Sequence record: MF614100.1
Direction: 5' to 3' (one strand)
DNA from: Klebsiella phage vB_KpnS_IME279
DNA: 42,518 nt
Part shown: positions 1 to 42,518 of the stretch, one piece after another
Position numbering within the stretch: position 1 is the first letter of the stretch
Layout of the letters: the number at the start of each line of letters is the position of its first letter
Notes under the pieces: generated by a model
Database searches by the model: none
Seen by the model: the letters and a program-made list of their open reading frames with translations, nothing else
What the model was told of the DNA's origin: nothing
Translations under genes and position numbers: made by a program

Positions 1-24
1 AGAGGTCCGTCACGCTCGCCGCCT
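1..24. repeat. 24-nt terminal direct repeat identical to 42495-42518. Assembly overlap of a circular or circularly permuted genome.
   Basis: agaggtccgtcacgctcgccgcct occurs at both ends of the window. Genes read across the junction on the minus strand. Confidence 0.9.
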
Positions 25-68
25 GCCCTTTCATCGTCTCTTTCATCATTACCTCGTTTTGTCGGGGC

Positions 69-85
69 CGTAACGAAACCGTTAC
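69..85. repeat. Palindrome GTAACG-AAAC-CGTTAC, member of the GTAAC/GTTAC half-site family
   Basis: Perfect 6-bp inverted arms. Same half-site as the repeats clustered at 363-546 and 2207-2250. Confidence 0.5.
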
Positions 86-282
86 AGCTTGAGAATGTTA
101 CACACGATCGCGATTAACAGCGTCAACCCTGCGCCGTAGACTGCGAAACATATCCAGAGAAATGTCCACGATCCGACGGCTTCCCGGAGTGGTGTTTCCT
201 GCTCCGGCGACGTTCTCCCTCGCGCTTTCCGGGAGGGGAATTTTATCACGTTAATAGTATGCTCCTTTGCATCACGTTTCAA
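82..282 (-). CDS. Doubtful small ORF with tail-anchored TM segment
   Basis: Six-frame ORF of 66 aa with a C-terminal hydrophobic stretch. The start codon is TTG with no SD, and it overlaps the predicted promoter at 254-282. An alternative GTG start has AAGGAG upstream. Confidence 0.2.
   Translation of the reverse strand: MKRDAKEHTINVIKFPSRKARGRTSPEQETPLREAVGSWTFLWICFAVYGAGLTLLIAIVCNILKL
254..282 (-). promoter_or_regulatory. Candidate sigma70 promoter TTGAAA-N17-TACTAT on the minus strand
   Basis: Reverse complement reads TTGAAA, a 17-nt spacer, then TACTAT. It points toward the small early genes across the circular junction. Confidence 0.4.
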
Positions 283-305
283 TGATAATTATGTGTGGAA
301 ATGGT

Positions 306-331
306 CGGGGGTTTTGGGGTTTTAACCCCCG
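306..331. other. Stem-loop CGGGGG(TTTTGGGGTTTTAA)CCCCCG
   Basis: 6-bp GC stem with a T4G4-like loop, immediately upstream of the predicted minus-strand promoter. Confidence 0.4.
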
Positions 332-362
332 GCAAAATCCCCGCCGTAACACTCAAAAAATA

Positions 363-546
363 CCCGTTACCGGAATGGCTGTAAGTTACTGAATATCATC
401 GGTAACATTGTCGGTGTAACAGTGTTACCTTTTTGAAACTTCGGAGCCACTGGGTAACGGTAACATAAATATATACCCCCTTTAGGGGGTATATGTTATG
501 TAACCCGTGACCGTTACCAGGAAATGTGACCGTTAAAAATCGTTAA
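363..546. repeat. Iteron-like cluster of GTAAC/GTTAC half-sites; candidate origin or operator region
   Basis: About 10 GTAAC or GTTAC pentamers in about 180 bp, against about 1 expected by chance. They include the tandem GGTAACGGTAAC and GGTAACATTGTCGGTGTAACAGTGTTACC. Confidence 0.6.
471..494. terminator. Perfect inverted repeat ATATACCCCC-TTTA-GGGGGTATAT. Likely terminator of the helicase gene, and possibly also a protein-binding site.
   Basis: 10-bp perfect arms. On the minus strand it is followed by ATTTATGTT, 40 nt past the helicase stop. Confidence 0.45.
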
Positions 547-2191
547 GATCATCAGCCCCGTCGTCCGGTTTATTGCCCCAGTCAGTCGGGCGCGGATCGT
601 TATCCTTTATCCCACCCAGGAGCGGGATCGCTTCGTTCATGGCGGTGAGCGTTTCGTCCCCGGCCATCTTGATCAGGATCTGCTTTTTGGTGGCATGTTC
701 AAAGGCGCGATGGAATTGCATCTTGTCCATCGGGTCGTCGGTCCCGGTTCGCGCCCAGTCCGATAACATGCCTTTGGTAAGTTTCGGCGTCCGGTAGTTC
801 TTTTCCTTTCTCGTCAGGTTGTACTCGTGGACAAACTGCGCCAGCCGGAGGGCGTTCTCCTGCGTCTTGCTCACCTTCTGCGCTGCGGCCTTCTCCTCGT
901 CCGCGCCTGCGTCCTGTTTGACCAGCTCCGGCTCGTTGATAACGATCAGCGTCGTGTCGTTGCTGCCGATGTGCCACGCGGCGGGGCCATCCTTCCCAGG
1001 TGCGGACATGCGCGCCATTGCGTCGCGTTTGGCTTTGACCAGCTCCGGCGGGAGTTTAACGGACTTCGTGCGGAATGCGCGCCGCTCCAGCATGGCGGAG
1101 CCTTTGGCTTTGGTGTGGTCGAAGATGAATAAATCGCGGTCCTTGTGCTTCGAGAGCGTGATCTCAAAGGCGGAGTTAGCCTTGAGGGCAGACGCCCCAC
1201 GTCCGCCGCGCGTCGCGTCCTTCCCGGAGTGGTGGAGGATCACCACGGCACAGTCCAGCGCCTCGGCCAGCTTCTGCGCGTTGGCTAACAGGATCGCGGC
1301 CTGGTCGTTGTTGTTCTCGGTGAATGGCTCGCCGCCCACCCAGCGCCCCGGCTCGTTGTCCTTCGGTTCGCGCCACTGCTCGCCGATCTTCTGGCCTGCG
1401 GAGTTGGCGCTATAGGTATCGATCACGACCAGCGCGGGCTTGTTACCCTCCAGCTCGAAGAACGGGGAGGCGTTGAATTTGGCCGCGAATTTCATCAGCT
1501 CGCGATCCCGGTGTAACGGTACGGGCTGCGCGATGATAAACAGGTTATCAAGCGGCCTGTTTTTGTTCTGGCTGTATACCCAGCCCGCGTAGCGCTCTTT
1601 CACGCCGTCGGCGTCCTCTGGCGCGAAGTACAGCACGGAGCCTTTACGGACGGGCAAACCCCCGAAGTGGTGGCCCTTCGCCACGCAGATAGCCATCTGG
1701 AGCGCGCAAAAGGTCTTTTTCGCCCCGGACTCGCCGACCAGGAAGCCCACGGACCGCTCCGGGATCAGGTTCTGGATCACGAAGTTGATAACACGCGGGG
1801 CGCTGGCCTCCCGGAGCTTGTCCAGAAATTCGTCCGGCTGCTCCGCCAGCATGGCCTTAATTTTCGCCAGGTCACGCTCGCGGCGCTCCTCGGTGGTCAG
1901 GCTGCGCGGCATCATGGCGGGCTGGTTGTCCTCGTCCAGCACCATGTCCCACTCGTGATCCGCTTCGTTTGTGCCGAAGTGGTAGAGCTGCACGTCCTCT
2001 AACGTCATGCCCTGCTCTGCGGCTGCGTCCTCGTCGATCGCCATCTGTCGGGCCAGCTCGTCCTCGCTCATTCCCGGCGAAGTCTCCAGCCATTCCGGCG
2101 GCTGCTCCAGAGGCGCGTCTCCTGGGAGGATCTGGTCGAGTAGTTCCTCTTTGCTCGGCTCCTGCTGGTCGTCTCTTTCGTCTTGGATCAT
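533..2191 (-). CDS. Replicative helicase, RepA/DnaB-like RecA-fold ATPase, with an acidic N-terminal region
   Basis: Walker A GESGAKKT, Walker B-like VVIDTYS and AVVILHHSGKD. SD AAGGAA precedes the ATG. The gene is flanked by iteron-like repeats. Confidence 0.7.
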   Translation of the reverse strand: MIQDERDDQQEPSKEELLDQILPGDAPLEQPPEWLETSPGMSEDELARQMAIDEDAAAEQGMTLEDVQLYHFGTNEADHEWDMVLDEDNQPAMMPRSLTTEERRERDLAKIKAMLAEQPDEFLDKLREASAPRVINFVIQNLIPERSVGFLVGESGAKKTFCALQMAICVAKGHHFGGLPVRKGSVLYFAPEDADGVKERYAGWVYSQNKNRPLDNLFIIAQPVPLHRDRELMKFAAKFNASPFFELEGNKPALVVIDTYSANSAGQKIGEQWREPKDNEPGRWVGGEPFTENNNDQAAILLANAQKLAEALDCAVVILHHSGKDATRGGRGASALKANSAFEITLSKHKDRDLFIFDHTKAKGSAMLERRAFRTKSVKLPPELVKAKRDAMARMSAPGKDGPAAWHIGSNDTTLIVINEPELVKQDAGADEEKAAAQKVSKTQENALRLAQFVHEYNLTRKEKNYRTPKLTKGMLSDWARTGTDDPMDKMQFHRAFEHATKKQILIKMAGDETLTAMNEAIPLLGGIKDNDPRPTDWGNKPDDGADDLNDF

Positions 2192-2206
2192 ACTGCTTTC
2201 CTTAAA

Positions 2207-2237
2207 TCATGGTAACGTTGTCGGTAACAATGTACCC
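2207..2237. promoter_or_regulatory. Operator-like repeat GGTAACGTTGTCGGTAACA, copy of the 15-mer at 401-415
   Basis: GGTAAC(A/G)TTGTCGGT occurs at both 401 and 2211 in the same orientation. The 2211 copy overlaps the predicted helicase promoter -10 (2229-2234) and TSS. Confidence 0.5.
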
Positions 2238-2257
2238 CCGACGCGTTACCCGGTCAA
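2229..2257 (-). promoter_or_regulatory. Candidate sigma70 promoter for the helicase gene, TTGACC-N17-TACATT
   Basis: The minus strand reads TTGACC gggtaacgcgtcggggg TACATT. The iteron sits at about +1. Confidence 0.45.
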
Positions 2258-2276
2258 CCAGCCGCCAGCAAAGAAA

Positions 2277-2305
2277 AAACTTTACATCATGGTTTCATTG
2301 TTCTA
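2277..2305 (+). promoter_or_regulatory. Candidate sigma70 early promoter TTTACA-N17-TAATGT
   Basis: Good -35, 17-nt spacer, -10. Divergent from the helicase promoter, upstream of the plus-strand early operon. Confidence 0.5.
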
Positions 2306-2335
2306 ATGTCGATAGCGAACAAACCGGAGGCATTT

Positions 2336-2791
2336 ATGGACCTGTTCAAAGACGAGCCGCGCGCCCCACTTCGGGCCAACGTGGCGCAACGTAAGACGCC
2401 AGCGGAGAGAATGCTGGAGATACTGGAAAAGGTGAAACCGTCCGATCTCTCCATTCAGGACGCCATCGATCGCGGTGTACTCGATCCGTTTGGTGTAACG
2501 CAGGAAGTCCGGGACGCTTTCGCCCGGTTAAAGCCGTCGGAGCAAATCTTCGCCGCATTCTGGGGCGTTGCTGGTGTGGACAGTAAGGCATTGCTGGCCC
2601 TATGCCGACACGCTGCATTCATGGAGCGCGACGGACTGCTCCGCGACCTCAAAGTGGACAAGGAGCTGATCGCCTGCCCGGTGTCAGACTCCGACGGACT
2701 CGACGACGTGATCCCCCCAGGGACGTCAGTCGGGCCGGAATTAGCCGCCGCTGCGTTGCGGTGTAAGCAGGCGTTACGGAGTGAGAAATGA
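2336..2791 (+). CDS. Hypothetical early protein
   Basis: ORF 2306-2791. The preferred start is the ATG at 2336, which has SD GGAGG 7 nt upstream. Confidence 0.6.
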   Translation: MDLFKDEPRAPLRANVAQRKTPAERMLEILEKVKPSDLSIQDAIDRGVLDPFGVTQEVRDAFARLKPSEQIFAAFWGVAGVDSKALLALCRHAAFMERDGLLRDLKVDKELIACPVSDSDGLDDVIPPGTSVGPELAAAALRCKQALRSEK

Positions 2792-2991
2792 AACTTTTGT
2801 TAAAGAGGATCTACATTAACGCAATCATTCTGATTGTGGTTTATGTGGCCGTGTGGGCGCTGTTCCCCGGTCATGTCCCGTTTGATTATCTGGAGGGCTG
2901 GGCGTTCGCTGCGACGCTGGCCGCTCTGGTTGGCGTGGACTACCTGCGGGAATATATCGACAAATTACTGGACCAGAGAGGAGACGCTTAA
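2788..2991 (+). CDS. Small membrane protein with two predicted TM segments
   Basis: Hydrophobic stretches IYINAIILIVVYVAVWALF and WAFAATLAALVGV. The start overlaps the upstream stop as ATGA. Confidence 0.6.
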   Translation: MKLLLKRIYINAIILIVVYVAVWALFPGHVPFDYLEGWAFAATLAALVGVDYLREYIDKLLDQRGDA

Positions 2992-3750
2992 ATGTTTATC
3001 GCCGTGAAAAAACATAACAAGCCCGTATTTTTGAACGTGAACGAGATCAAGATCATCCGTGACGCGGAGCCGGATATCCATAACCCGGACTATGATCCGA
3101 AGGTCCACCCCGGCAGTGTGATTTTTACCACGACCGATCAGCACAGCACGTTAGAGCGATATTTCTCCAGCATGTCGCCGGAGGACCTGCGGGACGTGAT
3201 CAACGATGCCGCCGCCCAGGTTTACGCGGCCCCGATCTGCGACCGGATCATGAGCCTGGACAAATGCGTGGCCCGTCTGGCCCGGTCTATGGAGGACTGG
3301 CTGGAGCAAGCCAACACGCCGATCCTGAATCTGGACGGCATGACGCCGGAGGAGGCGGAGCGGTTCAAAGCGTCCATACGTGAGACTCGCGCCACGCTGG
3401 ACAGCATTCAGCCGCGCCTCGTCGCTGGTGGTTCGCCCGGTAAGCCCCAGCATTTTGTCGGGCTGGACTCCGACGTGTTTAACGTGGTTCAGCTCCTCAC
3501 GTCGCACGAGTGGGCCGAACATTGCACCAGTACGCAGTTAGGCCAGCGCCTGGAGTCGGCGATCACGGACCTGCATAACCACACCAGCGAGATCCGCCAG
3601 CGTAAGGACCGGGCGGAGGAGCTGCTGGCCGAAGTGTGGCACGAGTGGAATAACGACGACGCCACGCGGAAAGCACTCGGCGAGGATATGGGGAAAGTTA
3701 TCGGGAATTTTTTGTGGCCCGATGAAAATAAAACTTGTGAGAAAGAATAA
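2992..3750 (+). CDS. Hypothetical protein, 252 aa
   Basis: Long ORF in the AT-richer early region. ATG immediately follows the upstream stop. Confidence 0.7.
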   Translation: MFIAVKKHNKPVFLNVNEIKIIRDAEPDIHNPDYDPKVHPGSVIFTTTDQHSTLERYFSSMSPEDLRDVINDAAAQVYAAPICDRIMSLDKCVARLARSMEDWLEQANTPILNLDGMTPEEAERFKASIRETRATLDSIQPRLVAGGSPGKPQHFVGLDSDVFNVVQLLTSHEWAEHCTSTQLGQRLESAITDLHNHTSEIRQRKDRAEELLAEVWHEWNNDDATRKALGEDMGKVIGNFLWPDENKTCEKE

Positions 3751-3810
3751 ATCACGATATAGTTAAGTTGTCGCCGGGGAATGGCCCCGGCAATAACGGA
3801 GATTAAGACG

Positions 3811-4050
3811 ATGGCAAAATTAACAGTAGTTTCCCCGACTTCCCAGGAACGTGGCCGCCAGTGGGCTGTTAACTTCCACGTCGTAGGCGCTCCAGTTCGC
3901 CGTCGCTTCCTCTCCTGGAAAGCGCCGGAGCTGCTGAAAGGCGAGGAGCCGGAGGTGGAGGATTACGTGGACGAGTACACCACACGCGGCGAATACGAAG
4001 CCCGCCGCATCATCCATCGCAACAACCTGCGCGCCGCTGAATACTACTAA
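3811..4050 (+). CDS. Hypothetical protein
   Basis: ORF 3781-4050. ATG at 3811 has GGAG 9 nt upstream. Confidence 0.5.
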   Translation: MAKLTVVSPTSQERGRQWAVNFHVVGAPVRRRFLSWKAPELLKGEEPEVEDYVDEYTTRGEYEARRIIHRNNLRAAEYY

Positions 4051-4093
4051 CCACACGGCCCCTACGGGGGCCACATCCACCCAGGAGCAAGCC

Positions 4094-4441
4094 ATGACAA
4101 CAATCATTTACGCCTTACCTAAGCGCACATCACACGCGCGCACGTCTCGATCCACGCCGCTGATCGCCCGCGACCGTTACAGCCTGATTACAGTCGGCGA
4201 GCTGGTGAAGTCCACGCCGAAAGGGAAGAAAATTATCCCGATCTGGTACAACAATCAGCGCCCCCAGTTTTTCGGGAGCGACTCTTATCACTTTTTCGAT
4301 AACGTCAAAGACGCGGCGGAGCATATCCGGCACGAGCTGGCCGGGACGTACAAACTTCTTAACGACCAGGCGAAGTTTATCGCGGAGCTGATCGAGGAGG
4401 CGGATCAGATCTACATTTCAGCCACGGATCCAACGGCATGA
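4094..4441 (+). CDS. Hypothetical protein, 115 aa
   Basis: SD GGAG precedes the ATG. Confidence 0.65.
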   Translation: MTTIIYALPKRTSHARTSRSTPLIARDRYSLITVGELVKSTPKGKKIIPIWYNNQRPQFFGSDSYHFFDNVKDAAEHIRHELAGTYKLLNDQAKFIAELIEEADQIYISATDPTA

Positions 4442-4659
4442 TCCCGGCGGACATTCAGCGCAAGGCTAAAAAGGTCCTCCAGCGCCACCTCGCCGGGGAG
4501 ATTAAGCCCCGGAAGCTGGTCGGCGGTCTGGGCCTCGCGCTGGAGGTTGGTTATCGCTGGCGGCTGCTGTCACGCGATAAGGGCCAGACGTGGGATCTCA
4601 TGTCCCACGAGAAGTACAACAAACTTACACGGGGCAAAAAGCCCCCTAAAATGAGATGA
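4438..4659 (+). CDS. Hypothetical small basic protein
   Basis: ATGA overlaps with both neighbours. Lys/Arg-rich. Confidence 0.55.
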   Translation: MIPADIQRKAKKVLQRHLAGEIKPRKLVGGLGLALEVGYRWRLLSRDKGQTWDLMSHEKYNKLTRGKKPPKMR

Positions 4660-4943
4660 TCACAATGGAAAAATACTGGTATTTGTTCGAGGCGCACGGT
4701 CGCCAGGTCCTGGTCCGCAAGGGGTCAAACGACGATAACGCGCCGACGATCGATCTCGTTGTCCAGATCTCCGGGGCGGAAATTTCTTTCGCGGTGATCT
4801 ACGGGAACGAGGGCGGCGAGGAGGAGCGCGATCGCATGTTCGACACGAAGGAGGAGGAGCTGAAAGGCGCGGCGACTGCTTTCGCGGAAAAATTCATCGG
4901 CATCACTAACCCTATGGACGCTTTGGCGGCATTGCAAGGTTAA
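4656..4943 (+). CDS. Hypothetical protein, 95 aa
   Basis: Coupled ATGA start. Followed by a strong terminator. Confidence 0.6.
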   Translation: MITMEKYWYLFEAHGRQVLVRKGSNDDNAPTIDLVVQISGAEISFAVIYGNEGGEEERDRMFDTKEEELKGAATAFAEKFIGITNPMDALAALQG

Positions 4944-4969
4944 TCAGCGCCTTAACATTCGATCGATAT

Positions 4970-4995
4970 GGAGCCTTTGCGGCTCCATTTTTTTT
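4970..4995 (+). terminator. Rho-independent terminator
   Basis: Hairpin GGAGCC-TTTGC-GGCTCC followed by T8. Confidence 0.8.
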
Positions 4996-5043
4996 CGTGC
5001 TACCCTTTTAGCGGTTACTCAATTGTTAAAAAGGATCAGGATA

Positions 5044-5394
5044 ATGTCCGAACATAGCACGCTCTGGCAGTTGTTCCAGGTGTACCGCGTGGAGTTGGGT
5101 TACTCCTTTGTGTCTGCGGCGGTCGCCGTCTTTCGTCACTGGCAGTTAAAACACCCATTCCGTGATATAGTTACGGGTGGCGCTTTGTGCGCTTTCGTTG
5201 CGTTTGGGATGAATAATATCCTTTCGTTTTTTAATATTGATCACGGGACCTGGGGCTATCTGGCCTCTGTATTCCTGGGCTATATCGGCGTAGAGACTGC
5301 GCTCGACTGGGCCAGCGAAAAGATCCCGTTCCTGAAAAAAATCCGCGCCACTCCGGCGCATACCAATAACCCGGAGGATCAAAACAATGGGTAA
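5044..5394 (+). CDS. S: Class I holin, lambda S-like
   Basis: Three hydrophobic segments. The C-terminal part LASVFLGYIGVETA...KKIRA aligns with lambda S ITSVFIGYIGTDS...KKAGV. The in-frame upstream TTG at 5023 would add LKRIRI. Confidence 0.7.
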   Translation: MSEHSTLWQLFQVYRVELGYSFVSAAVAVFRHWQLKHPFRDIVTGGALCAFVAFGMNNILSFFNIDHGTWGYLASVFLGYIGVETALDWASEKIPFLKKIRATPAHTNNPEDQNNG

Positions 5395-5863
5395 GAAATT
5401 CGACGTTACTCCCCAGCGTAAGGCGTTTCTGGACGCTCTGGCCGTTGGCGAGGGGACCGATAACGGCAAGCAAAAAACGAACAATCACGGATACGACGTG
5501 ATCGTGGGCGGCGAGCTGTTTACCGATTACAGCAAGCATCCGGCGAAGCTGGTCCGCCTGCGTCCCGGCCTGTCCTCTACCGCTGCGGGCCGTTATCAGC
5601 TCCTGAGCAAGTATTACGGCCACTATAAGGACCTGCTGGACCTGCCGGACTTCTCCCCGGCGTCGCAGGACCAGATCGCCCTCCAGCAAATCAGCGAGCG
5701 CCGCGCACTGGCCGACATTGACGCAGGCCGGATCGCCGACGCGGTGAAAAAATGTAACACCATCTGGGCCTCCCTGCCTGGCTCGCCGTATGGTCAGCGC
5801 ACGGAGACGATCGACGACTTCCTGAGCTATTTCCGCAAGGCTGGCGGTAAGGTCGCCGAATGA
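5387..5863 (+). CDS. R: Endolysin, lambda R-like lytic transglycosylase
   Basis: QRKAFLDALAVGEGTDNGKQKTNNHGYDVIVGGELFTDYSKHP is nearly identical to the lambda R N-terminus. GAGRYQLL and IWASLPG are conserved. Confidence 0.9.
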   Translation: MGKKFDVTPQRKAFLDALAVGEGTDNGKQKTNNHGYDVIVGGELFTDYSKHPAKLVRLRPGLSSTAAGRYQLLSKYYGHYKDLLDLPDFSPASQDQIALQQISERRALADIDAGRIADAVKKCNTIWASLPGSPYGQRTETIDDFLSYFRKAGGKVAE

Positions 5864-6381
5864 TGGCCGCCCTCCGGTTGTTCCTGCGCGCCTACTGGAA
5901 GCCGCTCGCGGTGCTGGTTGCCGTGCTGCTGGCTCTGGGGGGATCTTTCTGGGCTGGTCATGTCTGGACCGATCGAGGATGGCAGGTGAAGGAGTCCGCC
6001 CGCAAGGCGAACGAATCCGCCCAGGTCGCCATCGGTGAACATGCCGCCCGTATCATTGAACAAGGGCGGGACATTGCCCGCGAGGAGGCTGTAAAACATG
6101 CGAACGAACAAGCCGCACGGGCGCGCGCTGATTCCGCTGCTGCTGGGGCTGCTCTTGATCGGTTGCTCGCAAGAGCAAAGGCCGCCGAACAAGGTAACGC
6201 CGCCGCAAGTGCGACCGCTGCCCTCGGAAGCCAGGCAAGGGACAAGACAGCCAGAATGTACGCCGACTTGCTCAAAGGGACTGGAGCGCTCGCTCGACGG
6301 TATGCTGATATAGCCGACGACGCGATCACGAGGGGGGAGACTTGCGAAAGGATCTATGACTCGATAGTGAGTCAGCAATGA
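5860..6381 (+). CDS. Rz: i-spanin Rz
   Basis: N-terminal TM (LAVLVAVLLALGG), coiled-coil Ala/Arg-rich periplasmic domain. Sits downstream of the endolysin with an ATGA overlap. Confidence 0.8.
   Translation: MMAALRLFLRAYWKPLAVLVAVLLALGGSFWAGHVWTDRGWQVKESARKANESAQVAIGEHAARIIEQGRDIAREEAVKHANEQAARARADSAAAGAALDRLLARAKAAEQGNAAASATAALGSQARDKTARMYADLLKGTGALARRYADIADDAITRGETCERIYDSIVSQQ
6098..6313 (+). CDS. Rz1: o-spanin Rz1, embedded in the +1 frame of Rz
   Basis: Signal peptide with lipobox LLIGCS and a Pro-rich mature region. Fully embedded in Rz as in lambda. Confidence 0.75.
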   Translation: MRTNKPHGRALIPLLLGLLLIGCSQEQRPPNKVTPPQVRPLPSEARQGTRQPECTPTCSKGLERSLDGMLI

Positions 6382-6385
6382 GAGA

Positions 6386-6410
6386 GGGGCCTTGCGGCCC
6401 CTTTTTTTTT
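6386..6410. terminator. Bidirectional terminator between the convergent Rz and Ig-like genes
   Basis: GGGGCC-TTGC-GGCCCC followed by T9. The Ig-like gene's stop codon lies inside the T tract. Confidence 0.8.
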
Positions 6411-7410
6411 ATGCGGTAACGGTGAGAGCGCAAGCCGTGGAGGTTGCAGTCTTGCCGCCCGCGTCAGTAACGCGGCAAGTGTAGGATCCTGCGTCGCCAG
6501 ACGCTGCTCCGGTTTTCGTGAACGTGGCCGACGTCGCGCCGGAAACGGCTACGCCACCCTTAAGCCACTGGTACGTTAACGGGGCTACGCCGCCGGAAGC
6601 CTGCACAGGGCCGATCGAGATATTGCCACCAGTAGCGACGGAGGACGTCGCCGGGGGCTGCGTCGTAAACGCCGGGAGCGTGTTTAACGTCACGGCGCAA
6701 GCCTGAGACGTAACGGAGCCTTGCGGCACGGCGCTGTCCTTCACAATACACGTATACGTCGCATTGTCTCCGGCTGCGGCGGTTTTGGTATACGTGGCCG
6801 ACGTCGCGCCGGGGATGTTTACGCCGTTTTTCTGCCACTGGTAGGAGTACGGCGCGAGGCCGCCAGCCGCTGCGACGGTCAGCGTCAACGGGTCGCCGAT
6901 GTAGACGGCTTTAGTCGGCGTCAGGTTGGTGGAGAGGGACAGGGCGACTTTGAGGCGGATCCGCTGGGAGTCCTTCGTCTGGCCCTGGCTGTCCGTCACG
7001 GTCACGTAATAGTCGCCGTTGTTGCTCGCCTGGTAGTTGGCGATCGCATAGCTCGGCGAGTTGGATCCTACGTTAACAGTCGTCCCGCCGGAGACTTTCT
7101 TCCACTGGTAGGAAAGCGGCTCGATCCCCCCAGAGGCGGCAACGGTAAGCGTCTGCGTTGCGCCAGCCGCGACGAAGGTCGATCCGGCATCACCGCCAGC
7201 CACGCCGGGGAGGTCCTGCGTAAACACGATCGGAGGTAGCAGGGCCGGATCGTACTCGATGTAAAACATTTTCGTGGGGTCGAGGTTAGCCGGGTCAGCG
7301 TCTAACCAGATAAGATCTTTTTGCGGAGTCGCGCCGCTGGCCGGATCCTCGATCCGGGTGACTTTCCAGCCCAGCAAGTCCGGGCGGTAGTAGCGATGCC
7401 AGTAACCCAT
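6409..7410 (-). CDS. Ig-like (I-set type) triple-repeat protein, Hoc-like candidate moron
   Basis: Three repeats of about 70 aa with the Y-x-W...(K)NG...Y.C.V.D.....S motif (PLSYQWKK, PYSYQWQKNG, PLTYQWLKGG). 21-nt stretches are identical between repeats. SD GAGGA precedes the start. Confidence 0.8.
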   Translation of the reverse strand: MGYWHRYYRPDLLGWKVTRIEDPASGATPQKDLIWLDADPANLDPTKMFYIEYDPALLPPIVFTQDLPGVAGGDAGSTFVAAGATQTLTVAASGGIEPLSYQWKKVSGGTTVNVGSNSPSYAIANYQASNNGDYYVTVTDSQGQTKDSQRIRLKVALSLSTNLTPTKAVYIGDPLTLTVAAAGGLAPYSYQWQKNGVNIPGATSATYTKTAAAGDNATYTCIVKDSAVPQGSVTSQACAVTLNTLPAFTTQPPATSSVATGGNISIGPVQASGGVAPLTYQWLKGGVAVSGATSATFTKTGAASGDAGSYTCRVTDAGGKTATSTACALTVTA

Positions 7411-7483
7411 AATTTTGTCCTCGTGGTGTGGCCGTGGTATAGTTCCACGGCATTGTAGATCATCTTTGGGCCGTAAACGAAAG

Positions 7484-7512
7484 GAGCCGCTTTTTAAGCG
7501 GCCCTTTTTTTT
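7484..7512. terminator. Bidirectional rho-independent terminator
   Basis: GCCGC-TTTTTAA-GCGGC with T8 on the plus strand and TTTCGTTT on the minus strand. Confidence 0.7.
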
Positions 7513-7612
7513 ACAGTGCTAATGATACGGCGTAACCAATTGCGGCCCATGCTGCCGCGCTGGCGGCGATTACGGCCCAGATTACATAGCGGTGTCCGCG
7601 TAAGTCTTTCAT
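7511..7612 (-). CDS. Small membrane peptide of 33 aa, not in the ORF track
   Basis: MKDLRGHRYVIWAVIAASAAAWAAIGYAVSLAL. Its ATG overlaps the upstream stop as ATGA. Confidence 0.4.
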   Translation of the reverse strand: MKDLRGHRYVIWAVIAASAAAWAAIGYAVSLAL

Positions 7613-8004
7613 TTGAATTTCCCCTCTCTCTTGAATTTCATGATCCGCCCACGAAGGGACGGGACAGTTTTGCCTAACCAGTTGGCGACGTGCGCGTGGG
7701 TCAGCTCGTCCGGGACTACCACGCCGCGCCCGGTGGAGATCACCAGCTCGTCCAGGTCTGCCTCGGTCAGCTCATGCTCCAGGAAGCGTAAGAGCCTGCC
7801 ATCCTCTCCGGTGGTCCATTCCGTATAGGTCCGGTTGAATGCCAGCGACACGCCCAGCTCCGACGCCCGGACCTGCATCTGGCGGAAGTTGCGCCCGATT
7901 TTCTTTGCCAGCTCCTCGCGTGGCATGGTCCCGGCCAGGCGGATCAGCTCCGCGTCCTGCGCGTCCGTCCATCCGATAATTTCCGCTGTTACTTTACCCA
8001 TCAT
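7609..8004 (-). CDS. GcrA-like DNA-binding protein (N-terminal HTH resembling cell-cycle regulator GcrA)
   Basis: GWTDAQDAELIRLAGTMPREELAKKIGRNFRQMQVRASELGVS follows the GcrA pattern WTDE..L..L...G.S...IA..LG...RN.V..K..RLGL. The start is coupled to the upstream stop (ATGA). The longer six-frame ORF to 8229 is rejected. Confidence 0.5.
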   Translation of the reverse strand: MMGKVTAEIIGWTDAQDAELIRLAGTMPREELAKKIGRNFRQMQVRASELGVSLAFNRTYTEWTTGEDGRLLRFLEHELTEADLDELVISTGRGVVVPDELTHAHVANWLGKTVPSLRGRIMKFKREGKFK

Positions 8005-8261
8005 CCCCCCTTGAGGCGCTTTCTGTTTTTGGTGGCCTCTATGGCCTCTTTGAGCGTCGTCTCTTTGCCGCCGCCCGGTTGTACCCGGTCCAGTTTTGGG
8101 TCCGGCTGGTGGAGGAAGATCTCGCCCTCCGGTGTCTCGATCGATATGTCCGCGATCGCCTCTTTGCCAAAGACTGCCGACACTTTGCTGATCATGTCGT
8201 CCAGTCCGGCGGCCTGCGCCGCCTCCCATACCTCGCGGCGCGTCCCCTGTTTACGCGCCAT
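8001..8261 (-). CDS. Hypothetical protein, 86 aa
   Basis: Overlaps both neighbours. Part of the cassette driven by the promoter at 8564-8592. Confidence 0.55.
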   Translation of the reverse strand: MARKQGTRREVWEAAQAAGLDDMISKVSAVFGKEAIADISIETPEGEIFLHQPDPKLDRVQPGGGKETTLKEAIEATKNRKRLKGG

Positions 8262-8532
8262 ACGCTTTCCGTAATGCGTCGTTAGCGTTAGCCATCAGCT
8301 CGGCGATCTCGCGCTGCGTAGCCTTGTATGCCTCCGGGCCTGCGTACCACATCCGTAGGCGGTTGGTAAGACACTGCGCGTTAAAGGCCAGTGTCTGGGC
8401 CTGCGCCAGCATCAGGCGGCTAACTACGCGCGCTTTGTTTGCGCGGGCGAAAATGGTCCCCGGCTGGTCGCCCCAGTATTTGGCGCGGAGGTCTGCCATT
8501 GTCTGGCCGTTTTTGTTGGTTGCTGTAGTCAT
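8251..8532 (-). CDS. Hypothetical helical protein, 93 aa
   Basis: ORF 8251-8592. Preferred start is MTTATNKNG, with SD GAGGAA. Confidence 0.55.
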   Translation of the reverse strand: MTTATNKNGQTMADLRAKYWGDQPGTIFARANKARVVSRLMLAQAQTLAFNAQCLTNRLRMWYAGPEAYKATQREIAELMANANDALRKAYGA

Positions 8533-8563
8533 TTCGTTTTCCTCGCTGGTTGGTGTGATAAAG

Positions 8564-8592
8564 AATATAACAAAGGATAAATGGGGTCGCAA
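8564..8592 (-). promoter_or_regulatory. Candidate sigma70 promoter TTGCGA-N17-TATATT
   Basis: Reverse complement gives TTGCGA, a 17-nt spacer and TATATT. Sits between the terminator at 8610-8644 and the 93-aa gene. Confidence 0.5.
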
Positions 8593-8609
8593 GGATTATT
8601 TTAATTATT

Positions 8610-8644
8610 TCGTGATAAAAGAGAAAAGGCCCCGGAGTGGGGCC
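8610..8644 (-). terminator. Rho-independent terminator for the minus-strand primase/dam operon
   Basis: GGCCCC-ACTCC-GGGGCC followed by TTTTCTCTTTTATC on the minus strand, directly after the 245-aa gene's stop. Confidence 0.75.
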
Positions 8645-8649
8645 TGAGA

Positions 8650-9387
8650 CTAGCGGACGTTAGCGAGGAAGGTCGCGAGCGCGAAGCCCTCCGGGGTGGC
8701 GCTGCGTATGTTCTTTGTGCGGGTACTCGATCCGCCCAGCTTGGACCAGCCGGGATTATCTTTAGCCGCCGGGACTGGCTTCACCTCCGGCATGACGAAG
8801 CCGCCACCACACCAGATCCCGGTCTGCTTCGGATAGGCATCGCGCGCCGGGTAGATCTCCGGGTATAGGCGGTGCTGGTGGTCGTCCGGCAAGTAGCCGC
8901 CGTAATGGTACGGGTGAAACCAGTAATCACAGGGCCGCCACATCGTCGAGAGCCGGGAGATCTTCGGATTCTCCAGCATCCAGGGGACGGGCATCGAATC
9001 ATCATAATGTCCGTTCTCATAGGCGGCGAGGTCCGCCACCTCCTCCACCATGCGAGCCAGCGCGACGGCCTTGTGTTGGAAGTACGGATCCCGCGCCCGT
9101 TTCAGCTCCCACCAGCGCGCCCCGGTGCAAGTAAGGTCGGTACACTCGGCAAACGAGGCGACAAACTCAATACCGGGGCCGACCTCCTCGACAATGGTCA
9201 GCGCCTCGATCTCGGTATGCTGCGCGTTAAACATGCGCCCGACGCGGATAAGGTTCGGCTCCTGCGGGTCTGGGTGGATCCCGTCCTCGTGCTGGCCGTC
9301 ATACATCCAGCATTGATAGCCAGCCCGGAGCCACGGATCAACCATGATCCGCGTAAGGTTGAATAAGAATATCGCCTTACGCGTCAT
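8650..9387 (-). CDS. Hypothetical Trp-rich protein, 245 aa
   Basis: Long ORF coupled to the upstream gene. No recognisable motif. Confidence 0.7.
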   Translation of the reverse strand: MTRKAIFLFNLTRIMVDPWLRAGYQCWMYDGQHEDGIHPDPQEPNLIRVGRMFNAQHTEIEALTIVEEVGPGIEFVASFAECTDLTCTGARWWELKRARDPYFQHKAVALARMVEEVADLAAYENGHYDDSMPVPWMLENPKISRLSTMWRPCDYWFHPYHYGGYLPDDHQHRLYPEIYPARDAYPKQTGIWCGGGFVMPEVKPVPAAKDNPGWSKLGGSSTRTKNIRSATPEGFALATFLANVR

Positions 9388-9388
9388 G

Positions 9389-9973
9389 TTACGGCCTCGC
9401 TGGCATAATGATCATCGTGGACGGTCCGAAAGGCGTCTTAAACTCGACGCGCATCGGCATATCTTTCCCAGCGAAGTGGAGATCCACAAACGGCATTTTG
9501 ACGCCGAATTTTTTCCCCAGCTTTTCGACGAGGCCCAGATATTCGGCCATCACTTTGACGTCCGTCACTGCTTTGGAGTTGTTCTTCGCGCTGTCGATCA
9601 CGCGGCCCAGATCAGGATAACGGGCGTCCACGACGTCAACCGTCCCGACGGCCAGACGCTGGCGGCGGAAGTCGAAGCCCTCCAGGTCCTGCGGCTTGTC
9701 GGCCATCTGCGCGCACCAGTACACGATCCCGGCTTCGGTATCGATCACGGCGGTGGAGTAGGCGCGCCCGGTCGGAGGTGTGGAGACATTCAGGATCAGG
9801 CCCTCCGCCGGGGCCTCGGTCAGCGCGGAGCGGGTGGAGAGCGCTACGTGGCCGTTAGACGTCTGGATCTCGTCGCCTTTGAAGTGTAAAGCGTTCAGGT
9901 AATACCGCACATCCTGGCGGCCTTTGGTGAGCTGGTGAGCGCGGAGCGCGTCAACGGGTGCATAGATGATCAT
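9389..9973 (-). CDS. Hypothetical protein, 194 aa
   Basis: Long ORF in the primase/dam operon. No confident domain call. Confidence 0.7.
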   Translation of the reverse strand: MIIYAPVDALRAHQLTKGRQDVRYYLNALHFKGDEIQTSNGHVALSTRSALTEAPAEGLILNVSTPPTGRAYSTAVIDTEAGIVYWCAQMADKPQDLEGFDFRRQRLAVGTVDVVDARYPDLGRVIDSAKNNSKAVTDVKVMAEYLGLVEKLGKKFGVKMPFVDLHFAGKDMPMRVEFKTPFGPSTMIIMPARP

Positions 9974-9986
9974 CTTTGAGTCTCCA

Positions 9987-10688
9987 TTAAATCAGGCTTT
10001 TGCCTGCGTACATCATTTCGGTAAGCGTTACGTATTCCGTCTTGATCTCGCCACGCTTGCGGGGCTTGATCAGGAATAAGACGGACGACTTCGGATTTTT
10101 GCCGCCAGGCTCCCCGGTCACGGCATCCACAAACGCCACGCGCCCGGACGTCTCGCCGTCGCTGGTGATGTGGACAATGACGGACGCATGATCCAGCGCT
10201 TTCTTAAACCAGGCCGTGGAGGCATCGGAGTTCACGAGGAGGACCGTCGAGACGCCGCGCGTCTTTGCCTGCTCGATCGCTTTGGTCACAAACGGCATCG
10301 GCTCCGCATAGGGTGGGTTACACCATGCCAGCCCGTTCTCCGCGCCCCAGTTCACTTCGTCGCGGAGGGCGTTCGTCTCCTCGTCCAGATAGCAGGCGCA
10401 CAGGGCGTTAATCTTCTCGGCGGCCACGTCGATCCCAAACTCGCCGAAACGCTTACGCGCCCAGGCGAAAAGCCACTCCGGCGTCCGCCACTTCTGGCGC
10501 ACTTTGTCCGGCGTCTTGCTGCCTTTGAAACGGCGACCGCTCACGCGGTTCTCGTCGTCGGCCATGATCTCGTTAGTCGCTTTCTGGCCGATGGCCGCGA
10601 GCTGGGTCATAACGCCGGGGGCCACGCCATGCTCAGCGCCTGCCTGCTCCAGCATTTCGATCGTGCTCTTGTCGTTCTCGTCTTTCAT
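9987..10688 (-). CDS. dam: DNA N6-adenine methyltransferase, phage Dam family
   Basis: WRTPEWLF ... LAWCNPPY catalytic motif typical of phage Dam (NPPY variant of DPPY). Confidence 0.85.
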   Translation of the reverse strand: MKDENDKSTIEMLEQAGAEHGVAPGVMTQLAAIGQKATNEIMADDENRVSGRRFKGSKTPDKVRQKWRTPEWLFAWARKRFGEFGIDVAAEKINALCACYLDEETNALRDEVNWGAENGLAWCNPPYAEPMPFVTKAIEQAKTRGVSTVLLVNSDASTAWFKKALDHASVIVHITSDGETSGRVAFVDAVTGEPGGKNPKSSVLFLIKPRKRGEIKTEYVTLTEMMYAGKSLI

Positions 10689-10827
10689 TGGATTATCCTT
10701 TGTTGGTGGATCGCAATTAACATAATGGAATCGTGATTTTATTTCAAGAGGAAAATGTGATTTACTTGTGTTGTCTCTTTCCTTCGTCGGAAAAAATTAG
10801 CGCCCGCTGGTATCGGTCGCGCCCATT

Positions 10828-10853
10828 GGCCCCTCGTGCGGGGCCTTTTTTTT
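10828..10853 (+). terminator. Plus-strand-oriented intrinsic terminator between the minus-strand primase and dam genes
   Basis: GGCCCC-TCGTGC-GGGGCC followed by T8. The orientation is antisense to the flanking genes. Confidence 0.5.
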
Positions 10854-11664
10854 ACCCAAACGCGCCGCAATAGTCAGCGCCCCAGCAAGCCCTCCCCGTC
10901 CGCTCGTGCCGATACATCCAGATCTCGTCCGGGTCAGTCGCCACCATGCGAAGCTCCCGATCGCCCTCATACTCCAGCGCCACCTCGACGGCATTACCCG
11001 GCGTAAACGTCAGCCAGACCTCGGCCCCTGTCCGCGCGGCCACCTTTGCAGCATGGCCGGGATCGGCCACCAGATAAGCCGTCTTGCCCTCGGCGACTGG
11101 GTGGATCAGGCCGTAGGATCCCCACGTCGGGCCACCAGCGGCAAACGTCACTGAGCGGTCCGGCGCGACCTTCGCCACGTTGCAGGGCGATCCCCCCAGC
11201 GCACGGAAGCACGGCACATACAGGAAGCCGCCGCGCATGGTCCCTTTGCTCATGATCAGCTCGACCTCCTCCGGCTTGAGGCTCCAGTCCTCGCGTGGCC
11301 GCTGCTGCATGGCTGCGAATTTCTTCGCCTCTTTGACGATGGTTTCCCGCTTCTCCGGGGTGAGTCCGCCGATCCAGTCGCCCAGGTCGTTGATCGCCTC
11401 GTTGAATGGCTGGTTACGGGAGGCCATAAACCAAAACATCCCATCACGCGCGCCGCCACACGAGCCGGAGCAATACGCGAAGCCGTCCCGGCGTTTTTCC
11501 TTGTCCTTGTGGCCCCAGCGGAAACGGTCGTTTCCTCCACATATCGGGCATGGTTGATGCCGCCCCTTGAATATGGCGCGGTCCCAGCCGCACAGCTCGA
11601 TCAGGACTTGCTCCCATTTGTCCGGCATGGCGGCCAGTACATCCTCTTTTTTATAAATTGCCAT
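10852..11664 (-). CDS. DNA primase (zinc-binding N-terminus plus Toprim-like core)
   Basis: CPICGGNDRFRW ... CSGSCGG zinc-finger motifs typical of phage/P4-type primases. Confidence 0.7.
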   Translation of the reverse strand: MAIYKKEDVLAAMPDKWEQVLIELCGWDRAIFKGRHQPCPICGGNDRFRWGHKDKEKRRDGFAYCSGSCGGARDGMFWFMASRNQPFNEAINDLGDWIGGLTPEKRETIVKEAKKFAAMQQRPREDWSLKPEEVELIMSKGTMRGGFLYVPCFRALGGSPCNVAKVAPDRSVTFAAGGPTWGSYGLIHPVAEGKTAYLVADPGHAAKVAARTGAEVWLTFTPGNAVEVALEYEGDRELRMVATDPDEIWMYRHERTGRACWGADYCGAFG

Positions 11665-11732
11665 GTTGTCCTCCGGTTAATTCTGCATTACTATAAATCA
11701 CGCTTTAATGATATTACAAGGAATAAAAAGGC

Positions 11733-13787
11733 ATGGTAGAGACACTGGAGCGCCAGATAGCGGCGATCGACAAAGACGCCATACTCCGCGCGCTGGGCGA
11801 CTTGCCCGTGACTCCATACGATCATCAGTTCGTAGCGTATGAGGCTTGTCAGCAAGCTATCCGAAAATATCCCGGCCCGGTTATTGTCGATGCCGCCGTG
11901 TCTGCGGGTAAGACAATCATGATCGCCATGCTGGCGCGCCGGATCCGCGATCTCGGCTATCCGGCCATGATCCTGTCCCGCCAGGCGGAGATCATCGATC
12001 AGGACCATGAGGAGCTGAAAAACTTCCAGGTGTGGTCCTCGATCTACTGCGCGGGCATCAATAACACGAAGTCGAACAAATTCCCGATCATCGTCGGCTC
12101 GGAGGGTACGGTGATCGGCGGCATTAAGCCAGGCGAAAAGCTGGCGAACTATGCGCCGCTGTTCCTGCTGATTGATGAATGCCATCACGTCAACATTGAG
12201 GACCTGATCCGCTCGGAAAATCGCAAGGTCCCGGAGTACCTGGTGGAGAATGGGGCCTATGTGCTGGACGAGTTCGGCGAAAAGGTTCAGGTAGGGGAGC
12301 ACGTCGGCGAGACTTACGAAGAAATGATCGAGAGTGGCCGCGCCGCCTATACGATCATCATTCGCACGTTTCAGGAGCGATGCCGCCGCGTCCACGGTAA
12401 GGAGCTGCGGATCATCGGTTACACCGGGACGCCTTACCGGGGCTGCGAGTCCATCATCCAGCCGGACCTTAAGGAGCCGGGATTCTGGCGTAAGAAGGTA
12501 TGCGAGATCTCTACGGAATACCTGGTAAGCGTCGGCGCTGTCGTCCCGACACGCTTCGGGATCTCCGATCTCCGGTACGACCTGAGCCAGTGGCGATCGA
12601 CGGGCGAGGAGGGGATCAAGGAGTTTTCCGACGCTGATATGAAAGCGATGGAAGCCGCGATCCATAAGGACAAAAAGCTCACACAAAAAATCATGGCGGA
12701 AGTGTACGCCATCACTGAAAACCGTAACGGGGTGCTGGTGACGTGCGCCGGGGTCCGCCACTGCAAAGAGGCCGCCGCCGCGCTGCCGGAGGGGACGCCG
12801 TTCGCCATCATCACGGAGGACACGACGCCGCGCAAACGCCGCGAGATCCTCAAAGATGCCAATACGGGCAAAATAAAATTCATCTTCCAGGTTAACGCGC
12901 TCACGACGGGCGTCAACGTGCCTTTCTGGGACACGTCGGTGATCCTGCGTAAGATTGGCTCCCTCACCCTGTTAACCCAGCTCTTAGGCCGTGGGATGCG
13001 TATTCTTAAGCCGTTCCATCTGGCCGCCGGGTACACGAAAGAGGATCACCTGGTACTCGACTACGCCGGGACGCTCGACGAGCTGGGATCGTTGTACTTC
13101 TCCCCGCTGCTGGAGGCTTACCAGCATAACGCCGACGAGAGCAAGGGTAAGCTGGTTCAGCGCTGCCCGAAATGTTACGCGGCTGGCCGCACGGTCATGA
13201 ATGGCGAACATGCCCGCCGTTGCCGCTGGGTGGATCCTGATACGAAGATCCGATGTGACCACTTTTTCACGTTCATAACCTGCGACGACTGGAAGGACTC
13301 CAGCGGGAAGATCGTCACACAAAAAGGCTGCGGCGCGAAAAATGACATTGTGGCCCGCATTTGCCGCTGCTGCGGTAATAGCCTCGTGGATCCGAATGAA
13401 AAGCTATCCCACACGGCATACAGCAAAGATGATTATTGCGCGGTCCGCGATTTCAGGATCGAGCCAGCGCGAGGCCGTAATGGCAACGATACGGGCGGCG
13501 TGGCTTTCCGGTACGTTCTGGAGCGTGACGGCGTGGAGTTTATCGCGTGGCAAGTGTTCTGGCCGGGTAGCGATTCCCCCCAGGCGCGCAAGGAGTGGCT
13601 ACATAACGCGGTCAATAAGCACGTACTGGACGGAAGCATGAGAAAGCAGATCAAGGAGTGCCGGACGGTCGGCGCTGTCATGAGTTACGCCGGGTACTTT
13701 ATGCGCCCGCTCAAAGTGACTCACCGCAAGATCGGCAAGGGTAAAGACGTTATTTCGAACAAGATTTTTCTGAATGAGGACTTTTAA
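11733..13787 (+). CDS. SF2 DEAD/DEAH-box helicase with a C-terminal zinc-finger region
   Basis: Walker A AVSAGKT, motif II LIDECHH, SAT-like GYTGTP. C-terminal CPKC...C..H...CCGNS cysteine clusters. Confidence 0.85.
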   Translation: MVETLERQIAAIDKDAILRALGDLPVTPYDHQFVAYEACQQAIRKYPGPVIVDAAVSAGKTIMIAMLARRIRDLGYPAMILSRQAEIIDQDHEELKNFQVWSSIYCAGINNTKSNKFPIIVGSEGTVIGGIKPGEKLANYAPLFLLIDECHHVNIEDLIRSENRKVPEYLVENGAYVLDEFGEKVQVGEHVGETYEEMIESGRAAYTIIIRTFQERCRRVHGKELRIIGYTGTPYRGCESIIQPDLKEPGFWRKKVCEISTEYLVSVGAVVPTRFGISDLRYDLSQWRSTGEEGIKEFSDADMKAMEAAIHKDKKLTQKIMAEVYAITENRNGVLVTCAGVRHCKEAAAALPEGTPFAIITEDTTPRKRREILKDANTGKIKFIFQVNALTTGVNVPFWDTSVILRKIGSLTLLTQLLGRGMRILKPFHLAAGYTKEDHLVLDYAGTLDELGSLYFSPLLEAYQHNADESKGKLVQRCPKCYAAGRTVMNGEHARRCRWVDPDTKIRCDHFFTFITCDDWKDSSGKIVTQKGCGAKNDIVARICRCCGNSLVDPNEKLSHTAYSKDDYCAVRDFRIEPARGRNGNDTGGVAFRYVLERDGVEFIAWQVFWPGSDSPQARKEWLHNAVNKHVLDGSMRKQIKECRTVGAVMSYAGYFMRPLKVTHRKIGKGKDVISNKIFLNEDF

Positions 13788-14234
13788 ATGTACCTGTTAA
13801 CTCGTGGAAATGTGACGATCGACGTAAACGAGGGCAAGGACTGGCTGGAATTTACCCGCCGCCATAATCTGCCGCTCTGCCCGCTGGAGGCGGTGGAGCA
13901 AAAGGAAACTAACACTTATTTGCGCTACTTCCACCCTGAGATCCTGGCGTTTCATCCGGTCAACGAATCGGGAGCCGCTGGTGATGAAAAGTACGGCGCG
14001 GAGCTGAAAAAACGCGGACGCCTCACCGGGATCTCCGACTGGGTGATCCTGGAGCCACGCGGCGGCCACCCCTACGCCCTGATCGAGCTTAAGCGAAACC
14101 TTAAGAGCAAGAGCCGATTAACGCCGGACCAGAAAGAGGTCTTGCTGGCGGCCAAAAAGCGCGGCGCGTGGACTGCGGTCGCGTGGGGTTGTGACGCTTT
14201 CGAGGCGGCGCTGGAAATGTATCTTGCTTTGTAG
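13788..14234 (+). CDS. VRR-NUC domain nuclease
   Basis: PD-(D/E)xK signature GISDWVILEP...ALIELK. Confidence 0.7.
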   Translation: MYLLTRGNVTIDVNEGKDWLEFTRRHNLPLCPLEAVEQKETNTYLRYFHPEILAFHPVNESGAAGDEKYGAELKKRGRLTGISDWVILEPRGGHPYALIELKRNLKSKSRLTPDQKEVLLAAKKRGAWTAVAWGCDAFEAALEMYLAL

Positions 14235-14295
14235 TTGCGAACATCACGAAAGCATGATATAAAATAAGCCTACCCACCACGAAAGAGACGAGACG

Positions 14296-15342
14296 ATGGA
14301 ACTACAAACAAACGGCCTGATCCCTGAGCTGCCGACAATGGAAGTTTACGGATCGATGTTTATCGACGCCCGCGCGGCGGAGGACCTGAGTAACGAAGCC
14401 TATCACGAGGACGAGATCTATATTACCGGGTCGAGCCTCTGGACCATTTTTAGCCAGTGTCCGGCGGCGTGGCGTTTCCAGAAAGCACAGGAGGACAAGG
14501 CCAAAAAACTTAACTCCGCCCAGAAGCCGCTCACGTTCGGGACCACTTCCCACACGATGTTACTTGAGCCGGACCGCTTCCAGCGCGAGTTTTACCGCCT
14601 GCCTAACCCGGACGACTTCCCGGAGCTGATTACCTCAATGGCGAAGATGCAAGCCTGGTTAAAGGAGCGCGGCCAGAAGGGCTACTCCAACAAAACGGCG
14701 GAGGAGCTGATCGCGATGTGTCGCCAGATCCAGCAACCGGACGAAGTGCTAAACATCTGGCACGAGATCGAGGCAAACGCCATCAAAGAGGCGAACGGTC
14801 GCGAGATCGTCCCTGCGAAGGACTGGGACCGCGTTCACTCTATGCGCGACGTGCTACTGGCTAACCACAATTACCGCCGGATCATTGAGACTGGGATCCC
14901 GGAGCTGTCCATCTTCTGCATTATCGACGGCGTTCCCGTTAAGGTGCGTCTGGACCGCGTGACGGACCTCGGCGAGATCATCGACTACAAAACCACGCAA
15001 AGCGCGGAGCCGGAGCGCTTCGGGCGTCTGGCTCACGATCTGGGCTACTGGTGCAAGATGGCGTTACAGCATGACTGCTTCCAGCTCTGCTACCAGCAAA
15101 ACCCGACCGGGACGAAGTTACTTGTACAGGAGAAAGACGAGCCGTGGCTGGCGCTCATGAATCGCCTTACGCCTGAGCAATTGATGATCGGGCGCGGCCA
15201 GTACAAGACGGCGCTCCAGCTCTTTAAACAGTGCCGCGATCTGGATATCTGGCCCGCCTACGCGAACGGCCAGGAGGAGATCGACCTCCGCACTCCGATT
15301 TATTTACAGCAACGTTACAAAGAATATTTTAAGGAGATCTAA
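14296..15342 (+). CDS. PD-(D/E)xK exonuclease (RecB/Cas4-like fold), probable recombination exonuclease partner of ERF
   Basis: LDRVTD...EIIDYKTTQ motif. Sits immediately upstream of the ERF and SSB genes. Confidence 0.65.
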   Translation: MELQTNGLIPELPTMEVYGSMFIDARAAEDLSNEAYHEDEIYITGSSLWTIFSQCPAAWRFQKAQEDKAKKLNSAQKPLTFGTTSHTMLLEPDRFQREFYRLPNPDDFPELITSMAKMQAWLKERGQKGYSNKTAEELIAMCRQIQQPDEVLNIWHEIEANAIKEANGREIVPAKDWDRVHSMRDVLLANHNYRRIIETGIPELSIFCIIDGVPVKVRLDRVTDLGEIIDYKTTQSAEPERFGRLAHDLGYWCKMALQHDCFQLCYQQNPTGTKLLVQEKDEPWLALMNRLTPEQLMIGRGQYKTALQLFKQCRDLDIWPAYANGQEEIDLRTPIYLQQRYKEYFKEI

Positions 15343-16068
15343 ATGGAAAACATCATCCAGTTTTCGGCCACTCGTGGCGAGTTTATGAAAGCGTTTTTTG
15401 CCGCCCGGAAGAACATCGGCACGATCTCCAAAACGCGCAAAAACGATCACTTAAAATCGACTTACGCCAACCTGTCGGACTACCTGGACGCCATCGACTC
15501 CGCGATCGAGGAGCAAGGCTTGATGGTGATCCAGTCTCCGGGCGCGTTTACCGCTGCGGGCGATATGCCGATGGAAACCAGGATCGAGCATGTCGAATCG
15601 GGCGAGTTTATGGTGGCGCTCATGGAGATCCACGTCGATCGCAAAAACGCCCAGGGCGACGGCTCCGCGATTTCCTACGCCCGCCGCTACCACATCGGCG
15701 CGCTGTTCGGTCTGACTGCCGACGACGACGACGGCCACGGCGCTAAACGCAAGTTTGCCGACTACAAAAAAGAGTTTGACCTGATCGAAGATATTACCGA
15801 ACTGAAAAAAGAGGCCCGCGTGGCGTTCATGTACCTGAAAGGCCAGGAGACGGAGCAAAACCTGATCCACGAGTACGTCGCGAAGCGTGAAGCCAAAGCG
15901 GCGGCCTCTACTGCGGTCGGCTTCAATCCGGCGGCCCCGGTTGCTCGTCGTGGTCAGAAACCGCAAAATGCGCAAGCCCCGGTACAGGGGCAGACGCCGG
16001 AGCCGGAAACGAAAGAGGCCCCTGCTCCGGTACAGGACGACAAAAAACCGAATCTTGAGGACTTCTAA
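15343..16068 (+). CDS. erf: ERF-family single-strand annealing protein
   Basis: [24 protein letters not shown] motif of the ERF superfamily, followed by the SSB gene. Confidence 0.8.
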
Positions 16069-16070
16069 AC

Positions 16071-16619
16071 ATGGCATCACGCGGCGTAAATAAGGTGATT
16101 CTGGTCGGCAATCTGGGACAGGATCCCGAAGTAAGATATATGCCGTCGGGCGGGGCGGTCGCGAACATCACGATCGCCACCTCTGAGTCCTGGCGAGATA
16201 AGCAGACCGGGGAGCAAAAAGAACAAACGGAATGGCATCGCGTGGTTCTGTTCGGCAAGCTGGCGGAGATCGCCGGGGAGTACCTCAAAAAAGGCTCACA
16301 GGTCTACATTGAGGGCCAGTTACGGACGCGCAAATGGACAGACCAGCAAGGCGTCGAGAAGTACACGACGGAGGTCGTCGTGAACGTTGGCGGCACTATG
16401 CAAATGCTGGGTAGCCGGGGCGGGAATGATGGCGGCCAGTCTGGGGGGAACGGTGGCGGGCGTCAGTATTCCGGCCAGACCTCCGGCGGGAATGGCAATT
16501 CTCGCAATTCTCCGGGCCGTGGCGGGGCGCAAACGCAAAAAGGCGGGGGTAGTAGCCAAAATGCCGGACAAGGCGCTGGAGAGCCTCCTATGGACTTCGA
16601 CGACGATATCCCGTTTTAA
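16071..16619 (+). CDS. ssb: Single-stranded DNA-binding protein
   Basis: [48 protein letters not shown], Gly-rich linker, C-terminal [10 protein letters not shown] identical to the E. coli SSB tail. Confidence 0.95.
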
Positions 16620-16662
16620 CTCACTGGCCCCTCCGGGGGCCTGATCCTCCCAGGGGTCGAAG

Positions 16663-17103
16663 ATGAAACAATGTACAGTCTGCAAAGAGCTTAAGCCGCT
16701 GGAGGCGTTCCACAGAAACCGGAGCAAAAAGGACGGGCGGGACTGCCGCTGTAGCGCCTGCAAAAACGCGAAGGGCCGGAGCTACTACCACGCCGATCCA
16801 GTGCGCAAAGAGAAGATCATCGCCAGCGTAAAGGCATACCAGGCCGGACCGGGACGCGAGCTGGCAAACGCCACAAAGTCGGCATACCACACGAGACACG
16901 CCAAAAAGCGGCGCGCTCATAATCTTGTCTATAACGCTTTAAGGCGCGGGGACCTCGTGAAAAGCCCGTGTGAGTGCTGCGGGGAGTTAAAGGTGGTAGG
17001 GCATCACGACGACTACGATCGCCCGTTAGACGTGCGCTGGCTTTGCGAGAGGCATCACAAGGAATGGCATCGGCTCCACGGGGAAGCCTTAAATCCCGAT
17101 TGA
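16663..17103 (+). CDS. HNH endonuclease
   Basis: N-terminal CTVCKELKPLEAFHRNRSKKDG plus C-terminal CECCGE...GHHDDYD...CERHHKEWH HNH motif. Confidence 0.75.
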   Translation: MKQCTVCKELKPLEAFHRNRSKKDGRDCRCSACKNAKGRSYYHADPVRKEKIIASVKAYQAGPGRELANATKSAYHTRHAKKRRAHNLVYNALRRGDLVKSPCECCGELKVVGHHDDYDRPLDVRWLCERHHKEWHRLHGEALNPD

Positions 17104-17145
17104 CGTAAATCACTAACTAATTAATAATCACGGAGACGTTAACAA

Positions 17146-17373
17146 ATGTTGGAGCCTATGATGGCACAGAAACTTAAGCCCGTTTGCCTCGTGAAAGAAG
17201 TCCGCGAGGCGAAGGGCGTAAAACAGAAAGATTTAGCGGACGCGACGGGCATCCTCCAGCAACGTTTAAGCTGCTATGAGAACGGCCACGAGCTGCCGTC
17301 TGTAACTAACCTCTGCCGCCTGGCTATGGCGCTGGATGTTTCCATTAACGATTTGATCGAGTACGGAGTGTAA
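17146..17373 (+). CDS. XRE-family HTH transcriptional regulator (Cro/CI-type)
   Basis: KQKDLADATGILQQRLSCYENG helix-turn-helix. Confidence 0.75.
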   Translation: MLEPMMAQKLKPVCLVKEVREAKGVKQKDLADATGILQQRLSCYENGHELPSVTNLCRLAMALDVSINDLIEYGV

Positions 17374-17374
17374 C

Positions 17375-17614
17375 GTGGAGAATAAAGCCCAGCCCATGAC
17401 CGGGGCAGATATCAAAGGCTATCGCACATTAAGCGAAGGTGATAAGCAACAAATGAATCACCTTAAGGATGTAAGCCGACACTTTATTAACCTGCTGGAA
17501 ACGGCGAAAGAGTCTGGAGCGGATCTTCGCTGGATCGCTCGTGCGCGTACTGCAATGCAAGACGCTTGCATGTTCGGCTGTCGGGCGGTAGCGAAACCGG
17601 ACGATGATTGTTAA
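17375..17614 (+). CDS. Hypothetical protein, 79 aa
   Basis: Coupled to the HTH gene (TAACGTGGAG overlap). Last gene before the terminator. Confidence 0.55.
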   Translation: MENKAQPMTGADIKGYRTLSEGDKQQMNHLKDVSRHFINLLETAKESGADLRWIARARTAMQDACMFGCRAVAKPDDDC

Positions 17615-17627
17615 ACCAGAATCGAGA

Positions 17628-17651
17628 GACGAGAAAGGGGCCTAAGCGGCC
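17628..17651. terminator. Bidirectional terminator between the plus-strand operon and the tailspike gene
   Basis: GGGGCC-TAAGC-GGCCCC followed by T7. Confidence 0.8.
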
Positions 17652-17664
17652 CCTTTTTTTATGG

Positions 17665-20028
17665 CTACGGCCCGGAGGTGATACGCGGGCGCGTTACGAT
17701 CTGCTTGTACATCCTGATCTGAGTCTCCGCCGGGACTGCCGTCTGGATAGGGTCGGCAATGTCCACGACGATCGGCTTGCCCGTATCGTCCGGCGGCGTC
17801 TGGTACGGAGGACGGACGACCGTCGTAACGAGGTCAGCGCCACCAGCGCCAGCGCCGGGGATAACGATCCGCGTACCAGGGGACAGCATCGTGGTATAGA
17901 GCCACGGGGATCCGGTACTCGTGCCGTTAGGCGTCAGCCATTGGGTGATCGACTTCTGGCCGACACTGGCGGCGAGGATCTTCGCCTGGTTCCCGGTCGG
18001 GAAGTACGCGCCAGCCTCGACGACCAGATAAGGCTTAAGCCCTACGATCCCATTAGGCCCGCCCGCCGGGTCGTTGCTGCCATAGTCATAAGTCCAGACC
18101 AGATCGCCCCGGTCAAACTCGCGGCCACACGGGAAGAAATTACCATATCCGCCGTGGGAGGTGATATCAGGGAAAAACTGCTTAGACACTCCCCCCAGCA
18201 TGGCCCCCAGAGAGCCGTCAATATTGACGTACATCCGGGCCTCGACGTTACAGTTAATCATGTTGATATTGCTGTAACGGCATTTGCTCCACGCCTGCGT
18301 TACCGGGTTCAGGCTGTTCACGTTCATCATGTTCAGCACGGACTTAGTACGAATGTACTGGCCGGAGGAGGTGGTCCCGCCTGCGGAGTCGTCGCCGATC
18401 GCGTCCAGCTCCCAGAAATTCACGTTAAACATGTCGAGCTGAGTCGCCACGCCGAAGATCGTCAGCTTATAGCAGTCGATATTTTCCAGCTTAACGCGGT
18501 TGTCGTGCGGCGCACGGTTAACGCCTGCGGTCGGGTCGCCGGGGTCGGCTGCTACCGGGCAGTAAACGCGGCCAGTTTTCGTCTTAACGTTGCGGATCGT
18601 GTAGTTGCGCGGCGCGGACTGGCGAGGCGGTCCCCATTCCATATGGATGATTCGCAGATCGTGGACGTCGGTCGTCGCGTTGCCTACGGGTTCCCCGGTC
18701 ACGCCGTCGATCACGAAGTCTTTACAGCCCGACGTGTAGATCCCGGCGGTGGTGATGCCCGTCCCGATCGACTTGTTAACGTTCGGATTTACGCAAACAT
18801 TCTCGATCACGAAGTCGCGGCCCATTTCAACGTGAATACACTGTTTACAGTCATTAACGAGGACGTTACGGACGGTAAAGTTTCGCGCGTAGTTTTCATC
18901 AGGCAGATCCCAGCCGTAAGGGCCTTTCCCTGCGATACCGATCCCCAGGCCCCAGTTAGAGGCGAAGTTGCCGGGGTTAATCCCGTCGATGTTGTCGAGG
19001 AGGATATTCTCGATCACGCATCCATTTTCGAAACATTGATGGACCACGTTAAGCTCGATCCCGTCGCCCTGCATGTTGACGAAAGCGAGGTTGCGGAAGA
19101 TACCGCGCGACATAAACGCATTCCCGCCCTGGTGAATGATGCCGTTATAGCCATTGGTAAACAGACAGCCGTCGATCTCGATCGTGCCGAAAAGCTGCGG
19201 GCCGCCCGATTGTACGCCCTGGATGTTGATATGGCTGTTATTGCTGCCGCCGGGGATCCCGTCGTACCAGCAATCGAACATCCTCACGTCGCCGCCGTCA
19301 TGGCGCATACGGTGGCCGTTACGGCCATTAACGCCGCGTAGGGTGGTATTCTGACACCACATCGAACGACCGCGCCACGTACCGCCGATAACCTCACAAT
19401 TCACGAAGCGGGGATCATTGCCCGTCAGCGTCCAGTCACCGCCAAAAATGCGGATATTGGAGGCGGTCAGGATCCCGTTAGTGGTCCCCTTCCAGCCGTC
19501 CGCCCGGACGTCGAGGCCGTTCGCGCTGGCGTAGTCAAACATGGCCTGTAAAGCTGCCGTTACAGTTGCGTAAGGTGCTTTGCCGACGAAGTTCCACGGC
19601 GTCACGTAGCCGTTTAGCTGCTCCTGCACATTGCCGACGGGTGTCCCGACGTACTTCGCCCCGTTCTGGGACAGAAGCAAATTCCACATCTGGACGGGAT
19701 CATATTTAAAGAGATTGGAAAAGGTGAAGATCACGACGTCGTTTTGGTCTGCGACGACCATAGACGACTCAATTTTGGTGATCAGCTTGACCACTTGACC
19801 ATTCCAGACCGGGAAGCCTGCGACGTTCGTCCGCACGGGTTGCGGGATAGGCGTCAGGGTCCCGTCCTCGTTCTCGACGTAGACCTGGACCTGGTTCGCC
19901 GGATTCGTGGGATCCGTGTCGGCCTTTCCCGCGTAGATCTTCCCGTTCGCCAGCGCGGCGAAACGGTCGTTGCGAAAGAAAGGTTGCGACGGCATTCCCA
20001 GATTGGAAAAGACCTCAAGATCTGCCAT
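17665..20028 (-). CDS. Tailspike: P22 gp9-like N-terminal head-binding domain fused to a right-handed beta-helix polysaccharide-depolymerase-like domain
   Basis: N-terminus FFRNDRFAALANGKIYAGKADTDPTNPANQVQVYVENEDG matches the P22 tailspike head-binding domain. The remainder is rich in NxxG, Gly and Asn repeats typical of a beta-helix. Start chosen at MADLEV (GGAG SD); the longer start at 20040 lacks an SD. Confidence 0.9.
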   Translation of the reverse strand: MADLEVFSNLGMPSQPFFRNDRFAALANGKIYAGKADTDPTNPANQVQVYVENEDGTLTPIPQPVRTNVAGFPVWNGQVVKLITKIESSMVVADQNDVVIFTFSNLFKYDPVQMWNLLLSQNGAKYVGTPVGNVQEQLNGYVTPWNFVGKAPYATVTAALQAMFDYASANGLDVRADGWKGTTNGILTASNIRIFGGDWTLTGNDPRFVNCEVIGGTWRGRSMWCQNTTLRGVNGRNGHRMRHDGGDVRMFDCWYDGIPGGSNNSHINIQGVQSGGPQLFGTIEIDGCLFTNGYNGIIHQGGNAFMSRGIFRNLAFVNMQGDGIELNVVHQCFENGCVIENILLDNIDGINPGNFASNWGLGIGIAGKGPYGWDLPDENYARNFTVRNVLVNDCKQCIHVEMGRDFVIENVCVNPNVNKSIGTGITTAGIYTSGCKDFVIDGVTGEPVGNATTDVHDLRIIHMEWGPPRQSAPRNYTIRNVKTKTGRVYCPVAADPGDPTAGVNRAPHDNRVKLENIDCYKLTIFGVATQLDMFNVNFWELDAIGDDSAGGTTSSGQYIRTKSVLNMMNVNSLNPVTQAWSKCRYSNINMINCNVEARMYVNIDGSLGAMLGGVSKQFFPDITSHGGYGNFFPCGREFDRGDLVWTYDYGSNDPAGGPNGIVGLKPYLVVEAGAYFPTGNQAKILAASVGQKSITQWLTPNGTSTGSPWLYTTMLSPGTRIVIPGAGAGGADLVTTVVRPPYQTPPDDTGKPIVVDIADPIQTAVPAETQIRMYKQIVTRPRITSGP

Positions 20029-20067
20029 GTATCGCTCCATTGAAAAGGGGGCTTGTCGCCCCCGTTG

Positions 20068-23000
20068 TTATTGGTTTACCGCCTGCGGCGTCGTGCTGGC
20101 CGGAGCTGCTCCCGGTGCGGCGGCTGCACTTGCTCCGCTGCCGGAGAAGTACCCCACGATCCCCGCCCGGTTAACTGCGGCTTGCTCCTCCGGGGACATT
20201 GCCGCGAAAAGCTCACGCCACTGGGCGGAATTTGCCATTTCTCGCTCGGCCTCGGTCACAAAGCGACGGCCCGCCGGGGAGAGGCGTCCGCTACTCTGAG
20301 CCGCTGCGGCCTGCATAAGTTTATTAAATGCGCCGCTAGAAAGCACGTTATCAGCAAGGACCGATCGAGGGACTCGGTTAGCACGGGCGATCCCCTGAGC
20401 TGCGGAGAGGGCGGCGTTAGCTGCCGGGCCTCCAGCCAGATAGGCGGCGGTATGCTTGCCGATCCACCCAGCCGCGCCGTAGAGCTTGGACAGCGGGCCG
20501 CCAGCTCCAGGATCGTCGAAGCGCTTCACGAAGTCATTGATCGCCCCGGTGGTCGTGGTCAGACGCTTGGCGCGATCGATACCCTGAGCCACGCGGTAAA
20601 TCTGCATAAAGCGGACGCGCTGCTCTCGCGGTAAATGCTTCATAACGTTACCCAGAGTGCCGTTAGCCTGCGCGGTCTTGTACCAGTCAACGAAGCCCGG
20701 CAAAGCGAAGGTATCGCGCGCGCTACGCGCGCCCAGAGTACGCTCCAGCGCGTTAGCCACTACCTCGCCTTTGAGGCTCTCCGGGGTGGCCGCCATCAGT
20801 CGATCCCAGTCGCGGGCGTTGCCGCCTTTTTTGCCCAGGTTGAGGATCGCCGTCTGCACCTTGCCAGTGATCGAGCCGTCGAGGTTCTCGCCCAGCGTTT
20901 TCATTGCGATCGTTTCCAGGTCCTTACGACGCTTAACGAGCTGTTTCCCCACGTTCCAGTCGTCCGCCGCGCCATACTGGGCCGCGACTCGCTCCTGGTC
21001 GTCAGTAAGGCGCGCATAAAGCCGCGCGAGCTGCGCCGGGGTTTCGTCCTTAAATACGCCTTGCTTCTGGTTCAGCGCCTGGCCCACCTGCTTACGCAAC
21101 GTATCAATGCGCGCATAGGTCGGCGTAGTCGATACGGCCTGATCAGGTAAGCCAGTGACCGGATCCACCTTGCCGGGCTTCGGAGCCATCCAGTCGAGCG
21201 CCTTACGCTCTGCGGCGGACATATACGCCTCGCCGCCCAGCTCGTCCGCGCGCGCCGTCAGATAATCGACGGTGCTCGTCGGGTTAACGGGCGCATTGTT
21301 CGGGATCTTCGCGCCGATCTTGTTGTAAACATCATCGGCCTGTTTCCCCAGATCGTCGATAATGGCGCGGGTGCGGGTCGTGAATGCCTGATCCAGCGTC
21401 TGCGCGTTCATGCTCCCCATGCTGTCGATCAGCTCGTCCGCTTTCCCGGCCAGACGTCCGATCCCTTCGAGCTGCTGAGTCTCCAGGTTAGAGCCTTTGC
21501 GGCTGGCGAGCTGCTGGACCGTCATACGAAATTCAGGATCCCGCGCATACGCCGCCGGGGTGAGAGAATCGGCGATCCCCAGCTCCTGAGCGGCGCGCAT
21601 AACCTTGCGATCGACGTCGGCCATGTTGGCAAGATCCATCATGTCCTCGGACGCCTTGAGCGGCTGGCCTGCCGGACTTACGACGGGCTGGCCGTTCTCG
21701 CCTGCTACCTGTCGGTCCGGCGTCAGCCTAAACTTGCTCTGGTCACGGGCCACAGCGTCGGAAATTCCCGCCTCCGTCGTGGGCGGAATATCCCCGGCTC
21801 CACGGCCAGCGGCTGCGCCAGCATCGCCAGCCCCTGCACCAGCGGCCCCCAGGTCCTCCCAGACGCCCTTAGCCGTATTCCACAGCTTACTCCCCCCACC
21901 AATGACAGCACGGCCCAGCGCCTCACCTGCGGGCGCTAGTGCGATGTTCGTCAGCGTCTCCTCCGGGTCGCCACGGCCAGCCGCGATAGATCCGGGAACG
22001 GCACGAGCCGCCGGAGCTGCGATCCACTTCTGGATCCCGTCTGCGACGCGGGTTAATACGCCCGCCGCCTCCGGGCTGGCGCGCTCTGCGAGTCCCATCA
22101 GCTCCGTAGCTGCTTTGGCCTTACCTGCGGACGGCAACGGCGCGAGGAGGTCCCCGATCAGGGTCCCGATCTGCGCGTATTTGTCGGTAGGCGGTTCGAA
22201 GCCGGGGATCGTCCCCGGCGGGATGTTCGGCGCTTGCGTGTCCTGGTCAACGATACCCAGCGACTTACCCGCATCCGTGGCCGCGTTGGAAACCATATTG
22301 ACCAGCGAGATCGGCGTGTTGAGGAGGTCGATCCCGGTCTGGACGATACCGCGCCCGCCCTGGTCGAGAGCGTGGAGCGCGGTCTGGCCTAACTGTTCCC
22401 AGTTTTGGGCTGCTTGTTCGTTGGGATCGACGGATCCAGGGGCCTGTCCGGCTTGATCAGCGCTGCCCGGCTCTCCGTTACCGTTCGGCGCTGCCGCCCC
22501 TCGTGCGACATTAGATCCCGCTTGATTAGGTACATTGCCAGCGGGGACGGCTGCGACTTGCTGATCGGCCCCTCCGGCTCCGGCGGTTGCGCCATTTTCT
22601 CCAGCTCCGGCGGTAAAGGTTCCTGCTTCGTCGAACTGGTCGAAAAAGTTACCAGAAGATTTAGAGCCATTCCGGCGGGCGCTGGTTGCGCGCTGAATAG
22701 GTTCGCCGCTATCGCCAGCCCCTCGACCAGTCCACTCGTTAAAACGTTCATCCACATATTGACGCCCCTCCGGGCCGGGGGTTGCCTGGCCCGCCAGTTG
22801 TTTGTCTACGTTGCCGGGGCCGTCGTGGTAAGCCTGGAGCGCAAGGCCCCAGTCTCCGTAGCGCTGGTACATCTGGGACAGGTACTGCGCCCCGGCGTCA
22901 GCCTGGAGCGCCGGATCGCTTTTGAGGGCGTTCCAGTCGTAACCCATATCCTCCGCCGTGCCTTTCATGACCTGCGTTAAACCGTGCGCGCCTTTGCTGG

Positions 23001-23211
23001 AGACGGCGGACGTAGGATCCGCCGTGCCGCCCGTTTCCTTGCTCGCGAGTGCCGTCATGATGCCAGCGGGTAGGCCCCATCGTGCCCCGGCGCTCTCCAG
23101 TAAATCAGAATACCCGCCGCCAGACGATCCCGCTTGCGAAGGAATCTGATTAGGGAGCGCCGTCGCATTTTTAGGCATGTTCTGATCAAACTGGTCGAAG
23201 AAATTCGCCAT
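20068..23211 (-). CDS. Internal virion/ejection protein with an N-terminal lytic transglycosylase (SLT) domain
   Basis: ASKETGGTADPTSAVSSKGAHGLTQVM plus AYHDGPGNV SLT motifs, then a long Ala/Gly/Gln-rich region. Occupies the position of P22 gp16. Confidence 0.85.
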   Translation of the reverse strand: MANFFDQFDQNMPKNATALPNQIPSQAGSSGGGYSDLLESAGARWGLPAGIMTALASKETGGTADPTSAVSSKGAHGLTQVMKGTAEDMGYDWNALKSDPALQADAGAQYLSQMYQRYGDWGLALQAYHDGPGNVDKQLAGQATPGPEGRQYVDERFNEWTGRGAGDSGEPIQRATSARRNGSKSSGNFFDQFDEAGTFTAGAGENGATAGAGGADQQVAAVPAGNVPNQAGSNVARGAAAPNGNGEPGSADQAGQAPGSVDPNEQAAQNWEQLGQTALHALDQGGRGIVQTGIDLLNTPISLVNMVSNAATDAGKSLGIVDQDTQAPNIPPGTIPGFEPPTDKYAQIGTLIGDLLAPLPSAGKAKAATELMGLAERASPEAAGVLTRVADGIQKWIAAPAARAVPGSIAAGRGDPEETLTNIALAPAGEALGRAVIGGGSKLWNTAKGVWEDLGAAGAGAGDAGAAAGRGAGDIPPTTEAGISDAVARDQSKFRLTPDRQVAGENGQPVVSPAGQPLKASEDMMDLANMADVDRKVMRAAQELGIADSLTPAAYARDPEFRMTVQQLASRKGSNLETQQLEGIGRLAGKADELIDSMGSMNAQTLDQAFTTRTRAIIDDLGKQADDVYNKIGAKIPNNAPVNPTSTVDYLTARADELGGEAYMSAAERKALDWMAPKPGKVDPVTGLPDQAVSTTPTYARIDTLRKQVGQALNQKQGVFKDETPAQLARLYARLTDDQERVAAQYGAADDWNVGKQLVKRRKDLETIAMKTLGENLDGSITGKVQTAILNLGKKGGNARDWDRLMAATPESLKGEVVANALERTLGARSARDTFALPGFVDWYKTAQANGTLGNVMKHLPREQRVRFMQIYRVAQGIDRAKRLTTTTGAINDFVKRFDDPGAGGPLSKLYGAAGWIGKHTAAYLAGGPAANAALSAAQGIARANRVPRSVLADNVLSSGAFNKLMQAAAAQSSGRLSPAGRRFVTEAEREMANSAQWRELFAAMSPEEQAAVNRAGIVGYFSGSGASAAAAPGAAPASTTPQAVNQ

Positions 23212-24528
23212 TTAAAGCCCCTCCGGTAAAAATCCGAATTTTGCCTTAAATTGCTCTTTACGGGTAGGGGTAGGCTCCGCATAAAGTGCGTCGATCGCCG
23301 CCTGCGCATTTTGAACGGGCATCCCCCCAGCCGAAAGCTGGCCGACTGCTGCCGTCTTGTTGTCGTCGATCGCAATGTCGCGCTTGTACGCTTCGACGCG
23401 CCCGCCCTGCGACTTCTCGATCGCGTCCTTGCCTTTGCTGAGGGCGTCAACGTAGCGCTGCATGACGTCTTTAAGCTGCTGCTCGCTCATGGTTTTAGGG
23501 TCGGCATTAATCAGCGCCTGAGCTGCGGCGCGGCCCTCCTGCTCGGTTACGGGTCCAGTACCGCGCAAAGCCTGAATACCCGCGACGCGGGCCTGGTCTT
23601 TCATCTGGTTAAGCTGGTTCATGATTTCCGCCGTAGCGTCACCCCCACCAGTGGCCGCACTCCATGCCCTGTTACCCAGACCATTGATCCCGGTCACGAA
23701 GCCCAGATCCTTACGCTGCAAAAGGCGGTTAGCCTGGTCGATCGCGGTATCGATCGGCGCGAGCGTGGTCTGGTACGTCTGGAGAAAGTCGCGTTTCGTG
23801 TTGAGCTGGTCGGCCTGCATCTTGCTTTGTTGCTGGACCAGTTTCGAGCGCTCAATGTCGTTTTTCTCCTGCGCGATCCGGGTGTTAAGTCGCTCGTTCT
23901 GGAGGCCAATATAGCGGAGGTTTCGGTCCGCCGCGTTGCTGGCCGCCGTGAGATCCTGCCCCCTGATCGTGGTCTGGTTTTTCATCGTCTCTTTGGCGTA
24001 GTCCAGTTGGTCCTTGCTGGTATTGCTCGCCAGGTGGAGCGCCTGCACGGAGCGACGGAAGCCGTCCGGGTCGGTCGCTGCGGCCTGATAGGCTTTCTGC
24101 GGGTCGATACCCAGCGCCTTAAGCGCGTCCGCGTTCTGCTGGACAAACTGCTGGGCCTGCTCCGGCCCCTGCGAGAGAGCGACGTCCGCCTGGCTGGCGA
24201 GCTGCGCGCCCTGCTGCTGGCGGATCCCGTCCATCATGCCCAGGCGCTTTTGGAGCGCCTCGATCTGGTTCGGGTACTTGTACGCCAGCGCCTGCAATTT
24301 CGACGGATCACCCTGCGCGGCCTGCCAGTCAACATTGAATTGCTTCATTTGCTCCTGTTGCTGCTGGGCGGCCTGCATTGCCATTCCCTGCTGTCGGTTC
24401 TGGATCGCCGCTGCGGTGTTCTGCTGGATCTGGCCGTAGTTGTTTAGCGTGTCCTGCGCGCCCTGCTGAATGATCCCGATATTCTGCGCGAAGGATCCAA
24501 CGTTGGGATCAGTGCCGAAAATAGCCAT
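23212..24528 (-). CDS. Ejection protein, gp20-like by position, Gln-rich
   Basis: 438-aa Gln/Ala-rich coiled-coil protein between the gp7-like and gp16-like genes. Confidence 0.65.
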   Translation of the reverse strand: MAIFGTDPNVGSFAQNIGIIQQGAQDTLNNYGQIQQNTAAAIQNRQQGMAMQAAQQQQEQMKQFNVDWQAAQGDPSKLQALAYKYPNQIEALQKRLGMMDGIRQQQGAQLASQADVALSQGPEQAQQFVQQNADALKALGIDPQKAYQAAATDPDGFRRSVQALHLASNTSKDQLDYAKETMKNQTTIRGQDLTAASNAADRNLRYIGLQNERLNTRIAQEKNDIERSKLVQQQSKMQADQLNTKRDFLQTYQTTLAPIDTAIDQANRLLQRKDLGFVTGINGLGNRAWSAATGGGDATAEIMNQLNQMKDQARVAGIQALRGTGPVTEQEGRAAAQALINADPKTMSEQQLKDVMQRYVDALSKGKDAIEKSQGGRVEAYKRDIAIDDNKTAAVGQLSAGGMPVQNAQAAIDALYAEPTPTRKEQFKAKFGFLPEGL

Positions 24529-25190
24529 TAGATAAAGCTCCCGAACATATTACCGAACATGGAGGCCCCGGTGTTCATATCCTGCGCCACGCCCTGGTTA
24601 AGCGCGTTCTGGCTGTAGCCTGCCACCTGCCACGGCAAGGCCGCTTTAGCCGCGTTTACGTTGCCTTTCTGGCCCTGTAGCGCGTTAAGGGCGTTGGTCC
24701 CTTGTGCCGCTGCTGCGGACTGCGCGCCAGCGCCGGACAGGCCCACGTTAACCAGGCCCATAAGCTGGTTATACATGTCTTGCTGCTGCGCCGTCATTTG
24801 CGCGAGGTAGTTCTGGCCCAGCGTCGGCGCGATGGTGGTCAGGGAGTTGGCCGTGGCCGCCCCGCCTAAGTTGCCCGTAGCCTCTGCGCTGGCTAACAGG
24901 GAGTTACGCGCCTGGCCCTCGGCCATCTTGTACTCGTTGCCGTTGTAATACTGCTGGAGCGTTTTCTCCCGATCGATCGGCTGGCCCGCCAGTGCGATCA
25001 GGTCAGGGAGTGCGCCCGTCCCTGCTTCACGGAAAGGCGAGAGCCACGCGTCCTGTCGGTTCATCAGGTCGCGCTGCCAGTCCATCTGTTTATCGAGGCT
25101 CTTTTGTTGCTGCTTTGCCGCCTTATTAGCGCCAATGCCGCCTAAGATGCCTCCGACGGCGTTACCGACGCCGCTAACAATTCCGCCCAT
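24528..25190 (-). CDS. Ejection protein, gp7-like by position, Gly-rich N-terminus
   Basis: MGGIVSGVGNAVGGILGGIG N-terminus, Gln-rich body. SD GAGGAGG. Confidence 0.6.
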   Translation of the reverse strand: MGGIVSGVGNAVGGILGGIGANKAAKQQQKSLDKQMDWQRDLMNRQDAWLSPFREAGTGALPDLIALAGQPIDREKTLQQYYNGNEYKMAEGQARNSLLASAEATGNLGGAATANSLTTIAPTLGQNYLAQMTAQQQDMYNQLMGLVNVGLSGAGAQSAAAAQGTNALNALQGQKGNVNAAKAALPWQVAGYSQNALNQGVAQDMNTGASMFGNMFGSFI

Positions 25191-25569
25191 TGGGTGGCCT
25201 CCTCATGAAAATCATTTGCACTTTTTGCCCGGTGATCAATTCTACTTGCTGCGGGTCGCTTTCAACAAATCCAAAGCGGCGCAAACAATTTCGGACGCCC
25301 TCGTGACCTGGGAGGATCGGCGCTCGGATCGGGACGCTGCCAAACTTCGCCATAAAGTCCGCCAGCGCCTCCCTAACGTACTTTCGGAAGCCGGGACGCA
25401 TTGCCATATGCCCGTCCAGACCGCCCTCCTCGTTGGCGTTGATGGCGAATATGCCGCACTCTCCCCATAGCCAGTAAGTGCATACATCGTTTTCCGGCCA
25501 TTCAGGGACGCCCCACGCTCGCATAAGGGCCGCGCCGTAGTCCTCCGGGGTCTGCCTTAAGCCGATCAC
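25174..25569 (-). CDS. Putative ejection protein, gp14-like by position
   Basis: 131-aa ORF between the needle and gp7-like genes. 17-nt overlap with the downstream gene. Confidence 0.5.
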   Translation of the reverse strand: MIGLRQTPEDYGAALMRAWGVPEWPENDVCTYWLWGECGIFAINANEEGGLDGHMAMRPGFRKYVREALADFMAKFGSVPIRAPILPGHEGVRNCLRRFGFVESDPQQVELITGQKVQMIFMRRPPNGRNC

Positions 25570-26144
25570 GTCCCGGCCATCCCGTGCGACATAACGAGCG
25601 CCACCAGCGCCGCGATCACCTGGCGAGCCTCCACCAGCCCGTCCGCGAGCGCCTGGATCTCCGCTTGCGAGTACGTCGCCCCGGCGGCGTAAGCCGCGTT
25701 ACCATTGATCGCCCCCTTTTTTAGCGCCCCGGTCGGGGACGTCCAGCCCGTTTGACGGCCTCCCATTACCTTGATGTTGTTCACGCGGATCTCGGTCCCG
25801 ATCGAGAGAGGTCCGTCCATTACCTGGAGCGCGTCCTCATTTAGTTTAACTACGTTATTATTAATGGTGATAATGGAGCCGTTAAGGTTATCGATCTCGC
25901 CGTTAATCTGGGAGATCTGGCCCTGCTGGTCGGTCAGCGCGGCGTCCTGCTGGTCGTTGCGGATCCTTTGCTGCTCTGCGACCTGAAACGCGTCGGAGGC
26001 ATCACTCCCGGCCTGATCTGCGGCGCTGCCTGCGCTGGCAGTAACTCCCCCCAGGCGGGTAAGCCAGTCCTTAAAAGCGACGGACGTCCCCGGCGGGAGG
26101 CTGCTTAAGTTGAGCTGCTGGATAAGGAATTTAGTATCAGCCAT
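25566..26144 (-). CDS. Tail needle, P22 gp26-like
   Basis: Coiled-coil heptads. C-terminal GGRQTGWTSPTGALKKG...TYSQAEIQALADGLVEARQ matches gp26 GARQTGWTAATGTANKG...TYTQTEIQAIANALITERR. Confidence 0.8.
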   Translation of the reverse strand: MADTKFLIQQLNLSSLPPGTSVAFKDWLTRLGGVTASAGSAADQAGSDASDAFQVAEQQRIRNDQQDAALTDQQGQISQINGEIDNLNGSIITINNNVVKLNEDALQVMDGPLSIGTEIRVNNIKVMGGRQTGWTSPTGALKKGAINGNAAYAAGATYSQAEIQALADGLVEARQVIAALVALVMSHGMAGT

Positions 26145-26154
26145 GAGGCCCCCA

Positions 26155-27615
26155 TTAGCTTACGCGGACGCGCGCACGGGACAGCGTGGCAGGCGTAGCG
26201 CCTACGGTGCGGATCTTGAATCCAATCACGGTCCGGCAACGTCCGACCTTGTGCAAAATAACGCGTTTTAGCCACTGCTGCGGCGTGTTGTAGTCGATCA
26301 GGATCTCCTGTCCGAATACGCTCCCGTCCTCCGTGGCACTGATCCACATCCGGCTCGTTACGCTGTCGCCGCCCACGCTGGCGTCGATCTCGAAGTCGCT
26401 TAACATCATGCCCGTAAACGGCATCAGCGGCGTATAGAGGACGATCTCCTGGTCTGCCCCGTACTGCGCGCAAGTGGTCATATCAAACGCGCCCATGACC
26501 GCCAGCGTCTTGTCCCCGACCGTTACGCGGTTCCCCTCGTTAACGTAGTCGATCGCGCGGTGCGGTCCGCTGGCATTTTGTACGCCCGTTTTAATGATCG
26601 TCCAGACCGGGAGGCCCTGCGCCTGGCTAACCGGGTGATCGTAAACGAGCGTTTGATCCGGTAAGTGGACAATAAGCAATTTATGGCTTTCAAAGCTGAT
26701 CGCCTCCAGTCGCGTTTGTTGGAGCTGGGCCACGGTGTACCCGGCCAGAATCTTTTTAACCTGCACGGAGGCCAGATCAGACCAGTCGCCGCCGCCGGGG
26801 TTCATCAGCGCGATCGTGTACTCGCCCACGAAAGGCGACGTAAGAAATGCGAAGCTGTTCAGGTACTGGCATACGGTTTCACGGCCCAGCGTCCCGGCCT
26901 CGACGGTGTAGGAGGGCTGATTCGCGTAAACGTTCTGGGCGTCCCCGGTCAGGCCGAAAAACTCGATCGAGGCGGTCCCGAAACAAATCACGTAATCGCG
27001 CCACGCCCTGATCGCCACGATGCCGTCCGGCATGGACTCCGCACGATAGAACGGCGCGATCTTGTCCGGGTGGCTCTCGTCCTCCAGCGAGGAGATCCAG
27101 AAAGTGTCCGAATTTTTCACGCTGAAAATGTAGCGCTGGCGGAGGTGGCAAACATCGTTAATGTCGCCCCAGGTGAATTGCGGGTTGTTAACGCCAGTCC
27201 CGGAGTCCAGCGGCCAGTTACTAAACGTCTTGCGGGTCCCGTCGTAGCGGTAGAGTAAGAGCTGGTTTCCGGTCACGACGCCCTGAGAATCGCGGCTATG
27301 GGCCATAGGAGTACGATCCTCGCCGTTGACGTCGCCAACCTCCACGCCTGCGTTATACAGCTTGCCGCCCATTACCCTATAAGCGGAGTTCGAAACCGTG
27401 TTCCAGTCGGAGCCACGGGACAGGCCCGCCACGTCCGCGACTTTCTTAAGCCCCGGCATCATGCGCATATAGCCGTTACCGCCCTTAATCTGGCGAGCAA
27501 TGGCGAGCATGTTCTCCGGTAGCCGGGTGATCCAGTCGAAGTCCGTCCGGCTGCGGCCATCACCGAAAACGATCGGCAGGTTAACGACCTGCCCGCGTTG
27601 CGCATAAGCTCCCAT
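26155..27615 (-). CDS. Tail hub protein, gp10-like
   Basis: 486 aa. Its position between the gp4-like and gp26-like genes matches the P22 order. Confidence 0.65.
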   Translation of the reverse strand: MGAYAQRGQVVNLPIVFGDGRSRTDFDWITRLPENMLAIARQIKGGNGYMRMMPGLKKVADVAGLSRGSDWNTVSNSAYRVMGGKLYNAGVEVGDVNGEDRTPMAHSRDSQGVVTGNQLLLYRYDGTRKTFSNWPLDSGTGVNNPQFTWGDINDVCHLRQRYIFSVKNSDTFWISSLEDESHPDKIAPFYRAESMPDGIVAIRAWRDYVICFGTASIEFFGLTGDAQNVYANQPSYTVEAGTLGRETVCQYLNSFAFLTSPFVGEYTIALMNPGGGDWSDLASVQVKKILAGYTVAQLQQTRLEAISFESHKLLIVHLPDQTLVYDHPVSQAQGLPVWTIIKTGVQNASGPHRAIDYVNEGNRVTVGDKTLAVMGAFDMTTCAQYGADQEIVLYTPLMPFTGMMLSDFEIDASVGGDSVTSRMWISATEDGSVFGQEILIDYNTPQQWLKRVILHKVGRCRTVIGFKIRTVGATPATLSRARVRVS

Positions 27616-27624
27616 GCTCGCCCC

Positions 27625-28080
27625 TTAGTTGGCCGTGTCGTCGTCGTAAAAGCGGCTATGCGCCCAGGTCGATTGATTCCCCGCTCCGGTCGGCATGTCG
27701 TTACGGCGTTTGAGCGTCGGCACTTCGTAGAATGCCACCTTAATGTCGTCCCATTTCTCCTTAAGGAGCGCCCGGACGTCTGCGGGGAGTTCCATCTGGT
27801 TATCGATCAGCATCCTTTGTGCCATCTTGAGCGCGATCGCCTCCAGCGTCCACAGCTCCAGACCGGAGTCCTCGTTACCATCGGGGATCCCGTCGGAGTT
27901 GGTGGTGAAGATGTACGGAAAATTCAGGTTATCCTTGATACACTCCGCCATAAAAGCCTCTAAATCAGTCAGCCCGTCAACGACGGACTGCTGATCGGCA
28001 ATTAGGAGGGTTGCAGTCGAGGACAGGCCCGCACGGCGTAACGCCTGGTTAACGATCCTGATCTTCTGCAACGTCGCCAT
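27625..28080 (-). CDS. Head-to-tail adaptor, P22 gp4-like
   Basis: IRIVNQALRRAGLSSTATLL...DGLTDLEAFMAEC and DMPTGAGNQ align with gp4 LVRAALRKLGVASDATL...DAVDDLEAMMAEW and RMPTGSGNS. Confidence 0.75.
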   Translation of the reverse strand: MATLQKIRIVNQALRRAGLSSTATLLIADQQSVVDGLTDLEAFMAECIKDNLNFPYIFTTNSDGIPDGNEDSGLELWTLEAIALKMAQRMLIDNQMELPADVRALLKEKWDDIKVAFYEVPTLKRRNDMPTGAGNQSTWAHSRFYDDDTAN

Positions 28081-28628
28081 TATTTTTTCCCTTTCGCCTT
28101 AGTGTCCACTTTCTGGCCGTCTACTTTCTGGCCGTCTTTTTTGCCGTCGTCCGCTTTGGCGTCGTCCTTCGGCTCGTCTTTCTTCGGCTCCACTTTCACG
28201 CCGTCCGGCTGTTCAGAAGCGACGATCGTCTCCCCTTCGGTGTGGACCTGATCGCCCACCAGTTTCTCGTCCTCCGGGGTCGGTGCTGCGGCTGCGGGGA
28301 CGACCTGAGCCTGGCCCTCTGCCACCTGCACGGCGTCCAGTTTAAGGCGTTGCTCCTCGATCTCCTGCTCCGCCTGGGTGGATTTCTGTTCGCGGCTGGC
28401 GCGCTCGGCTTCCTTCTGCTTCGCCTCCTCGATCGCTTCGTCCAGGATGTGGATCTTGTTCGGGTGATCCACCCAGAGGCCGGACTCCAGACGCTTTTCG
28501 GCTTCCAGCGCCGGGAAAATAGCATAGTGGACGAGGTGCGGACCGCAACGGACGGCAGTCAGGCGGATCGCTTCGGTGATGATGTTCGGGCGGGTGTAGA
28601 TCATTTGTTCGTAGGACATTGGAGACAC
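28080..28628 (-). CDS. Unknown protein with a folded N-domain and a Lys/Asp/Glu-rich disordered tail, inserted between the coat and adaptor genes
   Basis: SD GAGGAG. C-terminal KKDEPKDDAKADDGKKDGQKVDGQKVDTKAKGKK. No P22 counterpart at this position. Confidence 0.6.
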   Translation of the reverse strand: MSPMSYEQMIYTRPNIITEAIRLTAVRCGPHLVHYAIFPALEAEKRLESGLWVDHPNKIHILDEAIEEAKQKEAERASREQKSTQAEQEIEEQRLKLDAVQVAEGQAQVVPAAAAPTPEDEKLVGDQVHTEGETIVASEQPDGVKVEPKKDEPKDDAKADDGKKDGQKVDGQKVDTKAKGKK

Positions 28629-28661
28629 TCCTCTGGTTAGTTAACGGGACAAGTATAAGCG

Positions 28662-28690
28662 AAAAAAAAGGGGCCACAAAGGCCCCCTTT
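28662..28690 (-). terminator. Rho-independent terminator after the coat gene
   Basis: The minus strand reads GGGGCC-TTTGT-GGCCCC followed by T8. Confidence 0.75.
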
Positions 28691-28709
28691 CTCATATTGC
28701 CGCGCCAGC

Positions 28710-29987
28710 TTACGCGGGCTGCTTCGGCAGTAACAGCCCCACATATTCCGGGACCAGTACGGACACGCCGTAAAGCGTGGTAAAACGAGCCGTACACACG
28801 CCCGCGATGTGGTTGAAGTCCCAGGACATGATCAGGGTAGCGCCGTTCTTCGTGCGGCTACGCATGACTTTAGGCCCCATGTCGGACGGGAATGCCAGGT
28901 TGCCGAACATGAGTTCTACGGAGCCGTCGGCCCATGCCAGGTTTCCGTTAGCGGCCACTTTGTTGATCACGGTGATAGCCGCGCCGCTTGCTGCGTTGGC
29001 GTCAACGTTAGCATACGGACGAGACGGCAGATCCGCGTTATTGACCGGGAGGATCTGCGGGGTGATCGTGATGTTGTTGCCGGAAACGTCCAGGACGCGG
29101 AACGTCTGGAGCTGGTCGGTCGTGTCCTTGCTGATCATATGGACGGAGTGAACGCCCGCGATCGTGAACGCGTCGCCCGTTTCCAGACCGTGACCAGCGG
29201 AAACGGCGATGATGCCCTGGCGGTTATCGATCGGGACGTCGTTCGCGTTTTTGGACTGGACTTTGTGCGCCGGGGCTGCGGTCAGGGTGATCGCGCCAGT
29301 CGGGCCAGCGCCTACGCGCGGAGCCAGATCGACCTTATACGCGTCAAAGCTCGCGATATCCGGGATTTTCGCCTTTTCGAAAGCGCTCTGGTTGATGCCT
29401 GCGGAGTACGCACGGCCCGCCAGCTCGCCCGCGATATCTTTGTAAGAGAACGGCTCTACAAAGGCGCGGCGAGGGACGCCCATCGGGATCCCGATAGAGG
29501 TCATTTTCGCGTCCAGGGTCGCGAAACCGTTCCACAGGTCTTTACCCAGCGTACCCGTAGAGTTATCGCCTACGGTTGCGACCTGAGTCGCGTAACGGCC
29601 TGCGGTGTTCGCCACGTCAGAATCGATCTGAGCGGCCAGACGCAGGGCAGCGGCGCGGCCCATTTCTTTCATGTACTCCGGGCGACGCATTTCGCGCGCG
29701 TCCAGTTTCCACAGGACGTTCTGAGGCTCTTTGAACGCAGACGGGACCAGACGCTCCACGATATCGGTCGGCTGTTTGGAGGTCAGATCCAGACCTTCGA
29801 CGATATCAGCGTGGTAACGCTGCGGGCGATAGATGACGTCACCTGCTTTCTGCATGGTTTCATCATCCGGGCGGTATTTGGAGGCGTTGTTAGACATTAC
29901 GCAGGCAGCGTCAAAGCTCTCTACGTACTCCTCCCACATAATTTCTACTTGCTTTGCTACCTGGTTAGCCATTCTCTGTTTCTCCAA
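28710..29987 (-). CDS. Major capsid (coat) protein, P22 gp5-like
   Basis: 425 aa. C-terminus GNLAFPSDMGPKVMRSRTKNGATLI...GVCTARFTTLYGVSV parallels the P22 coat C-terminus. Preceded by the scaffold gene. Confidence 0.9.
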   Translation of the reverse strand: MEKQRMANQVAKQVEIMWEEYVESFDAACVMSNNASKYRPDDETMQKAGDVIYRPQRYHADIVEGLDLTSKQPTDIVERLVPSAFKEPQNVLWKLDAREMRRPEYMKEMGRAAALRLAAQIDSDVANTAGRYATQVATVGDNSTGTLGKDLWNGFATLDAKMTSIGIPMGVPRRAFVEPFSYKDIAGELAGRAYSAGINQSAFEKAKIPDIASFDAYKVDLAPRVGAGPTGAITLTAAPAHKVQSKNANDVPIDNRQGIIAVSAGHGLETGDAFTIAGVHSVHMISKDTTDQLQTFRVLDVSGNNITITPQILPVNNADLPSRPYANVDANAASGAAITVINKVAANGNLAWADGSVELMFGNLAFPSDMGPKVMRSRTKNGATLIMSWDFNHIAGVCTARFTTLYGVSVLVPEYVGLLLPKQPA

Positions 29988-30005
29988 CCGATGGGCGAAT
30001 AGGGT

Positions 30006-30974
30006 TTAGTCTTTCTTCTCTAACTTTGCTTTCAGCTCAAAATATGCGTCCCAGTTGCCGGAGCTGCGCGCTTTTTCCTTCGCTGCTTCGAGCTGGCCGA
30101 TATTTTTAGCGCCGCCGTTGCCTTTCACCTGCGGAGCGCCGTTAACGTCTTTCTTCGCTCTCGGCGCGGTCCCTGCTCGGCGATCAATGTCGGCGATCAG
30201 GTAGCCCAGGCGAATATGGTCGTTATTATAGGCGTCCTCGATCTCTTGTCGCAATTTTTCGTTACGCGCAAGAGCCATAACGGTAAGGGTAGGCTTTTGA
30301 CTGTTCAGAAGCAAAGCGGCTTGCAGCGGCTCCGGCAGGGACGACACGATCTCCTCTGCCTGCTCATAGCCTGCGAATTTCTTCACGGCCACGGCGCGAT
30401 CCTGCTTGTACACTTCGCCGCGCTCCTGGATACGCGTCTGGAATTGCTCGGCCTTAGCCTGCTGGGTTTTCTGGTGAGCTTCGGCCTCGGCCTTTTGCTC
30501 ATACCATTTGTCCATCGCCTCGGCCAGTTTGCCCTCGTCCCAGTCGATCCCCTCGTCGCCTAACTGCGGCTTAGGCGGCAGATTGTCGAGACTGGTCGCG
30601 GGCTTGTGTTCGGTCTGGGTGGATTTCTGTTTGAGCTGGCGGGACTGCTCGCGGAGCTGCGCGCGTAATTTCTTCACCAGCTCGGAGTCGTTCGCGCCGT
30701 CCTCTACCTCGTCAGGATCCGCCAGGGGCTGGCCGTCGAAGGTAAACTCCTCTCCCTCGTCCTCGCCGTTCGGATCGTCGGTGGTGGTGCGCTGGCGCTC
30801 CGGGTTGTCGTCGTCGTTCGGATCACCTTCGCCGCGCTCGCCATTGTCGCCAGGATCGGAGTCGTCGGTGGTGGTTTCTGCGGTCTGTTCAGCCGCTCCG
30901 CCGCCAGCGTCGCCGCCCTGAGTGCCGTCGTCAAAGGCTGCGTAGTATTTTAACCATGCGTTACGAAATTTCAT
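30006..30974 (-). CDS. Scaffolding protein, with an unusually acidic low-complexity N-terminal 100 aa
   Basis: Highly charged helical protein immediately upstream of the coat gene. Asp/Glu/Gly-rich N-terminus. Confidence 0.65.
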   Translation of the reverse strand: MKFRNAWLKYYAAFDDGTQGGDAGGGAAEQTAETTTDDSDPGDNGERGEGDPNDDDNPERQRTTTDDPNGEDEGEEFTFDGQPLADPDEVEDGANDSELVKKLRAQLREQSRQLKQKSTQTEHKPATSLDNLPPKPQLGDEGIDWDEGKLAEAMDKWYEQKAEAEAHQKTQQAKAEQFQTRIQERGEVYKQDRAVAVKKFAGYEQAEEIVSSLPEPLQAALLLNSQKPTLTVMALARNEKLRQEIEDAYNNDHIRLGYLIADIDRRAGTAPRAKKDVNGAPQVKGNGGAKNIGQLEAAKEKARSSGNWDAYFELKAKLEKKD

Positions 30975-31115
30975 TGTAGATCCCCGTTTTGTTGCATACG
31001 CGATGTATTTCGCCCATCGGTGGCGGGGATAAGTGTAAGAGAAGTTTTACATCATATGCAAGGGGGAAAGGTTTAAGGCCGATCCCCCCAGAGGTGGCGG
31101 GCTAATTTGTGGCTA

Positions 31116-31586
31116 TCAGAAAGGGATATCAAGCGGCTTGTCGTTGTTGGCCGGAGGAACGATCTCGGCGTCCTCCACGTCCTCCGCTTTGCGCGGGTTC
31201 ACTTCGCGAGCTGCGTCCGCTGCGGCCACAAAATCGCCCTCCAGCGGCCCCTTGTAGGTCAGTTGTTTAATGCTGGCGATATCTGCGAGGAGCTTCGACT
31301 CTGCCACCACGAAGTCGGCGCGGAGTTTCTGGAGTCCGGCTTCCATGATCGGGAGGCTGATCTCTGCCTGCTCCTCGGCGGTCGGCATGGTGTAATCAAT
31401 ATCGATCTCGATCTCTTTTAACAAGACGTAAGCCGCATTTTTGCCGCCTGAATTAATATGCTCCTGGACGCCCCAGATCGCGCCGTAATCGTAACTTTCC
31501 ACGGACACGGATCCGCGCTTGTCGCCGCCCTGGCTACCTTCGGCCACGCAAAGGCAAACGTACATTGTTTTTTTGATAGTTGGCAT
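31116..31586 (-). CDS. Hcp (T6SS tube protein)-like protein with a C-terminal acidic tail ending DIPF
   Basis: MYVCLCVAEGSQGGDKRGSVSVESYDYGAIWGVQEH ... LKEIEIDIDYTMPT matches the Hcp pattern Y..I.G..G.S...IKGS..V....W.G.SQ ... K.ID..TP. The last residues, KPLDIPF, were checked codon by codon. SD AGAGGA. Confidence 0.6.
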   Translation of the reverse strand: MPTIKKTMYVCLCVAEGSQGGDKRGSVSVESYDYGAIWGVQEHINSGGKNAAYVLLKEIEIDIDYTMPTAEEQAEISLPIMEAGLQKLRADFVVAESKLLADIASIKQLTYKGPLEGDFVAAADAAREVNPRKAEDVEDAEIVPPANNDKPLDIPF

Positions 31587-31610
31587 TGTCTCTTATCCTC
31601 TTTGGGGTGG

Positions 31611-31628
31611 GGCGGGACGATGCCCGCC
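31611..31628 (-). other. Intercistronic GC hairpin GGCGGG-N6-CCCGCC followed by CCACCCC before the start codon
   Basis: Member of the recurring hairpin-plus-motif family (see findings). Confidence 0.45.
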
Positions 31629-31635
31629 GCCGGGG

Positions 31636-32052
31636 TTATTTGTTGCGAGCGCCGATCATGCCCTGCCACATGAAAACGACGGTATCAGATAACAGCTCTT
31701 TGGCCTCCTCCTCGCTCATTTGCTCGTAGAGGCTATCGAGCGCGCCGGGTAGCTGCTCCCATAGTGCCTTTTGCCCTTCCTCCACCTGCGCCGCCGTCGG
31801 CTGGAGCTGGACCTCGATCGGGGAGGGTTCAGTGTCGCCGGACTTGACGCGGGGGTGAGCGTTAGCCATGAGGGACTCGGCCTGCATACCCACCAGCGCG
31901 AACGCCGTCGCCAGTGCCGCCAGATCCTCCTCGGTCGGCTGCTGGATAAACATCTGGGCCAGGCGGGCCTCCATAGTGCGGACCTTATCGCCGATCCCGT
32001 TCTCGTCGCACTCGGCCAGAATGATCGCGCGCGCTGCTTTTACTTGATCCAT
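31636..32052 (-). CDS. Hypothetical all-helical acidic protein, 138 aa
   Basis: ORF in the portal-scaffold insertion. Confidence 0.6.
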   Translation of the reverse strand: MDQVKAARAIILAECDENGIGDKVRTMEARLAQMFIQQPTEEDLAALATAFALVGMQAESLMANAHPRVKSGDTEPSPIEVQLQPTAAQVEEGQKALWEQLPGALDSLYEQMSEEEAKELLSDTVVFMWQGMIGARNK

Positions 32053-32054
32053 TG

Positions 32055-32327
32055 TTAACTCCTGATAATTTCGAATGCTTGCACCTGGTTAGTGCGATAA
32101 CTGCCATGATTGCAGGCGTAACCGTCTTTGCTGTCCGGGCCATCAGTCCAGAGATCCTCATCACAAAGCGGGGTAAAGTGTCCGGCTTCTCGGTGAGCGC
32201 TATCCTTAAAAAATCCCAGGGTATAGCGATAAATCTCCAGGGTGTACTCCTCCACCTCGTAGCCAGTACCCCACCACATAGGGCGGATCCATCTTATCCG
32301 ATCGCCTGGTTTTGGTTCGTTACCCAT
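32055..32327 (-). CDS. Hypothetical protein, about 90 aa, with His/Cys residues
   Basis: ORF 32055-32456. Preferred start is MGNEPKPGD, with SD GAGGAG. Confidence 0.5.
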   Translation of the reverse strand: MGNEPKPGDRIRWIRPMWWGTGYEVEEYTLEIYRYTLGFFKDSAHREAGHFTPLCDEDLWTDGPDSKDGYACNHGSYRTNQVQAFEIIRS

Positions 32328-32348
32328 AAGCTCCTCTCGTCGGTGAAT

Positions 32349-32366
32349 GCCCCGGCGGTCCGGGGC
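32349..32366 (-). other. Intercistronic GC hairpin GCCCCGG-N4-CCGGGGC followed by ATTCACCGACGAGAGG
   Basis: Recurring element (see findings). Confidence 0.5.
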
Positions 32367-32373
32367 GTTGTGG

Positions 32374-32811
32374 TTATGCGTTGCCCTGCGCCTGAGCGGC
32401 CAGGAGCTGGATAATCGGCTCCACGTCGGCCTCCGCCGCCGGGATAGGCAGGTCAACCACGCCGCGCGGGTTGCCTCTGGAAATGTGGAATTTCCAGATC
32501 GCCATCACGTCGTCCAGCGAGTAGCCCGCCAGGATCTCTTCGTGGATCTTCTGCGCGCCGTTGGTTTCGTTAAACTCCAGGACCTGATCAACGGTCGGCA
32601 TCTGGTTCCCGAATTTCGCCATTGTGCGGGCCATGACGACCACGCCGACGCCACGGGACAGGAAGGTGTTACCCTGCTCGCCGCCGGAAACCATCACGGC
32701 GATCTCCGGCTCGTCGGTGTTCGGGTGGTAGGCAAGGGCGAGGGTAACGAAGCCGCCGCGCGGGGTGACTTCGAAAACGCGAGCTGCTTGGGTGGTGGTG
32801 ATCTCTTTCAT
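32374..32811 (-). CDS. Hypothetical protein, 145 aa
   Basis: SD GAGAGAGGA. First gene after the portal terminator. Confidence 0.6.
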   Translation of the reverse strand: MKEITTTQAARVFEVTPRGGFVTLALAYHPNTDEPEIAVMVSGGEQGNTFLSRGVGVVVMARTMAKFGNQMPTVDQVLEFNETNGAQKIHEEILAGYSLDDVMAIWKFHISRGNPRGVVDLPIPAAEADVEPIIQLLAAQAQGNA

Positions 32812-32849
32812 GGTGTCCTCTCTCAGTTAATCACGATAGCGTGATGTTG

Positions 32850-32881
32850 TGTGAGAAAGAATAGCCCGGACGTACCGGGCT
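32850..32881 (-). terminator. Probable (partial) terminator after the portal gene
   Basis: AGCCCGG-TACGT-CCGGGCT followed by ATTCTTTCTC on the minus strand. Confidence 0.5.
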
Positions 32882-32912
32882 GTAAAGTGTTTTTTTACTG
32901 CTTTCGTTAAAA

Positions 32913-35147
32913 TTATTGTGCGGCACGTTCCAGGGTGCTGTCGGCCTGCTGCTGCGCCTGGCGCTCGGCCAGTTGCTGCGCTGCGCGGTCGCTCTGGATC
33001 TGGTGGCCCTGCCCGACGGATTTCAGGAACAAGTCGGCCTGTTTGTGCGCGTCCTGGCTCTGGGCCGTGACGTACTTCTGGAGGATGGCAACGGCGGCCA
33101 TTAGCTGATCCTGCGGGATAGCTGCGGCCTCGGCCATCGTCTTGACGGTCTGCGCCTGCTTGAGCTGGCCGTCTGCCTGCGTCCCCTGCGCCTTGAGCTG
33201 CAATTCTAAACGCTTGTTGTCCTGCTCCATAACGGCGGCCTTGCCCTGGTCTGCCACGCCCTGCGCTGCGACCATCTGCGCGTCCGGCTGGTCCTGCTGG
33301 CTCTGCTGGGCCTGCGCTACCATCTGTTTTTCCTCGTCCGTCTGCGGCTTCACAATGCCGGAGAGTAAGAGCTGGTTGCGGGTGTACTCTTTGAAGTCCT
33401 GGAGGCCCTCGCCGTCCATGTTCGCGATGATCAGGCTCATGACGATCGTCGCGTTAGGGTCGCCCGGTTGCATGGTCGCTAACAGGTTAGTCAGGCTGCG
33501 GACAGTCTGCTGGCGTCGCGTCTGGGAGGACTCGCCGACGTCGGCCACGATCTCATATTTGCCGCGCTTGAGGTCGTTAATCGCGATCACTTCCTTCGTC
33601 TCGCGATCGACAACCTTCCCGGTCATTAATACGAGGTCGTCGCTCCCGTCCTCCTGCTGGATCCTCACGTAAGACTCGGAGCCGTAAACCTTGCGAGCGG
33701 CGGACAGGTAGACGCGGCCACAATGGCGCAACGTCTTAGCCAGGTTGTCCATGTAGAGCGCGCCCTGGCCGTCCATGCGCGCGAAAATTGCCTCCACGGT
33801 TTCAGTCGCCAGATTCGACGGCAGCGCTTCGAGCTGGGAGGATCCGACAATCTGCTGGATAGTCGCCCCGGTGTACTGGAGAACGGCAGCGAGCGCCGGA
33901 GAGAGCGGAGTCGCCGGAGTATAGCCCAGCGGTCCGGCCTGCTGGACGACCTCACCAGACGCATTACGGAGCGATTTAGCGGGCAGGTATGCGGGGCGCT
34001 TCGTGTTTCGATCCCCCCAGGCGTTGGCGAGATTTCCGGGGATCATGTCGATATCCATGATCGGGATGTTGTCGCCGCCTGCCTGCGCGGCCTGGTCGGC
34101 CATCATGGACACGATCAGGTTTTCCAGACGCTGGGCGTCCATCGCGAGCGTGGCGTGGCCCATCACGCGCTCCTGGTTGTCGATAAACGAGCGGCGCGCG
34201 TTGAAGATAAAGACCGGGATCCATTCGAACGGGATCAGCTTCGGCTCCTCGATCCACTCCCCGCCGGAAAACAGACCGCAATAGACCTTACGACGTTTGA
34301 CACGGCGATCCTTGAGCTTTTTCCAGCCTGCGGCCTTAAGCTCGTCGAAAACCTGCTCCATGTCGTCCTCGTCGTAAACCTCCGTTTCCCCGGTGAGCGG
34401 GTTCTGGTAGGAGATCACGGTGGTGTCCTCGATCTTCACCTCGTAGTAACGGGCGATATAAATCGCGTCTTTAGAGGCCCAGTCAAACCATTTGCCCGTG
34501 TTCAGCTCCATGAGGTCCTCCGGGGCCATCGCGTCCGGGTAACGCTCCTCGTACTTCTCCGGGGTCATGCTGAATAGCTCGGCCATCCACATAGCATCAC
34601 TGCGATCGTACATTTTGGAGTCAGGATCGACAAAGAGGCACGAGGCCGGATCGTAGATCGGGTAAAAGACGATATGACGCTCCTCATTGTCGGGATCAAA
34701 TTCGTCCTCCAGCTCCGTGTCCATGCGAAACGCGCCCATCCCGCCGTCGATGCCGTCGCCGTAAGTGTTATCGACGGACTCCGGCCCGTTGCTCTCGTTG
34801 TAGTCGGCGCGGAATTTGCCGTTTAGCTTGTCGGCCAGCTCCTCGGATGCCTTTTCGTCCTTCGGACGGAATACCACGGAGACACGGTTAAGGCGGTAAT
34901 CGGTGATCAGGCGGTCGCACTCGCGGGCCACTTTGTTAAGTTCGAATCGAGGGTATTTCTCGAATCGTTCATCATCCATCGCAAAGCCGGAGTTGGTCGA
35001 TCCTTCCCACTGCGCGCCCGGAATACGGACAAAGCGCTGGGTTTCGATCATTTTCTTGCGGCTTTGCTCCTCGCTGGCGATCGTCTGGCTCAGGCGCTTG
35101 CGCGCCGTCTCATGCCAGTTCTGGGCCGATTTGGTGACTCGTGCCAT
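32913..35147 (-). CDS. Portal protein, P22 gp1-like with a C-terminal Gln-rich barrel region
   Basis: LKDRRVKRRKVYCGLFSGGEWIEEPKLIPFEWIPV aligns with P22 IAERQIKRRRVYKSI...GEHIPIVPVFGEW. The C-terminus is Gln/Ala-rich, as in the P22 portal barrel. Confidence 0.9.
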   Translation of the reverse strand: MARVTKSAQNWHETARKRLSQTIASEEQSRKKMIETQRFVRIPGAQWEGSTNSGFAMDDERFEKYPRFELNKVARECDRLITDYRLNRVSVVFRPKDEKASEELADKLNGKFRADYNESNGPESVDNTYGDGIDGGMGAFRMDTELEDEFDPDNEERHIVFYPIYDPASCLFVDPDSKMYDRSDAMWMAELFSMTPEKYEERYPDAMAPEDLMELNTGKWFDWASKDAIYIARYYEVKIEDTTVISYQNPLTGETEVYDEDDMEQVFDELKAAGWKKLKDRRVKRRKVYCGLFSGGEWIEEPKLIPFEWIPVFIFNARRSFIDNQERVMGHATLAMDAQRLENLIVSMMADQAAQAGGDNIPIMDIDMIPGNLANAWGDRNTKRPAYLPAKSLRNASGEVVQQAGPLGYTPATPLSPALAAVLQYTGATIQQIVGSSQLEALPSNLATETVEAIFARMDGQGALYMDNLAKTLRHCGRVYLSAARKVYGSESYVRIQQEDGSDDLVLMTGKVVDRETKEVIAINDLKRGKYEIVADVGESSQTRRQQTVRSLTNLLATMQPGDPNATIVMSLIIANMDGEGLQDFKEYTRNQLLLSGIVKPQTDEEKQMVAQAQQSQQDQPDAQMVAAQGVADQGKAAVMEQDNKRLELQLKAQGTQADGQLKQAQTVKTMAEAAAIPQDQLMAAVAILQKYVTAQSQDAHKQADLFLKSVGQGHQIQSDRAAQQLAERQAQQQADSTLERAAQ

Positions 35148-35164
35148 TGTGTTCTCCGTGGGTG

Positions 35165-36787
35165 TCAGTAGTTGCTCGGCACATTATAGCCGTGATAGTC
35201 GTCGTTTTTCACGCGCTCCGGCGGCTGCATCAACATGCAAAGCACGTCGGCCATGCCTGGCGATTTCATTTTGAGCTTGGTCCGCATCTGCGGCTTAGGC
35301 ATACGGGCAAACTTGCCATTGGTGTTGTATACGCGCGGAATACGGCAGACCTCGGCGCGTAACTTCTGCATATGCTCCCCGATCCCGGCCTTGTCCAGAC
35401 TGATCAGCTCCTCCGGGTTGTGGTAGATGCCCTTAACCACGGCCTCGTAAGTCTTTTCAAAGCGACGGCGTAACAGGTAGATATCCTGGCTTCCCCTGTT
35501 CGCAAAAGCATCAACATTTTTCAGGAGGTTGTCGCCCTCGGTCTTGTTATTGAGCCAGTGATCCAGCTCCACCAGCCCGTCCGGGTCTTTGACGCCCTCC
35601 CCGGCGTTGTAGCCGTCCACGATAACGTTAGTCCCGGCGTAAGCCTCCGTTACCTGGCGACGCAGGCCAGCGCCCAGCCCTGCCCGGTCCCACACAAACG
35701 CCTCGACGCCGTGGATCTTCGCCTCGCCGATCGCCCGGTCTACTGCGTCGTTAGCGTCGCCCTCGTACCACTCGGACATATGGGTGACGACTGGCCCCTG
35801 GCGCTCGCCATAGGCTTTGTTATCGGTCCCGACGTCCGCCGGGTCGAGTGCTGCGATCCTCATGCCGGACGGTTTAAAGCCTAAATGCAAATGAGCGTCG
35901 ATCGCGGCATCAAACCATTCAGCCGGGATAATGGCATCCGGCACGGAGTCATTGAAATGACCTTCCCAGACGTGATCGAACAAGGCGCGGGAGAGGGTTT
36001 TCCGGTCAAACTCCATTTCTGCGCGGAGTTCGGGCGGAAACCACGGGTTATCCGACCAGTTGACGCGGATAACCAGGTGGAGATCGTCCTCATAGATGCC
36101 GTCGCGGAGTAGATCCTCCCAGAATGGATTGATAAATCGCTTGCTGAATGGGTCCTCACTGGATCCGGGGTTGGCGGTGAATAGCATCATGCCGCCCTTT
36201 TCGCGCATGGTCGGCGTCAGCTTGCGGATCGACTCCTCGGAGAACGTTTGCGCCTCCTCGCCCCAGAATCGTTTAAAGCCGAAAGCGGATTTCACGCCGT
36301 CCGGGTCGCGGGCCATCCCCTTAAAACGGATGATCGCGCCGTTCTCGTGGCGGATCTCCTTCTCCAGAATTTCGAAGCCGTCCAGACCGTACTCCTCGAT
36401 CCGGTTGGCGAGGAGCGGGTGGACAGAATCCTTGATCGACGCCTGAAACTCACGCAGACACATAGCGCTCGCGGCCTCGTCGTGGGCGTCTGCATCCACG
36501 ATCCCGCCGACGGTGAGCGACTTCCCGGAGCCACGGCCCCCGACCAGGATAACGAAGCGTTTCGGGCGTAACAGGATGGGCGTCAGGCACTCGGCGATCG
36601 TAATGTCGTGCGGGTCGCTGGTGTAAACCCACTCGCCGTTAACCTTGCGCATGTTGTACAGGTGGCGCGCCTGCAATCCGTCCGGCGCATAGACGCCGTA
36701 AACCAGACCGCCCTCGCGCGCCTTGTAGCGGAGCATGGCCTCCAGTCGGGCCAGTCGCTCGATCGCTTCCTTACGATTTTTTGCCAT
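35165..36787 (-). CDS. Terminase large subunit
   Basis: Walker A VGGRGSGKS. Start chosen at MAKNRKEAIERL (SD-like GAAGGGGG), which overlaps the upstream gene by 17 nt. The ORF-track start at 36904 is rejected. Confidence 0.9.
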   Translation of the reverse strand: MAKNRKEAIERLARLEAMLRYKAREGGLVYGVYAPDGLQARHLYNMRKVNGEWVYTSDPHDITIAECLTPILLRPKRFVILVGGRGSGKSLTVGGIVDADAHDEAASAMCLREFQASIKDSVHPLLANRIEEYGLDGFEILEKEIRHENGAIIRFKGMARDPDGVKSAFGFKRFWGEEAQTFSEESIRKLTPTMREKGGMMLFTANPGSSEDPFSKRFINPFWEDLLRDGIYEDDLHLVIRVNWSDNPWFPPELRAEMEFDRKTLSRALFDHVWEGHFNDSVPDAIIPAEWFDAAIDAHLHLGFKPSGMRIAALDPADVGTDNKAYGERQGPVVTHMSEWYEGDANDAVDRAIGEAKIHGVEAFVWDRAGLGAGLRRQVTEAYAGTNVIVDGYNAGEGVKDPDGLVELDHWLNNKTEGDNLLKNVDAFANRGSQDIYLLRRRFEKTYEAVVKGIYHNPEELISLDKAGIGEHMQKLRAEVCRIPRVYNTNGKFARMPKPQMRTKLKMKSPGMADVLCMLMQPPERVKNDDYHGYNVPSNY

Positions 36788-37211
36788 CGTCGGCCCCCTT
36801 CTCAGCGAATAACGTCGAGGCGGCCATGAAGCCATGATAGGCCAGATCCTCGGCAAAATATGCCTGGTGCTCGTCGTTGTCCAGGTCTGGCCGGACGCCT
36901 GCATGACGCCAGATATTATTGATCGCGTGGACGTTCTCGTGGACCACGCGGCCCAGTAGCTGGTTAGGGTTCGGCACGTAACGCAGGCCGATAAACTGAT
37001 AACGGAAGCCGTCGATCGTGACGTCGTGGCACAGCGCCCCGGCTCCCTGGGAATATTCTTTGACCTTGTGGAGCTTTACGCCTGCTTTGCGCACTCGCGC
37101 CAGGTCGTCGAGGTCATACCAGACGACGAGCGTCCGGTACATATCGATCAGGTGTTGCGGCAGGCCGGACGCCTCGATCCTCTCGCGGGTGGACTTATTT
37201 TTTTTGCTCAT
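36771..37211 (-). CDS. HExxH-motif protein (putative small zinc metallopeptidase) between TerS and TerL
   Basis: VVHENVHAINNIWRH carries an HExxH plus downstream His/Glu arrangement. Overlaps both TerS and TerL by 17 nt. Confidence 0.55.
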   Translation of the reverse strand: MSKKNKSTRERIEASGLPQHLIDMYRTLVVWYDLDDLARVRKAGVKLHKVKEYSQGAGALCHDVTIDGFRYQFIGLRYVPNPNQLLGRVVHENVHAINNIWRHAGVRPDLDNDEHQAYFAEDLAYHGFMAASTLFAEKGADDGKKS

Positions 37212-37716
37212 TCAGGAGGGCCTCCAGCGCATCAAGACGGGCGATCAGGTCGGATAGTTCTTCTACCTCGGCCCCGTGGCGGATCATCTTCACAATCACC
37301 TCGGCAGCGTCGAACGGGAGAATGCCGTCCGCTACAGCCTGCGTGACCTCGCGGATCTTATCGCTGGCTTTGGTCCCCTTGAGTTCAAACTGGTAGATCG
37401 GCGCGGTCGGCTTCACGTATGGCACAAGGCGGCTGAGAATGTCGCGCATCATGGACGGGTCATAAAGCGACATCTGGATCGCGCGCTGGATGTACATATC
37501 CTCGGTCAGCGCCACCTCCACCAGCTCGTCCTCCTGGCGGATCTCGCCCGTTTCCTCGTCCTCTACGTCGATCTTGCGCCCGGTCTTTTCTTTCACCTTC
37601 ACTTTTCGGAGGGCGTCGAGTAGGAGGGTGCGGAATTGCTTTTCCCGCCCGCGTCGCTGCGGCTGGTTGTCCTTGCTGAATCGGTTGCCTTTCTTGAGGT
37701 TCTGCTCGTTCGCCAT
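37195..37716 (-). CDS. Terminase small subunit (P22 gp3-like N-terminus)
   Basis: The N-terminal KKGNRFSKDN resembles the KGNRF motif of P22-type small terminases. Position is upstream of TerL. SD GGAGGA. Confidence 0.6.
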   Translation of the reverse strand: MANEQNLKKGNRFSKDNQPQRRGREKQFRTLLLDALRKVKVKEKTGRKIDVEDEETGEIRQEDELVEVALTEDMYIQRAIQMSLYDPSMMRDILSRLVPYVKPTAPIYQFELKGTKASDKIREVTQAVADGILPFDAAEVIVKMIRHGAEVEELSDLIARLDALEALLNEQKK

Positions 37717-37791
37717 GATAAAAAAATCCTCCGGTTACTCCTGGATGTTTACAGGGTTCGCGGAGGATTGTCGTCTATCACTGGGCCGTTA

Positions 37792-38085
37792 TCAAGTGGA
37801 GCGCCCCGGCGAGAGGTCAGGGCATAAGTGCATATTCGCCGACGTGATGGGCCACGGGCTAACCGGGTGGGCGTAGGCCAGCTTGTCGGCCCGCTTGGCG
37901 ATGTAGCCCGTGCGCTTGCCCGTGTCCTCAAACTTCGCACAGATAACGCACGTCCCGTTACTGGTGAAGCGGGTGAAGTTGCCCCGGTGCGCCTTGCACT
38001 CGATCCCCTGGTAGGTGTGGACTTTCATCGCGATAGCCTGGGCGCGGCTGAATGCGACGGGTTTCTCCTTCGTCGCGCCCGCCAT
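37792..38085 (-). CDS. Small zinc-ribbon protein (C-x2-H...C-x2-C), candidate late regulator
   Basis: ECKAHRGNFTRFTSNGTCVIC. Last gene before the packaging module. C-terminal 30 aa are low-complexity. Confidence 0.45.
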   Translation of the reverse strand: MAGATKEKPVAFSRAQAIAMKVHTYQGIECKAHRGNFTRFTSNGTCVICAKFEDTGKRTGYIAKRADKLAYAHPVSPWPITSANMHLCPDLSPGRST

Positions 38086-38501
38086 TAGTCGCAGGCTCCG
38101 CCGCTGGGGGTGCTGCTGTCGCCACTGTCATAGCTGGGGCTGCTGTCGCTGTCGTGGCTGGAGTGGTGGCGGTGGCTGCTGTCGTCCCAGTCGTTGCGGT
38201 CGTTGACGTGGTAGACCGGGTTTAGTGGCGAGGTCAGCGAAAGCGGGTTAAGCGGGTCGAGGTCGTCGCCCTGGCGGTGGAGTGCGCGCCGGGTCGGGTC
38301 ACTGCGGAGCGCGGTCGCCATGCGCTGCTCGTGGTGTCGCTGGTTGTTGCGACGGTCGCGGGAGGCGATGGACATAGCCCGATCGATCTCCGCCCCCATT
38401 TTGGCCGCCTGGCTCTTTGCGGCCATGCTGCGCGGGGCGATGATGATCCGCTCCGTTGGCTTGCGGTTAAACAGGCGCTTAATGCTGTCAAAGATGGACA
38501 T
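38085..38501 (-). CDS. Hypothetical protein with a Ser/Asp/His-rich C-terminal tail
   Basis: Strong SD AAGGAG. Tail SSHRHHSSHDSDSSPSYDSGDSSTPSGG. Confidence 0.6.
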   Translation of the reverse strand: MSIFDSIKRLFNRKPTERIIIAPRSMAAKSQAAKMGAEIDRAMSIASRDRRNNQRHHEQRMATALRSDPTRRALHRQGDDLDPLNPLSLTSPLNPVYHVNDRNDWDDSSHRHHSSHDSDSSPSYDSGDSSTPSGGACD

Positions 38502-38529
38502 TGCTATCTCCTTCGTCTGGGTGGAATCG

Positions 38530-38550
38530 GCCCCAGCATAGCGCCGGGGC
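38530..38550 (-). other. Intercistronic GC hairpin followed by GATTCCACCCAGACGAAGGAGA
   Basis: Recurring element (see findings). Confidence 0.45.
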
Positions 38551-38571
38551 GTACATCATTCAAGCGCGATA

Positions 38572-38829
38572 TTATCTGAGCATCAGGAGGAGGCAGCCGA
38601 CCACGAGGCCGATCGCCAGCGCCTTAATGATGCCGGGGCATTTTGGCCGCTCGTCGTGCGGGAAGTACATCACGCAGTCGCGCATAAGCTCCGCGCGCTT
38701 GCGGTCTATGTCGGACTGCGTGACTGGCGGACGCGTCAGCCATGAAACCGGGATGTAGGCCGGAGGGACTCGATCCCCCCAGCTCCCGGCGGTCACTTTG
38801 CGCGGCGGTACTGCTTCACGTCGGACCAC
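38572..38829 (-). CDS. Small tail-anchored membrane protein; start uncertain (GTG at 38829 or ATG at 38685)
   Basis: C-terminal IIKALAIGLVVGCLLLMLR. The internal ATG has GGAG upstream. Confidence 0.35.
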   Translation of the reverse strand: MVRREAVPPRKVTAGSWGDRVPPAYIPVSWLTRPPVTQSDIDRKRAELMRDCVMYFPHDERPKCPGIIKALAIGLVVGCLLLMLR

Positions 38830-39731
38830 TCGACCACGCCAGCCTCCAGCGTGTTACCTGCGCCGTTGTGGAGCATGATATCCACCAGCGCGTCGTCCGG
38901 CATGTTGTGCGGCTTGTAGCCCCATTCCCACACGATCCAGCCCTCGGAGTCCGGCTTCTCGCGCCCGGTCAGCGCGTCGAGCAAGTCCTGGCCGATCTCG
39001 GTCGGGATCCGGCCCGTGGCCGCCAGCGCCTGGATCTTGCTGCGCAATGCTTCGCCGCGTTTGGTATGCCAGCGGAGGCTCTGCTCCGTCTCCTGCTGGA
39101 CGCGCGTCTCAAACCACGCCACGCGCTCGGCGTTGCAGTCGCAACGGGTCAGCTTCTCCATGTTCTCCTGTCCGCGCACGAAGTCCCGGAGGTGGCCGTT
39201 AGGCATCCTGAAAACATTCCAGTTATACGGGAGGCGCTTCTCGTCGCAGTTGGTCACGTAGCGCTCCAGCAAGTCCACGCGCTCCTCGGCCAGTCTGGCC
39301 GCCTTGTCGAATGCCCCGGCCTTATCGGCCTTTGCCACCAGCTCGCGCGCCACCTGCTCGGTCCAGGCGACGTGTTGAGGCAGGCCCATGATCCCGCGCC
39401 AGCCGTGCGGGACGTGCATCGCGCCGATGATCTCGCGCAACGTGACGTAATAGCCGGACACGGTGGCCTCCGCTGCGCGCATCTGGTCCAGCTCCTGCTC
39501 CAGCTCGCGCTCGCGGTACTTGTCGCGCCACTTCTCGCTCTCGGCGTGGATACGCGCCAGCGCATCGTCGGACAGGAGCGGCAGGTGGCAGGGGGAGAGG
39601 TCCGGCTCCGCCTTAAAACCGTTGTTCATAGCGTCGGCAATGTCGGACACGCGGATTTTGCGCTGGGTGTAGCGGGCGCGGTCCTCCTGGGACATATGCG
39701 CATAGATTAAACCTTCGTCGTGGCTGTTCAT
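38793..39731 (-). CDS. Hypothetical protein, 312 aa
   Basis: Long ORF preceded by the hairpin-plus-motif element. Confidence 0.7.
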   Translation of the reverse strand: MNSHDEGLIYAHMSQEDRARYTQRKIRVSDIADAMNNGFKAEPDLSPCHLPLLSDDALARIHAESEKWRDKYRERELEQELDQMRAAEATVSGYYVTLREIIGAMHVPHGWRGIMGLPQHVAWTEQVARELVAKADKAGAFDKAARLAEERVDLLERYVTNCDEKRLPYNWNVFRMPNGHLRDFVRGQENMEKLTRCDCNAERVAWFETRVQQETEQSLRWHTKRGEALRSKIQALAATGRIPTEIGQDLLDALTGREKPDSEGWIVWEWGYKPHNMPDDALVDIMLHNGAGNTLEAGVVEWSDVKQYRRAK

Positions 39732-39751
39732 GGTGTTCTCCGTCGGGTGAT

Positions 39752-39767
39752 GGCCCCTTGCGGGGCC
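39752..39767 (-). other. Intercistronic GC hairpin GGCCCC-GCAA-GGGGCC followed by ATCACCCGACGGAGAACACC-ATG
   Basis: Recurring element (see findings). Confidence 0.5.
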
Positions 39768-39774
39768 GGGTAGG

Positions 39775-39984
39775 TTAAAAGCCGTCGTAGTAGCCTGGAA
39801 GGGCGCGGAGCTGGGCTTCGTCGTCCACCAGGTCCCACTCGTCCGGGGTCAGGTCGTCAACCTCTGCGCGCTCTGCTGCCTCGTTGGCGATGATGCCCGC
39901 CACCAGCGGGGAAAGGTTGCCGCTTGCTTTCTGGCGCTCGATCTCGGCCTGAATGTCTGCGAGGGTCTGGGCTAATGTGGTCAT
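39775..39984 (-). CDS. Hypothetical acidic protein, about 69 aa
   Basis: ORF 39775-40173. Preferred start is MTTLAQTLADIQ, after the CCAGACGAGAGAGCAGACC motif. The longer version overlaps the promoter. Confidence 0.5.
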   Translation of the reverse strand: MTTLAQTLADIQAEIERQKASGNLSPLVAGIIANEAAERAEVDDLTPDEWDLVDDEAQLRALPGYYDGF

Positions 39985-40175
39985 GGTCTGCTCTCTCGTC
40001 TGGTTAAAGGTGGGCGGCGTTGCTTCGTCGGTAGCCTCGGTTCGATTCCACTGGTAAGCGTTCTGCCTTGCGGCGAGTGTCCAGCGTTCGGCCTCACGGT
40101 TGGGAATCCTGATACTACGATCAAGCCCCTGCGTTGCTCCTCTCCGGCTGCATCCTGCCGCCGCCCTACGCAATA

Positions 40176-40203
40176 AATATAACGAAAGCGTGATATTAAT
40201 GCA
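40176..40203 (-). promoter_or_regulatory. Candidate sigma70 promoter TTGCAT-N16-TTATAT with an approximately 185-nt leader
   Basis: AT-rich island in otherwise GC-rich DNA. The leader contains the 11-mer GGTTCGATTCC (plus strand). Confidence 0.4.
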
Positions 40204-40211
40204 AGCGATAT

Positions 40212-40487
40212 TTATTCTTTATCATCAGACCATCGGCCAGGCTTTAACAGGTTGCCGCGTCGCCAGTCGTCCCACACGAAGTACGGCCAGAATGCGAGCG
40301 TAAGCGCCAGGAAGAAAACGACAATCAGCGCCACCAGCGCCGCCGCCAGTGGCACGAGCGACGAGGGCAGGGTGGCCGCCTCTTTGGCACAGGCGCGCCC
40401 CAGGTAGAGGCCAGCGCCCGCCCATATCTCGATCAGCATCCACGCCGCGCCGATCGCCAGGTAGGAGAAAATCATTTCGTAGAGCAT
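40212..40487 (-). CDS. Membrane protein with 2-3 predicted TM segments
   Basis: Hydrophobic segments IFSYLAIGAAWMLIEIWAGAGLYL and LAAALVALIVVFFLALTLAFW. Confidence 0.6.
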   Translation of the reverse strand: MLYEMIFSYLAIGAAWMLIEIWAGAGLYLGRACAKEAATLPSSLVPLAAALVALIVVFFLALTLAFWPYFVWDDWRRGNLLKPGRWSDDKE

Positions 40488-40717
40488 CAGTAGATCCCAT
40501 TGGTCAGAAGATACAGCCGCCCGTTACGCATCAGGCGGATCATGTTGCTGGTCCCGTGGCCTATCGGGACCGGGTACAGGTTGCCATCTGCGGCGCGCAT
40601 ATACAGGCGTTTGCGGACGCGCCAGCCTTGCAGGGTGTGGCCCCGGCGTCCGTACTCGTCGCGCTTCACGTCCACGATCCGGCAGTACACCGGAGACTCG
40701 TCAATCTGCATCATCAC
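40487..40717 (-). CDS. Hypothetical basic protein, 76 aa
   Basis: ATGA overlaps with both neighbours. Confidence 0.5.
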   Translation of the reverse strand: MMMQIDESPVYCRIVDVKRDEYGRRGHTLQGWRVRKRLYMRAADGNLYPVPIGHGTSNMIRLMRNGRLYLLTNGIY

Positions 40718-41094
40718 CAGCCCCTCCAGTCGTCAGGGTTGCGCGGGAGCTGGGCCAGGTCATGGTCCCACTTCGGGGCCTCGTCCGGCTTGCGGTAGCC
40801 GTCGTAAAGCATCTGGACTGCTGCGATCGGGTGAGCCGGGAGCGACTCGTGGATGTACAGATAGAACATGCCGCGCCGTCCCTCGTGGGTGATACCGAAG
40901 CCGCTCCGGGTGTAGGTGTGGAGCGGCTGGTCGCCGGGTGCGGTCGGCATGGTGTCGGCCAGATACTGGATCGCGCTGGCGTGGAGTGGTGACGGCATCA
41001 TGATCTGCGGCGTCCCTTCGGTCAGGGTAATGCGCTTGCCATCGTGCGGGCCTCCAATCAGGAGCGCCTCGACTAAGTTTGCGGGGTGTTTCAT
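40714..41094 (-). CDS. Hypothetical protein, 126 aa
   Basis: SD GGGAGGA. Confidence 0.65.
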   Translation of the reverse strand: MKHPANLVEALLIGGPHDGKRITLTEGTPQIMMPSPLHASAIQYLADTMPTAPGDQPLHTYTRSGFGITHEGRRGMFYLYIHESLPAHPIAAVQMLYDGYRKPDEAPKWDHDLAQLPRNPDDWRGW

Positions 41095-41178
41095 GGATCC
41101 TCCCAGTCTACGGGGTCGAATGATTAGCGCCTACTTGCGGCCCTCTGGGCTTCCATCGTTCGGCGCTGGTGGTATCGG

Positions 41179-41493
41179 TCAGGCTACGGGCTGGCCTATG
41201 TGGCCGACTGGACGGCTTGCCTTGAGCTGGTTCCAGTATGTGAACGGCGTCACATCGCGCCATGAATGATTGTACTGGCCGAAGGACAGGGAGCCGGACG
41301 CGACGCTGGGGCCATCGTAGCCGACGCGGTGGAGTTCGGACAGCGGGACTAACATCAGCGTGTCCAGTGTCTGCTCGCTCTCGTCGTAGCGGTACGGCTC
41401 GGCCCGGACCAGAGCGGGGAAGCGGACGCGCTCGAATCCGCTCGGACCGTAATATCCGAAGTGATCGGCGTGGAGGATCTCGATCAGTTTCAT
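41179..41493 (-). CDS. Hypothetical protein, about 104 aa
   Basis: ORF 41179-41685. Preferred start is MKLIEIL, after the hairpin-plus-motif element. Confidence 0.55.
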   Translation of the reverse strand: MKLIEILHADHFGYYGPSGFERVRFPALVRAEPYRYDESEQTLDTLMLVPLSELHRVGYDGPSVASGSLSFGQYNHSWRDVTPFTYWNQLKASRPVGHIGQPVA

Positions 41494-41521
41494 GGTGTTG
41501 TCTCTCGTCGGGTGGATGAAT

Positions 41522-41537
41522 GCCCCGTTGCCGGGGC
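41522..41537 (-). other. Intercistronic GC hairpin GCCCCG-GCAA-CGGGGC followed by ATTCATCCACCCGACGAGAGACAACACC-ATG
   Basis: Recurring element (see findings). Confidence 0.5.
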
Positions 41538-41545
41538 GCTGGTGG

Positions 41546-41800
41546 TCAGGCGCGAAACACGTTGATCGTGTCGTTGCGGTCGAGATAGAACTGGTCCCAC
41601 TGGCGAGCGCTGTCGGTGCGGATAATGTAGCCGTCGATCTCGGTGACGGTGCAAGGCTTATGGTTGCCGGGGCAAAGGATAACATCGCCCACTTTCAGGT
41701 CGCGGCCTTTGATTGTCTGGCGGAGGCTTACCAGCTCGCGGATTGCGTCGCGGTTGTAGCTGGCGTGTAACTCGGTGATACGTGCTTTAAGTGCTGTAGT
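41546..41800 (-). CDS. Hypothetical protein, about 84 aa
   Basis: ORF 41546-41875. Preferred start is MTTALKAR, with SD GAGGAG. Confidence 0.55.
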   Translation of the reverse strand, partial: TTALKARITELHASYNRDAIRELVSLRQTIKGRDLKVGDVILCPGNHKPCTVTEIDGYIIRTDSARQWDQFYLDRNDTINVFRA

Positions 41801-41904
41801 CATTTCGGTTTCTCCTCTGGGGGTCGGCGATGTTGCCGCCCTATGTGATATAAGATAAACACTTTCGGGCGGCATGTCCAGAGAAATATCACGAAAAGAT
41901 TAAA

Positions 41905-42078
41905 TTATTTTCGGCGGGCCATTCTCACCAGGTCGCAGGCCAGAAACCACAGCGGCGCGGCAATCATCGGCCACATCAGCACAGACAGGCCCAGCAAGCC
42001 CAGAGGCTGGTCGAAGCCGTAGCGGTCGATGATCCACGGGATCACCATCAGGTAATAAGCCAGAGCAAGCCACATCAT
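41905..42078 (-). CDS. Small two-TM membrane protein, 57 aa, not in the ORF track
   Basis: MMWLALAYYLMVIPWIIDRYGFDQPLGLLGLSVLMWPMIAAPLWFLACDLVRMARRK. ATGA-coupled to the upstream gene. Confidence 0.45.
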   Translation of the reverse strand: MMWLALAYYLMVIPWIIDRYGFDQPLGLLGLSVLMWPMIAAPLWFLACDLVRMARRK

Positions 42079-42320
42079 CGGCCCACCTCGTCGCGGAGTT
42101 CCTGCCGGAGCTGGTCCCGCTCTGCGGTCAGGTCTGCCAGCTCCTCCAGCGCATCCAGCAAGCGCTTAGACAGGTGGATCACAATCTCCTCGGTGTCACA
42201 CATCGCCATCGTGACCAGGTGGCGGGGATTGGCTCCGCCTGCGAGGTCCATCAGCTCCGCGTCCTCCAGCGGCTCCTCGTCCAGGTGGCGTACTGGTCGG
42301 GCCAGTGTTAACTTATTCAT
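42075..42320 (-). CDS. Hypothetical acidic helical protein, about 81 aa
   Basis: ORF 42075-42371. Preferred start is MNKLTLAR, with SD GGGAGG. Confidence 0.55.
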   Translation of the reverse strand: MNKLTLARPVRHLDEEPLEDAELMDLAGGANPRHLVTMAMCDTEEIVIHLSKRLLDALEELADLTAERDQLRQELRDEVGR

Positions 42321-42507
42321 TCTCGCCTCCCTTCGCTGCCGCCCTGCGCTCTGCGTCCATCTTCGCCACAAAGTCCCGGACGCCCTGCTCTGCGAGCGCC
42401 GTCGCCTGGTTATGGCTGTAGCCCTTGCGCCTGGCTATGTCGTAAAGCTGCTGGCGCATGGTCGCCCTTTGCTGCGGTCCTACATACATACGGGAGAGGT
42501 CCGTCAC
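42313..42507 (-). CDS. Hypothetical protein, 64 aa
   Basis: ORF adjacent to the circular junction. Weak SD. Confidence 0.45.
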   Translation of the reverse strand: MTDLSRMYVGPQQRATMRQQLYDIARRKGYSHNQATALAEQGVRDFVAKMDAERRAAAKGGENE

Positions 42508-42518
42508 GCTCGCCGCCT

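Follow-up and report, generated by a model that had tools for sequence, protein, structure and literature searches.

A RepA-like phage helicase flanked by candidate origin iterons and autoregulatory operators that co-vary with its C-terminal domain

The gene for a RepA-like helicase in Klebsiella phage vB_KpnS_IME279 is bordered at both ends by copies of one short sequence, which raises the question of whether these repeats constitute a replication origin and an operator, and of which protein reads them. The window analyzed here (the whole 42,518-nucleotide stretch of record MF614100.1) is the genome of a virulent Sortsnevirus phage with 98% identity to phage sortkaff. A literature search yielded no description of replication origins for Sortsnevirus or Murrayvirus.

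Repeats and palindromes flanking the helicase gene

The helicase gene lies on the minus strand (533-2191), encodes 552 amino acids and was identified from its open reading frame and a match to the RecA-fold family AAA_25 of Pfam. Its stop codon occupies 533-535 and is followed by an intergenic region at 283-532. The region does not extend over 47-532, because the open reading frame 82-249/282 is a conserved gene. Since GTAAC and GTTAC are reverse complements, they were treated as a single motif, GTWAC. About ten such sites had been noted downstream of the helicase gene, and exactly ten were counted within 172 bp (346-517), with starts at 346, 366, 385, 402, 416, 424, 454, 460, 500 and 513, where about 0.5 would be expected. 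The genome average is 2.26 per kb, and the array is the sole 200-bp interval genome-wide that holds at least four copies (Poisson p about 1e-10 against the genome 5-mer frequency). The sites measure 5-7 bp, are of mixed orientation and are often spaced by 7 bp, and their extended form is approximately TGTWACC or GGTWACA. The 6-mer GGTWAC occurs 40 times in the genome, and ten of these copies fall in the two intergenic stretches on either side of the helicase gene. A 15-mer, GGTAACRTTGTCGGT, which had been reported at both ends of the gene, was found at 401-415 and 2211-2225 and nowhere else in the genome, even when two mismatches were allowed (0.12 matches expected in shuffles). On the basis of this enrichment, and of the co-variation of the motif with the helicase C-terminal domain described below, the array is regarded as a set of candidate origin iterons.

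The previously noted palindrome ATATACCCCC/GGGGGTATAT was confirmed at 471-494, where it forms the core of a nested inverted repeat that takes in GTWAC sites (453-518; inverted repeats I2, I3 and I9). In this composite palindrome, inverted GGTAAC sites surround a pyrimidine arm, a TAAA center and a purine arm, and as single-stranded DNA it folds with -18.7 kcal/mol (z = -4.3). The core structure is kept in 15 distinct phages, with double changes from C:G to T:A. Inverted site clusters flank a center, but this center is a palindrome with GC arms in which no more than 4-8 base pairs are AT. We propose the composite palindrome as the candidate assembly and melting center. A second site palindrome, GGTAACATTGT/ACAGTGTTACC (401-429; inverted repeat I5), contains the 15-mer copy at 401-415. 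The distal end of the module is formed by an imperfect inverted repeat of G-runs and A-tracts (297-345; inverted repeat I1); many, though not all, relatives have similar repeats, with phased G-run/A-tract or 11-bp units. The stem-loop that had been described at 306-331 is present, but its folding energy is ordinary (z = -1.45).

An IHF-like box, ATTCAGTAACTTA, lies in the middle of the array on the minus strand (382-394) and follows the pattern WWTCAW-N4-TTA; its assignment to IHF is presumptive, by resemblance to the IHF consensus. The pattern is found in 18 of 20 phages, in the same orientation and 125-140 nt past the stop codon, against a background of 0.05-0.2 per kb. The strict IHF consensus is satisfied in four relatives, but not in the window.

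At the other end of the gene, the only good sigma-70-like helicase promoter is predicted on the minus strand (TTGACC-17-TACATT, 2257-2229), and its TTGAC -35 element is conserved across all relatives. Additional sites had been listed at 2207-2250. Three sites, at 2212-2249, overlap this promoter. They correspond to minus-strand GGTAAC sites at 2211, 2223 and 2245 (2211-2250 overall), with the site at 2245-2249 in the promoter spacer. The 15-mer copy at 2211 had been placed over both the -10 element and the transcription start; it lies 4-18 nt downstream of the predicted -10 hexamer, so that it covers the expected start-site region but not the -10. The promoter of each relative carries 2-4 copies of the motif of its own array, compared with 0.1-0.4 expected. 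Because the three sites occupy the promoter spacer and the start-site region, their placement fits an operator. Together with the site counts, the shared 15-mer and the promoters of relatives, this placement marks them as candidate autoregulatory operators, through which the helicase may repress its own promoter.

The helicase and its co-variation with the sites

From an acidic N-terminal region the helicase continues through an ATPase core and a linker to a C-terminal domain, predicted to be a winged helix, and a tail that is again acidic. Its match to the AAA_25 profile scored 88.6 bits, above the family threshold (curated cut-off 27). The sole sequence match in the PDB was RSF1010 RepA (1g8y), and Foldseek searches returned RepA, RadA, Rad51 and DnaB at E about 1e-6. 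Across 24 homologues, the Walker A sequence GESGAKKT, K158/K159, E192, D258, H320/H321 and R328/R331 do not vary. The catalytic motifs of RepA are the Walker A lysine, the motif 1a glutamate, the Walker B aspartate, the motif 3 histidine and the arginine finger (PMC8965321), and all of these RSF1010 RepA-type motifs are conserved in the helicase across the 24 sequences. Judged by sequence, the motor belongs to the RecA-fold, RSF1010 RepA-like hexameric helicase family, and a hexamer with 5'-3' polarity would be expected. In PHROGs the family is phrog_2850, with no function assigned, and it is misannotated in some records.

Modeling of residues 436-530 alone with AlphaFold2 gave an H-H-H-beta-beta topology with a pLDDT of 85.6. 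The top Foldseek matches of this C-terminal domain were all winged-helix domains, none of them significant (best E-value 0.08), and Pfam and PDB sequence searches with the C-terminal and N-terminal domains gave no match. The domain is predicted to be a winged helix spanning residues about 442-517 (encoded at 641-868, minus strand), with a predicted recognition helix at residues 490-503 (KMQFHRAFEHATKK, encoded at 683-724, minus strand). Residue 496 is Arg in phages of the GTWAC and ATAAC motif classes and His in those of the TTAAC class. Beyond it lies a conserved tail, PRPTDW...DDLNDF (encoded at 536-595, minus strand), in which P533, T536, D537, W538 and F552 are invariant and which is also present in relatives of just 32-35% identity. 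This could possibly be a partner-recruiting tail.

The same layout after the stop codon was observed in 20 relatives from two genera: inverted site clusters surround a palindrome with a pyrimidine arm, a TATA center and a purine arm, and further sites follow. Depending on the phage, the motif is GTWAC, TTAAC (as in IME_EC2) or ATAAC, and the array and the promoter always match within one phage. A scan of IMG/VR added only three new loci, all of which were consistent with this layout and motif rule. The arrangement recurs, with unrelated motifs, around more distant helicases (32-35% identity). Of the 10 AGGGAT copies in a 4.2-kb locus of Smarc2, all flank the helicase gene, and in MED16 and AAM37 iterons are arranged around a palindrome 3' of the helicase gene.

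Natural exchanges connect the motif class to the helicase. Compared with the P0008 contig, the window is 97-100% identical outside 287-2330 and 40-85% identical inside. This interval delimits an exchangeable module of promoter and operators, helicase gene and array, including the G-run/A-tract repeat; the exchange changes the motif from GTWAC to TTAAC, and the module holds no gene other than the helicase. Phages sortsyn and ST231 share 90-100% identity over helicase codons 1-430. Identity falls to 42-65% in the promoter region, to 45-67% in the C-terminal domain codons (about 436-530) and to 35-47% in the array, and only in these; the motif is TTAAC in sortsyn and ATAAC in ST231. Within the helicase, divergence between the two phages is confined to the C-terminal domain. 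In Mantel tests, promoter k-mer content followed the distance between C-terminal domains (partial r = 0.46, p about 2e-4) more closely than it followed residues 1-430 (partial r = 0.27), the physical neighbors of the promoter. The initial annotation had named the adjacent helicase as a potential binder, and it is the favored one, as the motif changes with its C-terminal domain at both ends of the gene; these data strongly suggest that the C-terminal domain recognizes the GTWAC sites. The annotation had also counted sites at 69-85. The three sites there (70-97) lie in or beside a small conserved open reading frame and do not follow the motif class in relatives. In the absence of such co-variation the sites at 70-97 were rejected as members of the iteron/operator system, and they probably lie outside it.

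The origin model and its competitors

We consider it rather likely that the RepA-like helicase recognizes the iterons next to its gene, loads itself onto the adjacent origin and represses its own promoter. According to this model, the ten downstream sites, the pyrimidine/TATA/purine palindrome and the nearby IHF-like box would make up the replication origin of the phage. The winged-helix domains would dock helicase subunits on both palindrome arms, the center would open, and the helicase would load itself without a separate initiator or loader, after which the phage primase and the host polymerase would take over. At the three promoter sites, the same helicase would repress its own synthesis. 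Physical binding, origin firing, self-loading and repression are what we infer from the conserved anatomy and the co-variation. The AT-rich center of 4-8 bp is far below the length of a typical unwinding element. Origin activity of the array region is suggested by its architecture and by its likeness to the Rep/ori system of staphylococcal pathogenicity islands (SaPIs) (PMC9371898).

Three other explanations of the locus were weighed. Since the array adjoins the coding region of the C-terminal domain and is hence co-inherited with it, part of the co-variation could be linkage. That it is linkage only, with another phage or host protein binding the repeats, is very unlikely, even though several small genes differ among ST231, IME_EC2 and relatives. 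Because the array alone adjoins that coding region, the promoter sites provide independent evidence: they lie 1.3 kb away across a stretch of 90-100% identity, yet they switch together with the C-terminal domain. Moreover, the helicase is the single gene in the module exchanged between the window and the P0008 contig, and the other candidate binders ignore motif class. A divergent 151-aa neighbor has a single substitution between the window (GTWAC) and P0008 (TTAAC), ST231 and KMB41 share an identical XRE regulator, variants of a hypervariable gp04-like gene cross motif classes, and an ORF56-like gene does not track them. Alternatively, the C-terminal domain may bind, with the clusters having a purely regulatory function (operators, roadblock or titration sink) toward the helicase gene and the leftward operon downstream, while replication starts elsewhere or by recombination. 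Such a role is in keeping with the overlap of the sites with the helicase promoter, with a promoter-like element of the next gene just past the array (282-254) and, in some relatives, with a site that adjoins the conserved promoter-like box of that gene. GC skew and AT skew track the orientation of the genes and show no sign of an origin. The phage has genes for Erf, an exonuclease and SSB, so that replication by recombination could make an origin less necessary. However, at least ten sites inverted around a conserved palindrome, together with an IHF-like box, far exceed the needs of an operator, and the closest site lies about 65 bp upstream of the -35 of the downstream promoter. The same design also recurs directly after the helicase gene in distant phages and is an origin in SaPIs (PMC9371898). 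A purely regulatory role is thus considered unlikely.

It is extremely unlikely that the region acts at the RNA or structural level, as a terminator or stabilizer of the helicase mRNA, or that its repeats are a packaging (pac) signal. On the minus strand the core hairpin is followed by ATTTATGTTA, with a weakly terminator-like score, but Murrayvirus relatives keep the palindrome without a U-rich tail, and an intrinsic terminator was rejected because the combination of hairpin and U-run is not conserved in them. A terminator would also leave the promoter sites and the motif switches unexplained, and an Rfam search of 1-2700 matched no family. Several related phage records begin in this region (Kc237, Sortsne and IME_EC2), but these assemblies are circular or permuted and their opening point is conventional, and the window has a 24-nt end overlap; physical genome ends or a pac site were therefore rejected. 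The terminase genes lie about 5 kb away, outside the swapped module.

To our knowledge, self-loading has not been described for any RecA-fold 5'-3' ring helicase. Whether a RecA-fold ring helicase of the RepA/DnaB class serves here as its own origin-recognition protein, loading itself at a double-stranded origin by means of a fused winged helix, we regard as evenly balanced. In surveys, such a strategy of self-recognition is ascribed to AAA+ SF3/SF6 and SF2 viral helicases (PMC4889955, PMC9371898).

Known systems and implications

The closest analogue is the SaPI Rep/ori system, which has been studied by experiment. SaPI Rep has a C-terminal winged helix and requires no separate loader; 6-12 penta- or hexanucleotide iterons lie directly downstream of rep and run in opposite directions on either side of the ori center (PMC9371898). 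Likewise, in the phage a winged-helix C-terminal domain is predicted, and the ten GTWAC sites at 346-517 lie directly 3' of the open reading frame. However, the SaPI motor is of the AAA+ class (SF3/MCM-like, 3'-5'), whereas the phage motor matches RecA-fold AAA_25 and has RSF1010 RepA, RadA and Rad51 as structural neighbors. In addition, although inverted site clusters flank the phage center too, the SaPI center is an AT-rich tract rather than a GC-armed palindrome with a TATA-like center of 4-8 bp, and operator copies on the helicase gene's own promoter are a feature of the phage locus. With its different motor family, the phage system is an analogue of the SaPI system and not a member of it.

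The closest solved relative of the motor is RSF1010 RepA (1g8y), with about 22% identity in structural alignment and shared Walker A, Walker B, motif 3 histidine and arginine residues. RepA of RSF1010 lacks a domain for DNA recognition and is loaded at oriV once the separate RepC protein has bound the iterons and melted the DNA (PMC8965321). The phage helicase appears to merge the roles of RSF1010 RepA and RepC in one chain.

In phage P4, the sites for the alpha protein form two separated clusters, ori and crr. The second of these is a replication enhancer, whereas the second cluster here lies on the gene's own promoter. P4 alpha is a replication helicase whose C-terminal winged-helix origin-binding domain reads short repeated sites (PMC4889955), and the phage helicase would resemble it in both respects. 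Alpha is, however, a DnaG-type primase fused to an SF3 helicase, and it has no sequence similarity to the phage helicase. At the origins of SV40 large T antigen and papillomavirus E1, inverted pentanucleotide pairs around a center direct the assembly of two helicase rings, and T antigen represses its own early promoter through the same pentanucleotide sites. Double-hexamer initiation by helicases of this type has been described (PMC9894130), but they belong to eukaryotic viruses and have SF3 AAA+ motors, and their origin-binding domains are of nuclease-fold origin rather than winged helices (PMC4889955).

Plasmid iterons are direct repeats of about 17-22 bp in helical phase and are accompanied by DnaA boxes and a long AT-rich unwinding element; the phage sites are of 5-7 bp and mixed orientation, and no DnaA box (TTWTNCACA) was found when the region was searched, so that the locus differs from a classical iteron plasmid origin. 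In iteron plasmids such as pSC101, F, P1 and R6K, a winged-helix initiator binds the origin repeats and inverted promoter copies of them, resulting in autorepression, and IHF sites are common at the origins. The plasmid initiator is not a helicase, unlike the putative binder here. These plasmids have been reviewed elsewhere (PMC4980987, PMC10797057).

The helicase/iteron design seems to be common across several genera of phages. If the proposed model is correct, Sortsnevirus, Murrayvirus and more distant relatives would gain a testable origin and initiator, and a motor of the RepA/DnaB class could carry its own origin-binding domain. This would raise the question of how 5'-3' rings assemble from a double-stranded site of inverted iterons, for which the pyrimidine-arm/TATA/purine-arm palindrome would represent a new kind of melting or cruciform center. 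The natural variants GTWAC, TTAAC, ATAAC and, in Smarc2, AGGGAT would then constitute a ready-made recognition code, and the natural swaps of domain and site would offer matched protein/DNA pairs for the study of winged-helix specificity and for orthogonal phage replicons.

Genomic setting of the GTWAC array

The terminal 24 nt of the window duplicate its first 24 nt (1-24 and 42495-42518); this k-mer overlap indicates that a genome of about 42.5 kb was assembled as a circle, and the minus-strand gene that starts at 46 runs on at the far end. Bases 1-2700 were 98.3% identical to Escherichia phage sortkaff, a member of the species Sortsnevirus IME279. The annotated relatives Kc237 and Sortsne are P22-like podoviruses that encode a primase, a DEAD-box helicase, Erf, an exonuclease, SSB and an XRE regulator but neither a DNA polymerase nor an RNA polymerase.

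The product of the RepA-like helicase gene (533-2191, minus strand) is 552 aa long and has a Pfam AAA_25 domain. The gene is followed by a small conserved ORF (82-249/282, minus strand) for a membrane protein whose membrane segment is C-terminal (VIKFPSRKARGRT...); this ORF is annotated in Sortsne, Lumpael and IME_EC2 and unannotated in sortkaff. Since this ORF is conserved and annotated in relatives, the intergenic region proper spans 283-532 and, at about 250 bp, matches that of the relatives in length. A promoter-like TTGAAA-17-TACTAT (282-254) ends 4 nt ahead of an in-frame GTG at 249, a distance that suggests a leaderless mRNA for the small ORF in Sortsnevirus-type phages. A plus-strand box of about 25 nt (CTTTRCATCAYG.TTTCAWTG) was found in both intergenic regions flanking the helicase gene (264-292 and 2278-2306) and was conserved in all relatives, regardless of the site motif used. 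At 2281 the box contributes a -35-like TTTACA to the rightward operon, and the copy at 264, directed into the array, could drive transcription across it. The second gene downstream of the divergent promoter (2992-3750) is mosaic and hypervariable, with N-terminal modules that are shuffled between phages without following any other feature examined. The rightward operon includes a 73-aa gene (4438-4659) whose product may be toxin-like, in a virulent phage, as homologues from related contigs match Pfam ParE_like.

GTAAC and GTTAC are reverse complements and therefore constitute a single motif, GTWAC. The cluster of about 10 sites reported after the helicase gene by the initial annotation was confirmed as ten copies with starts from 346 to 513 (Poisson p about 1e-10); the genome average is 2.26 per kb, and no other 200-bp interval contains at least four copies. 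Of all genomic GGTWAC hexamers, one in four falls within the two intergenic regions on either side of the helicase gene. The 15-mer noted at 401 and 2211 had no further copy in the genome with two mismatches allowed (0.12 expected), and the 10-bp palindrome at 471-494 (folding z = -4.3) proved to lie at the core of a nested inverted repeat (453-518) that has GGTAAC sites as its outer arms. A further site palindrome lies at 401-429. The initial observation is confirmed.

The sole strong sigma-70-like match for the helicase was TTGACC-17-TACATT (2257-2229), with a GTWAC site at 2245 in its spacer. The 2211 copy of the 15-mer had been placed over the predicted helicase -10 and start site; it holds the GTWAC site at 2212, which together with a site at 2224 covers the expected start-site region but not the -10. 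Extra sites near 69-85 had also been assigned to the system, but did not change with motif class in relatives. These three GTWAC copies, at 70-101 where the small ORF ends, make up a short hairpin (GTAACG-GTTT-CGTTAC) kept in Sortsnevirus-type relatives; its constancy across motif classes indicates that it is probably an unrelated RNA hairpin.

Co-variation of the sites with the helicase C-terminal domain

The site motif was GTWAC in most phages, TTAAC/GTTAAC in IME_EC2, sortsyn, P0005 and P0008, and ATAAC(A) in ST231 and P0022. Each phage's most enriched array k-mer occurred in 2-4 copies within the 75 nt that precede the helicase start, versus 0.1-0.4 expected. The motif therefore changes in array and promoter together, at both ends of the gene. 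In the database, the KMB41 helicase is mislabelled 'cobalt-zinc-cadmium resistance protein', and that of IME_EC2 is annotated as two CDS, probably through a frameshift error.

Two natural swaps accompanied motif changes. Identity between the window and the P0008 contig was 97-100% between 2992 and 2335 and over 2.2 kb running leftward from 285, but only 40-85% over 2330-286, an interval that coincides exactly with the promoter region, helicase and array; with this module, GTWAC was exchanged for TTAAC. Between sortsyn and ST231, the flanking genes and helicase codons 1-430 were 90-100% identical, and divergence was found in the promoter region (42-65%), the C-terminal domain (codons about 436-530, 45-67%) and the array (35-47%); here TTAAC was exchanged for ATAAC. 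In Mantel tests on 17 phages, promoter k-mer content was correlated with array content (r = 0.74) and with C-terminal domain distance (partial r = 0.46, p about 2e-4), and more weakly with the adjacent N-terminal and ATPase part (partial r = 0.27).

The initial annotation had proposed an origin bound by the helicase or by some repressor. Among other candidate binders, the divergent 151-aa gene differed by one residue between the window and P0008, though their motifs differ, and the XRE regulator was identical in ST231 and KMB41, whose motifs are different. A genome-wide scan looked for positions where ST231 and IME_EC2 are each unlike all other Murrayviruses compared; at homologous positions, nothing came up besides the promoter region, the C-terminal domain, the array and the hypervariable gp04-like gene, which is shuffled independently of motif class. 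The reading of the sites as helicase bound is supported by their co-variation with the C-terminal domain and, on this evidence, the helicase is very probably the protein to which they are matched.

Conserved layout of the array

Helicase flanks were compared in 10 GenBank phages and 13 metagenomic contigs, and the order of elements 3' of the stop codon was constant in all of them. Two or three sites are followed by a palindrome with a pyrimidine 5' arm, a TATA-like centre and a purine 3' arm, and then by two or three tandem sites that point the other way and are often spaced at 7 bp. After a spacer come additional sites, a WWTCAW-N4-TTA box 125-140 nt after the stop codon (18/20 phages), one or two additional sites, often with phased G-run/A-tract repeats, and finally a conserved box and the small ORF. 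Positions 3-8 from the palindrome centre were 100% complementary in 15 distinct sequences, with C:G and T:A exchanged through double (compensatory) substitutions. In the palindrome at 471-494 of the window and at its homologous sites in loci L002-L023, the pyrimidine arm is a CCCCC, CTCTCTC or CCCTCTC variant, and the pyrimidine-to-purine polarity is invariable.

In Kc237 (1-234, 40861-40897), the distal array is replaced by a second palindrome and about 75 nt identical to the post-helicase region of the unrelated Kc166B (L024 3112-3241). The two phages come from one study, which isolated them on Kosakonia cowanii strains, and the Kc237 distal array looks like a recombinant or dual element.

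The same design was found with unrelated motifs beside helicases of only 32-35% identity. In Serratia phage Smarc2, 10/10 AGGGAT/ATCCCT copies of a 4.2-kb locus lie just before or after the helicase gene, with a large pyrimidine/purine palindrome downstream; MED16 has GGATTAT sites on both sides of TATATCCC-TATA-GGGATATA; and AAM37 has five CAAAAC, a palindrome and three GTTTTG.

The helicase and a model for origin function

Walker A, E192, D258, HH320-321 and R328/R331 were invariant in the helicase, in agreement with the RepA cluster motifs (PMC8965321). RSF1010 RepA was its sole PDB sequence match and, among the best structural matches, the one of highest sequence identity. The full-length model was mediocre (pLDDT 60), but the C-terminal domain modelled alone (pLDDT 85.6) was a three-helix, two-strand winged helix. 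Its top Foldseek matches were all winged-helix domains (MCM4, Cdc6, ORC2, IclR, MarR, DtxR), none of which reached significance. In the predicted recognition helix, GTWAC and ATAAC phages have F-x-R-A-F; the sequence F-F-H-A-F is confined to TTAAC phages, which fall in two otherwise separate lineages. The protein ends in an invariant acidic tail, PxxTDW...DF (residues 533-552, PxxTDW...DDLNDF, coded at 536-595, minus strand), also present in the Kc166B and MED16 helicases at identities of only 32-35%. It resembles the phenylalanine-ending acidic tails of T7 gp4/gp2.5 and E. coli SSB, and may thus recruit a polymerase or other partner.

Functionally, the closest match is SaPI Rep/ori, in which Rep has a winged-helix C-terminal domain and needs no loader, and 6-12 penta- or hexanucleotide iterons lie directly 3' of rep, inverted around a centre (PMC9371898). 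As SaPI Rep has an AAA+ motor, the phage protein is an analogue of this system rather than a member of it. The closest motor is RSF1010 RepA, which requires RepC for origin recognition (PMC8965321). In a survey of dsDNA virus replication proteins, fused origin-binding domains were typical of SF3 helicases, and SF4 helicases were stand-alone or primase-fused (PMC4889955). Our literature search found no paper on replication origins of Sortsnevirus/Murrayvirus phages.

From the observed anatomy and co-variation, we infer the remaining mechanism, and consider the full model of origin and autoregulation moderately probable. GTWAC would be bound by the helicase winged-helix domain, and the inverted clusters on both arms of the 453-518 palindrome would set helicase assemblies head-to-head. 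Opening would occur at the small TATA-like centre, or at an extruded cruciform with the sites still double-stranded, with the DNA bent by the IHF-like box and by A-tracts. Having encircled single strands, the helicase would next bring in the phage primase and host polymerase, possibly via its acidic tail. It would also limit its own synthesis through binding at its promoter.

What the first reader, a model, noticed from the sequence alone, without database searches (positions are those of the whole stretch)
6386..7512. Autonomous Ig-like (I-set) triple-repeat gene bracketed by two bidirectional terminators: candidate Hoc-like or adhesin moron
The 333-aa protein has a unique approximately 85-aa N-domain followed by three tandem Ig I-set-like repeats: (T)LTVAASGG..P.SYQW.K.G....G..S..Y.........Y.C.V.D...S. 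The repeats share 21-nt identical DNA stretches. The gene has its own SD and a possible promoter with a CCGTGG-N7-CCACGG inverted repeat. It is insulated by terminators at 6386-6410 and 7484-7512, and lies convergent with the lysis cassette, far from the structural module. Ig-like domains of this type decorate capsids (T4 Hoc) and bind glycans or mucus, so this may be a decoration or host-interaction factor expressed independently.
Basis: partly seen in the sequence, partly recalled or inferred. Interest (0 to 1): 0.7.

Follow-up and report, generated by a model that had tools for sequence, protein, structure and literature searches.

The report
Hoc-like Ig fibre gene of podophage
This is a real gene for a protein with a small anchoring domain followed by three immunoglobulin-like domains; it is conserved across a group of short-tailed coliphages, most likely decorates the virus particle as T4 Hoc does, and is an ordinary new member of a known kind rather than a newly acquired extra gene.

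Summary
The ORF (6409-7410, minus strand, 333 aa), its three Ig-like repeats, its Shine-Dalgarno site and the two flanking hairpins are all real. The window is a complete Sortsnevirus genome, 97.9% identical to Escherichia phage sortkaff, a P22-like podophage. The gene is not a moron. Orthologues sit at the same place, convergent with the spanin gene, in Sortsne-, Murray-, Skarpretter- and Hungarioviruses, and the gene's base composition matches the genome. In more distant relatives it directly follows the tailspike gene at the end of the structural operon. The Ig part is closest to solved capsid decoration proteins: Bas63 Hex-Dec (E 2.9e-53), Sf14 gp20 and T5 pb10. These share the layout of an N-terminal anchor plus a variable number of Ig domains. 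The N-terminal domain is about 58 aa, not 85. It is the most conserved part, is restricted to this clade (8 clusters among 1.84 billion representatives), matches no known fold, and also occurs as a free-standing 70-73-aa protein in relatives. The third Ig domain was probably added by recombination, because most relatives have two. The CCGTGG-N7-CCACGG repeat is perfect only in this genome and is within chance. Virion attachment is inferred, not shown. Verdict: new member of a known kind, modest interest.

The parts
6409..7410 (-). CDS of the 333-aa Ig-like protein, stop codon included. It is the orthologue of sortkaff_24 (98% identical).
7237..7410 (-). N-terminal non-Ig domain (aa 1-58), the presumed anchor. 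It is acidic: over aa 1-68 the pI is 4.5. It is the most conserved part: 27 of the 40 invariant alignment columns fall in aa 1-68.
6946..7236 (-). Ig-like domain 1 (aa 59-155). It lacks the Cys pair found in D2 and D3.
6679..6945 (-). Ig-like domain 2 (aa 156-244), of the 'ALSLSTNL' type. This type is the terminal domain in most two-Ig relatives.
6412..6678 (-). Ig-like domain 3 (aa 245-333), of the 'LPAFTTQPPAT' type. It is closer to the terminal domain of the two-Ig relatives P0080 (67%) and P0009 (59%) than to its own D2 (48%).
7418..7422 (-). Shine-Dalgarno site GAGGA, 7 nt before the ATG. The block GAGGACAAAAT is invariant in 7 relatives.
7445..7465 (-). Conserved promoter-like block AGATGATCTACAATGCCG, with a -10-like TACAAT at 7452-7457 and no good -35 element. 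It is invariant across Sortsnevirus and Murrayvirus and unique in the genome.
7432..7450 (.). Inverted repeat CCGTGG-N7-CCACGG. It is perfect only in this genome, through a single G-to-T difference, and is probably not functional as such.
7484..7512 (.). Upstream hairpin GGGCCGCTT-AAA-AAGCGGCTC. It ends the upstream leftward operon, directly after the stop codon of a 33-aa ORF. On the - strand the tail is CUUUCGUUU; on the + strand it is a T8 run.
6386..6410 (.). Hairpin GGGGCC-TTGC-GGCCCC shared by the two convergent genes. The T9 run on the + strand ends the lysis cassette. On the - strand the Ig gene's TAA stop and an A-run precede the hairpin, and the tail is UCUCUCAUU.

Best explanation
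The gene encodes an accessory virion decoration fibre that works like T4 Hoc, T5 pb10 and Bas63 Hex-Dec. The small, conserved, acidic N-terminal domain (about 58 aa) anchors one end to the particle. The most likely site is the P22-type T=7 capsid, and a hexamer centre is the precedent. The three Ig-like domains project outward as a fibre of roughly 10 nm (my estimate from typical Ig domain size). They make weak, multivalent contacts with surface carbohydrates, which would help adsorption, dispersal or retention in the environment. The protein is made in the cytoplasm, since it has no signal peptide. The gene has its own short transcription unit, set off from the upstream early-type operon by a conserved hairpin, and shares a terminator hairpin with the convergent lysis cassette. 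The number and type of Ig domains are changed by recombination: relatives carry N+D1+typeA or N+D1+typeB, and this phage carries N+D1+A+B.

Shown: the gene, its domains, its homologies, its conservation, its synteny and the hairpins. Inferred: virion attachment, the attachment site, carbohydrate binding, the promoter and the timing of expression.
For: **Family matches and solved relatives**
- PHROG matches cover the N-domain plus two Ig domains: phrog_3995 at 3.6e-83 and phrog_2973 'Hoc-like head decoration' at 1.8e-68.
- The best solved relatives of the Ig part are virion decoration proteins. 9ncf_S (2.9e-53) is Bas63 Hex-Dec. [quoted passage not shown] T5 pb10 matches at 5.6e-15 and RB49 Hoc at 3.4e-5.

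**The same evolutionary pattern here**
- The N-domain holds 27 of the 40 invariant alignment columns.
- Relatives have 2 Ig domains and this lineage has 3.
- D3 is nearer to the terminal domains of other phages than to D2.

**Genomic context**
- In distant relatives the gene lies 48 nt downstream of the colanidase tailspike gene, on the same strand, with no T-run terminator between them.
- The N-domain also exists as a free-standing 70-73-aa protein, so it is an autonomous module.
- The gene is conserved in every relative found in the phage collection by N-domain tblastn. It is the only Ig protein in this genome.

**Other**
- There is no signal peptide or membrane segment.
- A review states that phage Ig-like domains occur in tail fibres, baseplate and tail components, head components and decoration proteins. 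It also notes that pb10 was first mis-called a tail protein because of its Ig domain (PMC7602432).
Against: - There are no proteomic, EM or genetic data for this protein or any orthologue in the papers searched.
- N-domain divergence does not track the major capsid protein (Spearman r = 0.01) or the portal (0.07) across 7 genomes, 21 pairs.
- In this phage the gene sits next to early-type genes, and the promoter is only a conserved -10-like element without a -35.
- The Ig domains are slightly basic (pI 8.0-8.8), unlike the negatively charged Hoc and Hex-Dec.
Confidence: 0.6

Rival explanations
1. It is a neck, collar or tail-hub fibre (a whisker), not a capsid decoration. The N-domain would dock on the portal, adaptor or tail-hub region of the P22-like tail machine, and the Ig string would act as a short side fibre that helps the colanidase tailspike during adsorption.
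For: - phrog_3995, the best match, is labelled 'tail protein'.
- C130_2's orthologue was deposited as 'neck whiskers protein'.
- In distant relatives the gene directly follows the tailspike gene.
- EM of the sortsnevirus Kc237 describes a 'collar'.
- The highest, though weak, covariation of the N-domain is with tail-proximal proteins: p131 at r = 0.57 and the needle at 0.48.
- Ig-like collar proteins are known in Bas63 and GP4.
Against: - The 'tail' and 'whisker' labels are similarity-based, and they trace to the Ig domains. The matches to the major-tail-protein PHROGs cover only the Ig region, and pb10 was mislabelled in the same way.
- The closest solved homologues of the Ig part sit on capsid hexamers.
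- The covariation values rest on 21 non-independent pairs and are not significant.
Confidence: 0.2
2. It is not a virion component. It would be a soluble Ig-like protein made from its own promoter and released at lysis, for example to coat host debris or exopolysaccharide, or it would act inside the infected cell.
For: - The gene lies outside the structural module, between an early-type operon and the lysis cassette, in its own transcription unit.
- The N-domain has no recognisable capsid-binding fold and does not covary with the capsid protein.
- Its linkage to the lysis cassette is the most conserved feature of its context.
Against: - The functional classes the review lists for phage Ig-like domains are all virion components (PMC7602432).
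- Every characterised homologue of the Ig part is virion-bound.
- An anchor domain that is more conserved than the displayed domains fits a fixed structural partner.
- The gene is adjacent to the tailspike gene in distant relatives.
Confidence: 0.15
3. It is a moron: a recently acquired, independently transcribed gene (an adhesin) inserted between two phage genes.
For: It is flanked by hairpins and has a promoter-like element and its own Shine-Dalgarno site. Ig-domain proteins are abundant in bacteria.
Against: - The gene is present at the same site in all relatives across at least four genera.
- GC is 62.3% against 59.3% for the genome, and GC3 is 0.75, like other genes.
- There is no signal peptide.
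- The N-domain is phage-clade specific.
Confidence: 0.03

Closest known systems
Bas63 (Felixounavirus) Hex-Dec, PDB 9NCF chain S
   Same: - It is the best solved sequence match: E 2.9e-53 over the Ig domains, which share the 'YQWKK...SATYTK...DAGSYTC.VT' motifs.
- The layout is the same: an N-terminal anchor followed by a string of I-set-like domains.
- The anchor is conserved while the Ig number varies among relatives.
- The gene is encoded more than 10 kb from the structural module.
   Different: - Its anchor domain is about 125 aa, helical and two-lobed. The domain here is about 58 aa and mostly beta, and the two are unrelated (hhalign probability 0.1).
- Its host particle is a T=9 myophage, whereas this one is a P22-like T=7 podophage.
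- It has four Ig domains against three here, and it is acidic whereas the Ig domains here are slightly basic.
Shigella phage Sf14 gp20, PDB 9C2D/9C3A chain S
   Same: The Ig domains are homologous (E 1.5e-38). [quoted passage not shown] The authors likewise discuss gain or loss of Ig domains by recombination.
   Different: The anchor domain is unrelated. Sf14 is a myophage with a T=9 capsid and a second, beta-tulip decoration protein.
T5 pb10 (PDB 5LXK, 8ZVI)
   Same: [quoted passage not shown] The Ig domain matches at E 5.6e-15. It binds hexamer centres as a monomer and was first mis-annotated as a tail protein.
   Different: It has one Ig domain rather than three. The N-domain shows no detectable similarity.
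T4/RB49 Hoc (PDB 3SHS)
   Same: It is a string of three Ig-like domains plus one capsid-binding domain. It is dispensable and is implicated in adhesion and dispersal. Foldseek gives E 3.9e-12 and TMt 0.51; sequence E is 3.4e-5.
   Different: The domain order is reversed, with the capsid-binding domain at the C-terminus in Hoc. Sequence similarity is limited to the generic Ig fold.
PHROG phrog_3995 / phrog_2973, including RefSeq 'Hoc-like head decoration' of IME_EC2 gp08, Lumpael gp25 and C130_2 gp15, and 'tail protein' of Sortsne gp12 and Skarpretter gp58
   Same: These are true orthologues: same N-domain, same genomic position and same flanking hairpins.
   Different: Most of them have two Ig domains. 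Only this phage, sortkaff, Kc237 and a few metagenomic relatives have three. The names are automatic annotations, and none has been tested.

Membership tests
Immunoglobulin-like (I-set / Ig_3) domain superfamily | Sequence match above the curated Pfam thresholds | tested here: met
   Ig_3 scores 77.6 bits (cut-off 30), Ig_2 70.6 (27) and I-set 35.1 (23.7), each with 2-3 stretches.
Immunoglobulin-like (I-set / Ig_3) domain superfamily | Beta-sandwich fold, with tandem domains arranged as beads on a string | tested here: met
   The AF2 model has pLDDT above 90 over aa 60-333. Foldseek matches titin I67-I69, Robo1 Ig1-4, NCAM Ig1-3 and RB49 Hoc, with E values from 1e-15 to 1e-11.
PHROG 3995 / 2973 (clade-specific 'tail protein' / 'Hoc-like head decoration') | Profile match covering the non-Ig N-domain as well as the Ig domains | tested here: met
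   The full protein matches at 3.6e-83 (aa 6-247) and 1.8e-68 (aa 14-243). The N-domain alone matches at 2.6e-8 and 5.8e-3.
Hoc-like decoration proteins with an N-terminal anchor (Bas63 Hex-Dec, Sf14 gp20, T5 pb10) | Architecture: N-terminal non-Ig domain followed by one or more C-terminal Ig-like domains | tested here: met
   compared.
Hoc-like decoration proteins with an N-terminal anchor (Bas63 Hex-Dec, Sf14 gp20, T5 pb10) | Anchor domain homologous to a known capsid-binding domain | tested here: not met
Hoc-like decoration proteins with an N-terminal anchor (Bas63 Hex-Dec, Sf14 gp20, T5 pb10) | Anchor conserved while the Ig number varies among close relatives | tested here: met
   27 of the 40 invariant columns lie in aa 1-68. 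Family members have 2 or 3 Ig domains.
Hoc-like decoration proteins with an N-terminal anchor (Bas63 Hex-Dec, Sf14 gp20, T5 pb10) | Physically bound to the capsid (hexamer centre) in virions | not testable with these tools
   No proteomics or EM for this clade was found. Covariation with the capsid protein gave r = 0.01, which is inconclusive.
T4 Hoc family proper | N-terminal Ig domains with a C-terminal capsid-binding domain | tested here: not met
   The domain order is reversed here. Hoc's order is described.
Moron (independently transcribed gene inserted into a phage genome) | Present in some genomes but absent from closely related genomes at the same site | tested here: not met
   The gene is present at the same site in sortkaff, Kc237, Sortsne, IME_EC2, KMB41, sortsyn, Lumpael, Skarpretter and C130_2. 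It is found in 18 phage records in all, counting duplicate GenBank/RefSeq entries.
Moron (independently transcribed gene inserted into a phage genome) | Own promoter and terminator | tested here: inconclusive
   The hairpins are real and conserved. The promoter is only a conserved -10-like TACAAT without a -35. No transcript data are available.
Moron (independently transcribed gene inserted into a phage genome) | Base composition distinct from the surrounding genome | tested here: not met
   GC is 0.623 against 0.593 for the genome. GC3 is 0.749, against 0.72-0.79 for other genes.
Major tail (tube) proteins with a C-terminal Ig domain (phrog_158, phrog_853) | N-terminal tail-tube domain, in a phage with a long tail | tested here: not met
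   Only the Ig region aligns (aa 155-333). The phage has a P22-like short tail with a tailspike, ejection proteins and Hc3.
Secreted or surface bacterial Ig-like adhesins | Signal peptide or membrane/cell-wall anchor | tested here: not met
   The N-terminus MGYWHRYYRPD is polar. The highest 19-residue Kyte-Doolittle window scores 1.28 and lies inside an Ig strand.

The most novel reading that the evidence does not exclude
The 58-aa N-domain would be a previously undescribed, clade-restricted anchoring module that gives P22-type T=7 podophages a Hoc-style Ig fibre. No such decoration is among those met in the papers read here; the only P22-like decoration they mention is phage L Dec. In relatives that also encode a free-standing 70-73-aa copy of the domain, the free and the fused copies might bind together as a two-part anchor. 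That would be reminiscent of the pseudo-two-fold, two-lobed capsid-binding domain of Bas63 Hex-Dec. Alternatively, the free copy might compete with the fibre for binding sites and so tune how many fibres a particle carries.
Probability: 0.2. Interest if true: 0.5.

Novelty: new member of a known kind. Interest (0 to 1): 0.3.

Why it matters
If the protein decorates the particle, it extends the Hoc, pb10 and Hex-Dec type of Ig fibre to a clade of high-GC, P22-like podophages through an unrelated anchor domain. That would be another independent solution to hanging Ig domains on a capsid. A small autonomous anchor is of practical interest for phage display on P22-type capsids, and for predicting how therapeutic or environmental coliphages adhere. 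The finding also gives a clean example of Ig-domain accretion by recombination within one orthologous gene. It does not change current understanding, because the kind of system and its evolutionary pattern are already described.

Full report
**What is there.** The window is a complete phage genome, 97.9% identical over the tested 4 kb to Escherichia phage sortkaff (Sortsnevirus). Its structural module is P22-like: portal, coat, scaffold, Hc3, ejection proteins and a colanic-acid-degrading tailspike. It is therefore a podophage with no long tail. ORF 6409-7410 on the minus strand encodes 333 aa, with a GAGGA ribosome-binding site 7 nt upstream of the ATG. Pfam finds three Ig-like domains well above threshold (Ig_3 at 1.1e-21). 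AlphaFold models them at pLDDT above 90, and Foldseek matches strings of I-set domains, including RB49 Hoc. The repeats are 33-48% identical at the protein level. At the DNA level they share 69-92-nt stretches at 74-75% identity and one exact 21-mer, between Ig domains 2 and 3 (D2 and D3). This is the only Ig-domain protein in the genome.

**The flanks.** Both hairpins fold far better than shuffled controls. They are conserved in relatives, with loops that vary and, in one distant relative, a compensatory stem change. The downstream hairpin lies in the 27 nt between the spanin stop codon and the Ig gene's stop codon. The upstream hairpin directly follows the stop codon of a conserved 33-aa hydrophobic ORF that ends the leftward early-type operon of methyltransferases, RusA and primase. 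Both hairpins have perfect T-runs on the plus strand and weaker U-rich tails on the gene's own strand. The tail CUUUCGUUU after the upstream hairpin is invariant across genera. Termination in the sense direction is therefore plausible, and "bidirectional" is a fair description for this genus.

The 100-nt intergenic region is almost invariant between Sortsnevirus and Murrayvirus, while the flanking coding sequences diverge. It contains a -10-like TACAAT but no good -35. An upstream ATG that relatives annotate as the start codon (MPGNYTTAHHEDKIM...) is out of frame here. That stretch is therefore conserved as DNA, not as protein.

**Not a moron.** Orthologues occupy the same position, convergent with the spanin gene, in sortkaff, Kc237, Sortsne, IME_EC2, KMB41, sortsyn, Lumpael, Skarpretter and C130_2. 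A tblastn search with the N-domain alone finds 18 phage records (some phages appear twice, as GenBank and RefSeq entries), all podophages of about 40 kb from this clade. GC and GC3 match the rest of the genome, and there is no signal peptide or membrane segment.

In Lumpael and in metagenomic relatives, a free-standing 70-73-aa homologue of this domain is encoded just downstream of the Ig gene. An HMM built from three free-standing copies hits the N-terminus of the window protein at E = 2e-8 and nothing else in the window. The domain is therefore an autonomous module.

**What it most likely does.** The closest solved relatives of the Ig part are virion decoration proteins:
- Bas63 Hex-Dec (9NCF, E 2.9e-53) binds hexamer centres through an N-terminal domain and displays four Ig domains. 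Its gene lies more than 10 kb outside the structural module, and its relatives keep the anchor while varying the Ig number.
- Sf14 gp20 (9C2D) is similar, with three Ig domains, or two in relatives.
- T5 pb10 has an N-terminal anchor plus one Ig domain, and was first mislabelled a tail protein because of that Ig domain.

The protein here shows the same architecture and the same evolutionary pattern. Context adds support. In distant relatives (contigs carrying P0080 and P0124) the gene sits 48 nt after the colanidase tailspike gene, on the same strand and without a T-run terminator between them. It is still convergent with the lysozyme gene. I therefore favour a virion-attached Ig fibre anchored by the N-domain, at confidence 0.6. 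The capsid is the most likely site by precedent. A neck or tail-hub site (0.2) and a non-virion role (0.15) remain open.

Attachment itself is not shown. No proteomic or EM data exist for the clade in the papers searched. N-domain divergence does not track the capsid protein or the portal.

**Domain history.** Most family members have N+D1 plus one terminal Ig domain. That terminal domain is either type A ('ALSTNL...') or type B ('LPxFxTQPPAT...'). The window, sortkaff, Kc237 and a few metagenomic relatives have both, in the order A then B. D3 is 59-67% identical to the terminal domains of two-Ig relatives but only 48% identical to its own D2. This points to recombination rather than a recent tandem duplication. 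The N-domain is more similar to those of Kc166B and Skarpretter (76-78%) than to that of same-genus Sortsne (68%), whereas the capsid protein shows the opposite pattern. The region therefore has its own mosaic history.

**Verdict.** The 'Hoc-like decoration' reading is supported by homology, architecture and context. The 'moron' and 'adhesin' readings and the inverted-repeat promoter feature are not supported. This is a new, uncharacterised member of a known kind, and its one distinctive feature is a clade-specific anchor domain of unknown fold.

Noticed in passing
L006 1908-2120 (-) (Lumpael gp24); L017 3225-3446 (+); L020 1909-2130; L022 1727-1945; protein P0122: A free-standing 70-73-aa ORF homologous to the Ig protein's N-terminal domain lies immediately downstream of the Ig gene in some relatives. 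In these relatives the Ig protein's own N-domain is of a diverged 'MGNFW/MGNYY' type. The window phage has no such copy. It could be a second anchor subunit, a competitor for binding sites, or a recombination remnant.
   Followed up: partly
window 7415-7512 (+): On the plus strand there is a promoter-like site, TTGTCC-17-TATAGT with an extended -10 (TGGTATAGT). It faces the perfect plus-strand terminator at 7486-7512, so it could give an RNA of about 60 nt that starts back-to-back with the Ig gene's presumed promoter. The block is nearly invariant in Sortsne- and Murrayviruses, although the TG is lost in Murrayvirus. No Rfam family matches.
   Followed up: partly
window 7511-7612 (-): A conserved 33-aa hydrophobic ORF (MKDLRGHRYVIWAVIAASAAAWAAIGYAVSLAL) ends the upstream operon, and its stop codon abuts the terminator hairpin. 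It is annotated in sortkaff (gp25), KMB41, Lumpael (gp26) and sortsyn, but not in IME_EC2, Kc237 or Sortsne, although the sequence is present there.
   Followed up: no
L002 3617-3658, L003, L007 (5' ends of the annotated Ig genes); proteins P0004, P0014, P0017: Several deposited orthologues are annotated from an upstream ATG, which adds 14 aa (MPGQYTAQFHEDKIM / MPGNYTTAHHEDKIM). That ATG overlaps the conserved -10-like TACAAT, has no Shine-Dalgarno site, and is out of frame in the window and in sortkaff. These starts are therefore probably mis-annotated.
   Followed up: partly
whole genomes L010-L016 compared with the window: The comparison shows mosaicism. Kc237 is 84-96% identical to the window in most structural proteins but only 53% in the large terminase. 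Endolysin identity is flat (75-91%) across genera whose capsid proteins are only 57-65% identical. The 182-aa protein encoded just downstream of the coat gene (28080-28628) has no detectable homologue in Skarpretter, C130_2 or Kc166B.
   Followed up: no
window 6386-6410: The consensus terminator scan did not list this hairpin on either strand, although it is a 6-bp GC stem with a T9 run and folds at -22.5 kcal/mol. This is a limitation of the scan, not of the sequence.
   Followed up: yes
L017 2423-2469: In the distant relative, the 48-nt spacer between the tailspike gene and the Ig gene holds a GC-rich hairpin (GCGGCCGGT-AGCG-ACCGGCCGC) with no T-run. It may be an RNA processing or stability element rather than a terminator.
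   Followed up: no

Follow-up and report, generated by a model that had tools for sequence, protein, structure and literature searches.

Why should a small protein encoded among the head genes of a P22-like phage end in the same residues as that phage's own SSB? The question is raised by a locus of Klebsiella phage vB_KpnS_IME279 (MF614100.1), of which we analysed a stretch of 42,518 nucleotides (the window). Around this locus it shares 98% identity with Escherichia phage sortkaff (Sortsnevirus IME279). The original prediction described an open reading frame here with a DIPF end, and both the ORF list and the sequence show it to be real and exactly as first described. It begins at an ATG (31586), nine nucleotides downstream of an AAGAGGA ribosome-binding site, stops at a TGA (31116-31118), and encodes a protein of 156 aa. 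The C-terminus, ...KAEDVEDAEIVPPANNDKPLDIPF, finishes in DKPLDIPF, with DIPF directly before the stop codon (C-terminal peptide, PPANNDKPLDIPF), and the sortkaff counterpart, like every other member of the family, is annotated as a hypothetical protein. The companion claim that the phage's SSB ends in DDDIPF also held, as that protein is a genuine SSB by its PF00436 match (E=9.5e-42) and ends in DFDDDIPF. In a six-frame scan of the window, the 156-aa ORF and the SSB gene are the only two plausible genes ending in IPF. Given the amino-acid composition of the window and its 55 non-overlapping ORFs, chance would supply about 3e-4 additional DIPF endings, and about 3.5e-3 endings of the looser form [DNG][IVLF]PF. 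As for descent of the tail from the 3' end of ssb, the stretch in common, GATATCCC, is too short to be informative.

Table 1. Positions in the window of the genes, protein segments and intergenic region discussed in the text.
Feature	Positions	Strand	Basis or remark
156-aa orphan protein, CDS	31116..31586	(-)	ORF list and sequence; protein = sortkaff_55 at 100% identity
Residues 1-69, small alpha/beta domain	31380..31586	(-)	AlphaFold2 pLDDT >90; A1
Residues 70-110, amphipathic helix of 41 residues	31257..31379	(-)	AlphaFold2; best-conserved block
Residues 109-124, motif LTYKGPLEGDFVAAAD	31215..31262	(-)	invariant in A1; partly kept in distant members
Residues 135-143, acidic motif EDVEDAEIV	31158..31184	(-)	A1, A2, collected tails
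Residues 152-156, L-D-I-P-F-COOH, SSB-type tip	31119..31133	(-)	collected tails, A2
Phage SSB gene	16071..16619	(+)	PF00436 E=9.5e-42; phrog_44; tip DDDIPF at 16599-16616
Intergenic region, 156-aa gene/scaffold	30975..31115	(-)	sortkaff comparison; 10-phage DNA alignment A3
Cassette gene, 138 aa	31636-32052	(-)	phrog_35278, function unknown
Cassette gene, 145 aa	32374-32811	(-)	between portal and scaffold
Scaffold	30006-30974	(-)	phrog_648
Coat	28710-29987	(-)	PF11651
P22-type portal	32913-35147	(-)	PF16510
TerL	35165-36904	(-)	P22-type morphogenesis operon
gp7-type ejection protein	24528-25190		P22 family PF25688
gp20-like ejection protein	23212-24528		P22 family PF16928
SLT-carrying gp16 analogue (ejection protein)	20068-23211
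Primase-helicase (AAA_25), tail ...DDLNDF	533-2191	(-)
SF2 helicase, tail ...FLNEDF	11733-13787	(+)
PDDEXK exonuclease	14296-15342
Erf, tail ...NLEDF	15343-16068	(+)

The tip has been kept across the family. All 19 distinct tail variants among the sequences collected, down to ~31% identity, end in PF-COOH. Position -3 is Ile in 14 of them (otherwise Phe in two, Val in two and Ser in one) and position -4 is Asp in 15 (Gly in three, Asn in one). Twelve read L-D-[IFV]-P-F, while the Leu at -5 is missing from the remaining seven (PDIPF, DGIPF three times, FNVPF, DDFPF and KDSPF). P155 and F156 are nearly invariant in an alignment of 13 diverse members (A2) that reaches down to 31% identity, and the tip is retained in distant members at 31-43% identity, which end in ...DDDALDVPF (P0024), ...EKDDFPF (P0026) and ...FKDSPF (P0027). 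At the nucleotide level, the gene differs from its sortkaff counterpart at nine positions, all synonymous, and five of these fall at third positions in the final five codons, those of L-D-I-P-F. Together, these comparisons indicate that the tip is under purifying selection. The same five synonymous differences cluster where a deletion junction abuts the stop codon of the gene. The deleted neighbour belongs to the sortkaff_54 family (88 aa), which is usually encoded just downstream of the 156-aa gene and is present in nine of ten compared phages, missing only from the window; comparison with the sortkaff locus 7103-7369 identifies a short remnant of its 3' end within 31092-31115, past the stop of the 156-aa gene (GCCACAAATTAG, against GCCACGAAATAG in sortkaff).

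Tip and spacer have been lost cleanly in the Murrayvirus EC2 clade (sortsyn, IME_EC2 and P0020-23) and in P0010, where the shortened copies end in ...DAEIV, with an ATGA overlap onto the following gene. By this pattern the tip is a selected but separable module, and because tail-less copies exist, the core protein must have a function independent of the tip. No other non-SSB protein ending in IPF was found in the genome of Sortsne, which lacks the 156-aa gene and was scanned in full, nor in the examined regions of sortsyn, which carries a tail-less copy. The SSB tip DDDIPF is invariant in six related phages and Sortsne, and since every SSB examined ends in this way, covariation between the tip and the SSB is uninformative. 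Kc166B encodes a copy of the 156-aa protein ending in NVPF alongside an SSB ending in DIPF.

How far does the likeness to SSB extend? As in bacterial and phage SSBs, the distal D-I-P-F stands at a free C-terminus, after a Pro-containing disordered linker whose length and sequence vary, and a true SSB with the same tip is encoded in this genome as well. However, SSB combines this end with an OB fold, a PF00436 match and the proximal segment DFDD, whereas the 156-aa protein is without all three and its N-terminal fold is unrelated to known structures. In the window, DIPF is preceded by NNDKPL, which includes a Lys, and other family members carry one to four acidic residues in the proximal segment, with DFDD in none. 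The proposal of an SSB-tail mimic thus survives in part: a DIPF-type end is conserved family-wide within an otherwise variable, disordered and acidic linker, with only synonymous change between the window and sortkaff, but the proximal DFDD is missing. The SSB C-terminal peptide (SSB-Ct) consists of DFDD followed by DIPF, and the ordered part in crystal structures is limited to DIPF in ExoI site A and to IPF in RecO (PMC10143822). The full octapeptide has an IC50 of ~4.5 µM on both ExoI and RecO, the DIPF tetrapeptide has an IC50 of 102 µM for ExoI and 45 µM for RecO, and the proximal DFDD adds ~10- to 20-fold affinity in SSB (PMC10143822). Because NNDKPL stands where SSB has DFDD, one tip of the 156-aa protein is predicted to bind weakly, and useful affinity would presumably call for avidity in an oligomer or for a contribution of the acidic motif upstream.

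In the AlphaFold2 model of the protein, residues 1-110 have pLDDT >90, with strands at 3-15, 27-30 and 52-64 and two short helices, followed by the 41-residue helix 70-110 (pLDDT ~91) and a tail predicted to be disordered (pLDDT <50 in residues 111-147 and 153-156). The N-terminal domain is moderately conserved in A2 and among 24 close members (alignment A1). A CxC pair (C11 and C13; 31550-31556) and H43 (31458-31460) in this domain hardly vary within the close family, but are not kept in its most distant relatives, and may constitute a metal site or a redox-sensitive pair. The long helix is highly conserved, with the consensus LPIMEAGLQKLRADFVVAExKLLADIASIKQL and with L78, P79, E82, G84-Q86, L88-A90, F92, E96 and L100-I103 invariant in A1. 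Its best heptad register places eight hydrophobic residues at a/d positions, a pattern that suggests a possible coiled-coil or oligomerisation element. The central motif that follows, LTYKGPxEGDFVAAAD, is invariant in the close family yet lies within a segment predicted to be disordered, and for this reason LTYKGPxEGDF is likely a linear motif that binds a partner. The acidic motif, [DE]DAEI[VL], is kept even in distant members and forms the new C-terminus of the tail-less copies; between it and the tip lies a variable, Pro-rich spacer of 6-12 residues (A1, A2).

The family is small. We collected 23 homologs; an exhaustive profile search of 1.84 billion representatives recovered only five 50%-identity clusters, and IMG/VR holds four loci. 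P0025, which matches the family over its first 48 aa and is unrelated beyond them, was treated as frameshifted or chimeric and left out. Searches with phmmer and profiles assigned the 156-aa protein to no known family in Pfam, PHROGs or PDB sequences, and Foldseek found no structural neighbour in the PDB (E<=0.001) and only the Skarpretter homolog in BFVD. By these measures the modelled fold has no detectable known relative.

What the protein lacks narrows what it could do with such a tip. It is acidic in every segment (pI 4.45, net charge ~-12), it matches neither PF00436 nor PF22657, and its predicted fold is not an OB fold; being strongly acidic and without an OB fold, it cannot coat ssDNA as SSB does. 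For the same reasons, of the two roles first offered for the tail, competition with SSB (or an adaptor role) fits better and recruitment to SSB-coated ssDNA fits worse. We tentatively favour a decoy or adaptor that does not bind DNA and displays an SSB-type tip, and put the probability of this reading at roughly 0.45. The gene would be a late one, co-oriented with the packaging and head genes, and its product would present the tip off the DNA. As a decoy, the tip could draw away host proteins (ExoI, RecJ, RecQ, RecO, PriA or chi) or those of the phage itself (Erf, the exonuclease and the helicases). In the adaptor role, it could tether a protein that reads SSB tips to whatever partner recognizes LTYKGPxEGDF. 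The sequence shows the gene and its architecture, a conserved and selected tip, the acidity of the protein and its accessory status; from these we infer the binding of the tip to SSB-tip pockets, oligomerisation, the partner, and the choice between decoy and adaptor.

The C-termini of other proteins in the genome bear on this reading. Six of the 55 ORFs in the window end in Phe, and among these ends a conserved terminal Phe marks proteins of DNA metabolism (Table 1): it is shared by all the Erf homologs that we examined, the most distant at 37% identity, and by most homologs of either helicase. The C-termini of the portal, scaffold, coat and TerL proteins are not conserved, and no terminal Phe is kept in them. 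By its conserved C-terminal Phe, the 156-aa protein therefore groups with the DNA-metabolism set despite its location in the head operon. The T7 helicase-primase gp4 and the T7 SSB gp2.5 have acidic tails that end in Phe and dock at a common site on T7 DNA polymerase, and by analogy the DNA-metabolism proteins of this clade may form a T7-like network of C-terminal docking tails. Here, as in T7, a non-SSB phage protein has an acidic and aromatic C-terminal tail of the SSB kind. However, the T7 tails are of the DDF/DTDF type and sit on replisome enzymes of the replication module, whereas the 156-aa protein has a tail of the DIPF type, is encoded in the head operon and has no recognisable enzymatic or DNA-binding domain.

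A second, unrelated family of 175-181 aa was found in two relatives, Skarpretter (locus 35151-35696) and Kc166B (locus 1936-2460), with ends of the form [DE]-L-P-F (...DYDLPF or ...DSELPF). Its gene adjoins that of the primase-helicase, its members have no match in Pfam or PHROGs, and it has no homolog in the window. Separately, the metagenomic relatives that carry P0024 encode a protein of the Acb2/Tad1-hairpin type (PF24729, the anti-CBASS/Thoeris sponge family) upstream of their terminase genes, at 4334-4630 and 4342-4641.

A role in DNA metabolism leaves the head-operon position of the gene unexplained. That position is not in doubt: the gene lies between portal (PF16510) and scaffold (phrog_648), as first proposed, as the last of three small genes that fill this gap in the window. 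The phage is a podophage without a tail tube. This context, too, is as originally supposed, since beyond the gp7-type, gp20-like and SLT-carrying ejection proteins of Table 1 the phage also has homologs of P22 gp4 and gp10 and a tailspike with a P22 head-binding domain.

The strongest competitor to the decoy or adaptor reading accordingly makes the product a head-associated protein, be it an assembly factor or one that is internal to the head or ejected, which docks on portal, scaffold or coat by its C-terminal peptide and central motif and resembles SSB by coincidence. The gene occupies the same portal-scaffold position wherever it is found, including the P0024 lineage and Skarpretter at 32-43% identity, and it has the orientation of the late operon; T4 IPI* and P1 Dar, moreover, are precedents for accessory proteins that are packaged and whose genes lie close to head genes. 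Yet the gap itself is a mosaic, the small genes between portal and scaffold of ten phages clustering into about six optional families, and the 156-aa gene is present in seven of the ten, missing from Sortsne, Kc237 and Lumpael. Because these three phages have closely related head genes of the P22 type, the 156-aa gene is accessory and not required for building this type of capsid. One clade of carriers also lacks the tail, and the canonical P22 ejection proteins are encoded elsewhere, at 20068-25190; the families concerned (PF25688, PF16928 and the SLT-carrying gp16 analogue) have no match in the 156-aa protein by Pfam or PHROGs. The conserved terminal Phe, too, occurs in DNA-metabolism proteins and in no structural protein. 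The 'internal virion protein' labels in Kc237 are on different cassette genes, with no basis given, and a search of the literature on Sortsnevirus, Murrayvirus and Skarprettervirus found no virion proteomics or functional study. We consider a purely head-associated role unlikely.

The intergenic region that separates the 156-aa gene from the scaffold gene has a DNA sequence conserved among ten phages, even though their proteins are only 30-60% identical, and contains a GC-rich hairpin (GGGGGGATC...CCCC) and a sigma-70-like TTGCAT-18-TACACT. A hairpin in the scaffold 5' leader (ACCGATG...CATCGCGT) is conserved as well, with one compensatory pair by RNAalifold, A-U to U-A in Kc166B and the P0024 contig, and the region of this hairpin has no match in Rfam. 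The whole could serve as a scaffold promoter and translational operator, the latter suggested because scaffold synthesis in P22 is autoregulated. Two further elements lie upstream in the cassette. A 6-bp GC hairpin without a T-run (GGCGGG-ACGATG-CCCGCC, 31611-31628) occupies the 49-nt gap between the preceding cassette gene and the 156-aa gene, and a second, stronger one, accompanied by a weak promoter-like site, is found just downstream of the portal gene (32858-32886).

Could the C-terminus instead address a different host protein? L-D-I-P-F might be read as a beta-sliding-clamp-binding motif of the QLxLxL/QL[SD]LF type that tethers the protein to the host clamp. The clamp hexapeptide is x-L-x-L-P-L, as in QLSLPL of Hda, and the 12 of 19 tail variants that read L-D-[IFV]-P-F resemble it loosely. 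However, Gln is missing at position 1, and it is D/G-x-P-F that is kept while the Leu at -5 is present in only 12 of the 19. Its strictly terminal placement in an acidic setting is more in keeping with an SSB-type tip, and the phage's own supposed clamp-like protein finds no support as a clamp, all of which makes this reading highly improbable. That 194-aa protein (9389-9973, minus strand) is annotated as beta-clamp-like in relatives, but in the window its match is to phrog_3007 (E=5e-45), which is labelled a RusA-like resolvase. For PF02767, the Skarpretter homolog reaches only E=0.0034, short of the threshold.

The remaining alternative, a T6SS Hcp-type ring protein given an SSB tail, was the original prediction for the N-terminal ~135 aa, and we give it next to no credence, since the subjective resemblance of short N-terminal strings is all that favours it while Pfam, hhalign, the predicted fold and structure searches all stand against it. 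PF05638 matches neither the 156-aa protein (E<=10) nor a single one of the 24 family members (E<=1), while Hcp1 of P. aeruginosa, a positive control, scores E=3.3e-44 on it. Alignment of the family profile with Hcp1 in hhalign gives a probability of 0.14%, and the model is a three-stranded sheet with a long helix, not a beta-barrel. No T6SS or tube genes are found in the phage context, where the tail module is P22-type. Similar length (~160 aa) is thus the one thing shared with the Hcp and tail-tube fold, from which the 156-aa protein differs in sequence, profile, fold and genomic context. The negative result counts in its own right, as it leaves this podophage without an Hcp or tube protein.

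Returning to the decoy or adaptor reading, there is one more specific form of it, which we regard as unlikely: a multivalent SSB-tip decoy without DNA binding, made late, possibly packaged in the capsid and co-injected. P22-like genomes are terminally redundant and circularise through annealing of 3' tails by exonuclease, Erf and SSB, and ExoI, which is recruited by SSB-Ct, degrades 3' single-stranded tails. It is conceivable that a decoy delivered early, or present in abundance, would spare from ExoI the 3' single-stranded ends that are needed for circularisation. Such a decoy might in addition weaken defences whose activity is tuned by ExoI or SSB.

A further parallel is a phage protein that does resemble SSB. 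Bas52_0087, an SSB-like phage protein with an FDDDIPF tip, triggers DRT10 and has been proposed in a preprint to perturb host ExoI (10.64898/2026.04.29.721553). Like the 156-aa protein, it is a phage-encoded non-canonical protein that shows an SSB tip, and it is likewise proposed to perturb host nucleases that interact with SSB. However, Bas52_0087 has two predicted OB folds and the full FDDDIPF, and the 156-aa protein has neither. We found no description of a non-OB phage protein with an SSB tip in the searchable literature. Docking through SSB-Ct and the sharing of tails between phage replication proteins are known principles; the placement of such a tip on an orphan protein without an OB fold appears, from sequence, to be new.

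In bacterial genome maintenance, the SSB tip serves as the central docking peptide; at least 17 host partners read it, and it is a drug target. Mimicry of short linear motifs is common in eukaryotic viruses, and if the multivalent-decoy form of our reading is correct, the 156-aa protein would be the first viral protein reported to mimic the SSB interaction hub by a short linear motif on a non-SSB scaffold. A phage protein that displays the tip without binding DNA would act as a natural inhibitor or re-router of this hub and would represent a new class of host-takeover or anti-defence protein. Such a protein would also offer a ready-made probe for interactions between SSB and its partners, and phages such as these would be using motif mimicry against the SSB interactome.

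Follow-up and report, generated by a model that had tools for sequence, protein, structure and literature searches.

The interval between the portal and scaffold genes of Klebsiella phage vB_KpnS_IME279 (Sortsnevirus) appears, from comparison with its relatives, to be a clade-wide, hairpin-delimited accessory slot that lytic podophages carry within their P22-type head-gene block. We favor, with slightly more confidence than doubt, the reading that this slot holds a low-expression accessory cassette in which the product of gene D is a putative mimic of the SSB tail. The window, i.e., the whole stretch of 42,518 nucleotides that was analyzed, originates from this phage, and the slot ORFs match its gp39-42 exactly. 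The portal-scaffold interval comprises four ORFs, all on the minus strand, and is laid out as follows:

32913..35147, minus strand: portal gene, 744 aa (Pfam P22_portal, E = 3.9e-154, and phrog_156), the upstream slot boundary.
32374..32811, minus strand: gene A (gp42), 145 aa, pI 4.8, in the first slot position.
32055..32327, minus strand: gene B (gp41), 90 aa, Trp-rich, pI 5.0, starting with MGNEPK.
31636..32052, minus strand: gene C (gp40), 138 aa, pI 4.4, all-alpha with two lobes.
31116..31586, minus strand: gene D (gp39), 156 aa, net charge -12.
30006..30974, minus strand: scaffold gene, 322 aa (phrog_648, head scaffolding protein, E = 5e-79), the downstream slot boundary.

The four small genes that the initial annotation placed here (145, about 90, 138 and 156 aa) are thus recovered as ORFs of 145, 90, 138 and 156 aa, and the coat gene of IME279 matches P22_CoatProtein (E = 1e-72). 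Genes A-D are under purifying selection, as pN lies far below pS in comparison with relatives. The dN/dS ratio is 0.2-0.45 for A, C and D (0.42 for A against Sortsne; 0.22-0.42 for D), while gene B shows a pN of 0.16-0.29 at a pS of 0.74-0.91. This selection analysis rules out that A-D are spurious, and on these substitution patterns all four qualify as genuine genes, above chance ORFs. All encoded proteins are acidic, and the GC content of A, C and D (56-62%) is near the genome's 59.3%. IME279 and sortkaff share 98-99% DNA identity. The synonymous divergence between them is 0.09-0.10 for C and D versus 0.02-0.04 for the flanking genes.

The slot was surveyed by annotations and ORF clustering in about 15 distinct genomes. 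In P22, HK620 and vB_EcoP-720R6, the scaffold gene starts 13-90 nt after the portal gene with zero intervening genes, in agreement with the direct portal-scaffold succession in P22-type phages that had been noted before. The late operon of P22, Sf6 and HK620 (Lederbergvirus) has homologous portal, scaffold, coat, gp4, gp10 and needle genes in identical order, but lacks genes between portal and scaffold, and its portal proteins are just 31-45% identical to that of IME279. Every surveyed member of the lytic clade, in contrast, carries two to four small genes in the slot (Sortsne-, Murray-, Skarpretter- and Giessenvirus, Kc166B and metagenomic relatives), and at least five lytic lineages have this slot in common, together with its flanking hairpin and gene order. 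Portal identity falls to about 58-61% across this clade, and lower still in L034. The order of the slot genes is conserved as [A, F or J] - [C] - [D] - [E or I], with B, G and H as sporadic inserts. Single positions are nonetheless gained, lost or replaced across the clade, and the content varies even among genomes that are 98-99% identical. D occurs in the slot of Skarpretter, C130_2, Kc166B and L034. In C130_2 it is 76% identical to the D of sortkaff and IME279, while the portal is about 61% identical to that of IME279. D and E/I are the ancient members of the slot, with D as its core gene. The term four-gene insertion is therefore apt only in part: the genes are extra relative to P22, HK620 and 720R6 and look accessory, but the slot is shared by at least five lytic lineages, and only B is recent. 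The initial annotation had further named same-position homologs with a known assembly role, for example decoration proteins, as evidence against its reading. This applies by half, as all relatives have homologs at the position, none with a known assembly role. In 5,426 E. coli genomes, the slot as a whole was not found.

Several elements mark the slot borders and the junctions between its genes:

32853..32886 (stem 32863-32881), minus strand: post-portal terminator-like hairpin, AGCCCGG-TACGT-CCGGGCT, then ATTCTTTCTC.
32349..32366, minus strand: intercistronic GC hairpin between A and B, GCCCCGG-ACCG-CCGGGGC, without U-tract.
31609..31631, minus strand: intercistronic GC hairpin directly upstream of D, with core GGCGGG-CATCGT-CCCGCC.
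31061..31101, minus strand: conserved motif CCCGCCACCTCTGGGGGGATCG, then a G6/C5 hairpin, 3' of the last slot gene.
31032..31061, minus strand: promoter-like TTGCAT-N18-TACACT upstream of the scaffold gene (consensus match).
31001..31019, minus strand: conserved hairpin CGATG-N9-CATCG in the scaffold 5' leader.

The hairpin that had been reported after the portal gene is present, and the RNA fold of this intergenic region stands out with z = -6.1. It is kept in eight out of eight aligned lineages (100% of cells paired; two pairs changed on both sides), covariation is absent from slid controls, and the hairpin is found in Kc166B and L034 as well. The alignments thus indicate a real hairpin with compensatory changes. 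Its U-tract is poor (AUUCUUU), and it could be an element of RNA stability or processing instead of a terminator. A promoter-like TTTACA-N17-TATTCT at 32858-32886, recognized by consensus match only, encloses or overlaps it. The genes are preceded by hairpins and/or Shine-Dalgarno (SD) sites, much as first described: A by the post-portal hairpin and GAGAGAGGA, B by the A/B hairpin and GAGAGGAG, C by CAGGAG alone, and D by its hairpin and AAAGAGGA. Hairpins recur at the internal slot boundaries of many lineages with differing sequences, for instance at the boundary matching 32349..32366 in Sortsne and Kc237 and ahead of D in KMB41, L013, IME_EC2, Kc166B and L034. The G6/C5 hairpin 3' of D is terminator-like, weakly so in IME279 and clearly in Murrayvirus, Kc166B and L034. 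An Rfam scan over the slot region yielded no meaningful match.

Downstream of the slot, the TTGCAT-N18-TACACT type of element has a single match in the whole window versus 0.17 expected by chance. Its hexamers are mostly retained in 10 aligned genomes (-35 variants TTGCAT, TTGCAA, TTGCTA and TTGCCA), while the spacer sequence varies. In Kc166B and L034, the leader hairpin has CGTTG/CAACG instead, with A:T replaced by T:A in a compensatory manner. Taken from consensus and conservation evidence, the putative regulatory elements of the slot itself are the promoter-like match over the post-portal hairpin and the hairpin 3' of D. The bracketing hairpins would insulate the slot and give it separate, low-level expression, and the scaffold and coat genes would be driven by their own promoter. 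Such an arrangement argues against abundant structural or decoration proteins. A decoration-protein role was rejected, as homology is lacking and the slot is located after a terminator-like hairpin and upstream of the promoter-like element of scaffold and coat.

In the AlphaFold model of D, residues 1-65 form a three-stranded beta-sheet, residues 70-110 a long helix, and residues 111 to 156 (approximately) a disordered acidic tail in which nearly all residues have a pLDDT below 50. The family is rare: searched exhaustively with HMMER, 1.84e9 proteins contained six representatives matching the D profile, and IMG/VR contains D at only three loci. D matches no Pfam family at E <= 0.1, hence not T6SS_HCP, and has no match in NCBIfam, PADLOC or PHROG. 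Its profile has zero matches to PDB sequences at E <= 1, and a Foldseek search against viral models retrieved its own Skarpretter homolog only. These results contradict the description of the last gene in the cluster as Hcp-like. An Hcp-like D was rejected both for the missing Pfam, NCBIfam and PDB-sequence matches and for a fold (sheet, helix, disordered tail) that is not the compact beta-barrel of the hexameric-ring type. The cargo or effector reading likewise finds no support in the family and fold searches of D. It is thus hardly credible that four genes were recently inserted as a cargo or effector cassette of Hcp-like type, and the Hcp and recent-insertion parts of this reading are refuted. 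Its one point of support is the extra genes compared to P22 and HK620, whereas the clade inherited the slot from its ancestor, the GC content of A, C and D matches that of the genome, D resembles Hcp neither in sequence nor in fold, and the annotated sortkaff and Sortsne genomes hold no secretion-related genes.

D does share a feature with a different protein. Its C-terminal peptide is …PPANNDKPLDIPF, and the IME279 SSB ends in MDFDDDIPF:

31119..31130, minus strand: codons of the D C-terminal tip, D-I-P-F, an SSB-tip look-alike.

Among 260 ORFs, only SSB and D carry a DIPF-type end. The tips of D homologs read DIPF, DVPF, DFPF, NVPF or DSPF; the Pro and Phe are retained in all tip-bearing sequences, and the tip codons differ synonymously between genomes. 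In some homologs, DF precedes the tip (...DFDDIPF or ...DFDPDIPF), close to the ...MDFDDDIPF end of E. coli SSB. In SSB, the Pro and Phe of the tip are critical for partner binding (ssb-113 is P176S). The tip is absent from two truncated homologs only, those of sortsyn and IME_EC2 (the latter D being split), which implies that it is not indispensable. A tip of four residues can, moreover, arise by convergence for a different partner. D shares with E. coli-type SSB (...DDDIPF) a disordered acidic C-terminus, i.e., a disordered linker followed by an acidic tip with a C-terminal Pro-Phe, but it has neither the OB-fold ssDNA-binding domain nor sequence similarity to SSB, and it is encoded in the head-gene block rather than in a replication module. 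As D is strongly acidic throughout, it is unlikely to bind ssDNA. In the literature searched for SSB-tail mimics, no phage protein was found that carries a copy of this peptide alone on an unrelated scaffold that does not bind DNA.

The SSB C-terminal peptide is a hub that recruits more than 12 replication, recombination and repair enzymes. In the favored reading of a low-expression accessory cassette, the slot products would be small, acidic, soluble and individually dispensable, and most probably act within the infected cell, in DNA metabolism or host interactions. D may form a helix-mediated, non-DNA-binding oligomer displaying flexible acidic tails with the SSB docking peptide D-I-P-F at their ends. 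The SSB-tail pockets of partner proteins from host or phage, e.g., exonuclease I, RecQ, RecJ, PriA, RecO and the Pol III chi subunit, could be filled by these tails, with D serving as a decoy or an adaptor. The Sortsne annotation lists no DNA polymerase, which fits a reliance on host SSB partners. More tentatively, and with appreciably less than an even chance of being right, we consider that D could be the first dedicated SSB-tail mimic, hijacking or blocking the host SSB interactome as the long-kept core of a separately transcribed head-block cassette. D may then turn infected cells away from replication and repair and toward packaging, or blunt SSB-dependent nucleases. While the cassette itself is ordinary, swap-prone accessory slots being familiar in phages, D is its unexpected element. 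If it does dock on SSB partners, it would represent a new viral route to rewire host DNA metabolism and a ready-made natural inhibitor scaffold for an antibacterial target. The SSB-tail interaction is already pursued as such a target (PMC10143822, PMC5872125).

The position of the slot between portal and scaffold, on the same strand and within the morphogenesis block, also suggests a role in the virion. The slot genes might encode minor head or internal proteins that reside in the procapsid near the portal and may be injected together with the DNA, comparable to T4 internal proteins or SPP1 gp7. The small size and acidity of the products agree with this, as does the long synteny of D and E/I with head genes; kept in a head-assembly block despite deep divergence, this synteny could reflect an assembly or packaging role instead of host interaction. 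T4-type hyperplastic regions and internal-protein loci include small ORFs bounded by stem-loops, are likewise hypervariable and have anti-restriction roles; one T4 internal-protein locus adjoins head genes and encodes packaged anti-restriction proteins. The slot resembles these loci in belonging to a lytic phage, in its hairpin-separated small ORFs and in the gene-by-gene shuffling at a fixed site. It differs in the lack of sequence or fold similarity and of an identified prohead protease or capsid-targeting signal. Homologs of C and F in Kc237 are labeled 'internal virion protein' in GenBank, but the Kc237 paper does not mention this term and contains no mass spectrometry. In addition, the slot proteins belong to no structural family in Pfam or PHROGs, fold searches of C and D gave no match, P22-type ejection/DNA-transfer proteins are already encoded downstream, near-identical phages gain or lose single slot genes, B has homologs in siphophage early or replication modules, and a terminator-like hairpin lies ahead of the slot. 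On balance, we consider virion proteins rather unlikely. Published transcript maps, virion proteomes or binding data were not found for the clade members Sortsnevirus, IME279, Murrayvirus, Kc237 and KMB41.

The turnover of single genes is best illustrated by B, which relative to sortkaff is a clean 278-bp insert (32056-32333) that falls between the SD and ATG of C and brings a new SD for C. Its GC content is 50.9% (GC3 53.8%) versus 59.3% for the genome, and it occupies three different slot positions in three lineages (the others being L013 and L024). B homologs form only five clusters in 5.8e9 proteins, were not found in plasmids, and at 65-70% are located in siphophage early modules; in the siphophages K1M and CF-SP1 they adjoin ParB-like and beta-clamp-like genes. 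B alone among the slot genes therefore looks like a recent arrival, a low-GC mobile ORF. The opposite event concerns E:

31113..31116, minus strand: junction of the clean absence of gene E compared to sortkaff, where E encodes 88 aa.

E or its relative I is present in all other surveyed genomes (hhalign links E, E-long and I to each other at 93-95%), and no E-like sequence occurs anywhere in the window. The E-less haplotype also appears in independent metagenome contigs, so an assembly artifact was rejected, and E has been lost in IME279.

At the first slot position, A is restricted to Sortsnevirus among the surveyed genomes, and elsewhere the unrelated families F (73 aa) or J (about 150 aa) take its place. 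A relationship between A, F and J was not detected by hhalign, and a single A/F/J family was rejected. C is near-core in the slot of Sortsnevirus and Murrayvirus. The profile searches proposed initially for the three other proteins were informative for C only, which is phrog_35278 (function unknown), the sole match of A-D in the Pfam, NCBIfam, PADLOC and PHROG scans; A and B have no match in any of the four. The C profile retrieved nothing significant among PDB sequences, and its fold search found no structural match.

Such turnover could also mark an anti-defense island, in which each small acidic protein counters a different host defense and gene replacement reflects an arms race. In favor of this, the small acidic products evolve fast (dN/dS 0.2-0.45) and form a presence/absence mosaic, B has moved horizontally between unrelated phages, D was exchanged across genera, and the families are phage-restricted, leaving no trace in E. 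coli genomes or plasmids. We nonetheless judge this account improbable, as the proteins resemble no characterized ones (PADLOC, which covers defense and not anti-defense proteins, gave no match), anti-defense genes usually reside in early regions, and D and E/I are ancient and fixed in position, unlike typical arms-race cargo. It also overlaps with the favored accessory cassette, as a D decoy could serve counter-defense.

The slot shares several traits with morons, reportedly described in lambdoid and HK97-type phages by Juhala, Hendrix and colleagues. Both are extra genes between two conserved genes of a late/structural operon and are present or absent between close relatives. A moron is transcribed independently, with its own promoter upstream and a factor-independent terminator downstream; around the slot, the promoter-like and terminator-like elements would be candidates for these. 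A deviant base composition, typical of morons, is found in B alone. IME279, however, is virulent and not a prophage, so that lysogenic expression offers no rationale, and its slot combines several genes in a conserved order, among them ancient members (D, E/I) whose GC content has converged on that of the genome. Presence or absence at one site in near-identical phages is seen for two genes of the pair IME279 and sortkaff, B being present in the former and absent from the latter, and E the reverse, both with clean junctions. These circulating phages, which differ only by B and E, form a well-defined natural experiment in which the contributions of single small genes are directly testable.

The window DNA is 98-99% identical to that of sortkaff, an Escherichia phage of the species Sortsnevirus IME279. 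The IME279/sortkaff group consists of virulent podophages (~42 kb, 59% GC) with a P22-type morphogenesis block. In the related phage Sortsne, homologues of gp4, gp10, the needle and the ejection proteins are annotated downstream, and the annotated replication module comprises primase, helicase, exonuclease, Erf and SSB. The Sortsne annotation lists no DNA polymerase. The interval between portal and scaffold, hereafter the slot, contains four small genes (A to D), whose products are exact matches to IME279 gp42, gp41, gp40 and gp39, respectively.

32913-35147, minus strand: portal (Pfam P22_portal, E=3.9e-154)
32863-32881, minus strand: post-portal hairpin AGCCCGG-TACGT-CCGGGCT, then ATTCTTTCTC
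32374-32811, minus strand: A, 145 aa, between portal and scaffold
32055-32327, minus strand: B, 90 aa, between portal and scaffold
31636-32052, minus strand: C, 138 aa, between portal and scaffold
31116-31586, minus strand: D, 156 aa, between portal and scaffold
30006-30974, minus strand: scaffold (phrog_648 match)
Minus strand: coat (P22_CoatProtein match, E=1e-72)

In comparisons with relatives, A has a dN/dS of 0.42, C of 0.24-0.44 and D of 0.22-0.42, and B shows a pN of 0.16-0.29 versus a pS of 0.74-0.91. With non-synonymous change this far under the synonymous level, A to D are real genes, evolving at rates similar to scaffold (dN/dS 0.29) and faster than the portal (0.14). The four genes of the initial annotation, Hcp label excepted, are real, as are the strong Shine-Dalgarno (SD) sequences before A to D and the GC hairpins before B and D. 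All four proteins are acidic and soluble (pI 4.4-5.0). Scans against Pfam, NCBIfam and PADLOC gave no matches for any of them, and C alone matches a PHROG, a family of unknown function. None of the genes was found in the E. coli genomes searched, nor B in the plasmids searched.

These genes had been regarded as an insertion, given that scaffold directly follows portal in P22-type genomes. The latter is correct: P22, HK620 and vB_EcoP-720R6 have a gap of 13-90 nt and no slot genes. We examined the portal-to-scaffold interval in ~15 distinct genomes and clustered the encoded proteins. Every genome surveyed carries two to four small genes in the slot, with homologues at the same position clade-wide.

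Slot genes listed from portal to scaffold. E to J are further slot gene families in relatives.
IME279 (window): A-B-C-D
sortkaff: A-C-D-E
Sortsne and one IMG/VR contig: A-C-E
Kc237: F-C-E
sortsyn: F-C-D-E
IME_EC2: F-C-D(split)-E
Lumpael, sortregn and one IMG/VR contig: F-G-C-E
ST231: F-C-E
KMB41: F-H-D-E
Logan contig L013: F-B-D-E
Skarpretter, C130_2: D-I
IMG/VR contig L024: D-I-B
Kc166B, Logan contig L034: J-D-I

The short and long versions of E and I form a single superfamily (hhalign probability 93-95%), and comparison of A, F and J with each other revealed no relationship. It follows from these architectures and family relations that the slot has a conserved order of A/F/J, C, D, E/I in which any position may be empty; D and E/I are the families with the deepest reach in the clade. 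With high confidence, what was taken for an insertion is an accessory slot of modular build that is old and shared across the clade; only B has recently arrived in it, and IME279 has lost E from it. It resembles the moron-like or hyperplastic slots known from structural operons. The slot anatomy and a core protein D bearing an SSB-like tail are the new variants here, and both are worth a bench test. We are highly confident of the comparative anatomy, but only modestly so of the slot's function.

The slots of the window and sortkaff show two clean differences, the gain of B and the loss of E (88 aa). The B insert comprises 278 bp (32056-32333), falls precisely between the SD of C and its ATG start codon, and brings a new SD. 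B has a GC content of 50.9% versus 59.3% for the genome, and a GC3 of 53.8% versus ~70-80% in its neighbours. Its family has only five clusters among 5.8 billion proteins and occupies three different slot positions in three lineages (after gene I in L024). Homologues with 65-70% identity occur in early/replication regions of siphophages K1M and CF-SP1, adjoining ParB-like and beta-clamp-like genes. E or the related I is present in every other clade genome examined (sortkaff E: L001 6203-6469), while the window has an E-less junction at 31113-31116 and no E-like sequence elsewhere. An assembly error is ruled out, because the E-less A-B-C-D haplotype recurs in metagenome contigs of several independent samples. 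D shares 76% identity between C130_2 and sortkaff/IME279, versus only ~61% between the portals of C130_2 and IME279, which indicates that D has been exchanged between genera. Synonymous divergence between IME279 and sortkaff is 0.09-0.10 for C and D, compared to 0.01 for A and 0.02-0.04 for portal and scaffold; both mismatches argue for exchange by recombination. The C/D stretch (31116-32052 versus L001) appears as a local mosaic patch, consistent with recombination.

The main rival reading is that slot products are minor head or internal proteins, which is favoured by their location among the head genes and by the long-kept synteny of D and E/I. Yet the slot proteins show no structural homology, single slot genes are dispensable in circulating phages, and B is found in early modules elsewhere. 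The GenBank product 'internal virion protein' on the Kc237 F and C homologues (L002 6558-7243) is unsupported, because the describing paper (PMC8402661) reports neither this term nor proteomics.

The boundaries of the slot are also conserved. The terminator-like hairpin noted after the portal was located at 32863-32881, and the RNA of the portal-A intergenic region has a much more stable fold than shuffled sequences (z=-6.1). The hairpin is kept in 8/8 aligned lineages with all cells paired, two pairs having both partners replaced (G:C to C:G or A:U); control alignments with a slid 3' partner gave zero covariation. It is also seen in Kc166B and L034. In Kc166B, the first slot gene is annotated with a start that wrongly reads through the hairpin (L027 5832-5925), and the true start is likely the ATG at 5926 (MTTENK), with an SD ahead of it. 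A promoter-like TTTACA-N17-TATTCT overlaps the post-portal hairpin, and internal slot gene boundaries in many lineages carry hairpins of differing sequence. Downstream of the last slot gene, the motif CCRCCACNCTGGGSGGATC is common to all lineages, with a hairpin on its 3' side; this hairpin is weak in IME279, and in Murrayvirus, Kc166B and L034 it is a clear terminator with U-tract. A promoter-like TTGCAW-N18-TAMACT (TTGCAT-N18-TACACT in IME279) follows, with largely kept hexamers (-35 variants TTGCTA in Kc237, TTGCCA in Skarpretter) and a varying spacer. Nearest to scaffold lies a leader hairpin, CGATG-N9-CATCG, with the compensatory change CGTTG/CAACG in Kc166B and L034. The scaffold leader (30975-31101, minus strand), which spans the motif, the promoter-like element and the CGATG/CATCG hairpin, is conserved above its flanking genes, e.g., 88-92% identity to Lumpael, ST231 and KMB41. 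Scaffold synthesis in P22 is autoregulated, and this leader may be a regulatory operator. We read the slot as probably insulated from the strongly transcribed scaffold/coat unit, with expression that would not exceed that of the portal. Insulation and low expression of this sort would suit low-copy regulators more than abundant structural proteins, decoration proteins included.

D had been called Hcp-like. It has no Pfam match, and its predicted fold (pLDDT 75.8 overall, ~90 over the first 100 residues) comprises a three-stranded sheet (3-64), a 40-residue helix (70-110) and a disordered tail from ~111. A recent Hcp or cargo/effector cassette is accordingly rejected, as the slot is old and clade-wide and D lacks Hcp likeness. 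The D family counts 23 clusters at 90% identity and six representatives at 50% (1.84 billion proteins). D ends in …EDVEDAEIVPPANNDKPLDIPF, and the phage SSB (16071-16619, plus strand) ends in MDFDDDIPF, the E. coli-type SSB tip. The SSB C-terminal hexapeptide has been described as a conserved partner-binding motif (PMC5872125). Among 260 window ORFs of >=50 aa, the ending [DE]x?[ILVFSP]PF is confined to SSB and D.

The tip is kept across the D family and the linker is variable: DLDIPF in Skarpretter (34% identical overall), DADFDDIPF in L024, ADFDPDIPF in C130_2, DDDKFNVPF in Kc166B, and DDDALDVPF, DEKDDFPF and LLFKDSPF in the most distant representatives. D of sortsyn (L006 5869-6339) and of IME_EC2 ends in …DAEIV, without the DIPF tip; the latter gene (L009 3738-4264) seems to be truncated or split, remnants of its N terminus lying in a separate ORF. 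The D-I-P-F codons differ by genome (GAC ATA CCA TTT; GAT ATC CCT TTC; GAT ATT CCG TTT; others), and the last five sense codons show five synonymous differences between IME279 and sortkaff. That the codons turn over synonymously while the peptide stays unchanged shows directly that the tip is under selection. Lacking an OB fold and carrying a net charge of -12, D does not qualify as a second SSB. Instead, D may oligomerize via its helix and display SSB-like tails; as a decoy or adaptor, it would fill the pockets in which partner enzymes receive the SSB tail. The short motif could also serve a different partner. No phage SSB-tail look-alike of this kind was found described in the literature searched. 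An anti-defence island, a less likely reading that partly overlaps with the decoy/adaptor proposal, would accord with proteins this small, acidic and prone to turnover, but has no direct support.

Three other phage proteins of replication or recombination end in an acidic stretch with Asp-Phe: the Erf-like protein (15343-16068, plus strand; …NLEDF), the helicase (11733-13787, plus strand; …LNEDF) and an AAA ATPase (533-2191, minus strand; …DDLNDF). T7 gp2.5 and gp4 engage in C-terminal-tail interactions, and by analogy the ends of SSB and these three proteins suggest a similar network.

Follow-up and report, generated by a model that had tools for sequence, protein, structure and literature searches.

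Intercistronic G/C hairpins and translation-initiation regions as probable operon punctuation in P22-like lytic podophages

Intercistronic stabiliser hairpins, which shield the upstream mRNA from 3' exonucleases and thereby set relative expression, are known from REP/BIME elements, from malE-malF in E. coli and from the puf operon in Rhodobacter. Extra-stable C(UUCG)G tetraloop hairpins reportedly occur in the intercistronic mRNA of phage T4, as Tuerk et al. are said to have described in PNAS in 1988. T4-type phages also carry the promoter-early stem-loop (PeSL), which combines a strong promoter with a functional terminator (PMC2839356, PMC4122927).

Here, we analyze hairpins in sequence record MF614100.1 over its whole length of 42,518 nt (the window). 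The phage is a Sortsnevirus-type, P22-like podophage with about 98% identity to Escherichia phage sortkaff. A 16-mer scan of genome contigs returned mostly chance matches, and its sole real match, a 42.8-kb contig binned in a Cereibacter MAG, is the same phage. An Rfam search of the whole window at the gathering threshold matched no family, a tRNA/tmRNA scan of the window found none, and a literature search on these phage genera gave nothing relevant. For comparison across genomes we catalogued 36 modules in seven genomes from five genera of P22-like lytic podophages; the module statistics pool orthologous sites across these related genomes, so that P values overstate independence. Collectively, our results show that each module is made of two separable and independent RNA-level parts, a G/C hairpin and a translation-initiation region (TIR). 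Hairpin and RBS are a compact and largely ordinary punctuation of multi-gene phage mRNA, and no new regulatory motif.

Hairpins between co-directional genes

The initial annotation placed G/C hairpins without a U tract on the minus strand before the genes starting at 41493, 39731, 38501, 32327 and 31586, and we find all five hairpins as placed, with an A/C-rich and purine-rich stretch after every one. The predicted stability of these hairpins is -14 to -17 kcal/mol, and the RBS region 3' of them is predicted to be open. The non-coding hairpin at 41522-41537 (GCCCCG-GCAA-CGGGGC, GNRA loop, -14.1 kcal/mol) lies 8 nt past the TGA at 41548-41546. It is followed at 41494-41521 by the TIR of gene 41493-41179, which is predicted to be unpaired and consists of the G-free C/A tract AUUCAUCCACCC, the Shine-Dalgarno-like (SD-like) GACGAGAGA and a CAACACC spacer. 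At 39752-39767, GGCCCC-GCAA-GGGGCC lies 7 nt past the TAA of a 69-aa gene and precedes the TIR AUCACCCGACGGAGAACACC (39732-39751) of gene 39731-38793; Sortsne and IME_EC2 have GCCCCG-GCAA-CGGGGC as its ortholog, and Kc237 has AGCCCCG-ACAC-CGGGGCU with a U tract. The hairpin at 32349-32366 (GCCCCGG-ACCG-CCGGGGC, -16.9 kcal/mol), 7 nt past the TAA of gene 32811-32374, has the orthologs GGCCCC-UGUG-GGGGCC in Sortsne and GGCCC-CACG-GGGCC in Kc237, and the TIR of gene 32327-32055 follows at 32328-32348. GGCGGG-CAUCGU-CCCGCC at 31611-31628 is again 7 nt past a TAA, that of gene 32052-31636, with the TIR CCACCCCAAAGAGGAUAAGAGACA (31587-31610) of gene 31586-31116 behind it.

The fifth of these copies, at 38530-38550 on the same strand, is an 8-bp hairpin with one G.U pair, GCCCCGGC-GCUAU-GCUGGGGC, followed by the TIR CGAUUCCACCCAGACGAAGGAGAUAGCA (38502-38529) of gene 38501-38085. 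It shares sequence with a sigma70-like promoter, TTGAAT (38563-38558)-17-TATGCT (38540-38535), at the spacer and the -10; this promoter was read by eye and not flagged by the promoter scan, and relatives have TTGCAT-17-TATGTT or TATGCT in this place. Given this overlap, the 38550-38530 copy may have a different or additional role. Two of the distances from stop to hairpin proposed for these junctions need correction: at 38501 it is 21 nt, outside the proposed 6-20 nt, and the stop belongs to a doubtful 37-aa ORF, and at 31586 the proposed 52 nt are actually 7 nt.

The annotation's count of at least five copies is exceeded by further ones, some on the plus strand. At 4051-4093 (plus strand), taa and CCACAC lead into GGCCCC-UACG-GGGGCC, which is followed by ACAUCCACCCAGGAGCAAGCC and atg; at this junction the loop is UACG, UUCG or UGCG depending on the phage, with UUCG in Sortsne, Lumpael and IME_EC2 and UGCG in Kc237. 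The plus-strand copy at 16620-16662 (-22.3 kcal/mol) places GGCCCC-UCCG-GGGGCC after the SSB gene, and the endonuclease gene has its SD paired in another small hairpin that follows, GAUCCUC-CCAG-GGGGUC. A hairpin at this junction is present in 6 of the 7 catalogued genomes and is missing in the Lumpael listing. The minus-strand element at 41095-41178 is an expanded variant with the same start, tga-CCGAUACCACCAGCGCC, after which a composite stem-loop of greater length leads to AAUCAUUCGACCCC...GGGAGGAUCC-atg; relatives have the simple hairpin GCCCGG-UCGAGAG-CCGGGC in this place.

Two more elements are relatives of the module. The minus-strand hairpin at 20029-20067 (GGGGGC-GACAA-GCCCCC, z=-3.0), between the genes of a 1047-aa protein and the tailspike, runs into UUUUCAAUGG with a partial U tract and is probably a weak terminator; its loop is GCAA, AUAA or UUAG among relatives. 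On the plus strand (element 3751-3810), a 5' leader contains GCCGGGG-AAUGG-CCCCGGC at 3773-3791, with a -10-like TATAGT shortly before it and AAUAACGGAGAUUAAGACG-atg after it; in Kc237 the equivalent hairpin is preceded by TTGCGA-17-TAGTAT. Additionally, three modules come after the first ORF past a sigma70-like promoter (ORFs 41803-41546, 39984-39775 and 32811-32374).

Of the 17 hairpins that have 6 or more G:C pairs in a row, 15 fall in the non-coding 7.7% of the window (P=2.5e-15), and this bias holds in six relatives too. Across the catalogue the stems are all-G/C, 5-8 bp long and without a U tract. The hairpin starts 5-8 nt past the stop in 26 of the 36 modules and ends 15-29 nt before the ATG in 35, and the stop is UAA in 33 of 36 compared with 62% for all genes. 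The modules lie between co-directional genes in spacers of 38-70 nt, and we infer that the two flanking genes share one transcript because there is no promoter or terminator between them. Read-through of the stop codon, or fusion to the downstream ORF, was rejected by inspection since spacers of 43-52 nt are out of phase.

The 36 modules from the seven genomes include 24 four-base loops, and 19 of these are UNCG or GNRA when read in the sense direction while none is when read antisense; the chance expectation is 4.7% (P about 2e-21, with orthologs that are not independent). As in stable tetraloops, their closing pair on the transcribed strand is G/C. That these loops are found only on the sense strand indicates that the hairpins act at the RNA level. 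Conservation in relatives, which had been suggested as a check, is borne out by hairpins at the same junctions in seven genomes and five genera. Stem variants run from GCCCCG through GGCCCC and GGCCC to GGUGCCC with both sides changing together, and the covarying pairs were counted by script, a count that is circular as the sequences were chosen as hairpins. By eye, the modules share no sequence beyond their G/C stems, and the stems themselves differ (GCCCCG, GGCCCC, GGCGGG). The hairpins are thus RNA-level elements selected for stability rather than for sequence.

The translation-initiation region and a leader RNA

The initial annotation joined the hairpin to a discrete conserved motif, which did not hold up. 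ATTCAYCCACCC occurs exactly only once, and allowing up to 2 mismatches yields 3 matches where 5.3 are expected. GACGAGAG occurs 6 times against 1.9 expected, with only 3 of the 6 before starts. A discrete sequence motif was rejected since ATTCAYCCACCC and CACCCNNACGRAGA are not or barely above shuffles. The recurrent feature is one of composition, in which a C/A tract poor in G leads into an SD of the GAGAG/GGAG type. GAGAGA is 48-fold enriched upstream of starts, and only free-standing genes show a drop in G, to 9-14% at -22 to -14. The C/A tract with its SD also precedes the hairpin-less starts 14296, 8532, 7410 and 35147, and the TIR is found after promoters without any hairpin. What had been read as one linked element of hairpin and motif therefore falls apart, as the motif is the ordinary TIR of this clade and is present without hairpins. 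Similar sequences have been selected for rapid translation with a cell-free E. coli system, where CCACC, CCCAC and CACCC ranked among the top 5-mers and AC repeats improved SD function, even though C-rich RBS elements performed poorly in vivo in E. coli (PMC3310771).

The gene at 39984 had been described as having the motif without the hairpin. In the hairpin's place, however, the TIR is preceded by the closing stem GGGCGGCG/CGCCGCCC of a 160-nt structured leader RNA at 40005-40168 (minus strand). This leader covaries and is common to four unrelated groups of lytic enterobacterial phages. A terminator-like site lies downstream of it, at about 37767-37722. Its structure was hand-drawn and taken through a covariance model and realignment, while RNAalifold on a MAFFT alignment missed the variable helices. 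An Rfam search of the leader at E<=10 returned no family, and a literature search with its sequence strings gave nothing relevant. HK022 carries put antiterminator RNAs, and comparison of the leader with HK022 gave no match. The leader is the more interesting by-product of this analysis and would represent a new phage RNA class if it proved to regulate transcription or translation in cis.

Function of the hairpins and alternative readings

As a whole, the hairpins and TIRs are best explained as the standard compact punctuation of polycistronic mRNA in this phage clade, with a stabilising and insulating function suggested by their anatomy; we lean towards this explanation with limited confidence. 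Host RNA polymerase would be expected to read through the hairpin as there is no U tract. A position 5-8 nt past the stop is about the closest place at which a ribosome on the stop codon need not melt the hairpin. The most likely job of the hairpin would be to stop 3'-to-5' exonucleases and so shield the 3' end of the upstream cistron after downstream cleavage or Rho-type termination, and such protection would set the relative stability of mRNA segments. Its second likely job would be to insulate the next RBS, by sequestering G/C-rich sequence that might otherwise pair with it. The G-depleted C/A tract may keep the initiation region unpaired and might itself favour 30S binding, ahead of the purine-rich GAGAG/GGAG SD, the A/C spacer and the ATG. 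Among the mechanisms offered by the initial annotation, a transcript-stabilising hairpin agrees best with this anatomy.

There is also some chance that the repeated hairpin and TIR flanks serve, or persist, as short homologies for the exchange of ORF cassettes, a tentative idea that can coexist with an RNA function. Even though the window and sortkaff are 97-99% identical, they differ by whole ORFs whose ends lie in modules (three events, a small sample with no control set). Window positions 32056-32333, with a 90-aa ORF, are missing from sortkaff, and the break falls within GACGAGAG of the TIR at 32334. Positions 39750-39977, which hold a 69-aa ORF with its hairpin and TIR, are also missing, and about 25 nt of TIR-like sequence match both flanks. 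The third event replaces the ORF at 41554-41796 and leaves its TIR/ATG and stop/hairpin flanks in place. As every small ORF has the same flanks, the modules coincide with points of gene gain, loss and swap between close relatives, and the PeSL cassettes of T4-type phages provide a precedent (PMC2839356). However, breakpoints are common at phage gene borders with or without a hairpin, other breaks between the window and sortkaff lie at overlapping stop/start junctions, and the homologies are only about 10-25 nt long. The bias of tetraloops towards the sense strand and the constant distances to stop and start also argue for selection at the RNA level, which recombination alone does not explain.

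A related and in our view unlikely proposal is that the unit is a portable, position-locked border of expression cassettes that moves together with accessory ORFs and brings about their shuffling, its hairpin set at the front edge of the terminating ribosome and immediately outside the initiation complex that comes next. If true, this would leave no naked RNA between cistrons, and this group of high-G+C P22-like lytic podophages would have in the unit a counterpart of its own to the T4 PeSLs, without promoter or terminator.

It is decidedly unlikely that the hairpins are leaky terminators, attenuators or pause sites, which would stop or slow some polymerases and thereby create a gradient of expression along the operon. 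They do have the G/C-rich form of intrinsic terminators (5-8 bp, -14 to -17 kcal/mol), and the U-tract terminators of the clade share this hairpin type, its stems and its UUCG and UCCG loops. U-tract and U-less versions are swapped at two orthologous sites (Kc237 39064 vs window 39774, and window 20067 vs Lumpael 25202), so some copies may attenuate transcription, and the 20067 copy has UUUUC past its stem. However, E. coli RNA polymerase requires a U tract for intrinsic termination, while past the stems of the 36 modules T accounts for 15% of the first 12 nt. In most copies T occurs 0-3 times within the 9 nt that follow the stem, where the first bases are A/C-rich. The initial annotation was right that these are not canonical terminators, since at most 3 T follow in those 9 nt, a limit that is part of our definition of the module class, and an RBS and ATG come 15-29 nt downstream. 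A terminator scan of the window picked up none of the five hairpins listed there. Nor do the hairpins mark the end of a transcription unit, as SD and ATG follow with no intervening promoter except possibly at 38563-38535, and essential downstream genes (such as the 312-aa gene and the endonuclease gene) are without a promoter of their own. The U-tract hairpins of these genomes, by comparison, sit at operon ends, before promoters.

It is very improbable that RNase E or RNase III separates the cistrons by cleavage at the hairpin or next to it. Two window copies have GC|AUUC directly past the stem, which fits the RN|WUU preference of RNase E, and the first base after the hairpin is most often A (23 of 36 modules). 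This RNase E signature is nevertheless limited to these 2 of the 36 modules, and the RNase E site that had been suggested is therefore not supported as a conserved feature; the C/A-rich, U-poor flanks would in any case make poor RNase E substrates. The suggestion of an RNase III site fails on stem length, as RNase III substrates need about two helical turns, with an interrupted duplex of around 20 bp in T7-type sites, and stems of 5-8 bp are far too short.

We give hardly any credence to an operator at which a phage-encoded RNA-binding translational regulator would read the hairpin and/or the CCACCC...GAGAG tract: the architecture is repeated before many early genes of unknown function and GAGAGA is strongly enriched at starts, but speaking against the regulator that had been proposed are orthologous loops that vary (UACG/UUCG/UGCG), stems that swap GCCCCG for GGCCCC, a tract that keeps its composition and not its sequence, an exact motif that does not recur, tracts found on both strands and before early as well as replication and structural genes, and the ten neighbouring proteins, which in PHROGs were without known function in 9 cases and an endonuclease in 1, with no recognisable RNA-binding regulator.

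The value of the hairpin and TIR finding itself is modest. It documents a very regular operon punctuation in five genera of P22-like lytic podophages, which can be used for annotating such phages, for start calling, for telling true terminators from read-through hairpins and for the design of compact synthetic operons. Additionally, the modules flag sites of gene-cassette exchange.

Comparison with known systems

The nut sites of lambda and P22 resemble the modules in having a small hairpin with a GNRA-like loop on a nascent phage transcript. However, the modules are many per genome (5-9), have variable loops and follow stops rather than early promoters, and no boxA-like sequence (CGCTCTTA-type) was seen in their 4-12 nt C/A spacers. 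Like PeSLs, they are short repeated regulatory sequences that flank small accessory ORFs and at which the indels and replacements of relatives break, whereas most of them are without a promoter or terminator. Of the roughly 9 copies in the window, just 2 overlap promoter-like hexamers, and a U tract is absent from all of them; a promoter-like site and a palindrome are combined only at 38563-38530 and 32886-32858. The TIRs share with the leaders of Barendt et al. 2012 (PMC3310771) the CCACC/CCCAC/CACCC tracts and AC-rich spacers just 5' of the start, beside the SD. Those leaders were selected in vitro, while the phage tract stands together with an SD, and its role may simply be to leave the region unpaired.

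REP/BIME and the other stabilisers are, like the phage hairpins, stop-proximal G/C-rich stem-loops without a U tract that lie within operons. REP elements differ in their consensus of about 35 nt, their imperfect palindrome and their location in the host chromosome, while the phage hairpins share only their G/C-richness. From the T4 CUUCGG hairpins the modules differ in that the genome here has 59% G+C while T4 is A+T-rich, and in that the modules are locked 5-8 nt past the stop and 15-29 nt before the ATG. As in T4, these are short G/C stems with UNCG loops (here also GNRA) that lie between cistrons and are selected for stability.

Stable hairpins at gene junctions

The initial annotation described a G/C hairpin and a conserved motif directly before the ATG at five minus-strand gene starts (41493, 39731, 38501, 32327 and 31586). 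At all five junctions a G/C hairpin is indeed present, and between it and the ATG lies a stretch rich in A/C and purines. The five hairpins have predicted folding energies of -14 to -17 kcal/mol, and the segment from hairpin to ATG is predicted to be open. Hairpins with at least six consecutive G:C pairs are strongly concentrated between genes, with 15 of 17 found in the non-coding 7.7% of the window (P=2.5e-15), and strong G/C hairpins are concentrated in non-coding DNA in six relatives too. Two of the reported stop distances needed correction. At 31586 the hairpin begins 7 nt after the stop rather than after a gap of 52 nt, and at 38501 the hairpin (38550-38530, minus strand) is separated by 21 nt, not 6-20 nt, from a doubtful 37-aa ORF upstream. 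A promoter-like TTGAAT-17-TATGCT overlaps with the latter hairpin; relatives have TTGCAT-17-TATGTT or TATGCT there.

Further copies emerged when all junctions between co-directional genes were catalogued: GGCCCC-UACG-GGGGCC at 4051-4093(+), GGCCCC-UCCG-GGGGCC 3' of the SSB gene at 16620-16662(+), an expanded version at 41178-41095(-), a hairpin with a partial U tract at 20067-20029(-) and one within a 5' leader at 3773-3791(+). The post-SSB hairpin is followed directly by another small one, GAUCCUC-CCAG-GGGGUC (16642-16660, plus strand), in which the Shine-Dalgarno (SD) sequence of the endonuclease gene is paired to an anti-SD-like CCUCCC. Sortsne, IME_EC2, Kc237 and Skarpretter share the CCUCCC...GGGG/GGAG arrangement, and this predicted hairpin probably represses translation through SD sequestration.

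The window and six further genomes (Sortsne, Lumpael, IME_EC2, Kc237, Skarpretter and C130_2), together representing five genera, were catalogued for hairpins with at least 5 G:C pairs and at most 3 T in the next 9 nt, located no more than 25 nt from the stop and 30 nt from the ATG, which gave 36 class members. The hairpin follows the stop by 5-8 nt in 26 of these 36 modules and ends 15-29 nt upstream of the ATG in 35. Among the four-base loops, 19 of 24 are UNCG (UUCG six times, UGCG three times, UCCG twice and UACG) or GNRA (GCAA six times and GAAA) on the transcribed strand, against none on the opposite strand and a chance expectation of 4.7%; non-independence among orthologs inflates the associated significance (P about 2e-21). 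The same bias is seen in the U-tract terminators of these genomes (10/14).

The sequences themselves vary at orthologous sites. The junction at window 4051 has the loops UACG, UUCG, UUCG, UUCG and UGCG in five phages, the stem at the 41545 junction is GCCCCG/CGGGGC in the window and Lumpael and GGCCCC/GGGGCC in Sortsne, and the 32373 junction appears as GCCCCGG-ACCG, GGCCCC-UGUG and GGCCC-CACG. Both G:C and C:G occur at each of stem positions 1-6 and pairing collapses at position 7, in a loop-anchored count that is circular as the hairpins were preselected. The hairpins are a conserved RNA-level feature, and the tetraloop bias reflects selection on RNA thermodynamic stability and not on a recognition sequence. 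An operator for a sequence-specific RNA-binding protein, as once proposed, does not fit elements in which every part varies, and no RNA-binding regulator is recognisable among the proteins encoded near the modules.

The stop before the hairpin is UAA in 33 of 36 modules compared to 62% of all genes, with C as the base directly after the stop in 24 of 36 compared to 27%, counts that include non-independent orthologous sites.

Ribosome-binding regions and a proposed hairpin function

A discrete conserved motif downstream of the hairpin was not recovered. ATTCAYCCACCC has one exact occurrence, and with two mismatches it occurs 3 times versus 5.3 expected from shuffles, while GACGAGAG occurs 6 times versus 1.9 expected, with three of the six before starts. 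What recurs upstream of starts is a composition. In the 35 nt upstream of start codons in four genomes, GAGAGA is enriched 48-fold and AGAGAG 31-fold. Genes with a real spacer show G reduced to 9-14% at -22 to -14, with C and A increased, and a purine-rich SD at -13 to -8 after this G-poor stretch; starts overlapping an upstream ORF are without the tract. It is also found upstream of hairpin-less starts such as those at 14296 (CCUACCCACCACGAAAGAGACGAGACG), 8532 (CACACCAACCAGCGAGGAAAACGAA), 7410 (CCACACCACGAGGACAAAAUU) and 35147 (CACCCACGGAGAACACA). When ribosome display with E. coli components was used to select for fast translation, CCACC, CCCAC and CACCC were among the top 5-mers and AC repeats enhanced SD function, but C-rich sites on their own performed poorly in vivo (PMC3310771). 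Given this selection and the hairpin-less starts, the C/A tract is best interpreted as belonging to the translation-initiation region (TIR), where it would at the least keep the SD unpaired within a G+C-rich mRNA. The observation first noted is real, but its reading as a single motif was an over-interpretation, as the tract composition recurs also without the hairpin.

A terminating ribosome needs only about 4 nt beyond the A-site codon to be single-stranded, as known from ribosome helicase and toeprint work; therefore, a stem 5-8 nt past the stop would be approximately the closest structure that the ribosome need not melt. The stem ends immediately upstream of the SD, close to the expected 5' edge of an initiating 30S subunit, and thus the spacer would be either base-paired or ribosome-covered. 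The short stretches left single-stranded in it are rich in C/A and poor in U. A read-through hairpin might then serve the upstream cistron as a barrier against 3' exonucleases, a role established for REP and other intercistronic stem-loops, and might additionally shield the following ribosome-binding site from G/C-rich sequence upstream. In the window, three copies come after the first ORF downstream of a promoter and another after the SSB gene, which is consistent with favouring of the upstream, highly expressed cistron. We lean towards this combined function of exonuclease barrier and ribosome-binding site insulator.

Promoters and a structured leader RNA

The window represents all or nearly all of the genome of a Sortsnevirus-type podophage, whose structural module is P22-like. 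Its G+C content is 57-65%, and its minus-strand genes extend from 42518 down to 17665. Identity is 97-99% over most of the length to the Escherichia phage sortkaff (MN850581) and 70-82% to Sortsne, Lumpael, IME_EC2, ST231 and Kc237. The annotations of the relatives include no phage RNA polymerase, and therefore the host RNA polymerase presumably transcribes the phage. A promoter scan found sigma70-like promoters dispersed along the window, including TGGACA-17-TATCTT (41880-41852) and TTTACA-17-TATTCT (32886-32858).

Two sigma70-like promoters contain G/C palindromes in the spacer or -10 region (32863-32881 and 38530-38550, minus strand). The former reads TTTACA-[GCCCGG uacgu CCGGGC]-TATTCT and the latter TTGAAT-...-TATGCT, and both are conserved in relatives. 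Such palindromes may act as RNA hairpins or terminators for upstream transcripts while the DNA acts as a promoter. Another palindrome, ATCACG-N4-CGTGAT, recurs at or beside promoter regions (32830-32845, perfect; 14243-14258, 40179-40194, 11697-11712, 10722-10737, 271-286 and 17127-17142). With up to 3 mismatches it has 49 matches versus 18.5 expected, a count reached by no shuffle. It looks like a putative phage repressor operator, possibly for the small HTH protein encoded at 17146-17373. In more distant relatives (Skarpretter, C130_2 and IME_EC2) the palindrome at promoters is a different one, TAGCAC-N5-TGCTA. A 283-nt non-coding region (250-535) adjoins the primase/helicase-like gene (533-2191) and carries numerous GGTAAC/GTTACC repeats, oriented both ways, together with a near-perfect palindrome of 14 nt (AATATATACCCCCT/AGGGGGTATATGTT); it resembles putative replication-origin iterons or another protein-binding array.

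The start at 39984 had been described as having the motif without a hairpin, but a structured leader RNA of about 160 nt lies upstream (40005-40168, minus strand). Its sigma70-like promoter is TTGCAT-17-TATATT (~40205-40177), with the element beginning about 7 nt past the -10 box and ending about 20 nt before the ATG. Matches with 83-96% identity are found in unannotated DNA of 172 phage records, in the otherwise unrelated groups Sortsnevirus/Murrayvirus, Jilinvirus (Arya, PT1), Warwickvirus (swan01) and Dhillonvirus (HK578). Every case examined has a good sigma70 promoter upstream and the leader sense to the downstream gene, and these genes are unrelated between groups. The leader had no match among 5,426 complete E. 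coli genomes. It occurs once per genome and was not found in Sortsne, IME_EC2, ST231, Kc237, Skarpretter or C130_2; in Sortsne just a small hairpin, GGCGGG-AAAUGGU-CCCGCC, comes after this promoter. A 42,764-bp contig in a Cereibacter sphaeroides-labelled MAG (QFQS01000013.1) is essentially this coliphage, with nearly identical leader and flanks, and is probably a binning contaminant.

The leader structure, drawn by hand, has five helices, four with two-sided changes. P1, which joins the 5' and 3' ends, occurs as GGGCGGCG/CGCCGCCC, GACGGGC/GCCCGUC and GUCGxCAG/CUGxCGAC, P4 as CUUGA/UCAGG or CUUAA/UUAAG, and P6 as GCC-GCAA-GGC, CCG-GAAA-CGG or CCC-GAAA-GGG. P5 has at least eight variants, including CAUUGG/CCAAUG, CCAGGU/ACCUGG, CCUGGU/ACCAGG, CCCGGU/ACCGGG, CAUAAC/GUUAUG and CUAUC/GAUAG. 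In a model-guided alignment of 39 matches (35 distinct rows; one, Sortsne at 11 bits, spurious), which favours the structure fitted, 80% of cells are paired versus 28-46% with partner columns slid, 14 of 24 pairs have double changes, and the covariation score is 0.188 versus 0.04-0.07 in slid controls and was reached by 0 of 500 shuffles. The blocks GGAGAGGRGCRACGCAGGGG, AUUCCCAACCGUGA, CACU, AGAACGC and GAGGCYACCGACGAAG between the helices are invariant. The leader matched no Rfam family even at E<=10, nor anything in HK022, the phage that carries put antiterminator RNAs, and no description of it was found in the literature. It is plausibly a cis-acting leader, with 5'-end stabiliser, put-like processive antiterminator and ligand- or protein-binding element as plausible candidate roles. 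It may represent a new phage RNA family and is the item most deserving separate attention.

Alternative roles and comparison with known cassettes

The modules might also be borders of exchanged gene cassettes, a second reading compatible with barrier and insulator function that we hold only tentatively. Differences from sortkaff are mainly whole-ORF insertions, deletions and replacements with ends at gene borders (32056-32333, 39750-39977, 41554-41796, 36788-37192 and 17374-17606), and three end within modules. The 90-aa ORF at 32056-32333 is absent from sortkaff, with the homology break inside GACGAGAG of the TIR. The 69-aa ORF and the hairpin and TIR belonging to it (39750-39977) are likewise missing from sortkaff, and some 25 nt resembling a TIR match the sequence on both sides. 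A replacement between the two phages affects the ORF at 41554-41796, with TIR/ATG and stop/hairpin retained. However, breaks at gene borders are common in phages anyway.

It is improbable that the hairpins are leaky attenuators, a role retained because U-tract and U-less versions interchange at two orthologous junctions. As the initial annotation held, they are not canonical terminators: they lack a U tract, with T making up 15% of the first 12 nt, and have a ribosome-binding site downstream, and hairpins bearing U tracts are located elsewhere, at operon ends before promoters. Processing sites were also suggested, but stems of merely 5-8 bp argue against RNase III, and RN|WUU adjoins the stem in just 2 of 36 modules, both from the window, with no conserved site for RNase E. 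Antitermination nut sites (no boxA, numerous sites, variable loops) and recoding signals (spacers out of phase with the downstream ORF) were rejected.

Collectively, the modules are a clade-wide, ordinary pairing of stable read-through hairpins with a characteristic ribosome-binding region. The whole-ORF exchange at their borders resembles the PeSL cassettes of T4-type phages (PMC2839356), but unlike PeSL most modules here carry neither promoter nor terminator.
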